Positions 1-64,000 of a stretch of 64,000 bases of DNA are shown in pieces (position 1 is the first letter of the stretch; every line of letters starts with the position of its first letter). Position numbers and translations under genes: made by a program. Origin of the DNA: Blasia pusilla (lineage: Eukaryota); the NCBI GenBank assembly GCA_050084515.1, contig CM114271.1, positions 29,512,001 through 29,576,000 on the forward strand. Direction: 5' to 3'. The notes beneath the pieces were generated by a model. It worked only from the letters and a program-made list of their open reading frames with translations. It was not told where the DNA came from and did no database searches.

Positions 1-929
1 GTTATCCCCCCTATCACAAAATCCGGGCCTCGCTGCGCGATATTGTAAGGGCTCAATAATGCTCGTGTTATTCCATAAGCTCACACAGAGTGTTACGGGC
101 GTCTGAATTTGTCAGGAAATCCTTTCGCCCTGCCATCCAGAGTCCAATTTTCGTTTCCGCACGGTTTGCCCGACGGCTATGGTGTACATTTTATTAGTAT
201 GAATATATGCAAGTTTGTTTTGCTCAACAGAATTGTAACCGACCGACAATTGTTCGGAGCTGTGGATCTCGCTGGTCGGATACCAGATACGGTCAACTGC
301 CCTGGTTCCACAAAGGACTTTTGTTTTCGGGTTTTGGAGAAGATGACAAAAAATACTTTATTAAAGACCGGGAAACACGACTCAGGCCGAGGGATACCCG
401 GAAGACGCTACCACTTATCATACGGTATTGTTGTGATCAGTGATCTCCTTTAATCTCCGGAGGACCAGAATCCTCATCGAGCTGGTGGTCAGCTAGTTGT
501 GAGATTCTCTTCGCAATCATGATGACGAGAATTCACGCTGGGTCTGAGTAGGAAAGCTCTATTTAGAGTATTCAAGCTTAGGTGTATTCTGGCTCTCTTT
601 AGAGCTGGGCAGGTCCGTGTTTGGAAGCTCTCTTGTTCTCCGGTAGACGGTAGACCTGCCTCGACTGATAAGCTGATCCGTTAGCGCTGAAACCCGTTAG
701 ACCCTTACGAGAACGCAACGCAGTACAAGTGCAGCCATAAAGGACGTTTCCGACAATCATTTTTGCAGGGCCCATACTGAATGAAATACGTTAAACAGAC
801 TTAACCCTCTGGCTATCCATGAAGAACGTACTTTAAGTCCTGCGGAAGAATCTTTTATTTCTTTCTCCTATTTCAAATCACTGGCATCCATTGATCTAAT
901 GTTAAAATATATAACTGATTAGAAATGCT

Positions 930-2390
930 CAATCAAGGGGCAAAATGAGGCTATTCTCCGTGACCATTTAAGAGGTTTCTTCCACTAAAAAAAACTCACC
1001 ATGAGTCCATCTTAGTCCTGATTCTCCTTGGCCTTTTTTTCGCAAGTGTGTCATTCTACGTCCTAATGCTTGACTCACATGAGCATTATTTAACCTCCCA
1101 TCAAATGTCCCTACTTTCTAATTATAAAAACCTCAGTATGGAGACAAAATGAGATGATTCTTCATGAGTAAACAGGCCGTTCATTCAAAAAACTAATCAC
1201 ACATCGGGTCCACATTAGTGGTGATTTTCGCTGGCCTCATTCACCAAGTGTTTCATTTCTCGTCCTAATGCTCGACACATATGAGCATTCTTCCGCCTCT
1301 TACTCACTTGGGAGAAAGTTACCTGGCTCTGTTTTCCGATTAGAATCCTCTACATGGTTATGAAGACAAAAATGCGGGATCCTTCGTGATTAGACATTCT
1401 GTTGACCTAAACAAACGTGACGACCTTGGGTCCACATTAGTGCAGTTTTCGTTGGTCATATTGGCTTAGTGTATCCTATGTACGTCCTTATGTTCGACAC
1501 ACATGACTTTACTTCAACCTCCTGATCAGTTGGGAGAAAGTCAGGTGTGACGGTCTCTAGTTTCTTTCCTAATTACAAACGCATGATTACGGAGACAAAA
1601 TGTGGCGACTCACCGTGATTAAACAGACCAGTGGCTTAAAATAAAGTAATTAACTCGGGTCCGCATCATTCCTCATTGTCGTTGGCCTTGTTCACCACGT
1701 GTATTGTTTTCACGTCCTCACGCTTGACACATATGAGGCTCCGAGCCTGCTTCAACCTCCGGCTCACTTGGGAGAAAGTCATGTGTGACCGTCTCTATTT
1801 TCTGATTACAAATGCATGATTATGAAGACAAAATGGGGGTGATTCCCAGAGATTCAACTGACTGTTCAGTTAAAAAATTAATGAGTTAGATTCCACGTTA
1901 GTTGTGATTTGTGTTGACCTTCTCCATCGAGTGTATTTTTCCTACGTCCTCATGTTTGACACATACGACCATTGCTCAACCTGATGCTCCACTAGATGAA
2001 AGTTTTGTATTACCCTCACTATTTTCACGTTACAAATGCATAATTATGGAAACAAAATGAGGTCATTCTATGTGATTAAATTCAAATAAATTTAATTTTT
2101 TATCACCTCGGATACATGTTTGTTATGATTTTCTTTGCCTTTGCTAACCTGACTGTAGTATTTATGCGTCCACATGATAATTCTTCCTCGTGCTTTTCAC
2201 CGGGGGGAACCGTGAAAGCTATCTCCCTTTTGATCAGAATTCTCTTCATGATCAAGAGGACAAAGGAGCCGAGTCCCCATGATTGAAGAGGCCGTTGGGT
2301 TAATAAAATAGTAATCACCTTGGACCATTTTTTCTGTGATTTCCCTCGTGAACATTTGGCCTTATTCACCAAATTCATTGTTTCTAGGTC
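930..2390. repeat. Degenerate tandem array, about 7 units of roughly 200-235 bp
   Basis: The anchor (ga)caaaatg recurs near 941, 1143, 1365, 1594, 1827 and 2051, with a degenerate copy near 2258. Most copies are followed by similar blocks (gggtccacattag, tggcct, cgtcctaatgctcgacacatatga, gggagaaagt). Confidence 0.85.
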
Positions 2391-4255
2391 ATTTTTTCTT
2401 TAATTGAGCCTAATATTTTTACTATGGATAATTGAAAAAGGAGGTCACATTTTGAAAATTTTCATCTCCATATGGAAATGGACCCACATGTCCGTTGAAA
2501 AAATTGGAATTTTCATCTAGCAATTTTTAAGGGGGAAATGATTGTTTTATTTTATATGAAGGGTCGAGGACGCTTACTAGGTCGTGGAAAATTGAACTTA
2601 TCACTCCAACAGGTATATATCAGTAGATGATCCAACTTACGAGTGTTTGGTCTAGGAACGTAGTGTGCCTTTTTTTTTTTTAAGGCATAATTAAGGAATG
2701 CCTATGATGATTCGCATAAGTGGCGGAGGCAAAACTACAGGGTTTCCTACAGCAATCCTTTTAAAAGGATTTAAAAGGATTTATCTAAAAATTATTAAAT
2801 GGGAAAATACCATTACAGTGAGGGAGCCTGAGGAATTTTTCGTGAAGATTGGGAAAAATTTTAAATTTTTAAAATTTACCTTTAAAATGAAAATCCATTT
2901 GCTAATTGGAGGATGCACATTTCACCTAGGTTTGGCATGTGTATACTCACAAAAAGATTTACAATGTGACTTGTTTTAGTCCAGAAAAAAAATTTAATCG
3001 TCATGATACAAACAATTTAAATTTTACTTTTTGTCAAGGCACTGCCAATGATAGCACGAATACTTGCACTTGCTAGTTTATCTAAAGAGTAAAACCTTAA
3101 TCTCACTCTACTTTTAGCCTAGTAGAGGGTAAACCTTTTTTTTTAAATTCAAGAGACTTGACAAACTTCACACATGGCTTTCATTCAAAGCCTCTCGAAA
3201 AGGTGTTGCATGAGCTTAATATTCGGTCTTCTTTTTTTGAAAACTTCTTGAATATTGAATCTTGAATTTTCCGTTGGAATCTCATTAATGACATGGCACC
3301 TATTTACAACCTGTACCACAAGTCGATTCCAAGTGCAGAGGCTACAAAATGCAAGTTATTTTGCATAAATCAGATAGATGTGACATCGGATGTGAATAGT
3401 GCTGTGAGCCGTTTCTTTTGTTTTCCACATGTTACTCCCTCGTAACTTCCCCGTGTTAATGCTCTTCATGCCGTGTCAGCATTTCCTTTGTTTTCTTCTG
3501 TTCTTCCTTCAGAATCCTTCTCCATGCCGTGTTACGTCTCACCACCCTCAATGCCGCGCATGTTAGAGTTCTCCATTTTCTTATGTTCTCCAGCCGTGTT
3601 AGTGCTTCTACAAGCCCTCTTAGTATTTGAACATGTCATGTTAGTATATCTTTTTTTTGTTGAAAAAATCTCAAAATCATGGCCACATACTGGTTATGAT
3701 AGTTTTTACCAAGGTGGCAACCGAAACCCAAATATTTGGTTTTTTTCTAATTCCAAAAAATTTCCTTACAAAATGATCGATACCGATTCCCGAATATTCT
3801 ACCAACATTTTTTCTTGAACATGAGCTTACAAAAATGGCAAGTTAGTAATATTTTTCCATGACATGCCACAATTCTATCATTTTCCATGACTATCACAAA
3901 TCATCCAACCCAATTATATCTGCGAATAGTTTTGAACATTGAGAATAAAAGTAATCAAAAGTGTTAGAGAGCAAAAGGGATTAGGAGGGATTATAATGGG
4001 AGTTAGTAGAGGTTAGGACCGGTTTTAGTAGGGTTTTCAGGTTGATTTTATGATTAAACATATGGAAAACTAACTCCTAATATCCGCTGGACAAAAAATT
4101 TGTCCATAGGAAGAAAACTGGACACGATGAAACCTATAGGGATAGGACTGGATCATATTTTTAAAAATGGAATAGACGTATATGTATCCCTAAAAAAGGA
4201 CAGACTATGAGAAACTGGCCGAGCCTTGATCATGATATATCCATACAGAGTGGAT

Positions 4256-4481
4256 CAATGTCCGGGGAGAACCGGGGTTACATGTTGAGCTAGCTGGAAG
4301 AATTTGAAAATTTCGGATTCAGTTTCTCACTTACCGACTAAAAACCGACGGTTCAGGCAGGTGTTCCTTTGTATTTATATCTCTTTAGCAGGCCGGAATG
4401 CGGAAAAGTTTGGAAATTTCCGTTTGACTTTATACGGACCGAAAATGTACGGGTTGTCATGAACAAACTCCTCGGACTCTA
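4256..4481. mobile_element. hAT-type MITE (226 bp), copy 1
   Basis: 8-bp TSD GAGTGGAT at 4248-4255 and 4482-4489. Imperfect TIRs caatgtccggggag / ctcctcggactcta. Homologous to 41532-41757. Confidence 0.75.
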
Positions 4482-5934
4482 GAGTGGATGACCCAAAGTA
4501 GTTCATGTTGCTTCAATGGAGGAATATACTCACATTGAGTTTTTCTAATTAAACTAATATTCAAAGGAAAAAGTAAAATGATGGAGAGTGTACGAAGGAG
4601 ATTTGATGACAAAAACCGATTTTCATATGTAAAAAACAAAACACATGATGTCCTCAAGAACCTATTATATAGTCTTTAGTCCTTTACACTAATAAAAGTT
4701 GTTGGCTTATACTTTCAAACTTAAAATATTTTCTCTTAAAAAATATTTCCTCTTCAAACACCTTGCATTTTCTTCCACGTATACGCTTTGCACTGCCGTG
4801 AAACCTTTCGAAAATGCTCACGAACTGGGAGAAGCAGATGTCGCCTCTAGGAGATCATTCGTTCATAAATTCTCCCTCCAACAATCAATTATTACCATTT
4901 TATTGCCTCCTTTTGAAAATAAGCGATATTGAGTACCCTTCTTATCTCGATTTAGTTAACCACCGATTCTTGCTTTCTGCCAAGAGTCGTGCGCATCTAG
5001 TTCTTGTACAAATCGTATGGCCACGGAGACCAAGCGAGACCAGGTAACGGAAGAATCATCTTGGGTCTACATGAGTCCGTACGTGTGAGTGGTCTAGACT
5101 CTAGTTCATTAACTTCCTTCGGTAAGTGTATCAAGTGTACGTCCTCATGATTTCGACACACAGGCGAGAATTTGTCAACGTCCTTTGCTCTTTTAGGAGA
5201 AAGAGGAAAGTGTTGTCTTCTTGCTGCCTTGCCGTAGTACGAAAATGTGTCCCAAAAGATACCAAATGAAATTCATTCCCAATTAGAGCAGATCCCCATG
5301 ATGTTTGAAACGCGTCTTCCCAAAACACCATCCCGTCATTAGAAGAACCGCTTCAGTCAGGAGAGTAAAAATTGTTAACCCGACCACGCCATTCGACGGG
5401 GTGAGTTCATAGTAACTTCATACACACTTCGACTTGTTTACGACCAACATCCCCAAACCAATCCAAACCCTTAACCCTCATGAACTTGGAATTTCCTTAG
5501 TTGCCATTTCATTTTAAAAATGTTTTCACTCGCCCTATAAAATCGGAACGTCGGAAATTTCCTCCAGAATTCCTTCAAATTCAACCTCCGACTTTCATTC
5601 TCAGGTTATGTTTTAAAGTTTAGAAGAGAAACAAATTTTGGGTGATAACTATGTTTCCTTCTACTACCAACAAGCGATTTAAGTCAGAATTTGCGAGTTC
5701 AAAACTTTAGATGAGTAAGTGTTAAAATTTTGGGGAACAAAATAGTTTGTCGAAATAAAACAAAACAGTACTTTCTCCCAATGATACAATACGAAGCTAA
5801 AAGCGATTCTCTTACAAGAACCTCTCTACTCCAAGTGATACTTGAAATGGACAGATTGAAGATCTCACACTTTCCAAGAACTGCCCAATTGGTGCAGTGG
5901 AATAGTTCAATAAACTTGTGTAAGCATACTCGTG

Positions 5935-6124
5935 GAATACGGATATAAATCTCAACAAGTGATCGTATCTCGAAAAAGGACACCTGATTATCATGCTATC
6001 ATAAAAGGATTCGATATTAAAAAAGACGAGAATACGGATATAAATCTCAACAAGTGATCGTATCTCGAAAAAGGACACCTGATTATCATGCTATCATAAA
6101 AGGATTCGATATTAAAAAAGACGA
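5935..6124. repeat. Perfect 2 x 95 bp tandem duplication
   Basis: gaatacggatataaatctc...aaaaaagacga occurs at 5935-6029 and 6030-6124 with no differences seen. Confidence 0.95.
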
Positions 6125-7313
6125 GAGGAGTCTTTACTCTTAAAAGAGGACTATTAAGATTTTAATAATAGAAATATAAATAAGAGTCGTGTAATTTGTA
6201 ACTCCGCTTCCAAAGAAAAGGTGTGACTTCTTTTGGGAAGCCAGTTTCGCCGTACTGTTTTAGAGAGTAAGGCCCCAAACAATACGGGCAAGCTAGTTAC
6301 CAGATGTGATTGATTTATAATTTTGTAGGGCCTTTATTTTTGTTAATCAGGGCGATTAATTAGTAATGCCTTATAAAAAATCCCTTTACAAATTGGGAAA
6401 AGACATAGCGAAGACTTTGGTTTTCGACAATTTACAGCCTTTTCAATTCAATGTGGTCACTAGAATAGACTATAAATAAACAATATAACTGCCTGATTTC
6501 TTTTATTTCCTACTCTCTTCTTTCCTCGTGTTTCATAAGGACCGTGCGCATATTAGAAAGATCATATTCTCTTTCCTCCCCATGAGTAAAATTTATTTAT
6601 TTATTTATTTTCATGCTACGTGAACTGCACGTTTTCTGACGATTAAAAGGATCATAAAGTGGAAAGATGCCTCAAAGATCGTGTGAAGTGAAGAAATATA
6701 CTTCGATTCATTTTCCTTGTGACTTGATTGGGAAACACCGCGCAAGATACGTGTCATTTCAACTCTTGCACCCATCCATCTTACTTCATAATATTTTGAA
6801 TTTCTTAATCTCATGGTAATCTATGCTAGATTGGACCAGTGAGGGGACCATGCGGTCCATCCTGCGATCCCATAACCCTAAACACCCCTTTACGCTATCT
6901 GTATACCCGCCTACCCGAGTCACTTGTCGTACATTGTGGGTCCAAAGGACATGTGATGATCTCTCCGATGTCGTCATTTGAAAATCACTCCTCTCATAAA
7001 AATATAGATTAGTAAGAGGGGGTGACTTTAAATAGGCAAGAAGGAAAATCACATTCCTACTTTTATAGTATCTATATAATTAAAAGGATCCCTTCCTTCG
7101 ATGGGGTCCGAGGCTGAGAGGCTGAGAGGCTGTTGTAAAACGCTTAGGAGTTGCTGGTGTGTAAATTTGGTGTGAAGCTGCAAGTTTTCTTGTGGATAAA
7201 TTTGTTGTAAATTTGGACTCATCTAGGTAACTTCTACTATGCAATGTTACTACATCCATGCACATTACTGTTTGTCAAGCTAATGTACATTCTTGAGTTT
7301 TTTTTCTTTGTAG

Positions 7314-8450
7314 GGTCTTCTGTTTGATGTTGGCAATTCACGCCCTCTCCTACTGCACTGATTTCAATGCCCCCATCAAAATTCTCATCTATTGAACCAA
7401 GATCGCCAACAAGGCCCCAAACACCTTCTATATTACCACTGTACAACGTCTAATACGCAAATCATATATGTGTAGTTACTTTTTTCCCGTCAAATAACTT
7501 CAATTTTTGGGCACGAGTCTTGATTTCGTGTCTAGAAGGAGAGCTTTGATCCTAAATAATCACCCCCATAAGCTTTATTTCAAACCCTTTTTTCTAACCC
7601 CTTGGGCTTCGGAAAATGTCCATGTCCACTTGAGCTTTTGCGTTTCTTTAGTTATCTCCTATTGAAAAGGTTGGAATCATAAATGATTTGTTTAGAACAA
7701 TTATGAAGCACTAACACTATATTGAAAACTCATTCTATTTCAAATTTTAGGCATGTTTGGAACAACTTCCATGATCATTGGGCCATGGGTTGATCGTTAT
7801 GGGCCTTGCATAGGACTTACGCTAGGATCAGTGGTGTTCGCAATTTGACAATGCATTGTGTCCTTCTCCTTACACAGGAAATCCACAAAATGGATTTATG
7901 TTGGCTATGGAGTTCTGTAAGGGTTCGCTCTTGGAAAAAACTACATATTGCCAATGTCAGCACTCCAAAAGTCTTTCCCCAATTATCGAGGTGTGGCCTC
8001 TTGTTTCCGGTGGCTGGATTAGGTGTGGGTTCTATTGTCTGGAGTAAATTTTATCTACCTCTCATCAAAGCCTCCAACCTCCCCAGGACTTTTGCCATCC
8101 TCGGTGCAATCCTTTCGGGTTTTATGTTGGCTTCCACCATATTTATGCTCACACCCCCAACAATTTTTTTTTTAGCAAGCTTGTACGTTAATGATGAGAA
8201 GGTGGTGCGCCCCAAGGATCATAAGATAGGCATTGCTCCCGAAGAGGAATTCCATAACAACGAGAATCATGGCATTAAAGCTCTAGAAAACGAAGATGTG
8301 GATATCAAAAAAATAATTGCGGCTACTACTGAAAGACCATCAATGATTAAGATGACCCTCATCCAATCCATCCCTTCCCCCAACTTTGCCCTCATGTACC
8401 TCATGTTCTTTGCCAACTAGCTCTTTGATCTCATAGCGCTTTCAAGACTC
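7314..8450 (+). pseudogene. MFS transporter (oxalate:formate antiporter-like) pseudogene, N-terminal part
   Basis: An exon-like piece reads FNAPIKILIY*TKIANKAPNTFYIT. After an AG acceptor at 7749-7750 it continues GMFGTTSMIIGPWVDRYGPCIGLTLGSVVF (MFS motif A-like) and then hydrophobic helices (VAGLGVGSIVWS, TFAILGAILSGFMLA, NFALMYLMFFAN). Stops and frameshifts are present. Confidence 0.7.
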
Positions 8451-8455
8451 TTCAA

Positions 8456-8880
8456 AAGAAATGATCCACTCAAACATCAATCTAGACATTGGCCCATGGT
8501 CGTTTTTGCTATTTCCAACTTTTGTTGTTAAGAGTACTATGCCAAAAAAGCTGCAAACTAACCTGATAATACTATGGAGGAGTTGAAAAATCACTATGAA
8601 CGATGTTGCGTTTCAACTAAATTGTGTGGAGGTCTATTGAATTAGAGAGGAAGAAATGATCCACTTGAACAATGACCCAGATAAAGTGCACATGGTGTAG
8701 GTTGGATAATACTAGGAAGTTGCTACAACTTCCTTCTGTTGTTGGGAGTATTCCTCCACAGCTGCTGCAAATGACCTAACAATGTAAAGGAGGAGTTGAT
8801 AAATCACCATGAAATCTATAGCGCTTCGAATGAAGTGTGCAAAGGAAAATTAAAGTGGAGGGAAAGGCATGATCCATTCC
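8456..8880. repeat. Degenerate ~200-bp tandem repeat (2 units plus the start of a third)
   Basis: atgatccac/t recurs at about 8461, 8657 and 8870. The units share tgttgtt..gagta, gctgcaaa and ggaggagttga.aaatcac.atgaa blocks. Confidence 0.65.
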
Positions 8881-9040
8881 AAAAACAAGGCTAAGCAAGT
8901 AACCCGAGCCCGCCCAAAGCCCACTGCGTAGACCTCAGCTAACAAAGCCCGCACCCATTGCGTGGCCGGCAAGGCAGGCTTGGCCCCCATTAGGTGGGCT
9001 AAGGCCCGCGCAAGGCCCGTAGTGTGGGCTAGGGGACATC

Positions 9041-9352
9041 TGTGGAAAACTGCTAAACAAACATAATTGGTGGAAAACGACTTTCACACACACACACCAC
9101 CATGGAGAACAAAATTTGCAATGAGAGAATAAGTGGAGGCTAGTCCTCTTCTCAATTATAAAGGGTATGTACAACCAACCCTAACCCTACCCTTAACCAT
9201 AGTCTCGAGTTAGCCTAACTGTGATTAACTAATCCTAGTTAAGATAATCGTGCTTAACTGACTAACCAAGATTAAGCTTCCTTACTTCATGTGAGTGCCA
9301 AATGTAGCAGTTTAGATGTCTCATGAGCTTGACTGTAACTCAATCTTCAATA
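9041..9352 (-). repeat. 3' LTR of Copia family 1 copy A
   Basis: tgtggaaaactgctaaac...caatcttcaata, homologous to 47391-47702 and 52393-52696. Confidence 0.92.
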
Positions 9353-11743
9353 CTCCCCCTCAAGCTCATATCGATATCTCTAACGCCTAAATCCTTTCTA
9401 AACATCTCAAACTTATCTCTAGACAATGCCTATGTAAAGATGTCAGCAATTTGATGATCTGTACCTATATACACAAAATTAATTTCTCCTGCAAGCACTT
9501 TCTCTCTGATAAAATGATAGTGCACCTCAACATGCTTTGTATGAGCATGAAACACATGGTTATTAGCAAGCTTGATGCTACTAATATTGTCTACATATAT
9601 TACACTAGGTCCTAAGTTACTAACACCAATCTCAACAAGTAATCGATGAAGCCACACCGCCTCACATGCTGCATTGGTTGCTCCTCTGTACTCAACCTCT
9701 GTTGAAGATTAAGCAACTGTAGGTTGCTTCTTTGAAGCCCAACTTATAGCTGCGCTTCCCAAAGTAAATGAATAAGCGGATGTGGAGTGTCGATCAGACA
9801 CGCTTCCTACCCAATCAACATCTATGAATCCCTGTAATTGAAAACTCGGAGAAGGTTCAAATTGAAGCCCGAATTGAATAGAGAATTTGACATACCGCAT
9901 AATCCTCCTTAGAGCATCAAGGTGAGGTTTTCGAGGTGCTTGCATAAAAATGGATCACTAGGCCAACAATATAGCTCAAATCTAGTATGGTTATAGTTAG
10001 ATAGATCAAACTTCCAACCATGTGCCTGTACATGTTAGAATCTGCAAGCAGTTCTACTTCATCCACTCTTAGCTTCACGCTCTGGTCCAATGGTGTAGAG
10101 ATCGGCTTACAAGCCGTTATACCATATTTTGAAAGTATATGAAGAGCATATTGTCATTGTAGTAACCACATGCTCTCTCCAACTTTGATAAATTGAATAT
10201 CAATGAAGTACTTGAGTTCTCCCAAGTCCTTTGTATCAAATTCTGCTTGTAACTTAAGCTTGACTTGTTGTACCATTTCTTCAGTAATCAAGAGATCTTC
10301 AACATACAACATAATGAGAACTGTATGATCTTGTCCTCTCAAGATATATAACGAGGAGTTAGAATCACATACCCTAAAACCCAACTCTTGTAGGATGTAT
10401 GTAATCTTGCCATACCAAGCTCTTGGAGCTTGTTTGAGCCCGTATAGAGCTTTCTTCAACCTGCATACGCGAAATGGAAACGTGGGATGCTCGTATCCAG
10501 GTGGTTGAGTCATATATACCTCCTCGTATAGATCTCCATTCAAGAAGCCATTCTTGACGTCCATGTGATGTAATCTCCACTTCTTACTTACTGCAACTGC
10601 AACCATTGTTCTCATAGTCGCCATCTTTGCAACACGGCTAAATGTTTCCTCATAATCGATACCATATTTTTGTGCATAGCCCTTAGCCACCAACCTCGCT
10701 TTGTATATGTTAATTGTACCATCTTGATTGCGCTTGACTTTTTAAACCCATTTGCAACCAATAGCTTCCTTACCGGAAGGTATATCAACCAGCTCCCATG
10801 TTTGTTGACGTCTTAATACAGCAAGCTCTTCCTCCATAGCTTCAATCCATTCGGCTTTACTCGCAGCTTCTTCAAAACAACTCAGCTCATGCTCTTGAAG
10901 GGTAGTCATCATATAAGCATGATGTGTTGCAAAGAAACCTTCATTTATGAATTTATGAACTCGATGTGTAACTCTACTTGATCTACGAAGTTGTTGTTTA
11001 GAGGTAGATGCCTTTGACACCCGACTTGAGCTCTAACTAGTGTCAACAGACTGAATATGTACTCTTCCCATCCATGGACTCACAGATTTAACTAATGAAT
11101 CTAGGACCTCTCCTAATCCTGCACTAGTACTTGGGGAAGTTTAAGACAATGTCTTTTGGTTTGTAGTCATATTCTCCCCCTCAACAAACAAGTTTAGAGA
11201 TGGAATAGGCTCAGATGGAGCATACCATGACTTTAGCTCATCAAAGACAACATCCCGACTAATAATAAGCTGCTTAGAGGATGGAATGTAGCATTTATAC
11301 CCCTTAGTTCCATGAGTATAGCCAATGAAGATACATCTTTCAGACTTGGGGTCTAATTTCTGACGTATCTCAAAAGGAACATGAGCATAAAAAATATAGC
11401 CAAATACTTTCAAGAAAGAAAATTCAGGTTTACTTTATGTGAAGACTTCAAATGGAGTTTTATCATGAATTCCTACTGTTGGAGTTCGGTTCATTAAGAA
11501 GATTGCACATGCTACAACCTTTGCTCAATACACCTTAGACATGTTCTTCTCATTCAGCATAGCTCGTGCCGCTACAGCAATATGTCGATTCTTCCTCTCA
11601 GCCACTCCATTTTATTGTGGAGTGTAACGGCAAGTCACTTGACGTTGGATGCCATTCTGGCGTAAATAGTCATCAAACTCTGTTGAAAGATATGCTCCTC
11701 CTCCATCACAACGCAATTTCAGAATGTGTTGTCCAATCTGCTT

Positions 11744-11850
11744 TATCGTGCGAATCCACATCGTCATACAACATACATTGCTAACATACCATACTCACAT
11801 ACATACATAACAAAGACGAGAGCATACACAAATACAAGTGTATCACAACT
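11744..11850. repeat. Repeat A (107 bp), terminal copy at the element 3' end
   Basis: Direct repeat of 12220-12326 (t[a/g]tcgtg.gaatccacatcgtcatacaacatacat...cacaact). Confidence 0.95.
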
Positions 11851-11955
11851 GAAATCCGTGAAAGACCTACTGTCATAAAACACGTATAGAATCACATACA
11901 ATCGAGCCAAATCCACTCCACGATGGGAGAATCCAAGTCGAAGCTTGCGAGAACC

Positions 11956-12217
11956 ACCATAGCCAAGAGCTCTACTCACTACCAAGGCTAATTCCCAACG
12001 CAACAGACTCAACTCAAAGAACTAACTATTCTTTGAGTACACTCCACACTATACCCTCCAACCTAAGGATGGGCCCTACTGGAAAAGTCAACCTCAATAG
12101 AGTAACCCCCAACCCTATGTATGAAACCGCATCCCTACCTAGACACTATGGCCCTACATAAGGTATGGCCTCTACTAGCACACTATACTCTACGACATAA
12201 TCCGTATGGTCATGACA
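11956..12217. repeat. Repeat B (262 bp), internal copy
   Basis: Direct repeat of 26764-27025 (accatagccaagagctc...ccgtatggtcatga[c/g]a). About 17 substitutions counted by eye. Confidence 0.95.
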
Positions 12218-12219
12218 GT

Positions 12220-12326
12220 TGTCGTGTGAATCCACATCGTCATACAACATACATCGTTGACATACCATACTCACATACATACATAACATAGACGAGAGCA
12301 TACACAAACACAAGTGTACCACAACT
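12220..12326. repeat. Repeat A internal copy, joined to B by a 2-nt spacer and adjacent to a PPT
   Basis: The junction reads catgaca-gt-tgtcgtg. A minus-strand purine tract aggggggcg lies at 12327-12335. Confidence 0.93.
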
Positions 12327-12489
12327 CGCCCCCCTAATTGGCGGTTAGGTCCCTCTAACTCCTAGGTAGCCCTACACATCTACTATATGCTATACACCTT
12401 CGTGGGTGCACGAATCAGAAGGCCAGGTACTAGGTTGCCCCATCGTTAGTTGCACATCTGTAATCCATATCATGCAAAGATCAAGTCAT

Positions 12490-13230
12490 CTACCCCTCCT
12501 TAGTACATCGAGGACAAACCCACCTTCCAATAGGAACAACATCCATATGTGGAGTCAAACACATCATGTGCCAATCCCTAGAACACCGATCACACAACAA
12601 CATACATGCTGCGTTACCAACAGACCCACACAACATGCACCTCAAGCTAGCACGTATCATGGCTAAGCTTGGGTCAACAGTACAATCCACATTTGGAAGA
12701 TGACATGGCGCACAATTACGCACATGGTCCTTCCAAACAACTCCATCACAACCCTCCAACTTGAGAACTCTAGAAGCTAACACCTCTCGCACTCGTAAAA
12801 TAGTGCGGCCTACCATCACATCCAACGTTGTCGGTGCAATCTGCTGCAAATATACATAGTCCCCCACATGGAACCTACGAATAGATGGTCGATAACCTCC
12901 ATCCCGAATGGTTGCATACTGCAATGTATCCCTGTGTTGAGCAATGGCTGTTGGAATAACTCTCCGAAAGAGCTCTGCCCGCTGAGAACACACTCTCATC
13001 CGCATCTCTGGTTCATCAAGGTTCACCATCTCACTAGACTCCCGACGAATTATTGTTGGCAAGTCTGGATCTCGGCCGTATAACAGAAAATAAGATGAGA
13101 AGGAAGCCAAGGATGCTTAGCGACTGACCCTATACCCCATGGCTAACCATGGCAACTGAATATCCCAATCTCCAAGATGCCCCTTCTGTAGGCCATAATT
13201 GCGCAATGCTCTCTTCACCGTCTGAACCAC
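12490..13230 (-). pseudogene. Gypsy integrase C-terminal region ending in a PHD finger
   Basis: SSYFLLYGRDP, then FHVGDYVYL, then CMLC-x8-LLCDRCSRDWHMMCL-x10-WVCPRC, a C4HC3 PHD pattern with the conserved W. Confidence 0.9.
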
Positions 13231-13234
13231 ACGT

Positions 13235-14511
13235 TGTCGTGTCGAGAGCCTTTCTTCGAGTAAGGGCAGGCCTTCTAACTGTGGCAGACGTGGTCAATGC
13301 AAGATGAACTCTCTAAGAAGTTCTCCTTTTTTAATACAAGATTATTATGTATACTCTCCATTATCTCACAACAGGTATTACAAATGGAAGTGCCGAGGTA
13401 ATCACTTCTTTGTAACATCGAACCCCCAAATTCATAACTATAAAATCCCTATAAACTACTTTACGCTTGTACACGAGGAAGATAGCACAACTAGTGTTAA
13501 ACCCTACTTGAGCAGGCCTATTGACATCCATGGATCATTATATAAGGACATATAAAATACAATCCCATGTCCTTCCATATGTGACGATAGGAAGGATCAC
13601 GAGAGTTGGAGATTAAATGACCTGGTTAATGAACGCCTCCCCAAAGTGGTAAACTAAATAGCGAATGAACCAGTGCCTATCTACAAAGAGTATCTTGACA
13701 TGGTATGAATTGAGGAAAGGAAATCCGGGCACAACTCGTGCTCCACCCCTATCCATGTTTGATAGACATTCTCTACTCTCCTCAAGAATGGGTTTTGATG
13801 GAGTTATTCTCCCAAGAGGGGTAATCTATTTTCATTGGGAAAGTAACAAGCCAAAACATTCACTATTTTAGTATGACTACACTCCTCTAAGGTGACAAAC
13901 CTCTCATCTCCACACACATACCATACTCTAGAAATCTCTCAAAGAATAGACCATGGTCAAGCTACTCTCCCAAGAGGGATGATCCATTCTTATTGGAAGA
14001 GCAAGCAATCCCAAAGCCATACACTCAAGAGTGACACGAAAGACTCAAGATGTGGAATAAAAGATGATGAACCCTTGAAGATCCCTCCTTTTATATACTC
14101 ACAAGAGATCCACAAGAGTACGAAATAGACCTAATCTTATCTTGTGCCACATGGCTTCCTCTCAAGGCTTAGCCAATCACATTTTGACACAAGTAGATTT
14201 CCTTTTATCTCTTCCAAAATATCCTCTTTTACCCACTTGATATTTTCCAAATTACCCCAACTAACCTAGCCACCAACCAAGCTTACTTTTGCTTTTCATT
14301 AAAGCACCAACCTCACTACTTTATTTTTATAAATTCATCCTTTATTTATTACCTCTTTTCCTAAAGTTGGGCCTGCATAAAAAAGGCACCATAAAGAGGT
14401 TTAAACATGAGAATATCCTTTTCCTAAGCTAATTTACTAAATACTAATAAAATTCTATCTAACACTTAACGAGGAAGGAGTTTACACACTGGCTGATTTT
14501 ACTATACGACA
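13235..14511. mobile_element. Solo-LTR-like insertion (1277 bp) in the integrase core
   Basis: Termini TGTCGT...ACGACA with a 4-bp TSD ACGT/ACGC. Removing it restores integrase ADGLAKR|VVQTVK. Confidence 0.85.
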
Positions 14512-16813
14512 ACGCTTAGCCAAACCATCCGCCTCTGAATGATCTCGAGACGTGGTCCGATGATCAATCAACGCCTTGTCACACTAGATCTGAAATTCAC
14601 CCAAACTCAGACGTACGTCACAAAGACTCTCATTTGGTGCACCAAAATGACTAAGCACTCTATGAAGAAACGCATACGCCGTACCCTCACTTGCCTTGTC
14701 AGATAATGCCACCAACTCAATCCACTTGGAGAAGTGCTCCACCATCACCAACACATATCGATGATGTTGTACATACCAACGATAATATGATCTGCAAAGT
14801 CCACACTCCAACGGTAATCCAACCCCATAATAGGCAAGGGATGTAACTGTGGTGTAGGGGCATTGAATGATACCCTCACCGAGTCACAAACCATACAAGG
14901 TGACACCAATTGCTGCACCTGAGTATGCATGCCACGCCACCAATATTGACCAAGGAGTCATTTTGGGATAAAGCTATATGTACGCTTTACCCCAAAATGT
15001 CCCAACTCCTCATGGGTATGTCGCACAATACGTTCTCTTTGAGCCAAATGCGGCACCACACGTACTCTACCATCCTCCTACACACGGAAAATATGTGTTC
15101 CCTCCAATCGATACCTCCTAGTACGTGGAAGAATAGGATCTCGCTCCTTGGCACTCACTATGCCTGGCACCCTATTGGTCCGTAGGAACTCCAACACCAA
15201 CGCATCATCATGAATATCACGTAGATCCGTACCACCATCTCCAACCTTACGATCTGAAGGCTGACCATCTACTACCTTTTGACTAGAGTAAGATGTCATG
15301 TGGTCCTCCATACTAGAGTCCACCCCTAACCAACATAAAAAGGCACATGCATGCCAACCTGGCACCATCTCCTCATCAACCTTACCATGCCATGTAGCCC
15401 CAATTGCATCCTCTTGGCTAGTATATGGATTCCTACTCAACCCTCAGCATCAAGGTTGGCAACTCCAGGTCTATGTACCACCTGGAAGTCATACTCTTGT
15501 GAGATAAGAGCCCACCGTGCAAGCTTCCCTGTAAGCTTGTCACACTCCATCAACCACTTGAGCAGCTGGTGATCAATAACAAGGGTAAACTGTGTGCCAA
15601 AAAAATAACACCTAAAGTGTGCCACAGCCCACACTACTTCCAAGCACTCTCCCTCATATAAACTATAGCGCGACTCCGCTGCATTACTCGAATGACTTGT
15701 ATAGGCCACCACAAACTCCATGTGCTCGTCATCATGTTGTGTCAACACCGCTCCAAGTCCCAACATACTCCAATGAGTGTGCAAATGAAATGGGCACCCT
15801 CTGATAGGTCTCCTCAAGATAGGCACGGCCACCAACTAGGCCTTGAGCTCCACAAAAGCTCTCTCCTGATCATCTCCCCAGTGCCACTCCTGATCTGATT
15901 TCAGCAATTGGTTCAAAGGCTTTGCCATAGCACTAAATCCCTTTACATACCTCCGATAGTAGTTCGCCAATCCCATGAATGCCCGAACTCTACTCACATC
16001 TACCGCACAAAGAATAAGTACAATAGCCTCCACCTTTGCTTGCTGAACTCCCAAACCACTTGGATATATCACATGACCCAAGTACTCAACATCCTCATGG
16101 AAGAACTTACACTTTCCTGGATGCAAACGTAGACCATGAGCTTTCAACCGCTCAAACACAATCTGCAAATGTATCTGATGCTCCTCCACCGTGTTACTGA
16201 ACACCAAGATATCATCAATGTAACACCGAACAAAATCCAACCCTGCTAGGATCCTGTCCATCACTCTCTGAAACTCGGCAGGTGCATTCTTCAAACCAAA
16301 GGGTAAGAATTTCCATTGGTACAAACAATCCTTGCCATGAGAGTTGACACCCCAAAATGTTGTCTAAGCCTTGTCACTCTCTCAAATGGGCAACTGATGG
16401 TATCCTGCCCGGAGATCCAAAGTACTGAAAATCTTTGCCTCTCCCACCACATCAAAGATCTCCTCAGGTGTAGGCATGGCATACCTATCGGCCTTGGTTT
16501 GCCAATTGATAGGACGGTAATCTCCATACATCCACCTATCCGTGTAGTTGCCATACATATTCTTTTTAGCAGGCATGACAGTGGCTGATGCATACTCTCC
16601 ATGCGACAACTCCACTAATCCAGCCTCCAAAAGGTCCAACGTCCTACTTTGAATCAAGTCCCTCTCCATATCACTATATCGGTAAGGACGACAAAAGATT
16701 GGCATATCATTAGCCAAATCAATCCGTATACAGGGTCCAACCAAAGCACCCAACTCCTTCATGCTAAAGCAAAACAACTCCAATAAGCACGTAGGTAATA
16801 TGTCAAGCGTCAT
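14512..16813 (-). pseudogene. Gypsy RT, RNase H, integrase zinc-binding and core domains (stops and frameshifts)
   Basis: RT motifs: DYRPIN, FSTLDLRAGYHQL, LPFGLKNAP, YIDD, YLGH. RNase H: LGAVLTQ, YFFGTQFTLVIDH, HRPGVANLDA. Integrase: HEELGHFG...CMVCD, VMVEHFSKW, VLSHFGAP. Confidence 0.95.
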
Positions 16814-17028
16814 TTCTCACCTCCCGTAAGTTTGGGCCCAAGTAATGGCTCCCAAGTCTCCTCCACTGGCACACTAGAGGGAGAGGACGACGCCATTGGC
16901 TGCTATGCAATCCCCTCACAAGATGGTACACCCTTAGCTACACCATCCTCTGAGCAAATAACACCTCCACGAGCATGAGCAACCAACTCCACAAGCCCAG
17001 CCATTACATCCCATTTACTCCAAGAACC

Positions 17029-18122
17029 CTAAATACTACTCTCCTCACCCCCAGCCGATGCCACTACCATCCCGATAGCCATCGAGCTCATCATAAGGGG
17101 TGGAAGACCCACATACATAGTCCGAAGCCAATGTTGCTCGGCCATACCAAGACTCAAAATCCACGTCAAACAATTCAGGTCCATGGCCTGACCCAACACA
17201 TGACGTTGAGAAGCCTCAGAAATGGAAGCAACCATTGTCACACCAGTTGCAAATCCCATCGCACGCTCTCTCTCATCAGCGTGAGGCTCCACCAATTGTC
17301 GCTCATGAGAATCCCATACAAGCCCGGGACCACCTTCCCTATAGGCATGTGACGAGGGAAAACTCACAAATGTGGGTAGTGCCATCCTAGGCTTCCCCAC
17401 ACGGTTCACCATTGCCATGGGTGACCGATCGATAACCCTCACCACTTGAGAAAGTCGCCCACTATCCAAGATACTATCCACTGTAAAGCAAGGATCCCGC
17501 TGCATTGCATCATATGCTCGACGTAGAACCTCCCTGGGCAACAAGTTTGTCCATCACAAGCGGGGACGATGTGCACGCGAGCCAACTCGCGCTGCATCCA
17601 ACAACACCGCTGGTCCAATCCAAGACTGCACCTCATGAACACTCGCCATGATCCAGGTCTGAGTATCACCCAACAATGGAACATTCTCCAGAATGTAAGC
17701 TTGAGCACGTGCCTGATGAACGTGAAGATGTCGTAACACACGCAACATCTCCCAAAACAATCGAGACCTAGAGTCGTGTAATCCCTCACCACGACCAGCA
17801 CGTGTATGACCCTGACATGGCTATCTAGCAATCACCAAATCCACAAGACCAACCCTCTTAAGGTCCTGCGCTCCCAACAATGCAATGTGTGGGAGCGCAG
17901 GAGCGCTGATGGCGGAAACAACTCAAGATATCTCCACATCAACTGACCAATATGTCGGGATGAGACTCTCTGGGCCGTCTCATCTCGCTCCACATACACA
18001 TATCTCTGCAGAGGAATACCCGCCTGCAATACTGCAACCAAACTAGTGCTAATCCAACCAAAGAGATCTAACACACAAAGGCCCTCCGGCGGATACTGCC
18101 ATACAATGGGTGTAGTATGCAA
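17029..18122 (-). pseudogene. Cytosine-5 DNA methyltransferase domain (DNMT3-like) within pol
   Basis: Motif I VLDLFGWISTSLVAVLQAGI and motif II YVYVE. Motif IV DLVIAR*PCQG, read manually at about 17841-17809. Motif VI YILENV. Motif VIII DAARVGSRAHRPRL*WTNL. Motifs IX-X ERERAMGF...RHVLGQAM. Confidence 0.9.
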
Positions 18123-18508
18123 AGGGGATAACCCAACTGGACCAGAAGTAGGAGTCCTCCGTGGAGTCTCCTCTTCCTTGTGAGATATAACACCCTCATA
18201 CCAAGCCTCTTGAAGTAGGCGATCAGCCTCCTACCGTAGTGCACCGCCTGAACTCCAAAGTGGCACATCCGATGATGAGGATGCAAGTGCTGCAAAACTA
18301 GGGACCTCCTCTACCTCCTCATGCACATGAGAATCCATAGTAGAAAGATTACCCTCCAAAAAGTCTCCTGGCCACTAAAACCAGTCACAGATGCTAACAC
18401 TGTTGGGGAAGACCCTCCTAGCCGAGCCCCATAAATAAATCTCACAGGAACCTGACTCATATGTCGATCCCCAGACTGCCAACCAGGTCTATAAGATGCT
18501 GTCTCACT

Positions 18509-18823
18509 CTAGTAGTCCATATGAAAACCCATCGGGTATAATACTGCTCCTCCAACTAGTACATCATACGACTCGGCCGATGTGACCATTGCAGGTACTC
18601 CCAACCGGGAGCTATCAGTTGCATGATCTGGTCTCAACTGTACAGACAACTTCTCCCATGTCATGAATTGAGACCTATCATTGGCTCCTCCAAGTGATGT
18701 TTGAATCTGGAATGGGCAAGGCTCAAGCTCTGACCTCCGAATACCCAAACCAATGCATGCCGCCTTTCCCAACATCAAAGGTTGGGCACCAGAGTCTAAC
18801 AAGACTCTATCTGGTCTATACAT
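18509..18823 (-). pseudogene. Retropepsin-type aspartic protease
   Basis: VLLDSGAQ catalytic motif and a downstream YDVLVGG motif. Same frame as RT. Confidence 0.88.
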
Positions 18824-19322
18824 CTATCTTGTAGGACTCACCAATCGGAATATCCCACTGTGGTTGTCCAACATACATACACGAGGTGTAAGCCTCTCAC
18901 GATCAATGGCTGGCCGGGCTGCTAATGCATCCATCTTCGCCGCTGCTGCCTGCCAAGTAGCACTGGTACTCAATGCTACACCTGACATAGAGGTGCTCCA
19001 CTGCAACACCTTCATCCACCTCAGCAGGTGTAGCAATAACACCCCCACGTTCACACAGCGTGGCTGCTAGCTGAAAAATAGGAGCTAAGTCAACTCCTAA
19101 AGCCATCAGCTCCGTAGCTGAAAAAAATGGGGATCCCAACAGTGAAGTTGCCATCCGCAATACTGCACTGGATGTTGCATCCGTGTCTACTACACGCAAT
19201 GTAGATGCCTTAGTCCCCACAGTAGGCTCAATAGGCTGCGTAGGAACCATGGATGGAATCCTAAGCACCTCAGACAACAAGAATGACTAGGGAAGCCTAG
19301 CCTTCCTCCCAACCTCACCCCT

Positions 19323-20950
19323 CTATGGGTCCAACTCCACAGTAGCACCACATGGTTGTGACGCTCGAGTGGCTCCTCTTGTAACTGCTCTTGATGCCTC
19401 AACCTGTGCTGCACTCACCATATAAGAGAGATCATCCCCTCCATAAGAGGTGGAAGCCCTTGCTCCCGAACCTGCTCTATGCTCGATACCAGCCATAGTA
19501 GCCAACCTCTGCTCCAACTGCTCAATCGTGGCAGCAATACCTGACTCTATCATAGTGGTAGGGGCATCCACCGTAGGCTCTCTAACTGCTGATCCACCTC
19601 TACCACCTCAGCCTCTCGGAGCTACTCCACCACAACCGCGGCCTGATCTCAACTCTGGATGAAGATCAATGCAACGCTCTCAAGGATGACCTGGTCTTCC
19701 ACAATGATCTCACTAAGTTGGGGCTGATTGAGGTCCATCCTCCAAAGTCCGTCCCCCATCCTCTTGGGGAAAAAACCTCCTAACATGATCACCTCCACAT
19801 GTCCAACATGATTGTCCTTGCTGCGGGGCAGCAAATGAAGGCAATGGTCTCTGCGCAAGTGTCCCTCTAGGATCTAATTGAGGTCGTGTGTACCCCCCAT
19901 AACTCCCACTACTACTACCGCCACCACCACTACGAGACTGTGAGGTGGACTACTAAACACGAGAAGTAGTAGTTGTATCCCTACTGTATGCGGATGTCAC
20001 CACCCTCTCCTCCACCATATTAAACTCAATCTTCTCAAATAGAGCAAACATATGGGCCAATGTGGGTGAATCATCACTCATAAGAGTAGCATCACGTACC
20101 CTACGACGCAACTCTCTGTCCAAGATCCCATACCAAAATTGGACTGCCTAAGCCTCATTCACACCCTGGGTAACTGAAATCAAGCGTCGCATACGAGTGT
20201 ATGCCTCACGAAGACTCTCACTAGTCTTTCGCTCAAATTCCTTAAGACTCCTCAACTTCTCTGTCTTCACCCCTTGATAGTTCTTCTTCAACCTCTTGAA
20301 GAACTCTGCAACCGGGCTAAACGATGGTGGGGCACTAGTACCTCCACTAGTATCCCCACTGGTACCTCCATTGGTACCCCCACTCCGGCTCGTACTCGCA
20401 CCACTTAACATCGGGCTAGCTAACAGAGTAAGAGCACTACTACCAATACCACCATGGGTGATAGACACATAGCTTGGAGACCAATCTTGTCTCCATGCCT
20501 CAATCTCAGCAACATGGTCCCTCCTAAACTCATGGTAATCATCCATGGGTGGTCCCTCCAAGTGCTGAAAGAACCCCTTCCAAGCCAAGAAGGGTGTAAA
20601 CAATGTGGCATTCCGCAACATCTGCATATCACACCACATATCAAACTCCTAAATGAATTCCTCCAACTCAATGGTGCCCACTGCACCCGAGTATTGTTGT
20701 GAGCCCTTCATGGCCCCATACATCCCGTCCATGTCCCAAATCAATGGAGTTGCAACACTCGATAACAACGTAGAAGACTCGGTATTTGGAACACCCTCGT
20801 CCTCCTCTTCATCAACCGTCGGAAGTGGAAAAGGTAGCCGATACCTCAATCCACTTCGTGTAAAACCACCAGTGTCCGTACCACGGTCGCCAGCCAGACC
20901 ACCAAACAGCTCCGTGATGACCAACGCCGATGCCGCACCACCACCAAATC
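19323..20950 (-). pseudogene. gag of the Gypsy-like element
   Basis: Capsid-like EFFKRLKKNY...LKEFERKTSESLREAYTRMRRL. CCHC remnants CWTCGGDH and HCGRPGHP*ERC at about 19670-19810. Confidence 0.75.
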
Positions 20951-21811
20951 AAGTGACGTCGATGTCGCTGTACTATTCTAGCTCTACTTGCTATGGGTGT
21001 GAGCAACCTAACCTATCATCACCACAAGAAGCCTCCCACGGTCTACTGGTCATCACTCTAGCCTCACTACCGATAGCACACAGGAGTAAAACTACTCTGG
21101 AAATCAGCGTAAGCCCTAACAATGGGCGCGCAAGCAAGAAGCAATGATGGAGGGGGTCCAAACACAGGAAGTCCAACGACAACCCTCCAATCGCAAATGG
21201 AAGTACAAAGCGGAAATCAAAGTAACACAATCCACCAAACGTGGCGCCCCCTGAATCTACAAAAACAACCACACAATTCTAACGCAATAGTCACTCCGCC
21301 GGTGGTCGATGACGTGCAAGTCGCACTCGCAGCACCTGAAAATGTCACCTGCATGGAGAGGCCACACTGTACTATGCACTAGAGGTCCATCAACCAAAAA
21401 CCCGAGATGTATAAAAGCGCCTAACGCATATCCAAATAACACCAAATGAACTACACGAGTGTGTACATTGGCATAGTTAAGTACTTAGCAGTTAAGTACT
21501 CAGCAGTTAAGCGTCTTCCAGGCAGAATAGCCCAAAGATGGGTGACCAGTTATGCAACACTCAACTCACAAATAGGGTAGGGGCAAATTTTTTCTATTAA
21601 TAGAAATGAAGAAAAATAGGTAAAAACCCTAGTTTTCTCGAGTAGTCAAATAGTCGGGAGCCGCAGCAGTAGCCCATTCTTGTATGTCGAGTTATCTCCC
21701 AGTTTAGGTTCCATCGAAGCTCTTCTGTGAGCGCACGGACGGACTAGGCCTCTTTGTATCTCTAAGTTTTGTAAAGATTTCAGTGATTTCGTCACTTTCT
21801 GTTTTCTCACA

Positions 21812-21823
21812 TGGTATCAGAGC
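21812..21823 (+). promoter_or_regulatory. Primer-binding site complementary to the initiator tRNA-Met 3' end
   Basis: TGGTATCAGAGC directly follows the LTR end ...ctcaCA. Confidence 0.92.
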
Positions 21824-21883
21824 AGTAGGTTTTCCAGTATTTTGTATCTGGCGATCTAGTGTGTTTGCACAAAATCTTGAGAG

Positions 21884-24800
21884 ATGGCTACCTCTTCGTC
21901 ACTTCGTGCTCGCCCTCCTCCGCTGGGTGAAGGGAAGTTAGATGGATCTAACTATACGTTGTGGAAGTTCAAAATGAGAACTGTTCTCGAATCATTTGAG
22001 ATCTGGGAAACGGCCACAGGGGTCGATTCAAATCCACGAGCTAGTGTGAGTTCTGCATGTTCATCTTCATCTGGGGACATCGATCTTCTTGTATTATTGG
22101 CATGGAGACGCAGAAATGCTGATGGTCTATATGCGATTGTCACAAATGTAACTGATTCTATCATGACTCTCATTCAACATACAACCACTGCTGCTGAGGC
22201 GTGGAACATTTTGAAGAATCAGTATGAAACAAGGAATGAGACTCGGATTCAGAATCTGGAGAATCAGCTTACGTCCGAGAAATTTTCAGAAGGAGAAAGC
22301 GCGGAGCAATTTTTGACAAGGATCAAGAATCTTCAAGATCACATGGCGTCCGTGGGAATTTCAAAGTCTAGCGAAGATTTGGCATGTCGGTGCATAAGGA
22401 TTTTGCCTCCAAGGTATGACAGTTTGGTCACTGCACTGAATACTCAAGTAAGACCCACGCCGCTTACTTCTGAACAATTTAGTGCAATGTTGGTAGAAGA
22501 GGAAATGCGCTTCAAAGCAAGAGAGGGAAGTGACGCAGCATTTACTGCCAACGTACAGAGAGGTAGAAATCAGGATTACAGTTCAAATGTCAAGAAGAAA
22601 TTTCCAAGAAAAACCTTCAAATGATTTTATTGTGGTAAGCTAGGTCATCTTATCAAAGATTGTAGGAAGAGGAGTCAGGATGAGAAGAACGGTTGTTTAA
22701 GACCTAAGAAGGAGTCTGGAAAGTGAGAAGGGGGAGAACATGAAGTAGATGCTTGGGTAGCAATAGAAGAGTTTTGCACACAGGCAGAACATTCCACTAA
22801 GACAAAGAGTGAAGATGCATGGGTGCTCGATAGTGGAGCGTCTAGGCATATGACCAATCATAAGGATTGGTATAGCTCCTTACAGCCTCTACAGGAGCCC
22901 ATCGTTGTTACTGTTGGGAATAATGCAAAATGCCCTGTAGAAGGGAAAGGCACAATTTCTTTAGTCTCACAAAAGGAGATGAAAAGAAGTTAACTGATGT
23001 CTTTGTGACGTACCCGAGTTGAAGCGAAATTTGATTTCAAAGTGGTGATTATATGATCGTGACCTAGAAGTTCGTTTCAAGAAAATCGAGCGATCATTGA
23101 GGATGCCAATGGGAAAGTAGTGGGTGAAGGTATACGACATGGAAATATCTACGAGTTGTATGCTTTCACGACAAGTGTAGGTACAGATCTTAGTAGCGAT
23201 GTAAGTTGTGGCATGAAAGATTTGGTCACCTAAGCTTTCCCTTACTAAGTCGATGCAGAGAAATGGCATGGTTCTTTGATTTACCAACAATTTCGGAGTG
23301 TCGGATACTTGTGAAGCTTGTATGATGGGCAAGCAACACCGACAACCATTTCCACAAGAGTCCAGAAATAGGGCAAAGGCTCCTCTAGAGTTGATACATG
23401 CTGACCTCTGTGGTAAAATGAGAACAATGGCATTAGGTGGTTCTTCCTACTTCTTTTTAGTTGTCGAAGATTATAGTAGGAAGATGTGGGTGTATTTCCT
23501 TCGTGATAAGGCAAGTGCTTTTGGAAAATTTAAAGTATGGCACAAGCTGGTTGAGAATGAGACATGAAAGAAGGTACAAAAGCTTCGCACCGATCGAGGA
23601 GGAGAATTCTTATCAACAGAATTCAACAAATATTTGGGAGAGCATGGAATCAAGGGATAGTTAACCACGGCACATACACCACAACAAAATGGAGTTGTTG
23701 AGCGTCGAAACCGTACAGTGGTGGAGATGGCAAGATGTATGATGAAAGCAAAAGGTTTTGAAGGATTTTGGGTGAAGTCGCATTATCTTGCCGTATACAT
23801 TCTAAATAGAAGTGCTACCAAGTCAGTGCAAGGCATGACTCCTCATCAATCATACTCACGTAAGGTACCATCAGTCCAACATTTCAGGACTTTTGGTAGT
23901 GAGTGTTTTGTACATATTCCTGAAGCATCGAGGACCAAGTTGGAGTCCAAGAGCAGGAAGTGCATCTTTATGGGATACAGTGATGAGTCTAAAGCTTATC
24001 GCGTTTGGTGTCCTGAGGAAAAGAAGATGCTTGTGAGTCGTGACGTGGTGTTCCAGGAACAGCCTCGTCAAGTGGCGGATATCAATGGTCCGTCCACATT
24101 ATCATCAAACGAAGAGATAACCCACCAGAGCACACCACAGATGTTTACACCAGATCATCAAGAAGAAGAATTTGGTGATGATTACAAAGAGCAACCTTCT
24201 CTTCCACTACGGTCGTCATACCCTAAGTGGATAAAGCAGCTCTTGGATGGTAAGGATCCACCAGCAACTGATGAAGTTGTTACACATCCAAGGAGATCCA
24301 AGAGACTAGAGGAGCAGAATAGAGCTTCCGCACATCTCGTCAACATGGCCCTGATGACAGAGGTCTTGAAGGTGGAAGAGCCATCATGCTTGGATGAGGC
24401 CCTCGCTCATCCTCAATGGAGAGAGGCCATGCAGACGGAGATGGACGCTATTCAGAGAAATGAAACTTGGACTTTGGTTGAAAAGCCAGAGGACAAGAAG
24501 ATAATACGCACCAAGTGGGTGTACAAGACCAAGTACAAGTCGGACGGTACATTGGATAAATTCAAAGCGAGGTTGGTCGCACAAGGATGCTCACAAATCG
24601 AAGGCTTTGACTACTATGAGACTTTTGCTCCCACTGCAAGGATGACAACCATTCGAATTGTTCTAGCGGTTGCAGGAACAAGACGTTGGCCTGTATACCA
24701 ATACGATGTGAAGTCTGCTTTTCTGAATGGGAGTCTCAAGGAGGAGGTATATGTTTCTCAACCACCAGGTTTTGAGACACCCGGATCAGAAGAGAAAGTT

Positions 24801-25901
24801 TGTTTACTTCATCGAGCATTGTATGGGTTGAAGCAAGCCCCAAGGGTATGGTATCAACGAATAGATACATTCTTTCGAGAGAAGGGTCTCATGAAGAGTC
24901 CTTCAGAAGCAAATTTGTATGTGTTTTGCGAAGATGGGATGTATATGTTGATAGTCTTGTATGTGGATGATCTGATCATCACAGGAGACCACAGTAAGAA
25001 AATAGAGGAAATGAAGGGAGTGTTGGAATCTGAGTTTGAAATGTCAGATTTAGGTCTTCTGCACTACTTTATAGGATTGGAAATTTGGCAACAGTCAGAT
25101 TCTATTTTTCTCTCTCAGCAGAAGTATGCTAGAGAAATCTTGAAGGCATTCGGGATGACCGAGTGTAAGGCAGTGGTCTCGCCAATGGAGGTGGAGTTGA
25201 AACTCTCGATGGAGGATGTTTCACCATTGGTAGATGAAAAGATATACAGAAAGCTTATAGTCAGTTTGATATTTTTGTGTAACAGTAGACCAAACATTAG
25301 CTTCGTTGTGGGAGTATTGAGTAGGTTCTCAACTAAGCCTCGTGAGAACCATTGGAAGGCAAGGATGCGTGTGTTGAAGTACATCAAAGGCACTATCGAG
25401 TACGGCATCACCTATGGAGCAGGGACGAAAATGACAGGTTTTTGTGACTCAGATTGGGCAGAAGATTTAGATTCTCGAAGATCAATTTCGGGTTATTGCT
25501 TCTTGGAAGGATCAGGTGTGGTGTCATCGGTCAGCAAGAAGCAATCTACAGTGGCTCTTTCTTCTACCGAGGCAGAGTACAAGGCGGCTTGTTATGCTTC
25601 TTGTGAAGCAGTATGGTTGAGATGGATACTGCAAGACATAGGAGAAGCACCAGAAAGTGCTACTGTAATGTGGTGTGACAATCACAGTTGCATTGCCATA
25701 GCACATAATCTTGTGTTTCATGCTCGTACAAAGCACATAGAGATCCAATACCATTTTGTTCGTGAATTGATCAAGAGAGAGGTTTTGAAGTTAGTCTATT
25801 GTCCAACAGAGGATAACCGTGCAGACATCTTCATGAAAGCCTTGAGCGGAGATCAGCTTCACCGACATCTGAAGGGTCTTGGCATAGGTCCAAGACAGTA
25901 G
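21884..25901 (+). pseudogene. Copia gag-pol polyprotein (several stops and frameshifts; 727-aa INT-RT-RH segment open)
   Basis: KLDGSNYTLWKFKM gag, CCHC remnant, WVLDSGAS protease, ELIHADLCG integrase, YGLKQAPR and LYVDD RT, ARTKHIEIQYHFVRE RNase H. Confidence 0.95.
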
Positions 25902-25930
25902 TCCACATGAGAATGGATATTGAGAGGGGG

Positions 25931-26309
25931 TATTGGATTCTCAACATCCACTCCTCTGAGCACCATTGATTTGATCGGCTCCCTTGTATGAGGAGAATCC
26001 TAGATCGATGGTTCCAACTTAGACGTCGGAGGAATCATAGTAATATGACGTAGGTGGTTTACGGAGTAGCGTTACTAGAAACAATTTTTTTCTATTAATA
26101 GAAACGAAGAAAAATAGGTAAAAACCCTAGTTTTCTCGAGTAGTCAAATAGTCGGGAGCCGCAGCGGTAGCGCATTCTCGTATGTCGAGTTATCTCCCAG
26201 TTCAAGTTCCATCGAAGCTCTTCTGTGAGCGCACGGACGGACTAGGCCACTTTGTATCTCTAAGTTTTGTAAAGATTTGAGTGATTTCGTCACTTTCTGT
26301 TTTCTCACA
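25931..26309 (+). repeat. 3' LTR of Copia family 2
   Basis: Starts tattgg right after the PPT and ends tttctcaca. Only the last 228 bp are shared with the 5' LTR. Confidence 0.85.
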
Positions 26310-26763
26310 CAACCGAGCTCTGTACTCCAAGCTAAAAATCAGACAAACTTGTTGTCCATACACCTCCAGAATCGCAAATCCGACAGCGCTTCCGCCCAGA
26401 TTCATGCACACAGAAATCTGCAACACTCTTTCACCACAGAAGCAATCCGCTCCATACACTCAAGCTGATAGCTTCACATGAGATAAAAATAGAGGTAGAA
26501 ATAGGAAGCTCCAACCTACAGAGCTTCCGCACTCCAAGCTCTCCACATTAGAAAACCGTCGAACACGAGCCAGAATCTTCAATCTTTGATAACTCCCAAC
26601 TCCCTTGATGAAATCCGGCGATTTAAAGTGCATTGGAAAGCTCTTAGCAAGGCGCTTCTTTCCCAGCCAACCACGCATCAGATCCACACCTCCAACATAG
26701 GCCACAAGCCACAAACATCCATGGAAAATTACACTATCAGCCCTAACCAGATCCTACTGATCT

Positions 26764-27025
26764 ACCATAGCCAAGAGCTCTACTCACTACCAAGGCTAAC
26801 TCCCAACGCAACAGGCTCAACTCAAAGAACTAATTGTTCTTTGAGTACACTCCACACTATACCCTCCAACCTAAGGGCGGGCCCTACTGGAAAAGTCACC
26901 CTCAACGGATTAACCCCCAATCCTATGTATGAAACCGCATCCCTACCTAGACACTACGACCCTACATAAGGTATGGCCTCTACTTGCACACTATACCCTA
27001 CAACATAATCCGTATGGTCATGAGA
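26764..27025. repeat. Repeat B terminal copy at the element 5' end
   Basis: Matches 11956-12217 and abuts TSD GCTT. Confidence 0.95.
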
Positions 27026-28119
27026 GCTTCTCTACTATAACTCTGAATGTTTGGAACACTACGAATACCTCTGACTTGGCTTTCAAAAACTATACCCGTA
27101 TATACCTAGAGAAGTCATCAATAAATGAAACAAAGTACTAGCAATCACTAAGGCTATGTTGTGATGTTGTCCACACATCATTATGGATAAACTCCAATAT
27201 CTTGGATGCTCTTCTACCTTGCTTTGGAAAAGGAAATCTAGCTTGTTTTCCAAATTGGCAAGTAGGACATACCTTTAACGTAACAGGACTTGCTAATTTA
27301 GGGAGTCCTATTACTATATTAGATGATGAAAGACTATGTAATCTTTGAAGATTCATATGTCCAATTCTTTTATGCCACACATTTAGATTTGTAACTTGTT
27401 GGCCGGTTTGACCATACATTGTTGTTTGAATCTCTGGCATAGAAACATCTAATTTGAACATTCTGCCAGATCTAATTCCTTTGGCTATCGTAGTCTCGTC
27501 ATCCATTGTTTCAATTAAACAACCATCTGCGTTAAACATCACTTGATAACCCTATTCTACTATCTGTCCTACAGAGATCAGATTTCTTGCAATGGTAGGA
27601 ACATAGAGAACATTTTCAAGAGCACAAACACCATATGATGCTATTGGAACTTTACCACTATGCGTTATATGATGTTGAGTGTCATCTTGTGTGAGCATAA
27701 TTGCAAGATCTTTCACCGGCTCCAAACTACTGAACCTTTTAGCTTATGAGGTCATGTGATTTGATGCACCAAATTCAATGTACCAATCTGTTGTCAAGTC
27801 TTTCTTGACCATTGCTCCCATATGATGAGTCATGACCAAAAGATGCTCTGATTGTGAATGTTGTTGTTCTTGGTACTGCTCTTGGTGTTGTTGCTCCACA
27901 TAGTTTTGTTGTTGAAAGGCTCCTATTCTCATATCTGCCTTCTTCTTGAAGCAAAACTTTGCATAGTGACTCTTTATCCCACAGTAATTGCAAGATCCAA
28001 GGACCCTCTGCTGCTGACCTCGACCCCAACGGTTTCCACCATCATCACCATATGATTGTGTCTAGTACTGGTTCGTAGTTGATTGAGTGACGTTATATTG
28101 AGTGCCTCTTCCTCCATAT

Positions 28120-28663
28120 TGTCGTGCGCCTACTCTCCTTGAACGTTATTCTTGTTTGTTGCGGAAGCGTGCGTTCAGTAGGTCACGCTCTCAACGCTGA
28201 TCTGCATCCAAACACGCACTTTGGTTAGTCGGATCCAAACACGCACTTTGGTTACTCACGCATTTTCTAAGATATTTAGTGCGTTTGAAGCGTCTCAAGA
28301 TAAACTTTCCAACGCGCTCTTACTTGTCCCGAACTCATCTTGGAGCTCAATGTTACGGTCCTAAACACAGTCAGATTCTCCCAAACGCTAGTCGTGTTCC
28401 AAAGTGGTTCTCACCTCTTTGGCAACCAACCTCCCAAGATTCAACTAATCTCAAGTCTTGGCTCGCATTTGGTCTAGGTTTCCTGTTCGCGACCACTAAG
28501 GCATAAAACGCACAACTTTGTTCCACGTTTCGTCTCTTAAACTTTTCCAAGAGACTTTTCCAAACGCCTCTCCAAAGCGGAAACCTCGCAGCGTGAGTTC
28601 ACTTGAGTTCTGATTTTTCACTTGGCGCCTATTTGGTGTTGTTTGGTTATGAGGGTCGCAACA
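28120..28663. mobile_element. Solo-LTR-like insertion (544 bp) in Copia gag
   Basis: Termini TGTCGTG...CGCAACA with a perfect 4-bp TSD ATAT at 28116-28119 and 28664-28667. Absent from the sister copy at about 51190. Confidence 0.88.
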
Positions 28664-30116
28664 ATATGCTTAATATCCACCATGACCACGAAAGTTTCTG
28701 GCACGATTCGTGCCTCTGTTTGATCCATAACCTGCAAATAGCGCACTCTCTTGCAAACTAGACGAGCTATCGTTGCCTACTAGGCGCATCTCTTCACTGA
28801 TCAACAGAAGAACTAACTTTTGAAAGGTTGGATACTTCTCTCTCACAGAGATAGAGATCTCAAAGGACTTTTAATCCTTTTGAAGGCCTTGAAGAGTGAA
28901 GAAAATGATATCATCATCTTCTACTGTCATTCCAATGCTATTCAACTGATCAACAATATGTCTGATACTCAAAATATAATCATTGATGCTGTGCGATCCT
29001 TTCCTCACTTCGTTCAATTGTTGTTTCAATTGAAGCTTTCTGGCCTTTGTAGATGTCTGGAACAACTTTTCCAATGCATCCTAGGCCTCGTTCCGAATAT
29101 CAAGATCTTGGATGTGACCTATCATTGGCAAACTTATCGTTATTGAAATGTAGTGGATTACTTGCCTTGCGCATTTCTTCCAAGCGCGAACATTCAAGTC
29201 TATTGAGTCACCTTATGGCTTGGCCTCATCACCTGTGACAAGCTCCCATAGTTTTTCACCCATGAGAAATGGTTTCATGCGAAACTTCCAGATATTGTAA
29301 TTCTTCTTGTCTAGCTTCTCGCCTGTGATTGATGTTGAGGAATACTCCATGATAAACGATTTCACTAAAAAAAAAACATAATTTCAGGCTTTCTACTGCT
29401 CTGATTGAACCATAGACCACTCCTATAAAAAAATCGACCTGAAATTTGCTAAAATTGATCAACTGTATGAAAGAACTAGTCGAAATCTGCCTATAGAGAG
29501 CAAACTGCACAACTTTTCTTCACTAATTGCACTTTTCTACACTGAAATTGCTACTGCATGAGCTTAGAGTGTTAGAATCAAGCGATTTTTGGTGCGTTGG
29601 AAAGCTCTTGACGAGCTCTACAAGATAGCTAAAATGAGTCTTCAGTATCATTTTAGCTAAAGTAAACCCTGACGGCTGAATCGACCGGGAAGGCCCTCTA
29701 AAACGCCTCCAAAGTTTTATCACCAACAAAGCTCTACCTGAAATCTGCACCCATTGAGCTTTGAATAAAATTTCCTTCTCCCATGTTGAAATTGTGCTCG
29801 GGTGCGGACTGGCATGAATGTCCCATGGATGGACTTGTCTATTTCCGTGCAACCTTGATATTATGTTTGGAGGTGCATTGCATAAAAAAGACCATGCGGC
29901 TATGTGGAAAGGCCAACGACAATTGGCTATCAATTTGTACATGTTGTCTATTGTGCACGGACAGATTTTTGCCATGGTGTTGTGTCAAAGGGCCTATACA
30001 TACTTCATACTCTAGACGTAGAAGGAGGTTGTGGATGATTGCATAGAGAGGATGAAGTTGCCGACATCTGATTTTTTCATCAAAACATTCAATGTGAATC
30101 CTCTATTTTCTCCCAT

Positions 30117-30290
30117 ATGTATCTTTTGCTTCAACTTGGTTGGGCAGGTCATCATCATCCATCTTACCTGATCAACCAAAACAACTACGATGGATTTTGT
30201 GCCGTCATTTGGACTTTGATATTTTCCTATGGAGGCGGTTTTGGTACCATTCCATGCTTTGTGACCAATATGTTCAACCCTTACTTCAAG
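30117..30290 (+). pseudogene. MFS (OFA-like) transporter pseudogene, C-terminal fragment
   Basis: NYDGFCAVIWTLIFSYGGGFGTIPCFVTNMF resembles the late-helix YGGGFxxxP..FG signature of this family. Confidence 0.72.
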
Positions 30291-33200
30291 GATAATTCTC
30301 ACTGCTTGGTAATCACAAGTGAATTGCACAAGAGTTTTTACTAGTCCATACTATAATTTGAGGGGGGTTACTTATTTTGGTAATTCTTCCTCCCAAAGAA
30401 GTGAAGCCTCTCCACAAGTAGTAATATGAAATTTCATATTGTAGGAAAAAGTTGAAATAAGTTGAGGTTACTGAAAAATCCAAGCGGCTCTATATTTCAA
30501 TGTGATGTGATTTGATTTGCAATGGCCCTATATTCAAATGTTATGTGATTTGATTTACATCAAAAAACATGTTAGATCAATAATAAAAGAGCAATCTTTT
30601 TAAGTAACAAGCGATCGTAAGACACATGTAACTTCACTAGCCTTAAAACTTAAGAAATCACCCGAGTTCTCTAATTTGGAGTAAAGGTGTGGAAGGAAGT
30701 ACGTAGTGAGGTGACGATAGAAGTAGAGGCAACGTCAAATTGAAGGTGGTGAAAGAAGTGGAGGAAGCATCATTTTCCTGAAGTAGTGGCTTTTACAATG
30801 AGATTCCTTCTTCTTCCAGGGTGTCGTTATAGATGTGTTTTTGCATCTATTTTGATTTCTTCATTGGTCCTCTAGATCCCTACATTCAAGTTTGTTCTGC
30901 TATACAATCAAAGTTTCAAGAAGGAAGCTCTTATAAGATTATGATCTAATTTGATTATAATTAGTCTATGAGAATTTTCAGAGCTTTTTGGATCTTTTGA
31001 GTTACCTTTAGTCATGATCGCCAATTTCAAATTGTTCAATTTGACACTGGATAATGCTTCCACGTATTTTCCATGAGTGGAAATTTTAGAACTTGAAGAG
31101 GTCACAAACTATTGATGCTCATTGCTGAGGCGGATTGATGTTCAAGGAAGATCAAAGATCTTAGTCCAGCGTTCATGCACCTTGAACCACTTCTTAATTT
31201 CCTATGGCTCCCAAATCTTGGGAACTCTAGCAGATGCTCCTCATTTCTAATTCCTTGCTTTGATCCATATCTGAGCACTTTCTCCAACTTTTGTTGTCCT
31301 GCAGAGCTGATTGAATGATTTATGACGCACATCACGCCTCGGGTTCAGATTAGCCGAGCTGTGATCCAAAGATAGAATTGTGAGACACTTCCAATTTGAC
31401 TCAAACTCTCAAATCATTGCAAACCCACATTAATTTTTGTATCGCTCTCCTTGTATAGAACCTTCTTCCTTCTCAGCCATACTTGATACCTTTCCAAAGC
31501 GAACGGGACCAATTTGCATGTTCATACAGTCCAATTTATAGCACTCAATCCTAGCAGGGATTAGACATAATAGTGGGCCTAACCCCATCATGCTCAATCT
31601 CGCCATGACTAGAAATGATTCACGAGCTAAGGCACCTGGCTGATTTGGGCACAACCAAGTGCCTCAACTCAAAATTATGCCATTGTAATATTTGGTTCAT
31701 AATGGAACTCATAAGTATAAATAAGGTTAGTGCAGAATTTTTAGCTAAAGATGTTCCCACTTCTTCCACTAAAAAGCGAGTTTCCATCTTCAAGGGCAAC
31801 ATCCCATGTGCCTTTGATACACTAAGTTTTTCAATGACTTCGTGCTACAATTGATAGAGGGACTTGATTTCTAGTTCAGCTAGATCTTCACAATCCAGCT
31901 TGCATGCAACTAATCCACTGCCATGCCTAGAACCCACTAAAATTGCGTTGTACCCATGGCCATCATTGAGATTGGTTTGTTTCAACAATGACCCAACAAA
32001 GAATTTTTGAGTAAATCTAAAAGATGTTTGTTGTTCCATCAGTAGGACCTAGCACTTTGCTTCATGGAGGTGGCTATCAAAAGGGATTCCATAGTTTCTT
32101 ACATATCATGCACTATACTCCATGTATTCCTAGAATATTTCACTCCTCACCATTTAAGGGAGGATTTCTGACCACAAATTGCTCATTGAGTGAAATCTCC
32201 TCCTCTAAATTACCTCGGCACTTATTTCCTCCCTCAGCTCTCCCCCTCAACATTACTTCTGTAAGTTTCAAAGTATTTTAACCTTGAGCTATTATAGTAT
32301 GTTGGGCTTTGTTTTTGCAATGGTATTTTTTCTTCCCCCATTGGAGGAAAAACCTATTACTTTAGGCATATAGTGCTACATGAGAGAACAGTGTAACACA
32401 AAGAGGTAGGGACATTTGTCTTCCCATGTGTGAGATGTGTAGATGTGGCTCTTGCAAGATCCTACTAACTATAGATCTTGATCTAAGGAGAAAATAGCTT
32501 TTTATGGAGTATTGTGTATACACTCACTTTCTCCTATCCCCATAATTTGACTAACGTCTGTCAGTGACAACAACAATCCGTTCCATAATGGAATACAATC
32601 ACCGTATGTCCAACGCCCTCATTCCCATGAAATCTAAACCATCGTCAAATCTATGGCAAAAAGTTACGAAGAGGAGCACATACTCCATGCCCATCCTGAT
32701 AGGGTTCAAAATTTTTGAGCCAATCATAAAATCGATGATCAAGATTCTGTGGGCTTGAAGCTCAAGTCCAAAAAATGCGCAAGGATTTTAGCGGTACCTT
32801 CGCATTCGTACTAATTGTGAGTCAAACGCACCATGGCACTTGATGGACTACAATACACCACAATCATGCCCATACGATGCCGATGCATTAAACGAGCATT
32901 CTGACTTGTTAATTTAGTGGTGAGAGATGTCTTTGAGATTGTATGTTTTCTCTTCCAATGCTAGTTATTATTACGTGGATCCGATCACTTCTTTGGTTTG
33001 GTTCTAATTCTATTATTCTCCATTTTCCCCTTTTTTTTCTTTCCTTGAAAAATATTACTTATTTTTGAATTTTTGAATGGGGAGGCTAAAGATCTTCCAA
33101 ATAGGATAAAATTACTTTTTTAATGATGTGTGTATGTGACTATGGTTCATACTATAGTAGGGTTACTATTACTATTATGTATGGCAAGTGAGTGGGAGAG

Positions 33201-33424
33201 AGAGGTTGCAATTCATTTAGATCTTTCATTGTTGAGTATACTAGTAAGGGGCTGTTTAATATTTTCCTCATGTATAATTTGAATCTCTTTGATGAAGAAA
33301 AGGTGGCCAAAGATTCGGTTTTGACTCTTTGACCAAGTAAAAATGGTGATTTTTTTCTTTTTTCTTTTTTTCTTGGGGGGGAGGAGGGGATGGGTTGTGG
33401 TTTCTAGGTTGGGAACCATGTGTG

Positions 33425-33701
33425 CAAGGTTGCATGAAAATGGATTTGTTTGTCCCTAGTATGTACAAGTCCACCAAAATGCCATATTTCCTCCATGCAT
33501 GGTTTTTTTTTAGGAACTCGTGTGGCTAGTGCAAAGGCAAGGTGTGAGAGAGAATTGCATGGATGGGTCAACGAGGGTATGGGATATGGACGAGAGTGGT
33601 TGCAGGTGCAGAGGTGCAAGCTTAGACCCTGAGGGATTTGGGACTTTTCCCACAAGAACAAGTTTGGCCCTAAGATGGACATAAGTCCGCATGCAGCCTT
33701 G
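33425..33701. mobile_element. hAT-type MITE (CAAGGTTGCA family)
   Basis: TIRs caaggttgcatg / catgcagccttg. TSD is not clean. Confidence 0.6.
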
Positions 33702-34296
33702 CATATTTCTCATGGGACACATTATGGAAACAAGTGGATTATTAAGTACTTGACCTTCTTTTCCTAGGTCTAAGAATCATATGTCAACTTGTTCCCCTTG
33801 CACCTAATTCAAGGCTAAATTCAAGGCATTTCACACCACATTTGTCATACCATCATAGAAGAGTAAGTATTATCTCGATCATTATATTAATAATTTCATT
33901 TTATGAGAAGCTCACTCAAACATGCTCATACGATTCCCATGATCGAAAAAAAGAATATTCTAGTTAAGTGATAACATTCAATGTTGAAGAAAAGTGATAA
34001 AAAAACATGCATTCCAATCACTCTTTCACATGTCATTTGTAGAACAGTCTTGGATAAAAGAGTAGTCATGATTCCAATGTTCTAGTCTATTGATCAAAAT
34101 CATGAATATTCTAAACTAGTGATTAAATCAAGTATGTTGTAGTCAACACTTCATAAAAATTAAGTAATAAAATGCTCCAAATCATTAGGCTCATGTTTAC
34201 GGCATTTTGCGACAATAACATTGATAATCCCAAACACTCGTCAAAATCTTCCCTCGATTGAATTTTTTCCTTCAAAGTCTTGGATATATATATATG

Positions 34297-34787
34297 CAAA
34301 GTTGTACATGGACAAAGTACACATCAACGGACTTATGTCCATCCCTAAGACGGACATGTATGTATGGGCCCGCCCTAACCACGACAAAGACCAAGGCTCC
34401 ATCAACCCGCACCCAGTCCAACAACCCATTTCCTATTCCAAGGCGAGGCGAGCCTGATGTTGGCCTTTCCAAGGGAGGTATGGGCTTGGTACATGCTTCT
34501 AAACATGTGGTAAAAATGGCTTGCATTGAGCGCGCTTGGCCATGCATGGGCCTACCACATGGCCCGCGGGCCAAGCATGAGCTTGATGCAGACCATGAGA
34601 TGGCTCATAGCCCGTACACTTGTTCAATCCCTGCTCGCCTCTCTTAATCCAAGCATGTATCCGATCCTGCATTGCAAGCCCACGTGGGAGATTGAGATAC
34701 CAAAACACTATGGATAGGGAACCCGTTGGGCATGTTTGTAAACATGTCCATCCCATGGAGAGAAAAGTCCCTTTCCATGCAACCTTA
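34297..34787. mobile_element. Probable MITE of the CAAGGTTGCA family
   Basis: Ends caaagttgtacatgga / tccatgcaacctta. Internal ggacttatgtcc and gggaacccgttgggcatgttt blocks are shared with 35738-36023 and about 46200-46393. Confidence 0.5.
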
Positions 34788-35737
34788 GGTATATAAACTA
34801 TAATATGGAACATTCTCTCCATATTTCTAGACTACATCTCTACAACTCTTGCATACCTCATGTTTGGTACAGTTTTCGAGAAGATGGAAAAAAACTTTGT
34901 CGGGAAGCCTCTGAACATGCTTTCAAAAGATGTCAATATCCCATTGAAAGCAAGTTTGAGCAAGGAATAGGGATCTTTTGTAGAATCCCTTTGCACACGT
35001 AGATTCTCCAATGGCTTCAATTGCTTTAGACTATCACTACAATATTTGCAACAACTTTGTGAGTCTTAAAATCCATACTCCAGTCGCAACTTTATGAGTA
35101 TTGCACTCACAAATTTAAGAAGTTGATTCGTAGTTAGTGACTTTGATGCAGCCCGAAAGAACCATTTTATTAAAAATTTTATGAATTTTCCATAGCTTGT
35201 AGTTGGTTCTTAAGGAAATTCCACTAGACTTGAAAAAATCTTACAACATTGCAATTGTATTGGCAGCATAAGTTTGCCAGTACAAGCCAATTATAAGTCT
35301 CTCTTGCAATTAGCTTTCTGGGAAATTTTGGGATTTATTTCATACTTGCTAGTTCATTTCCATGCAATACAACTGATTCAATATTTCATTCACACAAGCC
35401 GAATGATGCACCAAAGGAAAAATATTTATATATATGGCTAAATTTTGTACAAATTTTGAAGAGCAGTATCATCTACTAGTGTCAAAATTCCTACCTACCT
35501 CGTTGGCGTGCAGCTAATGTAATAGTACTAATGAGCCACGCATGCGAGACTGCATTAGACTTGTAGAAGGTCCAACACTTAAAGACATGTCACTTAGCCT
35601 AAAATAGCCAAATAGAGGAATTGGTATAATATCAATCTAGATGTAATGGAACTATAGTTGCTCTCCTTTTCCGACGAGCTAGGATGAAGGTATGCCCAAA
35701 CAACACATTGACTGCCTACACCATTGACACTTTAGAA

Positions 35738-36023
35738 CAAGGTTGCATAAGGATAAATTCCTTGTCCTTGTCCACGGACATGCCCATGTATGTGGACTTA
35801 TGTCCGTGCAATGGAAGGACTTTTCCATGTGGATCCCATCATCCCATTTTTTCTCATTCCCTCCACTCCCTCCCCCCTTATTGCCCACTTATCCTTGCCC
35901 TACCTTCTATCATAAGCTATAAGTATGGCCCCCACCTCTTGTAATCCATATCCGTGGACATGTCCAAACTTATCCGTCCATGTCTGTCCTAAGGATGGAC
36001 TTGTCAATTTTTATGCAACGATG
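35738..36023. mobile_element. hAT-type MITE (CAAGGTTGCA family)
   Basis: TIRs caaggttgcataa / ttatgcaacgatg. 8-bp TSD CTTTAGAA / CTTTAAAA (7 of 8 match). Confidence 0.72.
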
Positions 36024-36109
36024 CTTTAAAACTTAGCTATTGGCCAACTATGATGTAACACAAGCTTCTATACTCAAGCTATATACACTACAAGACCACA
36101 TCATGTAGT

Positions 36110-36620
36110 GTAGTTTCCACAATATTTCCTACTTCCTCATAAGATGACTCCCTAGTTCCCATTCTCTCTTCCATACATCATAACATTACTTGGAAACTTA
36201 GTAACTTTTTCCTAATCTCTTTGGTCTCATAATTTTGTGTTGTTCCAATATAGCTTTCATTTGAAAGGCCTCTTGGTCTTGAACTAGGATTGGATCAAGT
36301 TTAGAACTCTTCTTCCTTGTGTTCTTCAAGTCGGATCTTGATGGGTATCATAAAAAATTTCCTTCAATTAACTTGCATGGAACACATCATGAACTTTCTT
36401 CATATCCAACACTTATCTCAATTGGTATAACACCCCCTTAACTCTTGTGAGCATCTCAAAAGGTCTTGCATATCTTGGCGTCATATTACCAAAACTACTT
36501 GAAGGTTGTTGGTACAACCTTGGTCTTAGCCAAACAAAACCCCAACTTTAAAGATCACATCTTTCATATGAATATGACTTGCTTCTTGTTGCAATGTTAA
36601 GTAATTCTAATGATAAGAAA
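36110..36620 (-). pseudogene. Old Gypsy (chromovirus-like) integrase C-terminus remnant
   Basis: Manual translation gives FVWLR...MTPRYARPFEML...KVHDVFHAS*LKE (GPF-type region), then a weak chromodomain-like stretch ETKEIRKK. Confidence 0.6.
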
Positions 36621-36994
36621 TCTTCTTCTTAGTCCTACAAACTCTCAACAACAAAGTATATTTATGGTATTTAGTTGAAGCTTCTAAAATTTGACGCCAG
36701 AAAAATTTGTTTGGAAATATATGGTAATTTTCAAGAAAATAATATCCAACCAAACCTAGATCGAAGACTGACTATTTTCTTTTTGGGACCAATTCTCTCT
36801 TGGTATCTATATATGGCCAGAAGATAACTTTTAAAGTTTACTCAATTCCAGCTAGTTATTTGATAAAAATACAAACGAACCCCTTATTTTAGTCCATCTT
36901 ATAAATACCATTCGAAAAGAGATCCAGATTGCATCGAGCTAGGTTAACGCATAACCACGGTTCTCCACATGCATTTACTACGACCCCTAACACA

Positions 36995-37162
36995 TCTATA
37001 TTATTTAAAGAGGATGGGGTTTGGGAAGCTCTCCTCTGGTGTTGACAAGTAAGCTTTTTTAAGCCTCCCCTATAGACATGTGTACAAGAGCATTTAACTA
37101 AGTGATAACAAAAAGAACTAAGGGAGTTTTTTCACCCGTGCGTCGAGCGAACAAGATGCTAG
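36995..37162 (+). mobile_element. Mini non-autonomous Helitron (168 bp)
   Basis: a|TCTATATTATTTAAAG start, a decayed cccgtgcgtcgagcgaa hairpin, and a CTAG|t end. AT target site with no TSD. Confidence 0.65.
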
Positions 37163-38113
37163 TGCCTTCTTAAAGGGGTGTGTAGTTCCCATCACAACTC
37201 ACTTTGTTCACAACCTCTAATAGAGGCTTGGTTTCTTTTACATTTTGACCACTTTTAAGTTTTTCATAGAGGGGTAGCCCAAAGTCGTATGCAACGCGAA
37301 AGCAGTCATTGCAAATGACGATGTTGCTGTGTGAATAGCAAACATTTGCTTTCCGGGACAAAATTTGAACCAAAACTTCTAAAAAAATTCTAAGATTTTC
37401 CAAAATAAGATGAACCCCGGTTCGCTTGGCGGCACCTTGTTAAATGTGTCCCACTTTGAACAACAATCATGATCCGGAGCGCACGGTTCCGAAAACTTTT
37501 ACTCGGAGTGTAAGGTAAACGTACCTTTAGTGGATTCCGGCGGCAGGTCCTCCGCTTGTTGATGCAGTTTAGAAACCACGTTTAAAGTCGCGCCCCTTCT
37601 TCCAAAAAATATTCGCTTTCCTCATCGGAAAGAAAAAATATCGAGTTGAAGGGATGATAGAGCCGCGGCGTTTCACTCTTTTCAACTGCTTTCAAGTTCT
37701 GTATAAGAATGAAATGGGAATTATGATGGAAGAAAGTTGGCGTATAGATATGCAGGTCTATGTGGTCCTGACAGGTGTAACATGCGAAAGCTTGAACTTT
37801 ATCTTTTTCAATCGCCACATGGCTCTGACCCTTTGGTGACTCTAACATGGGTAATTTTGGCCGTTTGCAAAATTTCCCATATTTTTCATAAGTCAACGGG
37901 GATGTATAAAACAGTTTCTAGTGATCATCTAACTATGTTGCCGGTTTCATCGTCATCCATTTGGAATTTGGGTTGGGAGACAAATAATGTTAGCACCTCT
38001 CAGCTTTCATTTTTAGTACAATGTAGAAAATTGACACGCATGTAGAAAATTGACATGCCCAACCTTTTAATGTTCGATTTATCATTAGACAATGTTCCAC
38101 TATTTGAGAGATA

Positions 38114-38143
38114 CTAGCAAGAATGCCCGTGCTATGTATAGGT
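38114..38143 (-). mobile_element. Helitron 3' terminus (minus strand)
   Basis: The plus strand reads a|CTAGcaagaatgcccgtgctatgtatagg, i.e. the reverse of a hairpin plus CTAG-T, with transition decay of one arm. Confidence 0.65.
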
Positions 38144-38519
38144 GTAAAATGAACATGATTTTAATCTAAGTATTCTTGTCGATTGCCAACCCTCTTCCGG
38201 CGCTATGAAACCGGCAACATAGTTAGATGATCACACTTCTTATAGAATTTCTTTTTTGCCGGTTTCATTGTCATAAGAAGTGTGAGCTTCTTTTTTCTTA
38301 CCCTCTACTTATAATAACCCCCATGTGTTTGCTTAATAGTATAGATATGGATAAGTGGACTTTTCCCATCGATGGTTGTCCTACGCTTATGCTTCTTTTC
38401 AAAGATTTTCTCCTCTCTTTCCATTTTATCACTCTCCAAATATCTATTTCATGCTTAGGCCTTTTGTAGCCATCACATCCATGAGTTATCCAATTTTGTT
38501 ATTATGTGTTGTTGTTATT

Positions 38520-38527
38520 TATATATA

Positions 38528-38588
<61 letters not shown>
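38520..38588. repeat. (TA)n microsatellite, one interruption
   Basis: Direct reading. Confidence 0.97.
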
Positions 38589-38592
<4 letters not shown>

Positions 38593-40159
38593 TTCCATTG
38601 TGTTTTCTTCATTTCACATAAGTCTTCCAAAGCTATTTCTATTCCGTATACGTTACTTTGTTAGAAATTATGTGTATTCCCTTATTCCTTCTTTTTCTTT
38701 CCTTTCACATAATGCATCTTAAATAAAAAGAAAAACATGGTAGTGATCATATGCGGTTCTAGTGGTAGAGAATAAAACCAAACATTCTATTATATGAGCC
38801 ATCTGTCCTTGGCTTTTTGCAAGTCCAATTTAGAGGATACTTATAAGATTAATTATTTGATTTGATTTGGACTCCTTTGTTGGTTGTAAGATTTAACTAA
38901 GTCTCTTGTTAGTAAAAATAACTAGTTTAATGGTTGAAAAAATCCTTACATCCTTAAAAATCTCATGAAGAAATTTTTAAGTTTAAAAATAATATTTCTT
39001 TGAGAAATTTCATAATGATAAAATTTGCAAGAATAATTATAACTTTGTAAGTGCGTATAAGTGACAAGATTGAGTTTAGATTTTGAAAAATGAATTTATG
39101 GTATCTATAGAGTGTTTTACATTCCTTAACCCTTACTACATAATAGTAGTGTCTAGTCATGGGTTTTTTACAAAGTAATTTTGGATAGGTCGTCATAGGT
39201 GTTGTACATGAAAGGTATTTCATTTGCTTTACGTGTAAAATTTCACGTGTCAATATTCAAAATTGATCACTCTATATTTGGTTGATTAAATTTAGAAAAA
39301 AATATTTCGTGAAACCAATTTAAAGGACACAAAAACTAGTGTTTAGTGATTCAAAAGCTTGAACATGATCCTTTTAGTCATGCAGTCGGAGAAAACTTTG
39401 TCAACAACACTATTAGGTCATAATTTCTTAAAATAATGTTTAATATTACTAAAGTTGTAGAGCATATGTGGATTGCTCATTGTCTTAACGAGATTATGGA
39501 TGGTTAGAAATTGAGAATACTACTTCAGTTCATCTTTCCGTTTGATGTTTATTGCTAGATTTTTGTTACCAATCTCCAATTCCACATTTTGGTGAAGGCA
39601 TGGTAATGCATTCAGAATTTGAGTCATTTGACTCTATTATGAGTCGAGAAGAGAATCTCAGGTATCATATCTCCTAGTCTCTCATCCTATTCTAAGAATT
39701 GTGAAAATTTGTCTTCTTTCTTCATGTGAAAGTTTCCTCACTACATTTTTGAATTTCATAAACCTTAAGGTATAGAAGATTATCAAGGATTTGAGCTTAT
39801 AAAGCTATTATCACTTCTAAGTCTGAAATTGGAATTGTGAACTATGTTTGGAATTCTAGTGAAACTCTCTAAATTTGTGATAAGCTCAATGTTACATCCA
39901 CTTTAAGAGGTGTTACTTCATAAGTTCATCTAGTAACATGAATAAGAAAATAATTATCAACGATAGAACTTGGTGAAACTTTTGCGTCTTTCTCATAACC
40001 TTTGGCGTAGTGAGGTCCTTATTGTTCTTCAACACATGTGCTTGAAATAACTTACAGTTATTCTTTGTTCGTGCTAAGAATGAACTCTACATGTTTCCTT
40101 TCACCGTCACATCCTCCAACAATCTTGCATTGAGATGTGAATGAACACTGGAATGTGAA

Positions 40160-40513
40160 TGAATACTTGAAAGTCAGTCTTTAAATAATGCTTGCATCAT
40201 GTTAATTCCCCAATGTTACCACTATACTAGAGCAAGATTTTGGGGTAACTTATTAGAATGAAAATCCATGTCCAAGGCCACTATACCACTCTTGTAAATT
40301 AGAGGAAGGAATTCTTGTAAAACTATGTAACGATCCTCGTTAGAGTGTGAAAATCAGTGGTTAAATAATACTTGCATCATTTTCAGTCCCCAAGGCCACC
40401 CCTCAATAGGGAAATATTTTGGGGAAACATATCACAATGAAAATCCATGTTTGAGGCAACTATACCACTCTCGCAAGTGCGAGGAAGGAATTCTTATAAA
40501 AATACATAATGAT
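40160..40513. repeat. Degenerate 2 x ~180 bp tandem duplication
   Basis: Blocks ttaaataat.cttgcatcat, ttttgggg, gaaaatccatgt, ctataccactc and gaggaaggaattctt each occur twice about 179-180 bp apart. Confidence 0.8.
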
Positions 40514-41531
40514 TTTTATATAATGTGGCATCTATTTGATGCGGCCAGCTTCACTTCATGTAACATACACGAGAGGAGCGGATTTGAATTTTAAATTTTA
40601 AATATTTGTTTTAAAAGAAATTTATGTACATCCCATCCCGAATTACGGGTTTTTAAATCACCCTTTACAAAACACGTCCAAGGTGACACGGGAAGAAAAG
40701 CCCTTTTGAAAAATCTGCTGTTCCAAAAACATTTTGCAAGTAACACAAATTCGTTCTAGACATGACACGTTGAAATCTTCGATTGATTCTCAGTAGATCA
40801 AGAATGGTCCTCCGAGAATATTACAGAGTAATTTTTATATAGACCCTAATTTATATTAAAGTGATGCATTGTTTCAGGATAATGTCATATCCCCCTCAGA
40901 AAAATTTTTTTCTATGTTATCTCTGAGACTTATGTTATCGTGAATGTTCTTTTGATCTATTAAACGTTTTCCGGGTATTTTTCTTTCAGTTATTGTGAAG
41001 TGCAAATGTATTTTAAATCCATAGGACTTTTTTTTCTAAAAATAATTCACGTGATATAATTCCTTCGTCATCAAACACGTAAAATGAAAGGACCGAAGAG
41101 GGAAAAAGGGACATGCTTTTGGGTGGCAACGGTGCACGGAGAGCGAGATCTCCATATTCCCCGGAGCGGGAAACATGATAAGGTAATTGTTTCGGAATAA
41201 GCTGTGAAAGGTCTATGTTCGTTTTCATGTTCGCATGACCTCTACTTGTATGCCTTCCCTTTGTCTTATTTCTGTGCGGGTATGGCATATTTTATTTGAA
41301 ACCTTCCCTTTTTGTTTTTCTCTTAACCTTTGACCATCCCACGCTACTTGTTCCCTGCTCGATCCGCTTGGAGGATCACCGTGTTAGGCATGGGACGGCT
41401 GAAGTCTACCACCGCCAGATCGTCCCCTAATTTGGGTACGATCTCATGATTCCTCACGAACACACCAGACAGTACTCATATGGTAGAAAAGCCTGAAGTC
41501 AGATCGAGAAGGGTTGAAACCTCCCCAGAAT

Positions 41532-41757
41532 CAATCCGGGGTTACGAGTAATCGTAGCCGGCTAAAATCAAAATTCCCGATTCAATCCAAACTCGTCGGA
41601 AGAAAACTGGCAGGTTTAGGGGGGATTTCTTTGTAAACGTATCTGAAAAGCCGGTTGGAAATCTAAATTTACCGGTCCGGGCTCTGGAACACCGGTTTCT
41701 GTACCGGTTTCTGTAGATTTCTGTACCGGTTCTCGTGGAAAAACTCCCCGGACTATG
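41532..41757. mobile_element. hAT-type MITE (226 bp), copy 2
   Basis: 8-bp TSD CCCAGAAT at 41524-41531 and 41758-41765. Ends caatccgggg / ctccccggactatg. Homologous to 4256-4481. Confidence 0.75.
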
Positions 41758-43949
41758 CCCAGAATCAACGAGGGAGAGTAGAGACTCTCCGCGCACCAAC
41801 TTACCAAGCACTCGCACTGGATTGTCCCCTTACTTCCTTGCACGGATATTTGGTTGGGCGTGCCGGGGCGATCATGAAACGTCTTTGGCCACGGGCCAGG
41901 ATACCGTATACCATAGTACCGTACCACTCCTGCCAACCTAGACAACAAGCCACCCCGACTGTCGCGCATCCCGTTAGAAACTACGAGGGAGTAATCTTTG
42001 ATACGTACTCGCGGGAATCTATGCAAAGCATCCGGCACGATGCAGCCCGTCAGCAAGGGTGGGAGGGGGGGCAGGCCGCACGTCAGACCATCCATACTGT
42101 TCAATCAAAAAGTGGATTGATACGCCGTCATATTCGTGGGAATCGATGCGTGGCATGCGGCACGATATACCCCGTGTTACTCGTCAGCCTGGACCGAACG
42201 GGAAACACGTAGAGGCCTACACGAAGAGGCAGACAGGAAACGAGTGCCACGTGTCTTTCTTTTCTGCCAATTCTCATTTTTTTCTAGCATAGAGGGGTTG
42301 AACCATGGACACTGCAATCCAGCATAGATCCAATTTTTGCCTTCCCACTGTTCAACGATTCATGGGCGTGCGACACAATATTTGCAGGTTGGGCACATAT
42401 TGTGTCGCATCGCCCATGTGTATGGACAATCTAGTCATGGTCCTTTTTTTTGGGAATGTGGAGCCGGATCCAAAGTCTCATTAGTTGGGCAACGGTTCAT
42501 GGAGAACTCTTTTCGTCCTGATTATTTATTTTTTCAATTTTTCGTTAATTAAAAACGTTGGGCCAATTTGGGCCCAAAACTTTTGGGCACATAAAAATCG
42601 ATGATCTTATATGGTCACCTCGATCCTACGCGCTTGGGATCAAGCCCCGAGAGATGTAATCTATATTATTAGTGAAGAACAATGTACATCACCTCGCGAC
42701 TCTCACCACTATGAGTTTGTTGTTCACATCTCTGAGGGTCATGGGATATTTCTTAAGGTCATTGAGTAGTCGGTTTTGGGGGTCAATCTAGTCATTTGAT
42801 CATTCTAGAGTAACTAGTGTGGCGGCCCATATGGGTATATTAGCTTGCAATAGTGGGGAGAGCATTAAGAGACAATCATCACTCAATGATCTCTGTTGGT
42901 GATTTTTCTACTCCATAAGTAAGATGCTCATGCAATGCACAAGTAAAAAAAAATGTTTTTTATCTAAGAATATTTTTTAATACTATATTACAAGTGTAGT
43001 CACTTTTTTTTTTTTTATGGTGTATCATTTCCTATCGTCATATGGATGGAGCTCTTTTGGACTACTCTAGATAATGCAACATATAATTGACTGTGAGAAA
43101 ATACAAGAAAAGGTAAGTAAATCCCAACCTTTTGCAACACTTGGCATTAAGACTTATTAATAGTCATGGAAAAATCTAGACAAATGGGGACTTGAAATCT
43201 ATGTAGAGAAAAAGATAAACGAGAATCAGATGAGATACGCGGAAAAAAATTCGATCCCTAATATTTTTCTATGTGGTAATTTTGGTGTTGATCAAATGGT
43301 GTAAAAATCCAAGAATTACCAATCGAGTACCATTTGCTTTTCCCTTTGAGCCATTCATATTTCGTAAAAGTATGATCGGCGTACCAATTTTCAAACACAT
43401 AAATGCGTAGGTAGGCCAAAAGATACATATGTGTAAAGGGATTCTCTGGGATATATATGACTCATTCCTTTTTTTCGCAACATAGTCATCACCAAGATAA
43501 ATATGTTCATGTAGACAAAATGAAAAATATGTAAGACGATGCTTTCAACATGTATGCTTGTAAAAAATATTTGACATGATAGGAAGGGATATTAGTATTG
43601 CCTCTCCGAGACATCTCGACATGACTTCACTGTTTATATCATCAACATCTCTGTTTCTTGATTGTAAAAGAGCCATATCTCTCAAGATTCAAGTTGATTT
43701 CTTGAAGTCAGTGAGGATCATTTCCATTAATGACATCAATAAGATTGTTGATCTTCAGACTTTTAGTTATAATTTCAGGTGGTAATTGACCCTTGACCCT
43801 TCCTTGATCCTAAAAGTAATTATGCACTTCCAATATTTCCATATTAATTGTGGAAGCATGAGCGGGAAGATTAGGGATTCTAGTTTTCTGCAATAAGGAA
43901 GTCGAGATGATGTTAGGCTAATGTTTATGTAGAAAATTTATAAATGTCT

Positions 43950-45760
43950 AAAGATACAATGACGAATAAGAATAAGAATACAAATGACGTTGTTCATGTA
44001 ACGGATCTTCTATGAAGGGAGTGAGAAATTGAGTCCATAGTGTAGCAGGTTGTGCATGTGTGTTATAAGCTAAAATAATTGCAAATAGTCGGCGTAGTGA
44101 AGATCCTATGTGGATGTGGGAAACCTCTTCAAAGCAAGAGAAGGCTTATCTATCATCTTCTAGAAGTCCCATTTGGATAGTTATCTCATTAAATTTTTCA
44201 TACAATACTCTATCCATAGTTCTTAAATAATCATATGTAGTTGCTCGTCGAGCATGATGATTCAGAAGCAGTAATCTCAATCAATGACTTTCATCTACGC
44301 CTATGAAGTTTGTTACCTCATGACATTATTACAATATCGTTGATTAAAAGTAAAGACTGCATAAGGATTAAATATTTACCTAGATGTTTAAGGTATAAGT
44401 GGCCAATAGGATGTCCACAACCATTTCTTCCCAGTTTTTTAAAGCCAGTTTTTATTACTCAAAAAATCATAACAAGGAAAGTCAATGTATAAATTCGCTC
44501 AAGCAATAGCATCTAACCTATTAGTTTCAAACCATTGTGTGAGAGTAGTCTCTCTATTCTTTTGTAAAACATTCTCCAGTGTATCATTATCGTTGAAATA
44601 AACAAATTCTTCTTTTTGTAGGTGAACTATCAATCTCACAATCCTTGAATGTTTTGCAAGCAAAGTAAACTTGAAGAGTCGCCAACATGCCTTGAAGAAG
44701 AGATATATCTAGAAAGAAAAAAATGAATGATTGAAGATGGATAAATTTTAGATATATACATGCATACATTTGATGAAAAGAAGTTGTTAACAAAGAAGAT
44801 AACAACCTACATCATCGAGGAATATATGACATCAAGATATGAGGTTGTCTCATCTATATCTTCATTGTTGTCAATGTATCTATGTCTTTTGAAAATGTGA
44901 ATGATACCGCATCAGATCCCATATAAAAATATTTCTTTAAGTATTTGATAATAGAAATTATGCTTATAATCTCCAAGTTTATATGCAAATAAATAATATA
45001 CACAACATAGGATTACATGGTAGGACCAATTGATTATCCAATGAATGCTCATGTTTCTTCACAATCTTCCCATTGTCCTATCTACAAAAGAAGATAAGAA
45101 GAATTGAGGGCATGTATATCATTTCAAAACCATTTGAAAGAAATATGAACAAAAGTCAATGATATCAAATTCCATACCTTCAATAAATGGGATAACCATC
45201 CTCAATCTCTGTAGTGCTTGCATCAAACGACTTAGGAATCCTTTTGTACCTTTTTTTTCCTTATTCATATATGGTGCATTTGGATTCAATTTTCTATATG
45301 GATCATAAAGCATGTAATTTTCTATGGGCTAATAAAGTTTTGGATGGAAGTTTTGATCAGTGATCTTAGCAAATATTCTATCGTCATAATCAAATATTGG
45401 TACCCGGTTTACTCTCATGGTCCAAAATAATCAAATATGCATATGTGGTAAGCTTCTCTTATGGAACTCCACCATATGAATGTATTGTACGAATACTTTC
45501 TTCTTTATGATATGAATTTGCAATAATTCTTTTTTTTTTCTCCATAAAACTCGCACTTTCAAATTAGGTTGATCTGCAACTGGTGGGCTACGTAATAATG
45601 AAAATGTAATCTCTTCCTATTTAGGATTGTAAGTGATAGTTAGGAAATAAGTGGATTTTCCCAATTTTCTCGCAATGGCCATTGTATCTTGATATAGTTA
45701 ATGCAAGTGACAAGGAACTCCACTAAAAGAAGATGGTAACACGATGCGCTCTCGTACCTT
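43950..45760 (-). pseudogene. Helitron Rep/Helicase gene remnant (HUH Rep region)
   Basis: Manual translation in order: RIVLPSSFSG...LYQDTMAIARKLGKSTYFLTITYNPK* (motif 1), HMVEFHKRSLPHMHI (HUH motif 2), MLYDPYRKLNPNAPYM, DNQLVLPCNPML, IKYLKKYFYMG (motif 3), YDYLRTMD, LRRLFAIIL. Confidence 0.88.
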
Positions 45761-47039
45761 ATACCCTCTAAGCCTACAGCAATCCAGTGCGAGCTTGATG
45801 TGGGTGATAAAATAGGTACAAGATGGTCGAGCCTAAGTCTACGTTATGAGCGAGGTGGGCTCATGTTCTCACGATTTAGGGTATGCTTGACGTGCTCACT
45901 AAATTTGGCTTCCATGACTAGATGTGACTACTTGCTCGATAGGTTTATGGTTGGAGGCTAGAGGCTAGAGCTTTGCAATGGGTTTATGGTTGGAGCTTTT
46001 CTGCTAGACTCTTAGAGGTTCGAGCTTTGCTCTTGTTGACACGCTTAATTTTTGGCCACGTTACGTTAGGATAGCTTAGATTAGGTTAATAAAATATTGG
46101 GGGCATTGGGGATAACTTAGGGGATGGGTTCAAAATTTTTATTCTTAATTTCTTATTTATTTAATATATTTACTTCTAAAAAAAAGACCTCAAGACGTGC
46201 ATAAGGCCCAATTAGGCCTACCATGTGGGTCTATTGCGGGCTCATAGCCTACACACCCGTTGAACCACTCATGCCCTACCAAGCCCACACCTGTTCCCAC
46301 GTCTGAAGCCGGTGTGAGCTATGGGGATGCCAAGAAACCCAAGTGGGGAACCCGTTGGGCATGTTTATACTTGTCTATTTCCATGGAACCTTGCCAAGTT
46401 GCGCATGGTCGTGTTGAACACATCTTTCATTGTGTGTTCTCTAAGGTTGCTAGGTGGCGGGGATGAACATTCACTTTGCAATCTTTAGTGTAGGGTGGGT
46501 AGGGAAAATTTTGATCAAATTACTTAGAATCTTGATCGCACCTAGATCTGCAGGTGATTCTTGCTCCTTATTAACCCTTTTTCTAATGCGTTGGAAACTA
46601 TTGATAATCGTTTCTATATATTCCCCAGGCGAGGTAGGAAAGGGATTTGCAATGTAAACTACATTATTGAGTGTTGTGAGAAAATAGAATGTGATGAAAT
46701 CACAAAAATATGTTAGAACTCTTGAAGCTACAAAGTGGCCTAATCCATGCATGTGCTTATAGAGGGGCTTTGATGGAACTTGAACATGGAGATAATTTGA
46801 CAGATAAAAATGCACCATCGTTGTGGCTTCCTCATCATTGATGACTTGGGAAAGCAGTGTTTTTTTATCTATTTTATTTATTATCTAACCCTATATTGTA
46901 TCGGGATGCCCCACAACCTAATGCAATACCCCCTTTCTAAATGACTGCACATCTACAAAACCCCCCTTTGAATGATTATACTATTTTAAAATCCCCCTTG
47001 GATAACTCAAAATAAAAACTTGAATTTACTTGGTCCAAA

Positions 47040-47200
47040 TTCGACTTCAGTTTCTACAAAAGCAATCCCAAAGGTGTAGTAGTTGAAGGGCTTGCCTTTT
47101 CCAACATCCCAATAAAAACCAATGTTGGGAATCGTGTAGAATCCAAGGTCTGAAATGTCTATCCTTTCCATGTAACTTGCACTCACCACGTGCAACATTG
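47040..47200 (-). pseudogene. XDH: Xanthine dehydrogenase fragment (C-terminal Mo-cofactor-binding region)
   Basis: SASYMERIDISDLGFYTIPNIGFYWDVGKGKPFNYYTFGIAFVETEVE closely follows the plant XDH pattern RIDLSAHGFY..P.IGFDW..GKG..F.YFTYGAAFAEVEID. Confidence 0.85.
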
Positions 47201-47390
47201 GAGAAGTGTAGCCAAACAACAAGTCATAACTATTATGTCCTCTACATCTCTGATTAAAGAATTTTTCAAGAGGTATATGAAGTGAATCTAAAATTGAAAA
47301 CTTATAAGGTTCCCTTTGAATATACCCCATCAAAACACGCTTGGGGCATCTTTTTTGATGTGGGTTTCATGCGAGATTTTATCTATTTGC

Positions 47391-50300
47391 TATGGAAAAC
47401 TGCTAAACAAGCATAACTGGTGAAAAACGGCTCTCACACACACACACCACCATGGAGAATGAAATTTGCAATGAGAGAATGAGTGGAGGCTGGTCCTCTT
47501 CTCAATCATATAGGGTATGTACAAGAAACCCTAACCTTATCCTTAACCATAGTCTCGAGTTAGACTAATTGTGATTAACTAACCCTAGTTAAGATAATCG
47601 CGCTTAACTGACTAACCAAGATTAAGCTTCCCTACTTCGTCTGAGTGCCAAATGTAGCAGTTCAGGTGTCTCATGAGCTTGACTGTAACTCAATCTTCAA
47701 TACTCCCCCTCAAGCTCATATCGATATCTCTAACGCCTAAATCCTTTCTAAACATCTCAAACTTATCTCTAGATAATGCCTTTGTAAAGATGTCAGCAAT
47801 TTGATGATCTGTACCTATATACACAAAATCAATTTCTCCCGCAAGCACTTTCTCTCTGATAAAATGATAGTGCACCTCAACATGCTTTGTATGAGCATGA
47901 AACACATGGTTATTAGCAAGCTTGATGCTACTAATATTGTCTACATATATTACACTAGGTCCTAAGTTACTAACACCAATCTCAACAAGTAATCGATGAA
48001 GCCACACCGCCTCACATGCTGCATTGGTTGCTCCTCTGTACTCAGCCTTTGTTGAAGATAAAGCAATCGTAGGTTGCTTCTTTGAAGCCCAACTTATAGC
48101 TGCGCTTCCCAAAGTAAATGAATAAGCGGATGTGGAGTGTCGATCAGACACGCTTCCTATCCAATCAGCATCTATGAATCCCTGTAATTGAAAACTCGGA
48201 GAAGGTTCAAATTGAAGCCCGAATTGAATAGAGAATTTCAAATATCCCATAATCCTCCTCACAACATCAAGGTGAGGTTTTCGAGGTGCTTGCATAAACT
48301 GGCTCACTAGGCCAACAACATAGCTCAAATCTGGTCTAGTTATAGTTAGATAGATCAAACTTCCAACCATGCCCCCGTACATATTAGAATCTGCAAGCAA
48401 CTCTCCTTCATCCACTCTTAGCTTCATGTTCTGGTCCAATGGTGTAGAGATTGGCTTACAAGACGTCATACCATATATTGAAAGCATATGAAGAGCATAT
48501 TATCGTTGTAGTAACCACATGCTCTCTCCAACCTTGATAAACTCAATACCAAGGAAGTACTTGAGTTCTCCCAAGTCCTTCATCTCAAATTCTGCTTGTA
48601 ACTTAAGCTTGACTTGTTGTACAATTTCTTTAGTACTCTCAATAATCAAGAGGTCGTCAACATACGACATAATGAGAACTGTATGATCTTGTCCTCTCAA
48701 GACATATAACGAGGAGTTAGAATCACATACCCTACAACCCAACTCTTGTAGGACGTATGTAATCTTGCCATACCAAGCTCTTGGAGCTTGTTTGAGCTCG
48801 TATAGAGCTTTCTTCAACCTGCATACGCGAAATGGAAACGTGGGATGCTCGTATCCATGTGGTTGAGTCATATCTATCTCCTCGTATAGATGTCCATTCA
48901 AGAAGCCATTCTTGACGTCTATGTGATTTAATCTCCACTTCTTACTTACTGCAACTGCAACCACTATTCTCGTAGTCGCCATCTTTGCAACACGGCTAAA
49001 TGTTTCCTCATAATCGATACCATATTTTTGTGCATAGCCCTTAGCCACCAATCTCGCTTTGTATCTGTTAATTGTACCATCTTGATTGCGCTTGACTTTT
49101 TAAACCCATTTGCAACCAATAGCTTCCTTACCGGAAGGTATATCAACCAACTCCCATGTTTGTTGACGTCTTAATGCAGCAAGCTCTTCCTCCATAGCTT
49201 CAATTCATTCGGCTTTACTCGCAGCTTCTTCAAAATAACTCGGCTCATGCTCTTGAAGGATAGTCATCACATAAGCATTATGTGTTGCAAAGAAACCTTC
49301 ATTTATGAATTTATGAACTCGATGTGTAACTCTACTTGATCTATGAAGTTATTGTTTAGAGATAGATGCCTTTGACACCCAACTCGAGCTCTGACTAGTG
49401 TCAACAGACTGAATATGTACTCTTCATGTCCATGGACTCACATATTTGACTGATGAATCTAGGGCCTCTCCTAATCCTGCACTAGTACTCGGAGAAGTTG
49501 AAGACAATATCTTTTGGTTTATAGTCATATTCTCCCCTACAACAGACAAGTTTAGAGATGGAATAGGCTCAGATGGAGCATACAATGACTTTAGCTCATC
49601 AAAGACAACATCCCGACTAAGAATAAGTTGCCTAGAGGATGGAATGTAGCACTTATATCCCTTAGTTCCATGAGTATCGCCAATGAAGATACATCTTTCA
49701 GACTTGGGGTCTAATTTCTGACGTCTCTCAAAAGGAACATGAGCATAACAAATACCAGAAAATACGTTCTGGAAGGAATAATCAGGTCTACTTCCTATGA
49801 AGACTTTGAATGGAGTTTTATCATGAACTCTTGCCGTTGGATTTCGGTTGATTAAGAAGATTGCACATGCTACAGCCTCTGCCCAATACACCTTAGGCAT
49901 GTTCTTCTCATTCAGCATAGCTTGTGCCGCTCCAATAATATGTCGAATTCTCCCTCTCAGCCACTCCATTTTTTTGTGGAGTGTAACGGCAAATCACTTG
50001 ACGTTGGATGCCATTCTGACGTAAATATTCATCAAACTCTGTTGAAAGATACGCTCCTCCTCCATCACAACGCAATTTCAGAATGTGTTGTTTAGTTTGC
50101 TTCTCTACTAGAACTCTGAATGTTTGGAATACTAAGAATACCTTTGACGTGGATTTCAAAAAGTATACTCATATATACCTAGAGAAGTCATCAATAAATG
50201 AAACAAAGTACTGGCAACCACTAAGGTTCTGTTGTGATGTTGTCCACACATCACTGTGGATCAACTCCAATATCTTGGATGCTCTTCTACCTTACTTTGG

Positions 50301-52696
50301 AAAAGGAAATTTAGCTTGTTTTCCAAGTTGGCAAGTAAGATATACCTCTACCGTAGCAGGACTCACTAATTTAGGGAGTCATATTATTATATTAGATGAT
50401 GAAAGACTCTGTAATCTTTGAAGATTCATATGTCCAATTCTTTTATGCCACACATTTAGATCTGTGACTTGTTGGCCGGTTCGACTATACATTGCTGTTT
50501 GAATCTCTGGCATAGAAACATCTAATTTGAACGTTCTGCCCGATCTAGTTCCTTTGGCTATCGTAGTCTGGTCATCCATTGTTTCAATGAAATAACCATC
50601 TACGTTAAACATCACTTGATAACCCTGTTCTACTATCTGTCCTACAGAGATCAGATTTCTTGCAATGGTAGGAACATAGAGAACATTTCCAAGAGCACAA
50701 AGACCATCTGATGCTATTGGAACTTTACAAGTATGCGTGATATGATGTTGAGTGTCATCTCTTGTGAGTACAATTGTAGGATCTTTCACCGGCTCCAAAC
50801 TACTGAACCATTTAGCTTGTGACGTCATGTGATTTGATGCACCAGAGTCAATGTACCGATCTGTTGTCGAGTTTTTCTTGACCATTGCTCCCATATGATG
50901 AGTCATGATCAAAAGATGCTATGTTTGTGAATGTTGTTGTTCTTGGTACTGCTCTTGGTGTTGTTGCTCCACATAGTTTTGTTGCTGAAAGGCTCATATT
51001 CTCATATGTGCCTTCTTCTTGAAGAAAAAATTTGCATAGTGACCCTTTATCCCACAGTAATCGCAAGATCCAGGGACCCTCTGCTACTAACCTCAACCCC
51101 AATGGTTTCCACCATCACCACCATGTGATTGTGTCTGGTATTGGTTAGTAGTTGATTGAGTGACGTTATATTGAGTGCCTCTTCCTCCATATGCTTGATA
51201 TCCACCACGACCACGGAAGTTTCTACCATGACCCGTGCCTCGGTTTGATCCATAACCCGCAAATAGCGCACTCTTTTGCAGACTAGACGAGCTACGGCTA
51301 CCTACTAGGCACATCTCTTCACTGATTAATAGAGGAACTAGCTCTTGAAAGGTTGGATACTTCTCTCTCACAGAGATAGAGATCTCAAAGGACTTGTTAA
51401 CCTTTGGAAGGCCTTGAAGAGTGAATAAAATCATGTCATCATCTTCTATTGTCACTCCAATGCTATTCAACTGATCAACAATATGTATGATACTCAAAAT
51501 ATAATCATCGATGCTCTACGATCCTTTCCTCACTTCGTTCAATTGCTATTTCAATTGAAGCTTTCTGGCCTTTGTAGATTTTGGGAACAACTTTTCCAAG
51601 GCTTGCCCCGTCTCCTTGAGAGTATCAACATCTTGGATATGACATATCATTGGCAAACTAATCGTTATTGAAATGTAGTGGATTACTTGCCTTGCGCGTT
51701 TGTTCCAAGCGCGAACATTCAAGTCTGTTGAGTCACCTTATGGTTTGGCCTCATCATTTATGATAAGCTCCCATAGTTCTTGACCCATGAGAAATTGTTT
51801 CATGCGAAGCTTCCAAACATTGTAATTCTGCTTGTCTAGCTCCTCGCCCGTGATTGCTGCTGGGGAATACTCCATGATAAACGATTTCACTCACAAAAAT
51901 TGTAATTTCAAGCTTTCTACTGCTCCAATTGTAGCATAGACCACTCTTGCATAGAAATCGATCTGAAATTTGCCAAAATTGATCAACTGTATGAAAAAAC
52001 TAGTGGAAATTGGCCTGTAGAAAGCAAACTCCATAACTTTTCTTCACTAATTGCACTTTCCTACACTGAAATTGGTGCTGCAAGAGCTTAGAGTGTTAGA
52101 ATCAAGCATTTTTGGGTGCGTTGGAAAGCTCTCGACGAGCTCTAAAATACGTGTGGAAGTAGCGTTTGCCATTGTTTTAGCCAAAGCGGACCCAGACGGC
52201 TGAATCGATTGGGAAAGCCCTAAAAAACTCCTCCAAAGTTTTATCACCGTAAAAGCTCCACCTGAAATCTGCATCCACTAAGCCTTGAATAAATTTTCCT
52301 TCTCCCAAACTGAAATTGTGCCTTCTCTTGCCTCTCTTATCTCTTCAAACACCAAGAATTTCAAATGATGTTCTCCTCCCGCTTTGATACGATCTTGAAA
52401 ACTGCTAAACAAGCATGAGTGGTGGAAAACGGCTTTCACACATACACACCACCATGGAGAACGAAATTTGCAATGAGAGAATGATTGGAGACTGGTCTTC
52501 TTCTCAATTATATAGGGTATGTACGAGCAATCCTAACCCTACCCTTAACCATATTCTCGAGTTAGACTAATTATGATTAACTAACCCTAGTTAAGATAAT
52601 CGTGACTAACCAAGATTAAGCTATCACACTTCGTGTGAGTACCAAATGTAGTAGTTCATGTGTCTCATGAGCTTGACTGTAACTCAATCTTCAATA
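47391..52696 (-). mobile_element. Ty1/Copia element, family 1 copy B (full length, degenerate)
   Basis: LTRs at 47391-47702 and 52393-52696. Degenerate PBS at 52381-52392, PPT at 47703-47712. gag, PR (YIDSGAS), INT, RT (SYVDD) and RH are in broken ORFs. Candidate TSD CTATG at 47390-47394 and 52697-52701 overlaps a slightly eroded LTR end. Confidence 0.95.
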
Positions 52697-52889
52697 CTAT
52701 GCAACGTGGGAAAAAGATTACAGAATAATTGAATATGGATTCTCTTCCTTTTGAGGAGAGGAAGATGATCCACCAAAGACTTGCAAACAATGTTTATTTG
52801 GATATCTAGTATATTCCGAGAAAAGCATGCCTTTGTTCGGTCTTATTCGTATCCACCTCTTTGTCCAAGGTGATCTTATGTGGCTTCTG

Positions 52890-53120
52890 CAAAAGTAAAA
52901 GTGCTCATGACCACCGATTTGCATCACACATTCTATGAGATGGTCAGACTTCCCACAAGCAAAACAGTCATCAACGTTTCGGATTTGCAGCACCCGCTTT
53001 GCTGGTTCCCTACGTCCTGGAAAGATTTCACTAAAGCTTTGTGTTTCCATAGCATCTTTGATGGTCAAAATCATAGGCAAGTCCTTCTACTCTATGACAA
53101 CTTTGATCATCTTCCCCCGA
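52890..53120 (-). pseudogene. XDH: Xanthine dehydrogenase fragment (hammerhead to Mo-binding junction)
   Basis: DLPMILTIKDAMETQSF...NVDDCFACGKSDHLIECVMQIGGHEHFYF matches the pattern LPAILSI.EAI...GDV..CF...IEGEVQ.GGQEHFYLE. Confidence 0.85.
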
Positions 53121-53822
53121 CACAAGAATATATATGAGGTTATTCGTCGAAGCCTCTCAATATGAGGAAATAAATTACATGCCAAAAGGGGTGGAACTTG
53201 GAGACACTCAGAATCTCCTTGTCATGCATAGACAACATCGGAATTTATTTTGTTCTAGAAGTGGCCCAAATACCAATTAAGTGCACCAAATACTGGTGAA
53301 TATAAAAGTGTAGACACTCGAATCCGCACCATGTATAATTATCTATCATTAAATGAAGCCTGCCACAGAGTTTGACAGATGCACCGCTATCCCCCCCCTT
53401 CTAAACACTCGTTTAATGGAAGACAGAAGGTTCTCTTGGGACCATGAGGTCTGTCTAATGACCATGAAGTCTTCCACAAGACTACCCATCACCAGGGTGA
53501 TGAAGATTGGAAATAATCTCTAGTCACATTCTATGTTCATAGACTAGTGCTACTCTTCAAACTACCAAACGGAGCATTGAAGACTTGATTTTTCTAAGCA
53601 TTATTGTACCTTGTAATCTACAGTCTCATTTTCTTGTTGCACTTTAGGCTTTGCAAAAGAAAGGACATGTTCAATTCAATACAAGAATGGTCAAGGCTCT
53701 AGTGCAGTTCTTGGAACTTGCATTATCAAGTTAGGAAAAGAGCGTCCACGAATATAAATTGAAATCTCTACAAATTATACATAGAAGTGAAATTCAAAGG
53801 ACATGATCTGAGGGTCCTACAC

Positions 53823-53916
53823 AACAGCCGGTTGAGTTGGATCGAAGTGAGAGACCATCATAGTACAAGCTCCACATCCTCCCTCTCCACATCCCAATTT
53901 CATTCCTATGAGACCC
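53823..53916 (-). pseudogene. XDH: Xanthine dehydrogenase fragment (N-terminal 2Fe-2S motif)
   Basis: Manual translation GLIGMKLGCGEGGCGACTMMVSHFD, the canonical GTKLGCGEGGCGACTVMVS motif. Not in the ORF track. Confidence 0.88.
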
Positions 53917-54604
53917 TCATTTGTACAGAGACCATTCAACAAGGTTGACTTAGATTCCAATTATGTAGGAGCACATGTAGAAGCTAGAGCTTTCCTATAA
54001 GCCCAAATACAAATAATTCTTTTCAATAGACTTTGGGAATTATCCAAGAATCCGATCACATGCAAAGAAAATGTACATCAGTAGCAAGAAGAAAGAAGGC
54101 TCACATAGTTCTCAAGAAGAAGGTTTGGGGCAGTAAGCACGATAGAGTGGTAGTTCAAAGTGAGCAAACATACTTGAACAAAATCAATGCAAGATAGATA
54201 CTCGGGGAGGTCACTATATGAAAGGTTCTACATCACCTACGACGTTTTGGGTTTAGACCCCCTAACATATAAGTAATTTTTTTTTCTCACCCTTATGTAC
54301 TTTAAAGGAGTCATTTTTGGTATGTTAAAATTCTTTAAGTAAAGAAATCACTTGAAATAAATAAGGCCTTGAAAGAAAAGAAAATTACCAAGTTAAGTTA
54401 AAATCCAACATGTTGTCCTTAGATATGATAGAGGGGGATTCAACCCCTAATTGAGCAAGAAGCTCAATCAGCCAATCTATCATCCCCTTAACCTACTCCC
54501 TCCCACTAACCTACTCACAATTCAACAGTGTCAAGTACACTCTAAGCACAATCCACAAAAATATTGAATCCAACATGTCTCAAACATAAAAAAACTCACC
54601 AAGA

Positions 54605-55261
54605 TCAACTCACACTCTGAATGTATGTAGTCAAAGCATGTAAGTCAACTGAATCAAGTATATATATCGTATCTTGTACCCCTAATTTCATTATCAAGTT
54701 CACATTAGAAATCACCATTTCAATATCAATCCATTGCACATCTATTGCATCATAAGTGAACAACGTTTTGTTGTTACCATGGCCGGAAGACTTGTACCAA
54801 TTACACATGATACGAAAAATGCGTCCCTTTTGTAGAGGAGGAGGTATAGACATGCCCATCAAGTCCAAGGCCCTACGACATCTTGACCAATGTGTACCAT
54901 TATTTTGAATCATAAACACGATACGCCCCAACCAATACTTCTTTTTTGCAACTCTTGCCTCCGTTGCAAGTTGTGTCACTTTTCCCTTCATTTTCTTTGA
55001 CTTTTTTGATCTTGTGGAAGGGCCAATGTTTGCTATAGATTCTAAAAAAAATGCGATATCACTACCAACATCAACCAAACAAGTTGGGCAATTAGGATCA
55101 TGCTCTTTTTCCTTGCCAGTAGTGTAATATGTCTTTTGGGCTATTCGAGTTAGTATGTCCCTTGACATGAAAGGATTGCAAGACAAGTGATTTACAAGGG
55201 TGAATTTATAGATAATCTTCTCCTCATAAGTTACAGTAGGAAATATTTCATGTGGAATCGC
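54605..55261 (-). CDS. Uncharacterised ~220-aa open frame, possibly the C-terminal domain of a DNA-transposon protein
   Basis: Long stop-free frame in otherwise decayed AT-rich DNA with globular-looking composition (VDVGSDIAFF, YWLGRI, CNWY, FTYDAIDVQWID). No family recognised with confidence. Confidence 0.35.
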   Translation of the reverse strand, partial: AIPHEIFPTVTYEEKIIYKFTLVNHLSCNPFMSRDILTRIAQKTYYTTGKEKEHDPNCPTCLVDVGSDIAFFLESIANIGPSTRSKKSKKMKGKVTQLATEARVAKKKYWLGRIVFMIQNNGTHWSRCRRALDLMGMSIPPPLQKGRIFRIMCNWYKSSGHGNNKTLFTYDAIDVQWIDIEMVISNVNLIMKLGVQDTIYILDSVDLHALTTYIQSVS

Positions 55262-56851
55262 CATAGTAGTCAATTTTTCTTAAGAACCACGCTCACACAG
55301 AGTTGCGAATTCTCAAGTGTTTCTAGAGAGCTCAAAGATAAAAATATGATTGGCAACAAACAGGAAAATTAGATTCGCTAATCACTCTATACACAACTTT
55401 CCATAAGAGATGAAATTGATTTTAGCTTTCAACCACACATTTTGTGTTGGAAAAATATGGGCGCAACTGAATACTGAAGTTGAGTGCTCATCCGAGGTTG
55501 GCCCATGGTGGCATTACAAGAGGCGGATGCATGGTGGCTATGTGGAGAAGCACAGGACTACAGTGGAGAGATGGCAAGGAGAGGAAGATTTTAGGTGGGC
55601 GCATTAGGTTACAAATATCTCTCTTTCACGACCAAATTTGATTCCCCCCACGACCAAATGTGAATCAAAAGAGAGAGAGGTCCCATGCTTACCTAAATCA
55701 GCGTGAAAGCAAGAGGGTGGATAACAATAAGCTGACCAAGGCCAAACAATGGTGAACCAACTTCAACAATAAGCTGACACCACAGACATACACAAACGAT
55801 TCCAAAGAAGCACGGTCCATCCTTTTGAGGTTCCAATATCGTAGGATGTAGATCCAATTGAAAAAAAAAAGACACCTTGAGCTCCTTCACAAGTAGGTGT
55901 TAATCACCACAGATTGAAGAAAGATTTTTAACATGTTTATTGTTAGGAAGAACTCGACACAGGATTGATCGAAGCTTGCTCGATCATCAAACCTCCCTCC
56001 AGCCCGCCTGCAACTTGCTTGAAAGCTCCTCTTTCGAGTGGCAGTTGTTCGTCTTTCCTTGAAAGGTTTTCCCCTAAACTTAAAACCAGTTCAAGTCTTC
56101 TTGGGAGAAATAGTGGGAAAATGGTTAAGGGGGAAACCATTTAGAAAAAAAAAAACTATCTTTTTCCCTCTAAATTTCCCTGAAAAGAATCAAAGAATTC
56201 CTCTATAGGCAGGAAATTATTATATACTATTAAATTTGAAAGAAATATAACTAAATTCTATGCAAAAATATGTATTATATATATATTTTTTGAGTATTAA
56301 CCCTATCTTATGTGAACATCTTCCATGGAAGGACAACTAATATAAAGACCCTTCCATGACGTTCTTTTAAGACCTTCATGGAATAAATTGAACCCTATTG
56401 TTCTTCCACAAAACTTAATAAGTCTTCCAAGGGTCGCAATTAAAAAACCTCTTACTTTGTCGCACGTGATGGGGCATATTTGTGGAAGTGAGATCTTTGA
56501 GGATAGATACAACACACAATGTAGGAAGAATTGAACACACGGGTATACTTAGTTGACAAGACTGAGTCAATACATCTATAAAGAAGTATTGATATTTGAA
56601 GAACCATCTTCATGAAAGCCAAATTAGTCAATTCCACTCCTCGCTCTCGAAAAAGTTCACGAGTCATTCTCTTTGTCAATAGTGCACACAGCCGGTCTCC
56701 TGTCCAGTCCCTCCAATGATGCCCACTTTTTCCTTCCTTCCTCTACAGATTCAACTCCAACAATATGCACACCTCAAACCATTCCAACTCCTCTCCCTCT
56801 CATTCCACTAGTGTATCCACTTATGTAAATTGGTTACTTCAACTACTGCAC

Positions 56852-57058
<207 letters not shown>

Positions 57059-58395
57059 TATCGGAGGAGCGTTGAGTGAACAAAGGATTTGCCTCATTTC
57101 ATATCCGCAAAATCCCTCCCGATAAACGAACACATTATCAAGCCAATGCATGAAACCCTGTCTACCACGGTCGCCTCTCTTGAGCTTTGATTTGAATACA
57201 CTTGTATGCTCTTTCAATGTCCCGAACTGTCAACCATGGCCGCCACTCCTAAGCCTTGATTTGAAAAAGCCCAACTTGCCCTTTGCCCTAATCTCACCCT
57301 CTCCTTTCACTCTTGAATATCAAGGTACCCTATCCCGCCACTTGCGAAACCTATCTTACCCGATTCTATTTAGTCTCTGAACTCATGCCCCCGCCCCCTC
57401 CTAGTTGCGCTCTACCGTCAACATCTCTTCGTTCGGGTGATCTCTAAACTCACGCCCTTGCGGCCCCACTCTCTCTTTGTTCACAAGTAGTGTTGTCTCT
57501 GAACTTATGGCCTGCCCTCTCTTCATTCACGTCTTTGCTCACACTCTCGCCACTTTAGATAATTTAGTTATTGGTTTTATTTTTTTCATTTAAAAAAACA
57601 GACAAATTAATACTTTGGAATTTTTTACATTAAAGTATTAAAAAATATCATTTGTGTTCTACGATCCTTCAATCACTAGGAGAATTGTGTGGTTTCTATG
57701 ACTAGGCTTTAAATTACTTGCCGAAAGAATCACTCAAAGTATGACTAAAATGGTTTAGTCCTAAAATTCAAGGTTGCACAACTCACCTAGTCATGTACTT
57801 ATTACTAAAGTAGTAATCAATACCCTTTAGTAAAGACTAGTCGTACAGAGTCATAAATAACGACTAGTGTGTTTTAGTGATCTCATGCTCCAATGGTAAC
57901 GTGTTTTTAATGTTGTTGGGATGTATAAATATATATATGTCCTACGTTCCTAGGATTGGGTTGCCCCTCGGGAAAAAAACTGAATATTCTTGCACCCGTG
58001 GTTCAGGCGGAAACGTACTAAAACAGGGCTCACGTATGAAGAGAAAGTTCCACGTCTCTCTGCCATTTTCATGTCATCATGGAGTTAAAAAAATTATCGC
58101 ATCTTTGGATGGCAGTGAAAGTTAACACAAGCCAAGGCCTTAAATCCCTCCACATCTTGAACAATTTCAGATCTGCTAGTTAGCTCTCCGTGCTCAAACC
58201 AATAATGAAAGATTGGATTTAGGGTTTTCCATGTGTGAGTGTTCATTTGAAGTATTTTCTTTTTCCCTCTGTTTCTGGGTTAAGGTTGCCATCCAGGAGA
58301 AAGTTTCATGTTTTTTGGGCCCCATGTCGAGGGTGGAGGGTACAAAAAGCGACGCCAAGTAGGAGGAAGAGGGTGTTGACTAGGATTGTTTCGAG

Positions 58396-58440
58396 TGTCA
58401 TGCGCATACACATCGCTATACAACATACATCTTTGTCACC
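58396..58440. repeat. Diverged relative of the repeat A terminus
   Basis: tgtcatgcgcatacacatcgctatacaacatacatc aligns with tgtcgtgtgaatccacatcgtcatacaacatacatc at 12220. Confidence 0.65.
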
Positions 58441-59950
58441 GAACACACACGCAAACACACACGATCCCATGCTAACTCATGACATCCAAACAACGAGACA
58501 AGAAGTACTAAAATATCTCCAATACAGTAAGATCCAATCTCTCTCTATACCATCTCACACCATAGCTCTCAAAGTTGTGCACTCTCTCTCATGTCAAACC
58601 AAACCCACTCTCCTAATGAGAGGCTTGGGTTACACTCACAAGGCAAGAGACCTTAGCTCTACCGCCTTATGCCAAGAGGTTCAACAAAGAGAGAATGAGC
58701 TCTCAAGCTCTCTCTCCTTGAGGTATATCCCTCCCCTCTCCCAAGCTCTCTCCATGGTAACTACTACATCTGCCACTCAAAGGGATGCATAGCCCTAGAG
58801 CCTTCACCCTCTTCACGGATTGCTCACGCCTTCCAAGTTTGCTCAGCTCCCCAGACTTGCACATTCGTTAGAGGAGCCCCAACAAAGTCCCCTTTATCCA
58901 TCCACAACTTTATCAGAAGAGCAAGCGATATCGCCCCTATCACAAAACAACCTAATTTGCAATTTCATCAAACAAACCAAATTATTGGCACCCACAAATT
59001 CACAGCTTCATTACAAGCCCTACATTTACACATTTGTCAGAGGAGCCACAACAAAGTTACTTGCATCCATCCACAACTTAATTTGAAGAGAGACGACCGA
59101 TCGACTTTACCCCTACCACAAACAAACCAACCCAATTTGTAGTTTCATCAAAAGAATCGGTAATTGATGGCACCTCAATTTTAGAGGCTCATCGCCCACT
59201 TTCTCAATCATCCCATCAACTATCACACATCATCGCATAGAGCTCCAGCACACGGACAAAGTCCACAATATCACCTTCAACTTCAAACTTGGCGGGAACA
59301 CCGCAATATTAATGGAGGCTCGATTGCGAACTATTTCCTATTTAAAACAATTCGTTATCATTCAAAAAGGACACACGTTTACAAAACTAGCAATTAATTG
59401 GAAAATAAAAAAAAAAAAAATGAAGTAAATATTTATTGAGAGAGAGGAGTACGATTCGGTGGAAGGCATTGTACATTGGTCCAATTTTTAAAAGTACAAG
59501 AAGGAAACACATTTAGATAGAGATTTGCGAGAGAGAGAGAGAGTGGGCTAAGCAAAAAGGGCGGACTCGAGAGGAGGCAAAGACCATTATTCTTCATAGA
59601 GACCGAAATCCAATCCTTTCCCCGTGCGTACTTGCAGCGTAATGAAAAAATTCCGGAGAGAGAGAGCTTCTCTCCATAATGTGCTACTTGACCTCTTCCA
59701 CAATGCCCACTCTCCCAAGCCAGAGCTGCCCACTTCCTATGCTCCGCACTTCTCTTGCGGCAACCTATATTATTATTGGAGAGTGCCTTCTTGATTTGCA
59801 AACACCTCTCTGTTTGACACATGGCAATTGGGCAGCAAAAAAATGTTTCACATCCTACGCGCAACAAGAAAATTTAAATTTGGGTGCATTATCATTAGCC
59901 CCTTCATGGACTATACACTAGCAAAAGCTGTTCAAACCCTAATTTTATTT

Positions 59951-59978
59951 CCCGTGCATTGCACGAACATCTTACTAG
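59951..59978 (+). mobile_element. Helitron 3' terminus (plus strand)
   Basis: cccgtgcattgcacgaa hairpin, 7 nt, then CTAG|t. The 5' end was not located. Confidence 0.75.
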
Positions 59979-62555
59979 TGATGTGATAAAGCTATATGGG
60001 CTCCAAACTTGCTACCTACAAAATATGCTCATATTCACATAAAATATGCTCAGGCACAAGCAAACCGTGTCTAGAAACGACCTGAGTAGGGAGAAAAAAA
60101 ACCGTAAATCATACTATTAAGACGCTCCCAAAGAATGCCACATGTGAAGCCTTTTGGCTTTCTAAATTTTAAAAAAATATTTCAATGCTAATCCAATAGA
60201 AAGGAGGTTTTAGAAGTTCTTTTATTTTTTAAAATTAATTTATATTAAAAAATTAATTCTTTGGAAGAAATTTTTAGTCTCTTTGATGTTTAATTGAATT
60301 TAAATTCTAAAAATTATTTTTTATTTAAATAATTTATATGAATTTTTTTATATTTCATGTTAATTTTGGAAGGGAAATTATATCTTATTTTGGAAAAATT
60401 ATAATAGACTAAGGAAAATATTCTTATTCATCAATAGGACTCAAATGATTTTACATTTTTTCAAAAAATTTCAAACTTTAATTGTGAGGGATTTCTAAAA
60501 AATATTAAAAAAAAACTTTGGATTAAAATGAGTGATGTTATTTTATTCATTAAGAAATGGAGGTTAAAAAAATTAATGATATTTATTTTGATTTGATATA
60601 TATAGGAATACAAGTAGTGGAAAAATCATGAGTATAGTGAAATTGGAAAAGTATCAGATTTCTTTCTACTTCATCATTGGCTTTGTAATGGTATAGTGCC
60701 AAAACTCACTCACATGAATAATCTTGAGGTTCAAAAACTCATCACCTCTATGCATCTTTTGAGTATGATAGAGTACGTATGAGTCGGTATGACATAATTA
60801 GAATCACAAAGTAAAGTCGGGCTACCAATTTCCACTCTTCCAAGCTCAACCTGGAATTTCTTTTATTTAGTTGTGAATTCTAGACCTCGTACTTATGACT
60901 ACCACTCACTTGGCCATGTGAGTGTTTCTCTTACTACATGTCTTGAAACAATTGCAATGTGCTCTTTTGAACCCTTCCTATCATAATTGTTCACATATTA
61001 CACTTACTTGGATAACTACCACTTGTGCCAATTGCTTTGATAGGAGAGGGCAAAATCTTGACCAAGAATTGGTGCAATTATTCTCTTGGCATGGAGATAT
61101 ATACTCCATTAGTAAAACTTCCAATAAAAATAAAGTGTACTTGTAAAAAATTCAAAGGTACTCCATTACATGTACTCCCCAAACTCGATCCTCTATTTAA
61201 AGTTCTCATCTTTCCTATAGGGAAGAAAGAAAATCAGCTGCCAAATTTGAAAAGTGGTCACTAGACACAAGTGATAAGCATCCCTTGTCTCTCTAATTGT
61301 GAGTCCTATTGTAAAGTTGGCATCCATCCACATGTACCGTAAATGAAAAAAGAAAAAGCAAGAAATAATCCCATAATCACAAACTTTGTTAAATTTCTTA
61401 GCCGTTGGTGTTAAAGTCCCAAGGTTCAAAGAACTTAGGTTGGGATATGGATCTGCCATATGGTTACACACACTACGTTGTATGCACGCGTAGTGTTCAT
61501 ACATAGCATCTCTCCATCCACCTGGATGAACGGAACGGTGACCTTAGATTGTCCCACCGACCTAATGGCCTTGGAAGTTTTCGAGGGAGGTTCGGGGGAG
61601 GAAGTTTGATTGACCGAACGAGATTGCCTGAGTTATAGGCACTCATGGAGAGTATTTTCAAAAGAGAAAACCTTGTGATCCCTAGATGAAAAGTCGCATG
61701 GAAAACATTTGCATGGATGCCAATAATTTCGTGTGGTTGGCGAAGGTTTGAGCTTGGAATCCAATACAGCGCATGCCACCTCTTTATGATCAACGTAGTC
61801 CGTCCGTCCGTCCGTAAGAATTGTTGACATCTTGTGAGCACCACTCGCCGACAGGGGCACATGTTTAGGGCCTTATCTTAAGGAAAGCGGACACGTCGAT
61901 AGGCGGTTTGTCAGATTGGAGTTGCGAATTGTCATTATGGTTTCATTTTTTTTCCCATGTAATAGAATGGCTCGGAAGGAAGTGGCGAAAGCCTTGTTGG
62001 GACGCGTAGTGATGTAAGACTTATATATCGGTGTCATTTTCAAACGATGTAGTGGGTTTACAGTGGTGCCTTTTTCCCTCTCTCAAATCACCAGCAGTGC
62101 GTATACAAATACTACACATAACAACCACATGTATGTATACTCCAACAGGAGATGTCACTAGTCTTCTTATTGCGAAAACGAGCAGATGGGAACACGGGTA
62201 GCTCAATGAAACCAAATTGGCTGCATTGTCCCACTAGAAGCACACCCTATTCTCAACAGGAGACATTTACATTGCCCTACGGGTTAAAAGATAACGAGCT
62301 GGACCGGCATTATTGAGCTGAATTTTTCAAAGAGTAGAATGCTATACCTACTGCGTCGTTGGACATTCCAACAGTAACCGCAAGGACAGCCAAGCAGATT
62401 AACCACTTGATGTGTGCATTCTTGATTGTTCCTCTGGGTCGATAGCCACCGCAAAACTTCGTCGACTGCCTCATACGCTTCATTGCGTCTGTGATGATGT
62501 CCAGAGTGTTGCAGTCAATCGTTTTCTGATTTGTGGTCGGAGTAACATCCATGTC

Positions 62556-63431
62556 GCTTAGTCCCAAGTGATTGGTACAGATTGGGAAGGCGTTGTAGTA
62601 ATGTTGGACTTCTCCCTTGCGAAGACTATTTTTCCGGGATTGTCTTGAACACAATCTCTTGGGGGCCTTCCTCTTGGAGTTGCCGATACCCATGTCTAAT
62701 ACTCATGCAAACTTTTTTACATTAACTGCCCCGCACAAACAGTCAAATACAACCTATGTGAGGTTAAATTTCCGGGGATGAATCAAGGAAAGAATCGCTC
62801 AGGGATGTCTGGAGCGGTTTGAGGAAGAGAGAATGCTGAAATTGGGGGACTTGTGTTATTTTATACAACATATTTTCCAACATTGCCCAGGTCCATAAAC
62901 AGTTACAGCAGATCTGCATTGTCGTAGTCTTTCGGTGAAGCGTCAAAGCTTAAGCGTTGCTTGTGCAATTACAACGGAGAATTAAATCAAGTTTGTTCTG
63001 GTTCCCCGTCGATATGGATCGCAACACTGCTTTGTCGTAAGTCCCAACTTACGCCTCGCTGAAGCATGACGTTGTTGCTTGCTTTGGTTACTTGTCCCAC
63101 CTGGCATTGACACGCAAATTAGAAACTTTTCACGTAGCTCTGCAGTACAAAAATTGCTCAGTTTAGAATAAACATTCAATAGAATTTCGTTCAACCGTTA
63201 AGTACACCTAGAGAAACATAAATGGAATATTCCCTGCCCATTTTTCCCTCACGAGAGAATTCACTGATAACTGAGTTGGCCTACACATGAGCAGGCATGC
63301 GAAAGTGTTACTCTTGAACTAGTCGGTATTTGCCAACACCAATACGAAGGTAGAGGTAATGCACGTCTCGATTCTTGGTTTGCTTAGTCCCAAGTGATTG
63401 GTACAGATTGGGAAGGCGTTGTAGTAATGTT
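62556..63431. repeat. Perfect 50-bp dispersed direct repeat (62556-62605 and 63382-63431)
   Basis: gcttagtcccaagtgattggtacagattgggaaggcgttgtagtaatgtt occurs twice, 826 bp apart. Confidence 0.92.
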
Positions 63432-64000
63432 CGTATCCTTACAGTGTTCGCACATCAAAACGGATTTCAGTTTAATTCTCCATAGCACAACTAGAACCAC
63501 GAGATGTAGTGGAGCGACAGCAAGACAGCCACTTCCAATCACATGGATGGGAATTGTGAATCACTTCATACTCCGCATCTATACACTCAGAGGTTCTATC
63601 TAACCCAACACAGCTAGCGGAAGTTCATGATCACCGAGAGAAATTAGCCCCGTGAAGAATTATCGAAGGTAAGGAAGAGCTACTCACAGATGCAACCCAT
63701 CGGAGCCCGACGGGTTGTGCGTCTTGCATGAATTCCTCTTCGTCCTTCATACTGTTCATGGACAGGCGTAGTTCTGTTTATCAGCGCCTTTCCGAAAAAT
63801 TGTTCAGACATGTCTCGATGTCATAGCTTCAAATAGATAAGACTAGACGACTGCTCCCAAGAGAGTTCTCATGAGCTGCTGCTCAACCCTTCTTTCTCTC
63901 TTGGCCTCATTTGCACTAGAGCACGAACGTGCATGCTGACCTACCCAGTGCATTCTCGATGAAGAGAACGTACTTAGCAAACCCGGGCCCAGATTAAAAT

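Follow-up and report, generated by a model that had tools for sequence, protein, structure and literature searches.

Two identical LTRs are the defining trait of LTR retrotransposons, and annotation tools seek exactly such pairs. Elements of the DIRS, Ngaro, and PAT type encode a tyrosine recombinase and usually lack target site duplications (TSDs), and their split direct repeats (i.e., A1-ORFs-B1-A2-B2 in PAT and Ngaro) reproduce internally the junction that would arise if the ends met in a circle. For KnitGypsy-Dnmt3 of Klebsormidium nitens, the legend to Fig. 4c of de Mendoza et al. (2018; PMC5890265) reports a DIRS repeat structure together with Gypsy domains. In our literature search of article texts, that legend was the only place where split repeats were described for integrase-encoding elements; a 2026 preprint merely cites "streptophytes (Gypsy-DNMT3)." Other systems offer partial parallels. 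Self-priming has been reported for the Tcn1 clade of Tf1/sushi elements in plants (PMC6317226), and integrase is reported to cut the palindromic LTR-LTR junction of 2-LTR circles of foamy virus and of HIV-1 in vitro (PMC1180852, PMC1905944). Troyka elements, reported from animal phyla, have LTRs of the ordinary kind, with CG..CG termini and a 3-bp TSD (PMC12440569).

Here, we analyzed a 64,000-nucleotide stretch of the Blasia pusilla genome (GCA_050084515.1 CM114271.1:29512001-29576000; referred to as the window), in which a retroelement occupies positions 11744 to 27025 on the minus strand (Table 1). The initial annotation had proposed that this element combines split direct repeats with a Gypsy-type reverse transcriptase (RT), a DDE integrase, and a 4-bp TSD, and the repeat search, blastn, Pfam, and a reading of the flanks all bore this out. 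The element is a further member of the KnitGypsy-Dnmt3 kind by description. Both have a Gypsy-type pol, a DNMT3-related methyltransferase within the polyprotein, a streptophyte host, and, according to the legend in PMC5890265, repeats in the order A-coding-B-A-B; this last likeness is one of description. The host groups differ, and the nearest named proteins of the Blasia element came from liverworts and Sphagnum, with no Klebsormidium protein among the named matches of the protein searches; Marchantia polymorpha is rich in homologous polyproteins. The suggestion of a possibly undescribed lineage was overstated, given what the 2018 legend already says. The account accompanying that figure makes no mention of a PHD finger, TSDs, a palindromic junction, the positions of the primer-binding site (PBS) and polypurine tract (PPT), or a B...A form. 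The annotation had also named Troyka as a lineage with split repeats. Troyka is likewise Gypsy-like, encodes an integrase, and has unusual ends, but PMC12440569, by its abstract and a search of its text, gives it ordinary LTRs and mentions neither split or direct repeats nor plants, and its 3-bp TSDs and CG..CG termini contrast with the 4-bp TSDs and TG..CA termini of the Blasia family.

TABLE 1 Features of the Blasia element and its insertions (positions counted from the first nucleotide of the window; listed from the 5' end of the element)
Feature	Position	Strand	Evidence or remark
5' TSD (element sense), AAGC	27026..27029	(-)	Flank reading; empty-site joint
5' B, truncated	26764..27025	(-)	First 262 nt only of B (~367 nt); repeat search, blastn
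5' leader remnant	26310..26763	(-)	Alignment with relatives
Nested younger Copia	about 21573..26309	(+)	Repeat search, ORFs
gag region, broken frames	19977..20732	(-)	Marchantia polyproteins align from 20732 (tblastn)
Aspartic protease region	18359..18973	(-)	tblastn to relatives
C5 cytosine DNA methyltransferase, DNMT3-like	16906..18230	(-)	PF00145; one frameshift, one stop
Reverse transcriptase and RNase H	15437..16816	(-)	RVT_1 E 2.3e-25; RT_RNaseH E 8.5e-29
Integrase N-terminal region and core (H2C2 zinc finger, rve)	14512..15443	(-)	rve E 1.3e-5, under cut-off
Later 1281-nt insertion within integrase, foreign to the element	13231..14511	(.)	Joint from 13230 to 14512
Integrase C-terminal region with PHD finger	12490..13230	(-)	PF00628 E 5.2e-8; 78% identity to P0049
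Polypurine tract AGGGGGGCGAG, G-rich, immediately upstream of A1	12325..12335	(-)	
A1, internal copy of repeat A, ending CACGACA	12220..12326	(-)	Repeat search, blastn
Linker AC (2 nt), palindromic A|B junction (A1 to 3' B)	12218..12219	(-)	
3' B, full length (B plus "spacer" of the initial annotation)	11851..12217	(-)	Alignment with relatives
A2, terminal copy of repeat A, ending CACGATA (mutated CACGACA)	11744..11850	(-)	Repeat search, blastn
3' TSD, AAGC	11740..11743	(-)	Flank reading; empty-site joint

The domains follow the order gag-protease (PR)-DNMT3-like methyltransferase-RT-RNase H (RH)-integrase-PHD. On the minus strand of the window and in a nearly intact relative (L070), the pol order PR-RT-RNase H-integrase with Gypsy-type RT/RH is that of Ty3/Gypsy elements, and the best PDB match in L070 was Ty3 Gag-Pol (E, 4e-98). 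Asp_protease_2, Integrase_H2C2, and rve were detected in L070; the protease fragment of the window had no Pfam match, and the Retrotrans_gag match of its gag region (E, 0.0027) fell under the Pfam cut-off. The methyltransferase and PHD domains named in the initial annotation were both recovered, the former with a score of 27.1 bits (cut-off, 22), between PR and RT in the window and in L070. A DDE integrase, TG..CA termini, and a TSD in the short range (4 to 6 bp) also agree with Ty3/Gypsy; two identical LTRs do not occur, since the 5' end carries B only and the 3' end carries A-NN-B-A or A. The repeat order is that of PAT/Ngaro elements and corresponds to the DIRS-like arrangement of the Fig. 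4c legend, whereas no tyrosine recombinase (Phage_integrase) was matched by Pfam in the window ORF fragments or in L070.

In the repeat search of the window, the two B copies (11951-12218 and 26759-27026) and the two A copies (11743-11850 and 12219-12326) were each 93% identical, and blastn aligned 260 nt of B at 93.8% and 105 nt of A at 93.3%. The element begins with TCTCATG (mutated TGTCATG) and ends with CACGATA (mutated CACGACA), with AAGC flanking both ends; its 5' B starts with TCTCATGACC, mutated from TGTCATGACC, and contains a TATA-like box and a hairpin formed by two boxes (box 1 and box 2). The element interrupts a Copia integrase, whose reading frame is restored, by direct reading, once the insertion is removed. 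An empty site was recovered from paralogous Copia contigs, which join 11739 to 27026 with four shared letters in three of four runs among the joints listed. Backward joints, from 12320-12327 to 11849-11852 with one to three extra letters, stem from other copies whose B.A junctions aligned to A1; they were not counted as evidence, because alignment ambiguity could create them.

Neither A nor a spacer copy was found near the 5' B in the window search, in agreement with the initial annotation. That annotation had treated about 105 nt (11851-11955) as a unique spacer, and within the 64-kb window this sequence indeed matched only itself by blastn. It is not a separate part, however. Its counterpart in the alignment of relatives is the 3' third of B, which the 5' B of the window has lost by deletion. 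The deletion, of ~120 nt, lies at junction 26763/26764 and took out the PBS as well; past it, the leader alignment to relatives resumes at GGCTGGGAAAGAAGCGCC. A loose end at 11850 in run X2 corresponds to canonical copies, in which the spacer is followed by the PBS CTCAAAGAAC..., and the leader region is multicopy (at least 99 contigs at 26666). A tRNA-iMet-like PBS candidate after the 5' B of the window (TGGTAGATCAG...) was rejected, since relatives place the real PBS in the deleted part. ARAGORN detected no tRNA within the 64 kb of the window, and its alignment with B led us to abandon a copied tRNA primer as the origin of the spacer. Two later insertions account for the 15.3-kb span of an element that is itself ~9.3 kb long. 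The nested Copia has LTRs of ~228 nt (96% identity), the PBS TGGTATCAGAGC, and gag, integrase, and RT ORFs, and the GC skew flips at its position. The 1281-nt insertion has TG..CA-like ends; other copies lack it (its joint appears in four of four runs), and the tblastn alignment of Marchantia protein P0049 spans it. All reading frames of the element are broken, and the locus represents an old copy, now dead, of a Ty3/Gypsy family with a high copy number.

We collected related loci from metagenome contigs (344 pattern matches, of which 257 were confirmed) and examined the best 80; all counts of related copies below refer to these 80 of 257, with the window added where indicated. Two integrated forms were about equally common: form 2 (i.e., B-PBS-...-PPT-A-NN-B-A) at 8 of 16 independent 3' ends (seven loci and the window) and form 1 (i.e., B...PPT-A) at the other 8. 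Complete form-2 copies were the window (TSD, AAGC), L034 (CATA; one locus with L031), L060 (AAGG), and L076 (TCTC), and complete form-1 copies were L006 (TACA) and L066 (TGTT). Thus, every complete copy (6/6) has a 4-bp TSD, and the family ends are of integrase type (TGTCATG...CACGACA). All 15 independent 5' ends (14 and the window) begin at B beside unrelated flank; A-NN preceded B at none of them, and no copy with two identical LTRs was found. The layout of the window is not a one-off, since it recurs in independent insertions that differ in their TSDs. On the basis of these data, DIRS-like split repeats inserted by an integrase with a 4-bp TSD are very probably the normal integrated form of the family. 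The related contigs come from few metagenome assemblies, and chimeras are possible; the matching TSDs of all five complete related copies argue against assembly chimeras. In run X1, 270,798 contigs aligned to the stretch, a number that includes those aligning to the nested Copia and the flanks. All main-family copies examined are degenerate, with no ORF of >470 aa in the seven copies checked.

The PPT of the window also stands before the PPT-proximal A of the related rows, in 19 cases out of 20 (L027, with an internal deletion at that point, departs from this), the linker NN is GC in five rows and AC, AT, and TC in one each, and the B.A junction reads TTTTCA-G/A-TTGTGG in seven of eight form-2 copies. 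In every form-2 copy, this junction, like that of a 2-LTR circle, is composed of the U5 end, 1 nt of PPT, and the start of U3; in L076, it carries a scar of 19 nt, among them the final 4 nt of the PPT. A1 and A2 of the window have a common 8-nt deletion and several common substitutions, those of L074 have their own distinct set, and the two B copies likewise carry lineage-specific changes in common, so that each pair is copied from one template per cycle, as LTRs are.

In the 3' B of the window (minus strand), a TATA-like box (12047-12053) is followed by box 1 (12029-12038) and box 2 (12012-12023), the predicted self-primer, which starts 31 nt after the TATA box. In the family, the box lying ~25 to 31 nt past the TATA box, at the predicted transcription start, is complementary to the sequence adjoining the 5' B over 12 nt in the main family and 15 nt in L070. 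Of the 16 rows with 5' copies, 9 have a PBS that starts with ACTCAAAGAAC; in the other 7 it is mutated or deleted, which is expected of dead copies yet weakens the count. In minimum-free-energy folds, RNA nucleotides 1 to 12 pair with the PBS in L066 and L060; the fold fails in L034, whose primer is mutated. The L070/L075 lineage, at ~51% amino acid identity in the DNMT fragment, keeps the order PPT-A...CACGACA-GT/GC-TGTCAC...B, and L070 has the domain order of the main family. Its primer/PBS pair differs from that of the main family and still matches over 15 nt, i.e., the two sites covary. No long direct repeats were found in L070, L075, or L048. The order in L070 is ...PPT-A-NN-B-PBS-leader, which a tandem, a circle, or collapse during assembly could produce; L070 is therefore silent on integrated ends.

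Since the PPT adjoins A and a self-priming-type PBS adjoins the 5' B, reverse transcription should define A-NN-B as the repeated unit. Transcription would start inside B, ~30 nt past the TATA box, and the first 12 nt of the RNA would fold back onto the 12 nt after the 5' B in Tf1-like self-priming. Plus-strand synthesis would begin at the PPT before A1, and ordinary reverse transcription would then build a cDNA with an A-NN-B unit at both ends. Self-priming, like the start and the poly(A) site of the transcript, is a prediction. The predicted primer resembles that of Tf1/sushi elements (e.g., plant Tcn1) in being the element's own RNA 5' end, complementary to the sequence adjoining the 5' repeat; those elements differ in having two ordinary LTRs and usually a chromodomain, where the Blasia family has split repeats and a PHD finger at the integrase C terminus.

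The absence of A from all 15 independent 5' ends and of any copy with two ordinary LTRs indicates that a noncanonical route from cDNA to integrated copy, as the initial annotation had proposed, seems to be required. Judging from sequence, we tentatively regard as the most likely mechanism a joined-end cDNA opened by integrase at the PBS-proximal palindrome. The integrase sites would lie back to back inside the A-NN-B unit, in the conserved palindrome ...GACA-GC-TGTC..., away from the unit ends. The cDNA ends would be joined, in a circle or between end-joined molecules, and opening of the joined molecule at the PBS-proximal palindrome would yield B...A-NN-B.A, i.e., form 2. Form 1 could arise by opening of a one-repeat circle, by use of both internal sites of linear cDNA, or by later A1xA2 recombination; only form 2 would have a full A and a full B inside the transcript as template for the next cDNA. 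Symmetric opening at either palindrome also predicts a B.A-NN-B...A form, seen at none of the 15 5' ends, and would need a PBS-proximal bias or rapid collapse of that form. Retroviral 2-LTR circles have a comparable CA-NN..-TG palindrome with two integrase end sites back to back; there it is present in the circle only and serves a side route or reserve, whereas in the Blasia family it is permanent inside integrated copies and RNA. With slightly less assurance still, we suggest that a streptophyte Ty3/Gypsy lineage may have moved its integrase sites from the LTR ends to an inner palindrome, so that productive integration would need joined-end (circle-like) cDNA reopened there.

The possibility that the window holds a two-LTR element that was rearranged, inserted in tandem, or integrated as an aberrant circle is suggested by the secondary damage to this copy (i.e., the 5' deletion, the two nested insertions, and the broken frames). 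It is made very improbable by the three further independent complete insertions with the window layout and different 4-bp TSDs, by four more 3' ends with A-NN-B(-A), by the lack of A at the 5' ends, and by the PPT-A-palindrome-B order kept in the L070/L075 lineage. Still less probable is a DIRS/Ngaro/PAT-type element, or its chimera with Gypsy, that moves by site-specific recombination of a circle: the repeat arrangement is its one point of agreement, and Integrase_H2C2 and rve are found in place of the recombinase, PR-RT-RH-IN order and the Ty3 match indicate Gypsy, and the family combines a DDE integrase and its zinc finger, a protease, and TG..CA-type termini with 4-bp TSDs in all six complete copies.

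A template-directed route, as in DIRS/Ngaro elements, would regenerate the ends without end joining. A transcript running from inside the 5' B into A2 would supply the A1-NN-B3 block (B3, the 3' B) as template, strand transfers would restore the missing ends (the left one in B, the right one in A), and the linear B...A-NN-B-A product would be used directly by integrase. The layout is formally that of PAT/Ngaro, a likeness that the Fig. 4c legend of PMC5890265 also remarks on for the Klebsormidium elements, and this route would account for form 2 without a B.A-NN-B...A form, which is absent from the 15 5' ends. The B.A junction and the NN linker, being mostly constant between copies, could likewise be inherited through RNA rather than remade each cycle, as this route would lead one to expect. 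We nevertheless consider it unlikely. No primer site follows any A, the sole PBS-like sequence lying after the 5' B and the sole PPT before A1, and among known strand transfers we found no series that would halt precisely where B and A end. An A2 copied from the parental A2 would drift from A1; the common lineage-specific changes imply that A2 is recopied from A1 in any case, and the PPT nucleotides before A2 in L076 fit a plus-strand 5' end better. Somewhat less unlikely, although still doubtful, is that form 1 is the primary product, made through two inward-facing internal sites of normal linear cDNA, with form 2 a minority by-product and the sole propagating form. Half of the 16 3' ends are form 1, both complete form-1 copies have perfect 4-bp TSDs, and end joining would be unnecessary; A1xA2 recombination within form 2, however, would yield form 1 equally well with the TSD kept. 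The data fit both origins of form 1, and this proposal is compatible with opening of a joined-end cDNA rather than an exclusive alternative to it.

An abundant family that regularly breaks the two-LTR rule while retaining a normal integrase has practical consequences: LTR-based finders will split, misdate, or miss such elements, since they lack the two-LTR structure. With the anatomy described here, what the 2018 legend remarked on becomes a testable model for the origin of split repeats in an integrase-encoding element; its pieces are the PPT at A, the predicted self-priming PBS at B, the conserved palindrome of back-to-back integrase sites, the circle-type B.A junction, the two forms, and the 4-bp TSDs. 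If the joined-end model is true, the "dead-end" 2-LTR circle would be an obligatory intermediate, and DIRS-like split repeats would be explained without a tyrosine recombinase; the model thus bears on the evolution of DIRS-like architecture and on joined-end cDNA circles as integration substrates. A chromatin aspect comes with the DNMT3 and PHD cargo, the PHD finger occupying the position of the chromovirus chromodomain. The best PDB matches of the L070 methyltransferase were DNMT3A/3B (E, about 2e-7), and the methyltransferase of the window had 53 homologues, of which those named came from bryophytes.

On the minus strand of the window (11744 to 27025), the decayed Gypsy element carries split direct repeats, A and B, rather than two ordinary long terminal repeats (LTRs). 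Blastn searches with each piece against the entire window (B against B, 260 nt at 93.8%; A against A, 105 nt at 93.3%) and a separate repeat search placed both pairs where the initial annotation had put them. As it had also claimed, the blastn searches found neither an A copy nor a spacer copy near the 5' B, and the 105-nt spacer matched itself alone. The element starts with TCTCATGACC and ends with ...CACGATA which, judged by the internal copies, are mutated versions of TGTCATGACC and CACGACA, respectively. A G-rich polypurine tract (PPT) lies immediately upstream of the internal A (A1). The proposed 4-bp target site duplication (TSD) was confirmed: AAGC stands on either side of the element, the flanking Copia integrase gene regains an intact frame once the insertion is excised together with one AAGC, and paralogous Copia contigs in three of the four sequencing runs (among the joints listed) connect 11739 to 27026 with four shared letters (i.e., the empty site).

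The split layout is family-wide. A metagenome-contig scan with the DNA methyltransferase (DNMT) alignment yielded 344 pattern matches and 257 confirmed relatives, the best 80 of which are designated L001 to L080. We compared 34 of these 80 loci, selected for long flanks, with themselves by BLAST, searched all 80 and the window with one A and one B, and inspected all boundaries; loci with identical flanks were counted once. Two integrated forms were found. Form 2 (B...PPT-A-NN-B-A, where NN is a 2-nt linker) measures 9.1 to 9.2 kb in the related contigs, while form 1 (B...PPT-A; 8.6 to 8.7 kb) is missing the second B-A. The 5' B adjoined an unrelated flank in 14 loci and the window, and A was upstream of it in 0 of these 15 independent 5' ends. 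Eight 3' ends were of form 2 (seven loci and the window) and eight of form 1. L010, L023, L074, and L001 (the last truncated by its contig end) have the form-2 3' structure, and the form-1 3' ends (L006, L066, L021, L022/L033, L027, L029, L036/L039, and L049) stop after the first A. Form 1 lacks any terminal repeat, and both of its complete copies have perfect TSDs. Independent insertions with TSDs differing from that of the window (L034, L060, and L076) share its layout, which is the check that the initial annotation had proposed. Neither an identical unit at both ends (i.e., two ordinary LTRs, the outcome it had named as contradicting its reading) nor B.A-NN-B as a 5' end occurred among the 80 loci and the window.

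Features of the window element and complete copies of its family
Feature	Position or locus	Strand	Remarks
B repeat pair	11951-12218 and 26759-27026		Direct, 93%; repeat search of 11000-28000
A repeat pair	11743-11850 and 12219-12326		Direct, 93%; repeat search of 11000-28000
Retrotrans_gag	ORF fragment	minus	Weak, under Pfam cut-off
DNA_methylase	ORF fragment	minus	27.1 bits, Pfam cut-off 22
RVT_1	ORF fragment	minus	Pfam match
RT_RNaseH	ORF fragment	minus	Pfam match
rve	ORF fragment	minus	Under Pfam cut-off
PHD	ORF fragment	minus	Pfam match
Younger Copia nested in 5' leader	~21573-26309	plus	Left boundary approximate
1281-nt insertion in integrase	13231-14511		Missing from other copies in 4/4 runs, joint 13230->14512
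Form 2, complete	window		TSD AAGC (4 bp)
Form 2, complete	L034 (= L031 locus)		TSD CATA (4 bp)
Form 2, complete	L060		TSD AAGG (4 bp)
Form 2, complete	L076		TSD TCTC (4 bp)
Form 1, complete	L006		TSD TACA (4 bp)
Form 1, complete	L066		TSD TGTT (4 bp)

The spacer (11851 to 11955, between the 3' B and the terminal A, or A2), initially described as unique, aligns to the last third of B in the relatives, where B is ~340 nt long and directly abuts A2. In the relatives, the 5' B copies have their full length and continue into ACTCAAAGAAC.... A sequence of this kind also comes after the spacer in six contigs of sequencing run X2 from the host species (a loose end at 11850, among those listed). In the window, the likeness of the 5' copy to the 3' B ends after ...GGCTATGGT, and likeness to the relatives' leader restarts further on. 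Thus, ~120 nt including the primer-binding site (PBS) were lost; this is secondary damage and no part of the architecture.

The PPT directly precedes A and the PBS directly follows B; the unit of reverse transcription should therefore be A-NN-B, which ordinary reverse transcription would place at each cDNA end. By integrase logic, integration would use the B start and the A end, which lie back to back within this unit. With GC, the commonest linker (GC in five related rows; AC, AT, and TC in one each; AC between A1 and the 3' B of the window), both ends form the perfect palindrome GACAGCTGTC. The B.A junction reads TTTTCA, G or A, and TTGTGG in seven of the eight form-2 copies (i.e., the PBS-side end, 1 nt of the PPT, and the tract-side start), the composition of a 2-LTR circle junction. 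In L076 (10837 to 10857), this junction holds a 19-nt scar made up of a short copy of the A start, a B-end-like piece, and the final 4 nt of the PPT, apparently a trace of imprecise strand transfer or end joining. A1 and A2 of the window share an 8-nt deletion together with several substitutions, and the L074 pair has another set; by these common lineage-specific changes, both copies are made from one template in each cycle.

If the cDNA ends were joined and the molecule re-opened at the palindrome that lies in the PBS-proximal unit, [A-NN-B]...[A-NN-B] would become B...A-NN-B.A, the simplest single operation that yields form 2. B...A would result if a one-unit circle were opened or if the two inward-facing sites of the linear cDNA were used, although form 1 may derive from recombination between A1 and A2 rather than being a primary product. 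Integrase cutting of palindromic LTR-LTR junctions has been described for foamy virus and for HIV-1 in vitro (excerpts of PMC1180852 and PMC1905944). However, a symmetric version of end joining predicts a B.A-NN-B...A form, which was seen in 0 of 15 cases, and the NN and B.A junctions are constant enough for inheritance. On the sequences at hand, we hold end joining with re-opening to be a tentative explanation, somewhat short of an even chance; that a template-directed, DIRS-like scheme makes the integrated form appears unlikely, and the rest of the probability falls to something not yet conceived. As A follows the 3' B only, a 3'-end signal needing A would stay inactive at the 5' B, a possible benefit of the arrangement. 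The anatomy worked out here renders the mode of integration testable.

In related B copies, a TATA box precedes the box AGTTCTTTGAGT by 31 nt, and the latter is exactly complementary to the 12 nt that follow the 5' B; a copy identical to the core of this 12-mer lies just upstream of the box and forms a hairpin with it. Of 16 rows of 5' copies (two duplicate loci included), nine have the PBS start ACTCAAAGAAC, which is mutated or deleted in the others. In the predicted 5' RNAs of L066 and L060, nt 1 to 12 pair with the PBS, a fold missing from that of L034, whose box is mutated. The distant lineage L070/L075 (~51% identity in the DNMT fragment) has the same order as the main family (PPT, A ending in CACGACA, 2 nt, B starting with TGTCAC). 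L070 has nearly intact open reading frames (ORFs; 1369 and 1047 aa) with Asp protease, DNA_methylase, RVT_1, RT_RNaseH, Integrase_H2C2, rve, and PHD domains. The L070/L075 box/PBS pair differs from that of the main family yet matches over 15 nt, which we read as covariation favoring Tf1-like self-priming. Tf1 primes with its own 5' end. Self-priming has been reported in the plant Tcn1 (Tf1/sushi) clade (an excerpt of PMC6317226). The L070 contig (8520 to 9317 and 1 to 975) reads ...PPT-A-GT-B-PBS-leader and seemingly wraps into its own start; the contig represents either a tandem array, an assembly collapse, or a circle of one unit.

Troyka, which the initial annotation had proposed for comparison, differs in architecture, having LTRs, 3-bp TSDs, CG..CG ends, and animal hosts (as excerpted from PMC12440569). 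The real precedent comes from Klebsormidium nitens, whose KnitGypsy-Dnmt3 likewise combines a DIRS-style repeat arrangement with Gypsy-type domains (PMC5890265, Fig. 4c legend). The element belongs to a kind noted once before. The core of the initial interpretation (i.e., split repeats on an integrase element) stands, while the unique spacer, the Troyka parallel, and the possibly undescribed lineage do not. A 2026 preprint mentions "streptophytes (Gypsy-DNMT3)" with no structural detail. Literature searches, supplements aside, returned no account of TSDs, the palindrome, the PBS/PPT phase shift, the two integrated forms, or bryophyte members.

Every reading frame of the window element is broken, and Pfam matches were obtained for six of ten minus-strand ORF fragments and none for the other four. 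The pol is of the Ty3/Gypsy type; its best PDB match, obtained with L070, is Ty3 Gag-Pol (E, 4e-98), followed by a caulimovirus. The integrase part is best matched by PFV integrase, and the methyltransferase is closest to DNMT3A/3B. The integrase carries the PHD finger at its C-terminal end (window 12490 to 13116, minus strand; L070, 5086 to 8226), where chromoviruses bear a chromodomain. In the PDB, the finger is best matched by those of chromatin proteins (CHD4, PHF12, PHF21A, KDM5, ATXR5, and UHRF1), which suggests that a histone mark directs integration.

The element measures ~9.3 kb once two later insertions are subtracted. The nested Copia has 228-nt LTRs (96% identical), a canonical tRNA-iMet PBS (TGGTATCAGAGC) directly after its 5' LTR, a 746-aa integrase-RT-RNase H ORF, and a probable 5-bp TSD (CACAA). 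The 1281-nt insertion ends with ...TATACGACA, starts near TTGTCGTG (TG..CA-like, resembling the ends of the host element), shows ~3 shared letters at its flanks, and might represent a solo LTR from a related family. Since the Gypsy element was inserted into a Copia element (integrase region; 11600 to 11743 and 27026 to 27500), the locus comprises at least three layers of nested retrotransposons.

The DNMT fragment retrieved 53 proteins, the named ones being from Marchantia polymorpha (~70% identical), Calypogeia, Riccia, and Sphagnum; many are gag-PR-DNMT(-RT) polyproteins, and the alignment along the element begins at 20732. The family is highly abundant in its host. With a likeness of at least 80%, 270,798 contigs from run X1 match the stretch, a figure to which the flanks and the nested Copia contribute. 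Small shares of the words of the stretch occur in several air-metagenome runs, which would be consistent with airborne material (spores or fragments) from the host or related plants and is not habitat evidence. Differences between this copy and others (11600 to 27200, run X1) are mostly C>T (396 places) and G>A (330), with 38 to 69 for each kind of transversion, the pattern expected when methylated cytosines decay in a silenced repeat.

What the first reader, a model, noticed from the sequence alone, without database searches (positions are those of the whole stretch)
17029..18122. Gypsy-like retroelement encodes its own DNMT3-like cytosine methyltransferase inside pol
Seen: C5-MTase motifs I, II, IV (PCQ catalytic loop, hidden from the ORF track by a stop one codon upstream), VI (ENV), VIII (AHRxR) and IX-X lie in canonical order between the protease and RT. 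Motifs IV-X share one frame. Established: ordinary Gypsy pol is PR-RT-RH-INT with no MTase. The compact spacing and the AHRxRxxWxNL and ExERxxGF wording resemble DNMT3 rather than the permuted plant DRM enzymes. From memory, retrotransposon-borne DNMTs are known from dinoflagellates and a charophyte alga; I do not know them as a standard feature of land-plant elements. Inference: the domain was a protease-released polyprotein subunit that could methylate the element's own cDNA or its insertion site. This copy is dead.
Basis: partly seen in the sequence, partly recalled or inferred. Interest (0 to 1): 0.92.

Follow-up and report, generated by a model that had tools for sequence, protein, structure and literature searches.

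The report
Retrotransposon carrying its own DNA methyltransferase
A dead copy of a jumping gene carries its own DNMT3-type DNA-methylating enzyme, and it belongs to a large, expressed family found in liverworts, peat mosses and green algae, a kind so far described only from one alga.

Summary
On the minus strand, window 18074-16906 holds C5-methyltransferase motifs I, II, IV, VI, VIII, IX and X in unpermuted order, between protease and reverse transcriptase. The segment is broken by one frameshift and three in-frame stops.

- **Type of enzyme:** a family profile hits only DNMT3A/B/C at the top of the PDB, well ahead of DRM. A predicted fold agrees.
- **Not a one-off capture:** the whole element is colinear with Marchantia polymorpha Gag-PR-DNMT proteins and with intact metagenomic copies. 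Named relatives occur in Marchantia, Riccia, Calypogeia, Sphagnum, Closterium and Haematococcus.
- **Selection and expression:** dN/dS on the domain is 0.09-0.2 between lineages. Strand-specific RNA reads from sister copies cover it.
- **Element:** window 11744-27025, 4-bp target duplication, confirmed against an empty paralogous site. Repeats are arranged A-coding-B-A-B, as reported for KnitGypsy-Dnmt3 of Klebsormidium.
a conserved in-frame UAG in a tobamovirus-type leaky context (UAG CAR YYA) separates Gag-PR-DNMT from RT-RH-INT. The integrase ends in a PHD finger, not a chromodomain.

Verdict: a new member, in a likely bryophyte host, of the known Gypsy-DNMT3 kind. Methylation of the element's own cDNA is inferred, not shown.

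The parts
11744..27025 (-). Whole inserted DNMT-bearing Ty3/Gypsy-type element. It is 15,282 bp long, about 9.3 kb without its two nested insertions.
   Evidence: The flanks 9040-11743 and 27026-29797 are contiguous in a paralogous copy at 47390-52321, where the empty site is at 50099-50102.
11740..11743 (.). Target-site duplication GCTT, left copy. The right copy is at 27026-27029.
   Evidence: The empty site reads ...TTTGCTTCTC... with GCTT once. Relatives L046 (AAGG) and L040 (TCTC) also have 4-bp duplications.
26764..27025 (-). 5' repeat A1, 93.5% identical to A2. This copy lacks the about 105-bp 's' part.
   Evidence: map the repeat. RNA joints 26762/26765 -> 11850 show that sister copies have 's' next to the internal region.
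21584..26309 (+). Nested Copia element, with 228-bp LTRs 96% alike, inserted in the 5' part of the DNMT element.
   Evidence: family D8; Pfam Retrotran_gag_2, RVT_2 and SH3_retrovirus.
18996..20732 (-). Gag region, including the CCHC region of relatives. Decayed.
   Evidence: tblastn: P0122 aa 1-572, 60% identity. The Retrotrans_gag hit is weak.
18509..18823 (-). Aspartic protease (LLDSGAQ).
   Evidence: translation. The gag-asp_proteas hit is weak, E 0.057. Colinear with P0122.
16906..18074 (-). DNMT3-type C5 cytosine methyltransferase domain, motifs I-X. Lesions: frameshift near 17900, TAG 17823-17821 (replaces the W of GWPCQ that is invariant in the A1 relatives), TGA 17556-17554, TAG 17031-17029.
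16897..16905 (-). Conserved in-frame stop and its context, TAG CAG CCA (UAG CAR YYA), between the DNMT and RT frames.
   Evidence: a stop at the homologous site in 26 of 26 sequences. The motif definition comes from PMC3542737.
15437..16816 (-). Reverse transcriptase and RNase H, with a frameshift near 16770.
   Evidence: Pfam RVT_1 2.3e-25 and RT_RNaseH 8.5e-29; tblastn with L056 ORF2 and L034.
14512..15443 (-). Integrase zinc-binding and catalytic-core region, with frameshifts.
   Evidence: tblastn with L056 ORF2 aa 495-788. The rve hit is 1.3e-5, below Pfam's cut-off for this fragment.
13231..14511 (.). 1,281-bp secondary insertion that interrupts the integrase and is absent from sister copies.
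   Evidence: The joint 13230 -> 14512 is seen in three RNA runs and in DNA contigs. There is a matching gap in the tblastn colinearity.
12499..13236 (-). Integrase C-terminal region ending in a PHD finger (12505-12639).
   Evidence: Pfam PHD 5.2e-8. The same C-terminal PHD occurs in L056 ORF2, P0172 and Haematococcus P0346.
12327..12337 (-). Polypurine-like tract (AGGGGGG) immediately upstream of B1.
   Evidence: Conserved in the window, L046 and L040. Its function is inferred.
12219..12326 (-). Repeat B1, 93% identical to B2.
11851..12218 (-). Repeat A2 including 's'. The B1|A2 junction reads ...CACGACA-NN-TGTCATGACC.
11744..11850 (-). Repeat B2, the 3' terminus of the element.

Best explanation
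Window 17029-18122 (more fully 16906-18074, minus strand) is the decayed DNMT3-type cytosine-C5 methyltransferase domain of a full-length but dead Ty3/Gypsy-type retrotransposon at 11744-27025.

The domain is an integral, selected module of a large retroelement family of the green lineage. It is not a local capture.

In the window's lineage the coding order is Gag-CCHC-PR-DNMT, then a conserved UAG, then RT-RNaseH-INT-PHD in the same frame. The most likely expression scheme is inferred:

1. Termination at the UAG gives abundant Gag-PR-DNMT.
2. Occasional read-through at the UAG CAR YYA context gives the full polyprotein.
3. The protease releases the parts.

The DNMT keeps all catalytic residues in intact relatives. 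It most likely methylates DNA de novo, with the element's own cDNA or new insertion as the likeliest substrate, as proposed for DNMT3-bearing retrotransposons in 2018. The C-terminal PHD finger of the integrase probably tethers integration to nucleosomes.

My confidence differs by part:

| Claim | Confidence |
|---|---|
| Identity and family membership | about 0.9 |
| Read-through expression | about 0.6 |
| Self-methylation of cDNA | about 0.3 |

The confidence number given for this explanation is for identity and family membership.
For: **MTase identity**
- Pfam PF00145 hits above its cut-off.
- The profile of 26 relatives against the PDB puts 29 DNMT3A/B/C sequences first, at E 4.5e-20 to 2.3e-14. 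DRM follows at 7e-8, M.HhaI at 5e-6 and DNMT2 at 2e-5. No DNMT1 or CMT appears at E <= 1.
- The AlphaFold model of relative P0003 has pLDDT 70.5 and pTM 0.73. Its best Foldseek hits are DNMT3A/3B/3C, E 2e-16, target-normalised TM 0.70-0.75.
- C92 (PCQ), E135 (ENV), R175 and R177 are invariant in 24 of 24 diverse relatives.

**Integral to the element**
- The window is colinear with P0122 (Gag-PR-DNMT, aa 1-1269) and with L056 ORF2 (RT-RH-INT-PHD).
- P0170 has CCHC-PR-DNMT-RT-RH in one ORF.
- L056, L052 and L034 are intact.

**Breadth**
- The search of representative proteins gives 10,236 hits at E <= 1e-3 and 477 at E <= 1e-30.
- Named hosts are Marchantia, Riccia, Calypogeia, Sphagnum, Closterium and Haematococcus.

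**Selection**
- dN/dS is 0.13 for L055 against L056 (dS 0.26).
- It is 0.09-0.21 between deeper lineages and 0.82 between two young copies.

**Expression**
- Three stranded RNA runs cover 11500-20931 at depth about 8-127 with the first mate on +, which means sense RNA. The nested Copia on the other strand shows the opposite bias.
- Only 12-25 of 3262-3594 laid reads are at least 99% alike, so the reads come from sister copies. Depth over the DNMT bins is 12-62.

**Leaky stop**
- A stop sits at the homologous site in 26 of 26 sequences: TAG in 21 and TAA in 5.
- The next codon is always CAA or CAG. The full CARYYA context is present in 5 (the window, L034, L052, L055, L056) and CAACCC in 21.
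- The ORFs on both sides are open and in the same frame in L056, L052 and L034.
- At least 8 of 16 annotated proteins end there.

**Integration**
- 4-bp duplications are seen in 3 of 3 elements that have both ends, with TG...CA termini in L046.
Against: - No activity, substrate or read-through was measured here.
- The window copy is non-functional, and two of its three DNMT pieces gave no Pfam hit alone.
- 21 of 26 sequences have CAACCC, which departs from the CARYYA consensus at its last base. Those 21 are closely related, mostly decayed copies, so the independent lineages that support the stop number about four.
- Clade P0170/P0188 has no stop between DNMT and RT.
- No host DNMT3, DRM or Klebsormidium sequence could be put in a tree. 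'DNMT3-type' therefore rests on profile and fold ranking against solved structures only.
- Feature-based Atlas neighbours at equal score include phage MTase clusters.
- The AlphaFold model is of moderate confidence.
- The RNA reads were laid at 92% likeness or more. They show expression of relatives, not of intact copies.
Confidence: 0.88

Rival explanations
1. One-off event: a host DNMT3 exon or pseudogene, or an unrelated insertion, landed inside this particular Gypsy copy.
For: The copy holds two other nested insertions, a Copia at 21584-26309 and a 1,281-bp piece at 13231-14511. Nesting therefore happens here.
Against: The DNMT sits at the same place, in frame, in M. polymorpha, Calypogeia and many metagenomic copies. 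RNA and DNA joints flag the 1,281-bp insertion as absent from sister copies, but no listed joint flanks the DNMT segment (38 further joints were not shown). dN/dS is well below 1.
Confidence: 0.01
2. The domain is a prokaryotic or phage-type C5 methyltransferase acquired horizontally, and its resemblance to DNMT3 is superficial.
For: Atlas feature neighbours at score 0.96 include two clusters dominated by Uroviricota. One database relative is labelled as a bacterial MAG protein, P0059. The family lacks PWWP and ADD domains.
Against: The profile search gives DNMT3A/B/C at 1e-20 to 1e-14, against M.HhaI and M.HaeIII at about 5e-6. All listed Foldseek hits are DNMT3. The DNMT3-like wording of motifs I, VIII and IX shows in the alignments. 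P0059 aligns as an ordinary family member, so mis-binning is likelier.
Confidence: 0.05
3. The domain is kept for something other than methylating the element's own DNA. Candidates are RNA methylation, methylation of host loci in trans, or a structural role in the particle.
For: De Mendoza et al. 2018 (Discussion read) state that the role is unclear and raise RNA methylation for one family. Placement in the Gag-side frame would give Gag-like abundance, which is unusual for an enzyme.
Against: The catalytic Cys, ENV and RxR residues are invariant, which argues for catalysis. The closest solved relatives are DNA de novo methyltransferases. SymbioDIRS-Dnmt3 DNMTs can methylate CG de novo according to the 2018 paper.
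Confidence: 0.15
4. The conserved stop is not read through. RT-RH-INT would be made another way, by splicing, re-initiation or a subgenomic RNA, or the sampled copies descend from a stop-bearing non-autonomous lineage.
For: Most sampled copies use CAACCC rather than CARYYA. Some M. polymorpha gene models, P0124 and P0132, run from DNMT into RT, probably through predicted introns. An RNA-only joint 12948 -> 15272 exists.
Against: The stop and the following CAR codon are kept across lineages with saturated dS and open frames on both sides. The +2 codon changes its amino acid (P, L, S) yet stays YYA or YYC. ORF2 continues in the same frame.
Confidence: 0.25

Closest known systems
KnitGypsy-Dnmt3 of the charophyte Klebsormidium nitens (de Mendoza et al. 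2018, Nat Commun 9:1341, PMC5890265; passages and Discussion read)
   Same: Both have Gypsy-type domains with an unpermuted Dnmt3-type DNMT in the polyprotein. Both have repeats arranged as in DIRS elements: the paper gives A-coding-B-A-B for DIRS and says KnitGypsy-Dnmt3 has the same repeat structure, and here the arrangement is seen in the window, L046 and L040. Both show purifying selection on the DNMT, with Ka/Ks < 0.2 reported there and 0.09-0.21 between lineages here.
   Different: The relatives of the window element are named from liverworts and peat mosses, not from K. nitens. The paper treats the acquisition as specific to the K. nitens lineage. No K. nitens sequence was retrieved, so direct homology is untested. 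The leaky UAG and the integrase PHD finger are not mentioned in the text I read, and the figure and supplements were not available.
SymbioDIRS-Dnmt3 of Symbiodinium (same paper)
   Same: It carries a DNMT3-type domain in a retrotransposon polyprotein and has A-coding-B-A-B repeats. A DIRS-type relative with RT, DNMT and a tyrosine recombinase (P0356) is a distant hit at E 9e-26.
   Different: Those elements use a tyrosine recombinase. The window element has a DDE integrase (Integrase_H2C2 and rve in relatives) and makes 4-bp target duplications.
Animal DNMT3A/3B/3C catalytic domains (solved structures)
   Same: They are the best sequence-profile and fold matches. Motif order and wording agree: LFxGIxTG, PC, ENV, AHRxRxxWxNL, ExERxxGF.
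   Different: Sequence identity is about 20-23%. The family has no PWWP or ADD domain, a longer segment between motifs VIII and IX, GWPCQG instead of GSPCND, and it sits inside a retroelement polyprotein.
Chromoviruses (Ty3/Gypsy elements with a chromodomain at the integrase C-terminus)
   Same: Both carry a chromatin-reader module at the C-terminal end of the integrase.
   Different: Its closest solved relatives are CHD4, PHF12, PHF21A, KDM5, KAT6A, ATXR5, UHRF1 and AIRE. From memory, most of these read the unmodified H3 tail. One relative, P0350, has both Chromo and PHD.
Type I stop-codon read-through of tobamoviruses (UAG CAR YYA; Firth & Brierley 2012, PMC3542737, passage read)
   Same: The window and loci L034, L052, L055 and L056 have UAG followed by CAR YYA at the frame boundary.
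   Different: It is known for plant RNA viruses. Here it would separate Gag-PR-DNMT from RT-RH-INT in a retrotransposon. Function is untested, and most sampled copies have CAACCC.

Membership tests
C5 cytosine methyltransferase (Pfam PF00145) | HMM match above the curated cut-off | tested here: met
   27.1 bits against a cut-off of 22 for window 17554-17820. Intact relatives score 35-51 bits.
C5 cytosine methyltransferase (Pfam PF00145) | Catalytic PC Cys (motif IV), ENV (VI), RxR (VIII) and the AdoMet motif I | tested here: met
   All are present in the window translation. C, E, R and R are invariant in 24 of 24 relatives. In the window, motif IV is preceded by a stop and motif VIII holds a stop.
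DNMT3 clade | Closer to DNMT3 than to DNMT1, CMT, DRM, DNMT2 or bacterial enzymes | tested here: met
   In the profile search against the PDB, the first 29 sequences are DNMT3A/B/C, followed by DRM, HhaI and DNMT2. All listed Foldseek hits are DNMT3. This is a ranking against solved structures only.
DNMT3 clade | Phylogenetic placement within eukaryotic DNMT3 with support | not testable with these tools
   No host DNMT3 or DRM sequences could be obtained. The tree holds only retroelement DNMTs.
DNMT3 clade (animal or plant host enzymes) | Companion domains: PWWP and ADD in animals, a DUF in land plants | tested here: not met
   Pfam finds only retroelement domains and a PHD beside the DNMT.
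DRM (domains-rearranged methyltransferases) | Circularly permuted motif order, VI-X before I-IV | tested here: not met
   The order in the window is I, II, IV, VI, VIII, IX, X.
Ty3/Gypsy (Metaviridae-type) LTR retrotransposon | Domain order PR-RT-RH-INT with a DDE integrase | tested here: met
Ty3/Gypsy (Metaviridae-type) LTR retrotransposon | Short target-site duplication and TG...CA termini | tested here: met
   4-bp duplications in the window, L046 and L040. L046 has TGTCATGACC...GCACGACA, while the window's termini are mutated to TC...TA.
Ty3/Gypsy (Metaviridae-type) LTR retrotransposon | Two equal LTRs that flank the internal region | tested here: not met
   The arrangement is A-coding-B-A-B.
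DIRS-like retrotransposons | Tyrosine recombinase instead of a DDE integrase | tested here: not met
   Relatives carry rve and Integrase_H2C2, and none of the scanned ORFs carries PF00589. Target duplications are present.
DIRS-like retrotransposons | A-coding-B-A-B repeat arrangement | tested here: met
   Seen in the window, L046 and L040. The definition comes from PMC5890265.
KnitGypsy-Dnmt3 | Gypsy domain set plus Dnmt3 in the polyprotein, with DIRS-like repeats | tested here: met
KnitGypsy-Dnmt3 | Sequence homology or common descent with the K. nitens elements | not testable with these tools
   No protein named from Klebsormidium appeared. The word-based searches are limited and list only the best hits.
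Chromovirus | Chromodomain at the integrase C-terminus | tested here: not met
   A PHD finger is there instead.
Type I programmed read-through site | UAG followed by CAR YYA | tested here: met
   The window reads TAG CAG CCA. The motif is met in 5 of 26 sequences, and the other 21 have CAACCC.
Type I programmed read-through site | Measured read-through | not testable with these tools
   This needs a reporter assay or peptide evidence.

The most novel reading that the evidence does not exclude
An old retroelement lineage of the green plants, from chlorophytes and streptophyte algae to bryophytes, combines four things:

- a DDE integrase tipped with a histone-reading PHD finger;
- DIRS-style A-coding-B-A-B repeats;
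- a DNMT3 module;
- in the bryophyte branch, production of that module at Gag-like abundance upstream of a tobamovirus-type leaky UAG.

On this reading the element writes cytosine methylation on its own cDNA or insertion site and chooses its chromatin. It is transcribed today in bryophytes, including the model Marchantia polymorpha. It may contribute to, or have exchanged genes with, the plant de novo methylation machinery.
Probability: 0.3. Interest if true: 0.8.

Novelty: new member of a known kind. Interest (0 to 1): 0.6.

Why it matters
Cytosine methylation is the main way plants silence transposons, so a transposon that carries its own de novo methyltransferase is counter-intuitive. The role of such enzymes was left open in the 2018 paper that described them.

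That report covered dinoflagellates and one charophyte alga. I found no text that names a bryophyte case. A 2025 paper speaks only of 'streptophytes'.

Here the family proves to be large, selected and transcribed. It is also annotated as ordinary 'hypothetical proteins' in Marchantia polymorpha, a genetically tractable model with methylome tools. That makes the question of function directly testable.

Two features give concrete hypotheses about how much enzyme is made and where the element lands. One is the conserved leaky-stop context between DNMT and RT. The other is the PHD-tipped integrase.

For annotation, such ORFs should not be counted as host DNMT3 genes.

Tried and rejected
- **Whole-genome census of copies.** No genome is held for this window.
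- **Naming the wider family.** Cluster look-up of 10 long representatives gave no organism names. The Atlas search gave only 'Streptophyta' and two phage-dominated clusters, with no structure search.
- **Link to Klebsormidium.** Three homolog searches returned no protein named from Klebsormidium. This is no evidence of absence, because the searches depend on shared words and list only the best hits.
- **RNA holders in the run index.** No RNA holder was listed. The raw RNA runs that were laid are what the expression statement rests on.
- **Repeat structure in the intact loci L056, L052, L072 and L034.** No terminal repeats were found. The contigs probably end before or at the repeats, so the structure was tested on L046 and L040 instead.
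- **Primer-binding site.** No convincing tRNA-complementary TGG site lies next to A1 in the window, L046 or L040. This is left open.
- **Rfam scan of the window.** No family matched.
- **Literature on PHD-tipped integrases of LTR elements.** One five-term search returned three unrelated reviews.
- **Literature search.** It was badly framed, because it did not require the citing phrase. It was redone.
- **DIRS element reading.** Rejected, because the element has a DDE integrase and target duplications.
- **DRM-type reading.** Rejected, because the motif order is unpermuted.
Full report
**1. Observation**

| Motif | Sequence | Window coordinates |
|---|---|---|
| I | VLDLFGWISTSL | 18074-18039 |
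| II | YVYVERDE | 18002-17979 |
| IV | DLVIAR*PCQG | 17841-17809 |
| VI | YILENVP | 17697-17677 |
| VIII | RVGSRAHRPRL*WTNL | 17589-17542 |
| IX | ADERERAMGF | 17280-17251 |
| X | VLGQAMDLN | 17199-17173 |

- The stop 'one codon upstream of PCQ' is TAG at 17823-17821. It replaces a tryptophan (GWPCQ) that is invariant in the A1 relatives.
- A second stop, TGA at 17556-17554, lies in motif VIII. A third, TAG at 17031-17029, lies near the end of the domain.
- Motifs I-II are in another frame, with the shift near 17900.
- Pfam DNA_methylase hits the middle piece at E 3.5e-6, above its cut-off. The two other pieces give nothing alone.
- The protease lies upstream and RT and RNase H downstream.

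**2. What the domain is**

- The window fragment alone finds only DNMT3A in the PDB: 12 of 12 hits, best E 7e-4.
- A profile of 26 relatives (alignment A1) ranks 29 DNMT3A/3B/3C sequences first, at 4.5e-20 to 2.3e-14. Tobacco and Arabidopsis DRM follow at 7e-8 to 3e-6, M.HhaI and M.HaeIII at about 5e-6, and DNMT2 at 2e-5. No DNMT1 or chromomethylase appears at E <= 1.
- An AlphaFold model of the intact relative P0003 has pLDDT 70.5 and pTM 0.73. It matches DNMT3A/3B/3C best, with Foldseek E 2e-16 and target-normalised TM 0.70-0.75.
- The motif order is unpermuted, which excludes the DRM arrangement.
- I could not place the clade in a tree with host DNMT3 and DRM, because no such sequences could be obtained.

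**3. The domain belongs to the element**

- Database searches with the read-through translation found 291 near-length and 60 longer relatives.
- Named relatives come from Marchantia polymorpha (for example Mp_4g09160, P0122, 1278 aa, 73% identity), M. paleacea, Riccia sorocarpa, Calypogeia fissa, three Sphagnum species and Closterium.
- P0122 reads Gag-CCHC-PR-DNMT. The window is colinear with it from 20732 to 16927.
- The window is also colinear with the RT-RH-INT-PHD frame of the intact locus L056, from 16935 to 12499.
- P0170 has CCHC-PR-DNMT-RT-RH in one frame.
- A profile search of 1.84 billion representative proteins gives 10,236 hits at E <= 1e-3, 2,026 at <= 1e-10 and 477 at <= 1e-30. 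Many are polyproteins of 1,000-3,456 aa.
- A second architecture, RT-RH-DNMT-INT-PHD, occurs in P0172, L072 and Haematococcus lacustris P0346.
- In a tree of 27 retroelement DNMT domains, five short rows were dropped: P0138, P0355, P0179, P0357 and P0175. The window falls in a 7-row clade with support 100/100, together with Marchantia, Calypogeia, L001, P0127 and L034. The deeper backbone is unresolved.

**4. Selection and expression**

- dN/dS was estimated with the Nei-Gojobori method on the DNMT domain.

| Pair | dN/dS | Note |
|---|---|---|
| L055 vs L056 | 0.13 | dS 0.26 |
| L052 vs L055 or L056 | 0.09-0.11 | dS about 1.5, near saturation |
| L001 vs L034 | 0.19 | |
| The window vs L001 or L004 | 0.26-0.32 | |
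| L001 vs L004 | 0.82 | two young copies |

- Only 7 of the 27 loci examined had an open DNMT frame. Most sampled copies are dead.
- Three stranded RNA runs with the same coded species label as the best DNA holder cover 11500-20931 at mean depth about 8-127, with the first mate on +. That means sense RNA of the element. The nested Copia on the other strand shows the opposite bias, which serves as an internal control.
- Only 12-25 of 3,262-3,594 laid reads are at least 99% alike. The reads therefore come from sister copies 1-8% away.
- The three bins over the DNMT have depth 12-62.
- In DNA run X1, 217,995 contig pieces were laid at 92% likeness or more. This points to many diverged copies, but it is not a copy number.

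**5. Anatomy of the element**

- The flanks 9040-11743 and 27026-29797 are one repeat. Its second copy at 47390-52698 is uninterrupted.
- The empty site at 50099-50102 reads GCTT once, and the window has GCTT on both sides of 11744-27025.
- A Copia is nested at 21584-26309.
- A 1,281-bp piece at 13231-14511 is absent from sister copies in both RNA and DNA.
- The repeats, read in element orientation, are as follows.

| Repeat | Coordinates |
|---|---|
| A1 | 27025-26764 |
| B1 | 12326-12219 |
| A2 with 's' | 12218-11851 |
| B2 | 11850-11744 |

- RNA joints 26762/26765 -> 11850 show that in sister copies 's' also follows A1.
- The same A-coding-B-A-B arrangement is found in L046 and L040. Their 4-bp duplications are AAGG and TCTC, and L046 has the termini TGTCATGACC...GCACGACA.
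- A G-rich purine tract lies directly before B1. The B1|A2 junction reads CA-NN-TG, like an end-to-end junction.
- De Mendoza et al. 2018 give 'A-coding region-B-A-B' as the DIRS arrangement. They state that KnitGypsy-Dnmt3 has that repeat structure with Gypsy domains.
- How such repeats are regenerated by an integrase-using element is unexplained.

**6. The stop between DNMT and RT**

- L056, L052 and L034 each have a single TAG between an open DNMT-bearing frame and an open RT-RH-INT frame in the same phase.
- I scanned the 80 loci and the window for a conserved peptide about 30 residues into the RT frame, then walked upstream. The peptide was found in 26 sequences, and 26 of 26 have a stop at the homologous site.
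  - The stop is TAG in 21 and TAA in 5.
  - The next codon is always CAA or CAG.
  - The codon after that is CCC in 21, CCA in 2 (the window and L034), TCA in 1 and TTA in 2.
- The window reads TAG CAG CCA at 16905-16897.
- UAG CAR YYA is the type I read-through motif of tobamoviruses (PMC3542737, passage read).
- The amino acid at +2 varies (P, S, L) while the pyrimidine pattern is kept.
- At least 8 of 16 annotated proteins examined end at this place, including ones from M. polymorpha and Calypogeia.
- Caveat: the 21 CAACCC sequences are close relatives. Independent support comes from about four lineages.
- The P0170/P0188 clade has no stop.
- I infer programmed read-through. Gag-PR-DNMT would be the main product.

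**7. The PHD finger**

- The integrase frame ends in a PHD finger at 12505-12639, Pfam E 5e-8. The same is true of L056, P0172 and the Haematococcus protein.
- Its closest solved relatives are CHD4, PHF12, PHF21A, KDM5A/B, KAT6A, ATXR5, UHRF1 and AIRE.
- From memory, most of these bind the unmodified H3 tail. This is a lead, not a test.

**8. Literature and novelty**

- Retrotransposon-borne DNMT3 is known from Symbiodinium and K. nitens (PMC5890265).
- 'Gypsy-DNMT3' occurs in two held papers.
- A 2025 paper and a 2026 preprint speak of 'streptophytes' and cite the 2018 work.
- None of the passages I read names a bryophyte or other land plant. The library holds open-access text only, and supplements were closed.

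**9. Verdict**

- It is a new member, with a likely bryophyte host judged from its nearest named relatives, of a known kind.
- The additions are the green-lineage breadth, two domain orders, the leaky-stop context and the PHD-tipped integrase.
- The biochemical role of the DNMT remains inferred.

Noticed in passing
window 9040-11743 + 27026-29797, and 47390-52698: Two copies, 87-93% alike, of a repeat of about 5.3 kb with its own 310-bp terminal direct repeats (47390-47700 and 52397-52698). Pfam recognises no coding domain in it, including the 269-aa ORF at 47690-48499. One copy is the landing site of the DNMT element. It may be a non-autonomous LTR element.
   Followed up: partly
window 13231-14511: A 1,281-bp insertion inside the integrase region, absent from sister copies in RNA and DNA. 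Its ends read ...TGTCGTG and ...CGACA, which resemble the terminal wording of the DNMT element's own repeats.
   Followed up: partly
window 12948 -> 15272: An RNA-only joint that skips 2,323 bases, seen in 15, 19 and 29 reads in the three runs and not in the DNA contigs. It could be a splice or a deleted expressed variant.
   Followed up: no
window 12184 -> 11896: A few RNA reads (3, 6 and 5) join a point 35 nt inside repeat A to a point inside 's', going backwards by 289 bases. They may mark a transcript terminal redundancy or a tandem or circular junction.
   Followed up: no
window 21584-26309: A nested Copia element with a 746-aa open RT-bearing frame and LTRs 96% alike. It is younger than its host element, whose repeats are about 93% alike. 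It is weakly transcribed from the + strand.
   Followed up: partly
P0350: One distant relative carries both a chromodomain (PF00385) and a PHD finger with its integrase.
   Followed up: no
P0059: A family member is deposited as a DNA cytosine methyltransferase of a bacterial metagenome-assembled genome (Candidatus Obscuribacterales). It aligns as an ordinary retroelement DNMT, so it is probably plant or algal DNA binned by mistake.
   Followed up: no
window 17823-17821 and 17556-17554: Both internal stops of the DNMT are TGG (Trp in relatives) changed by a G-to-A transition. Transitions dominate the differences between this copy and its expressed sisters, as expected for a methylated, decaying repeat.
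   Followed up: partly
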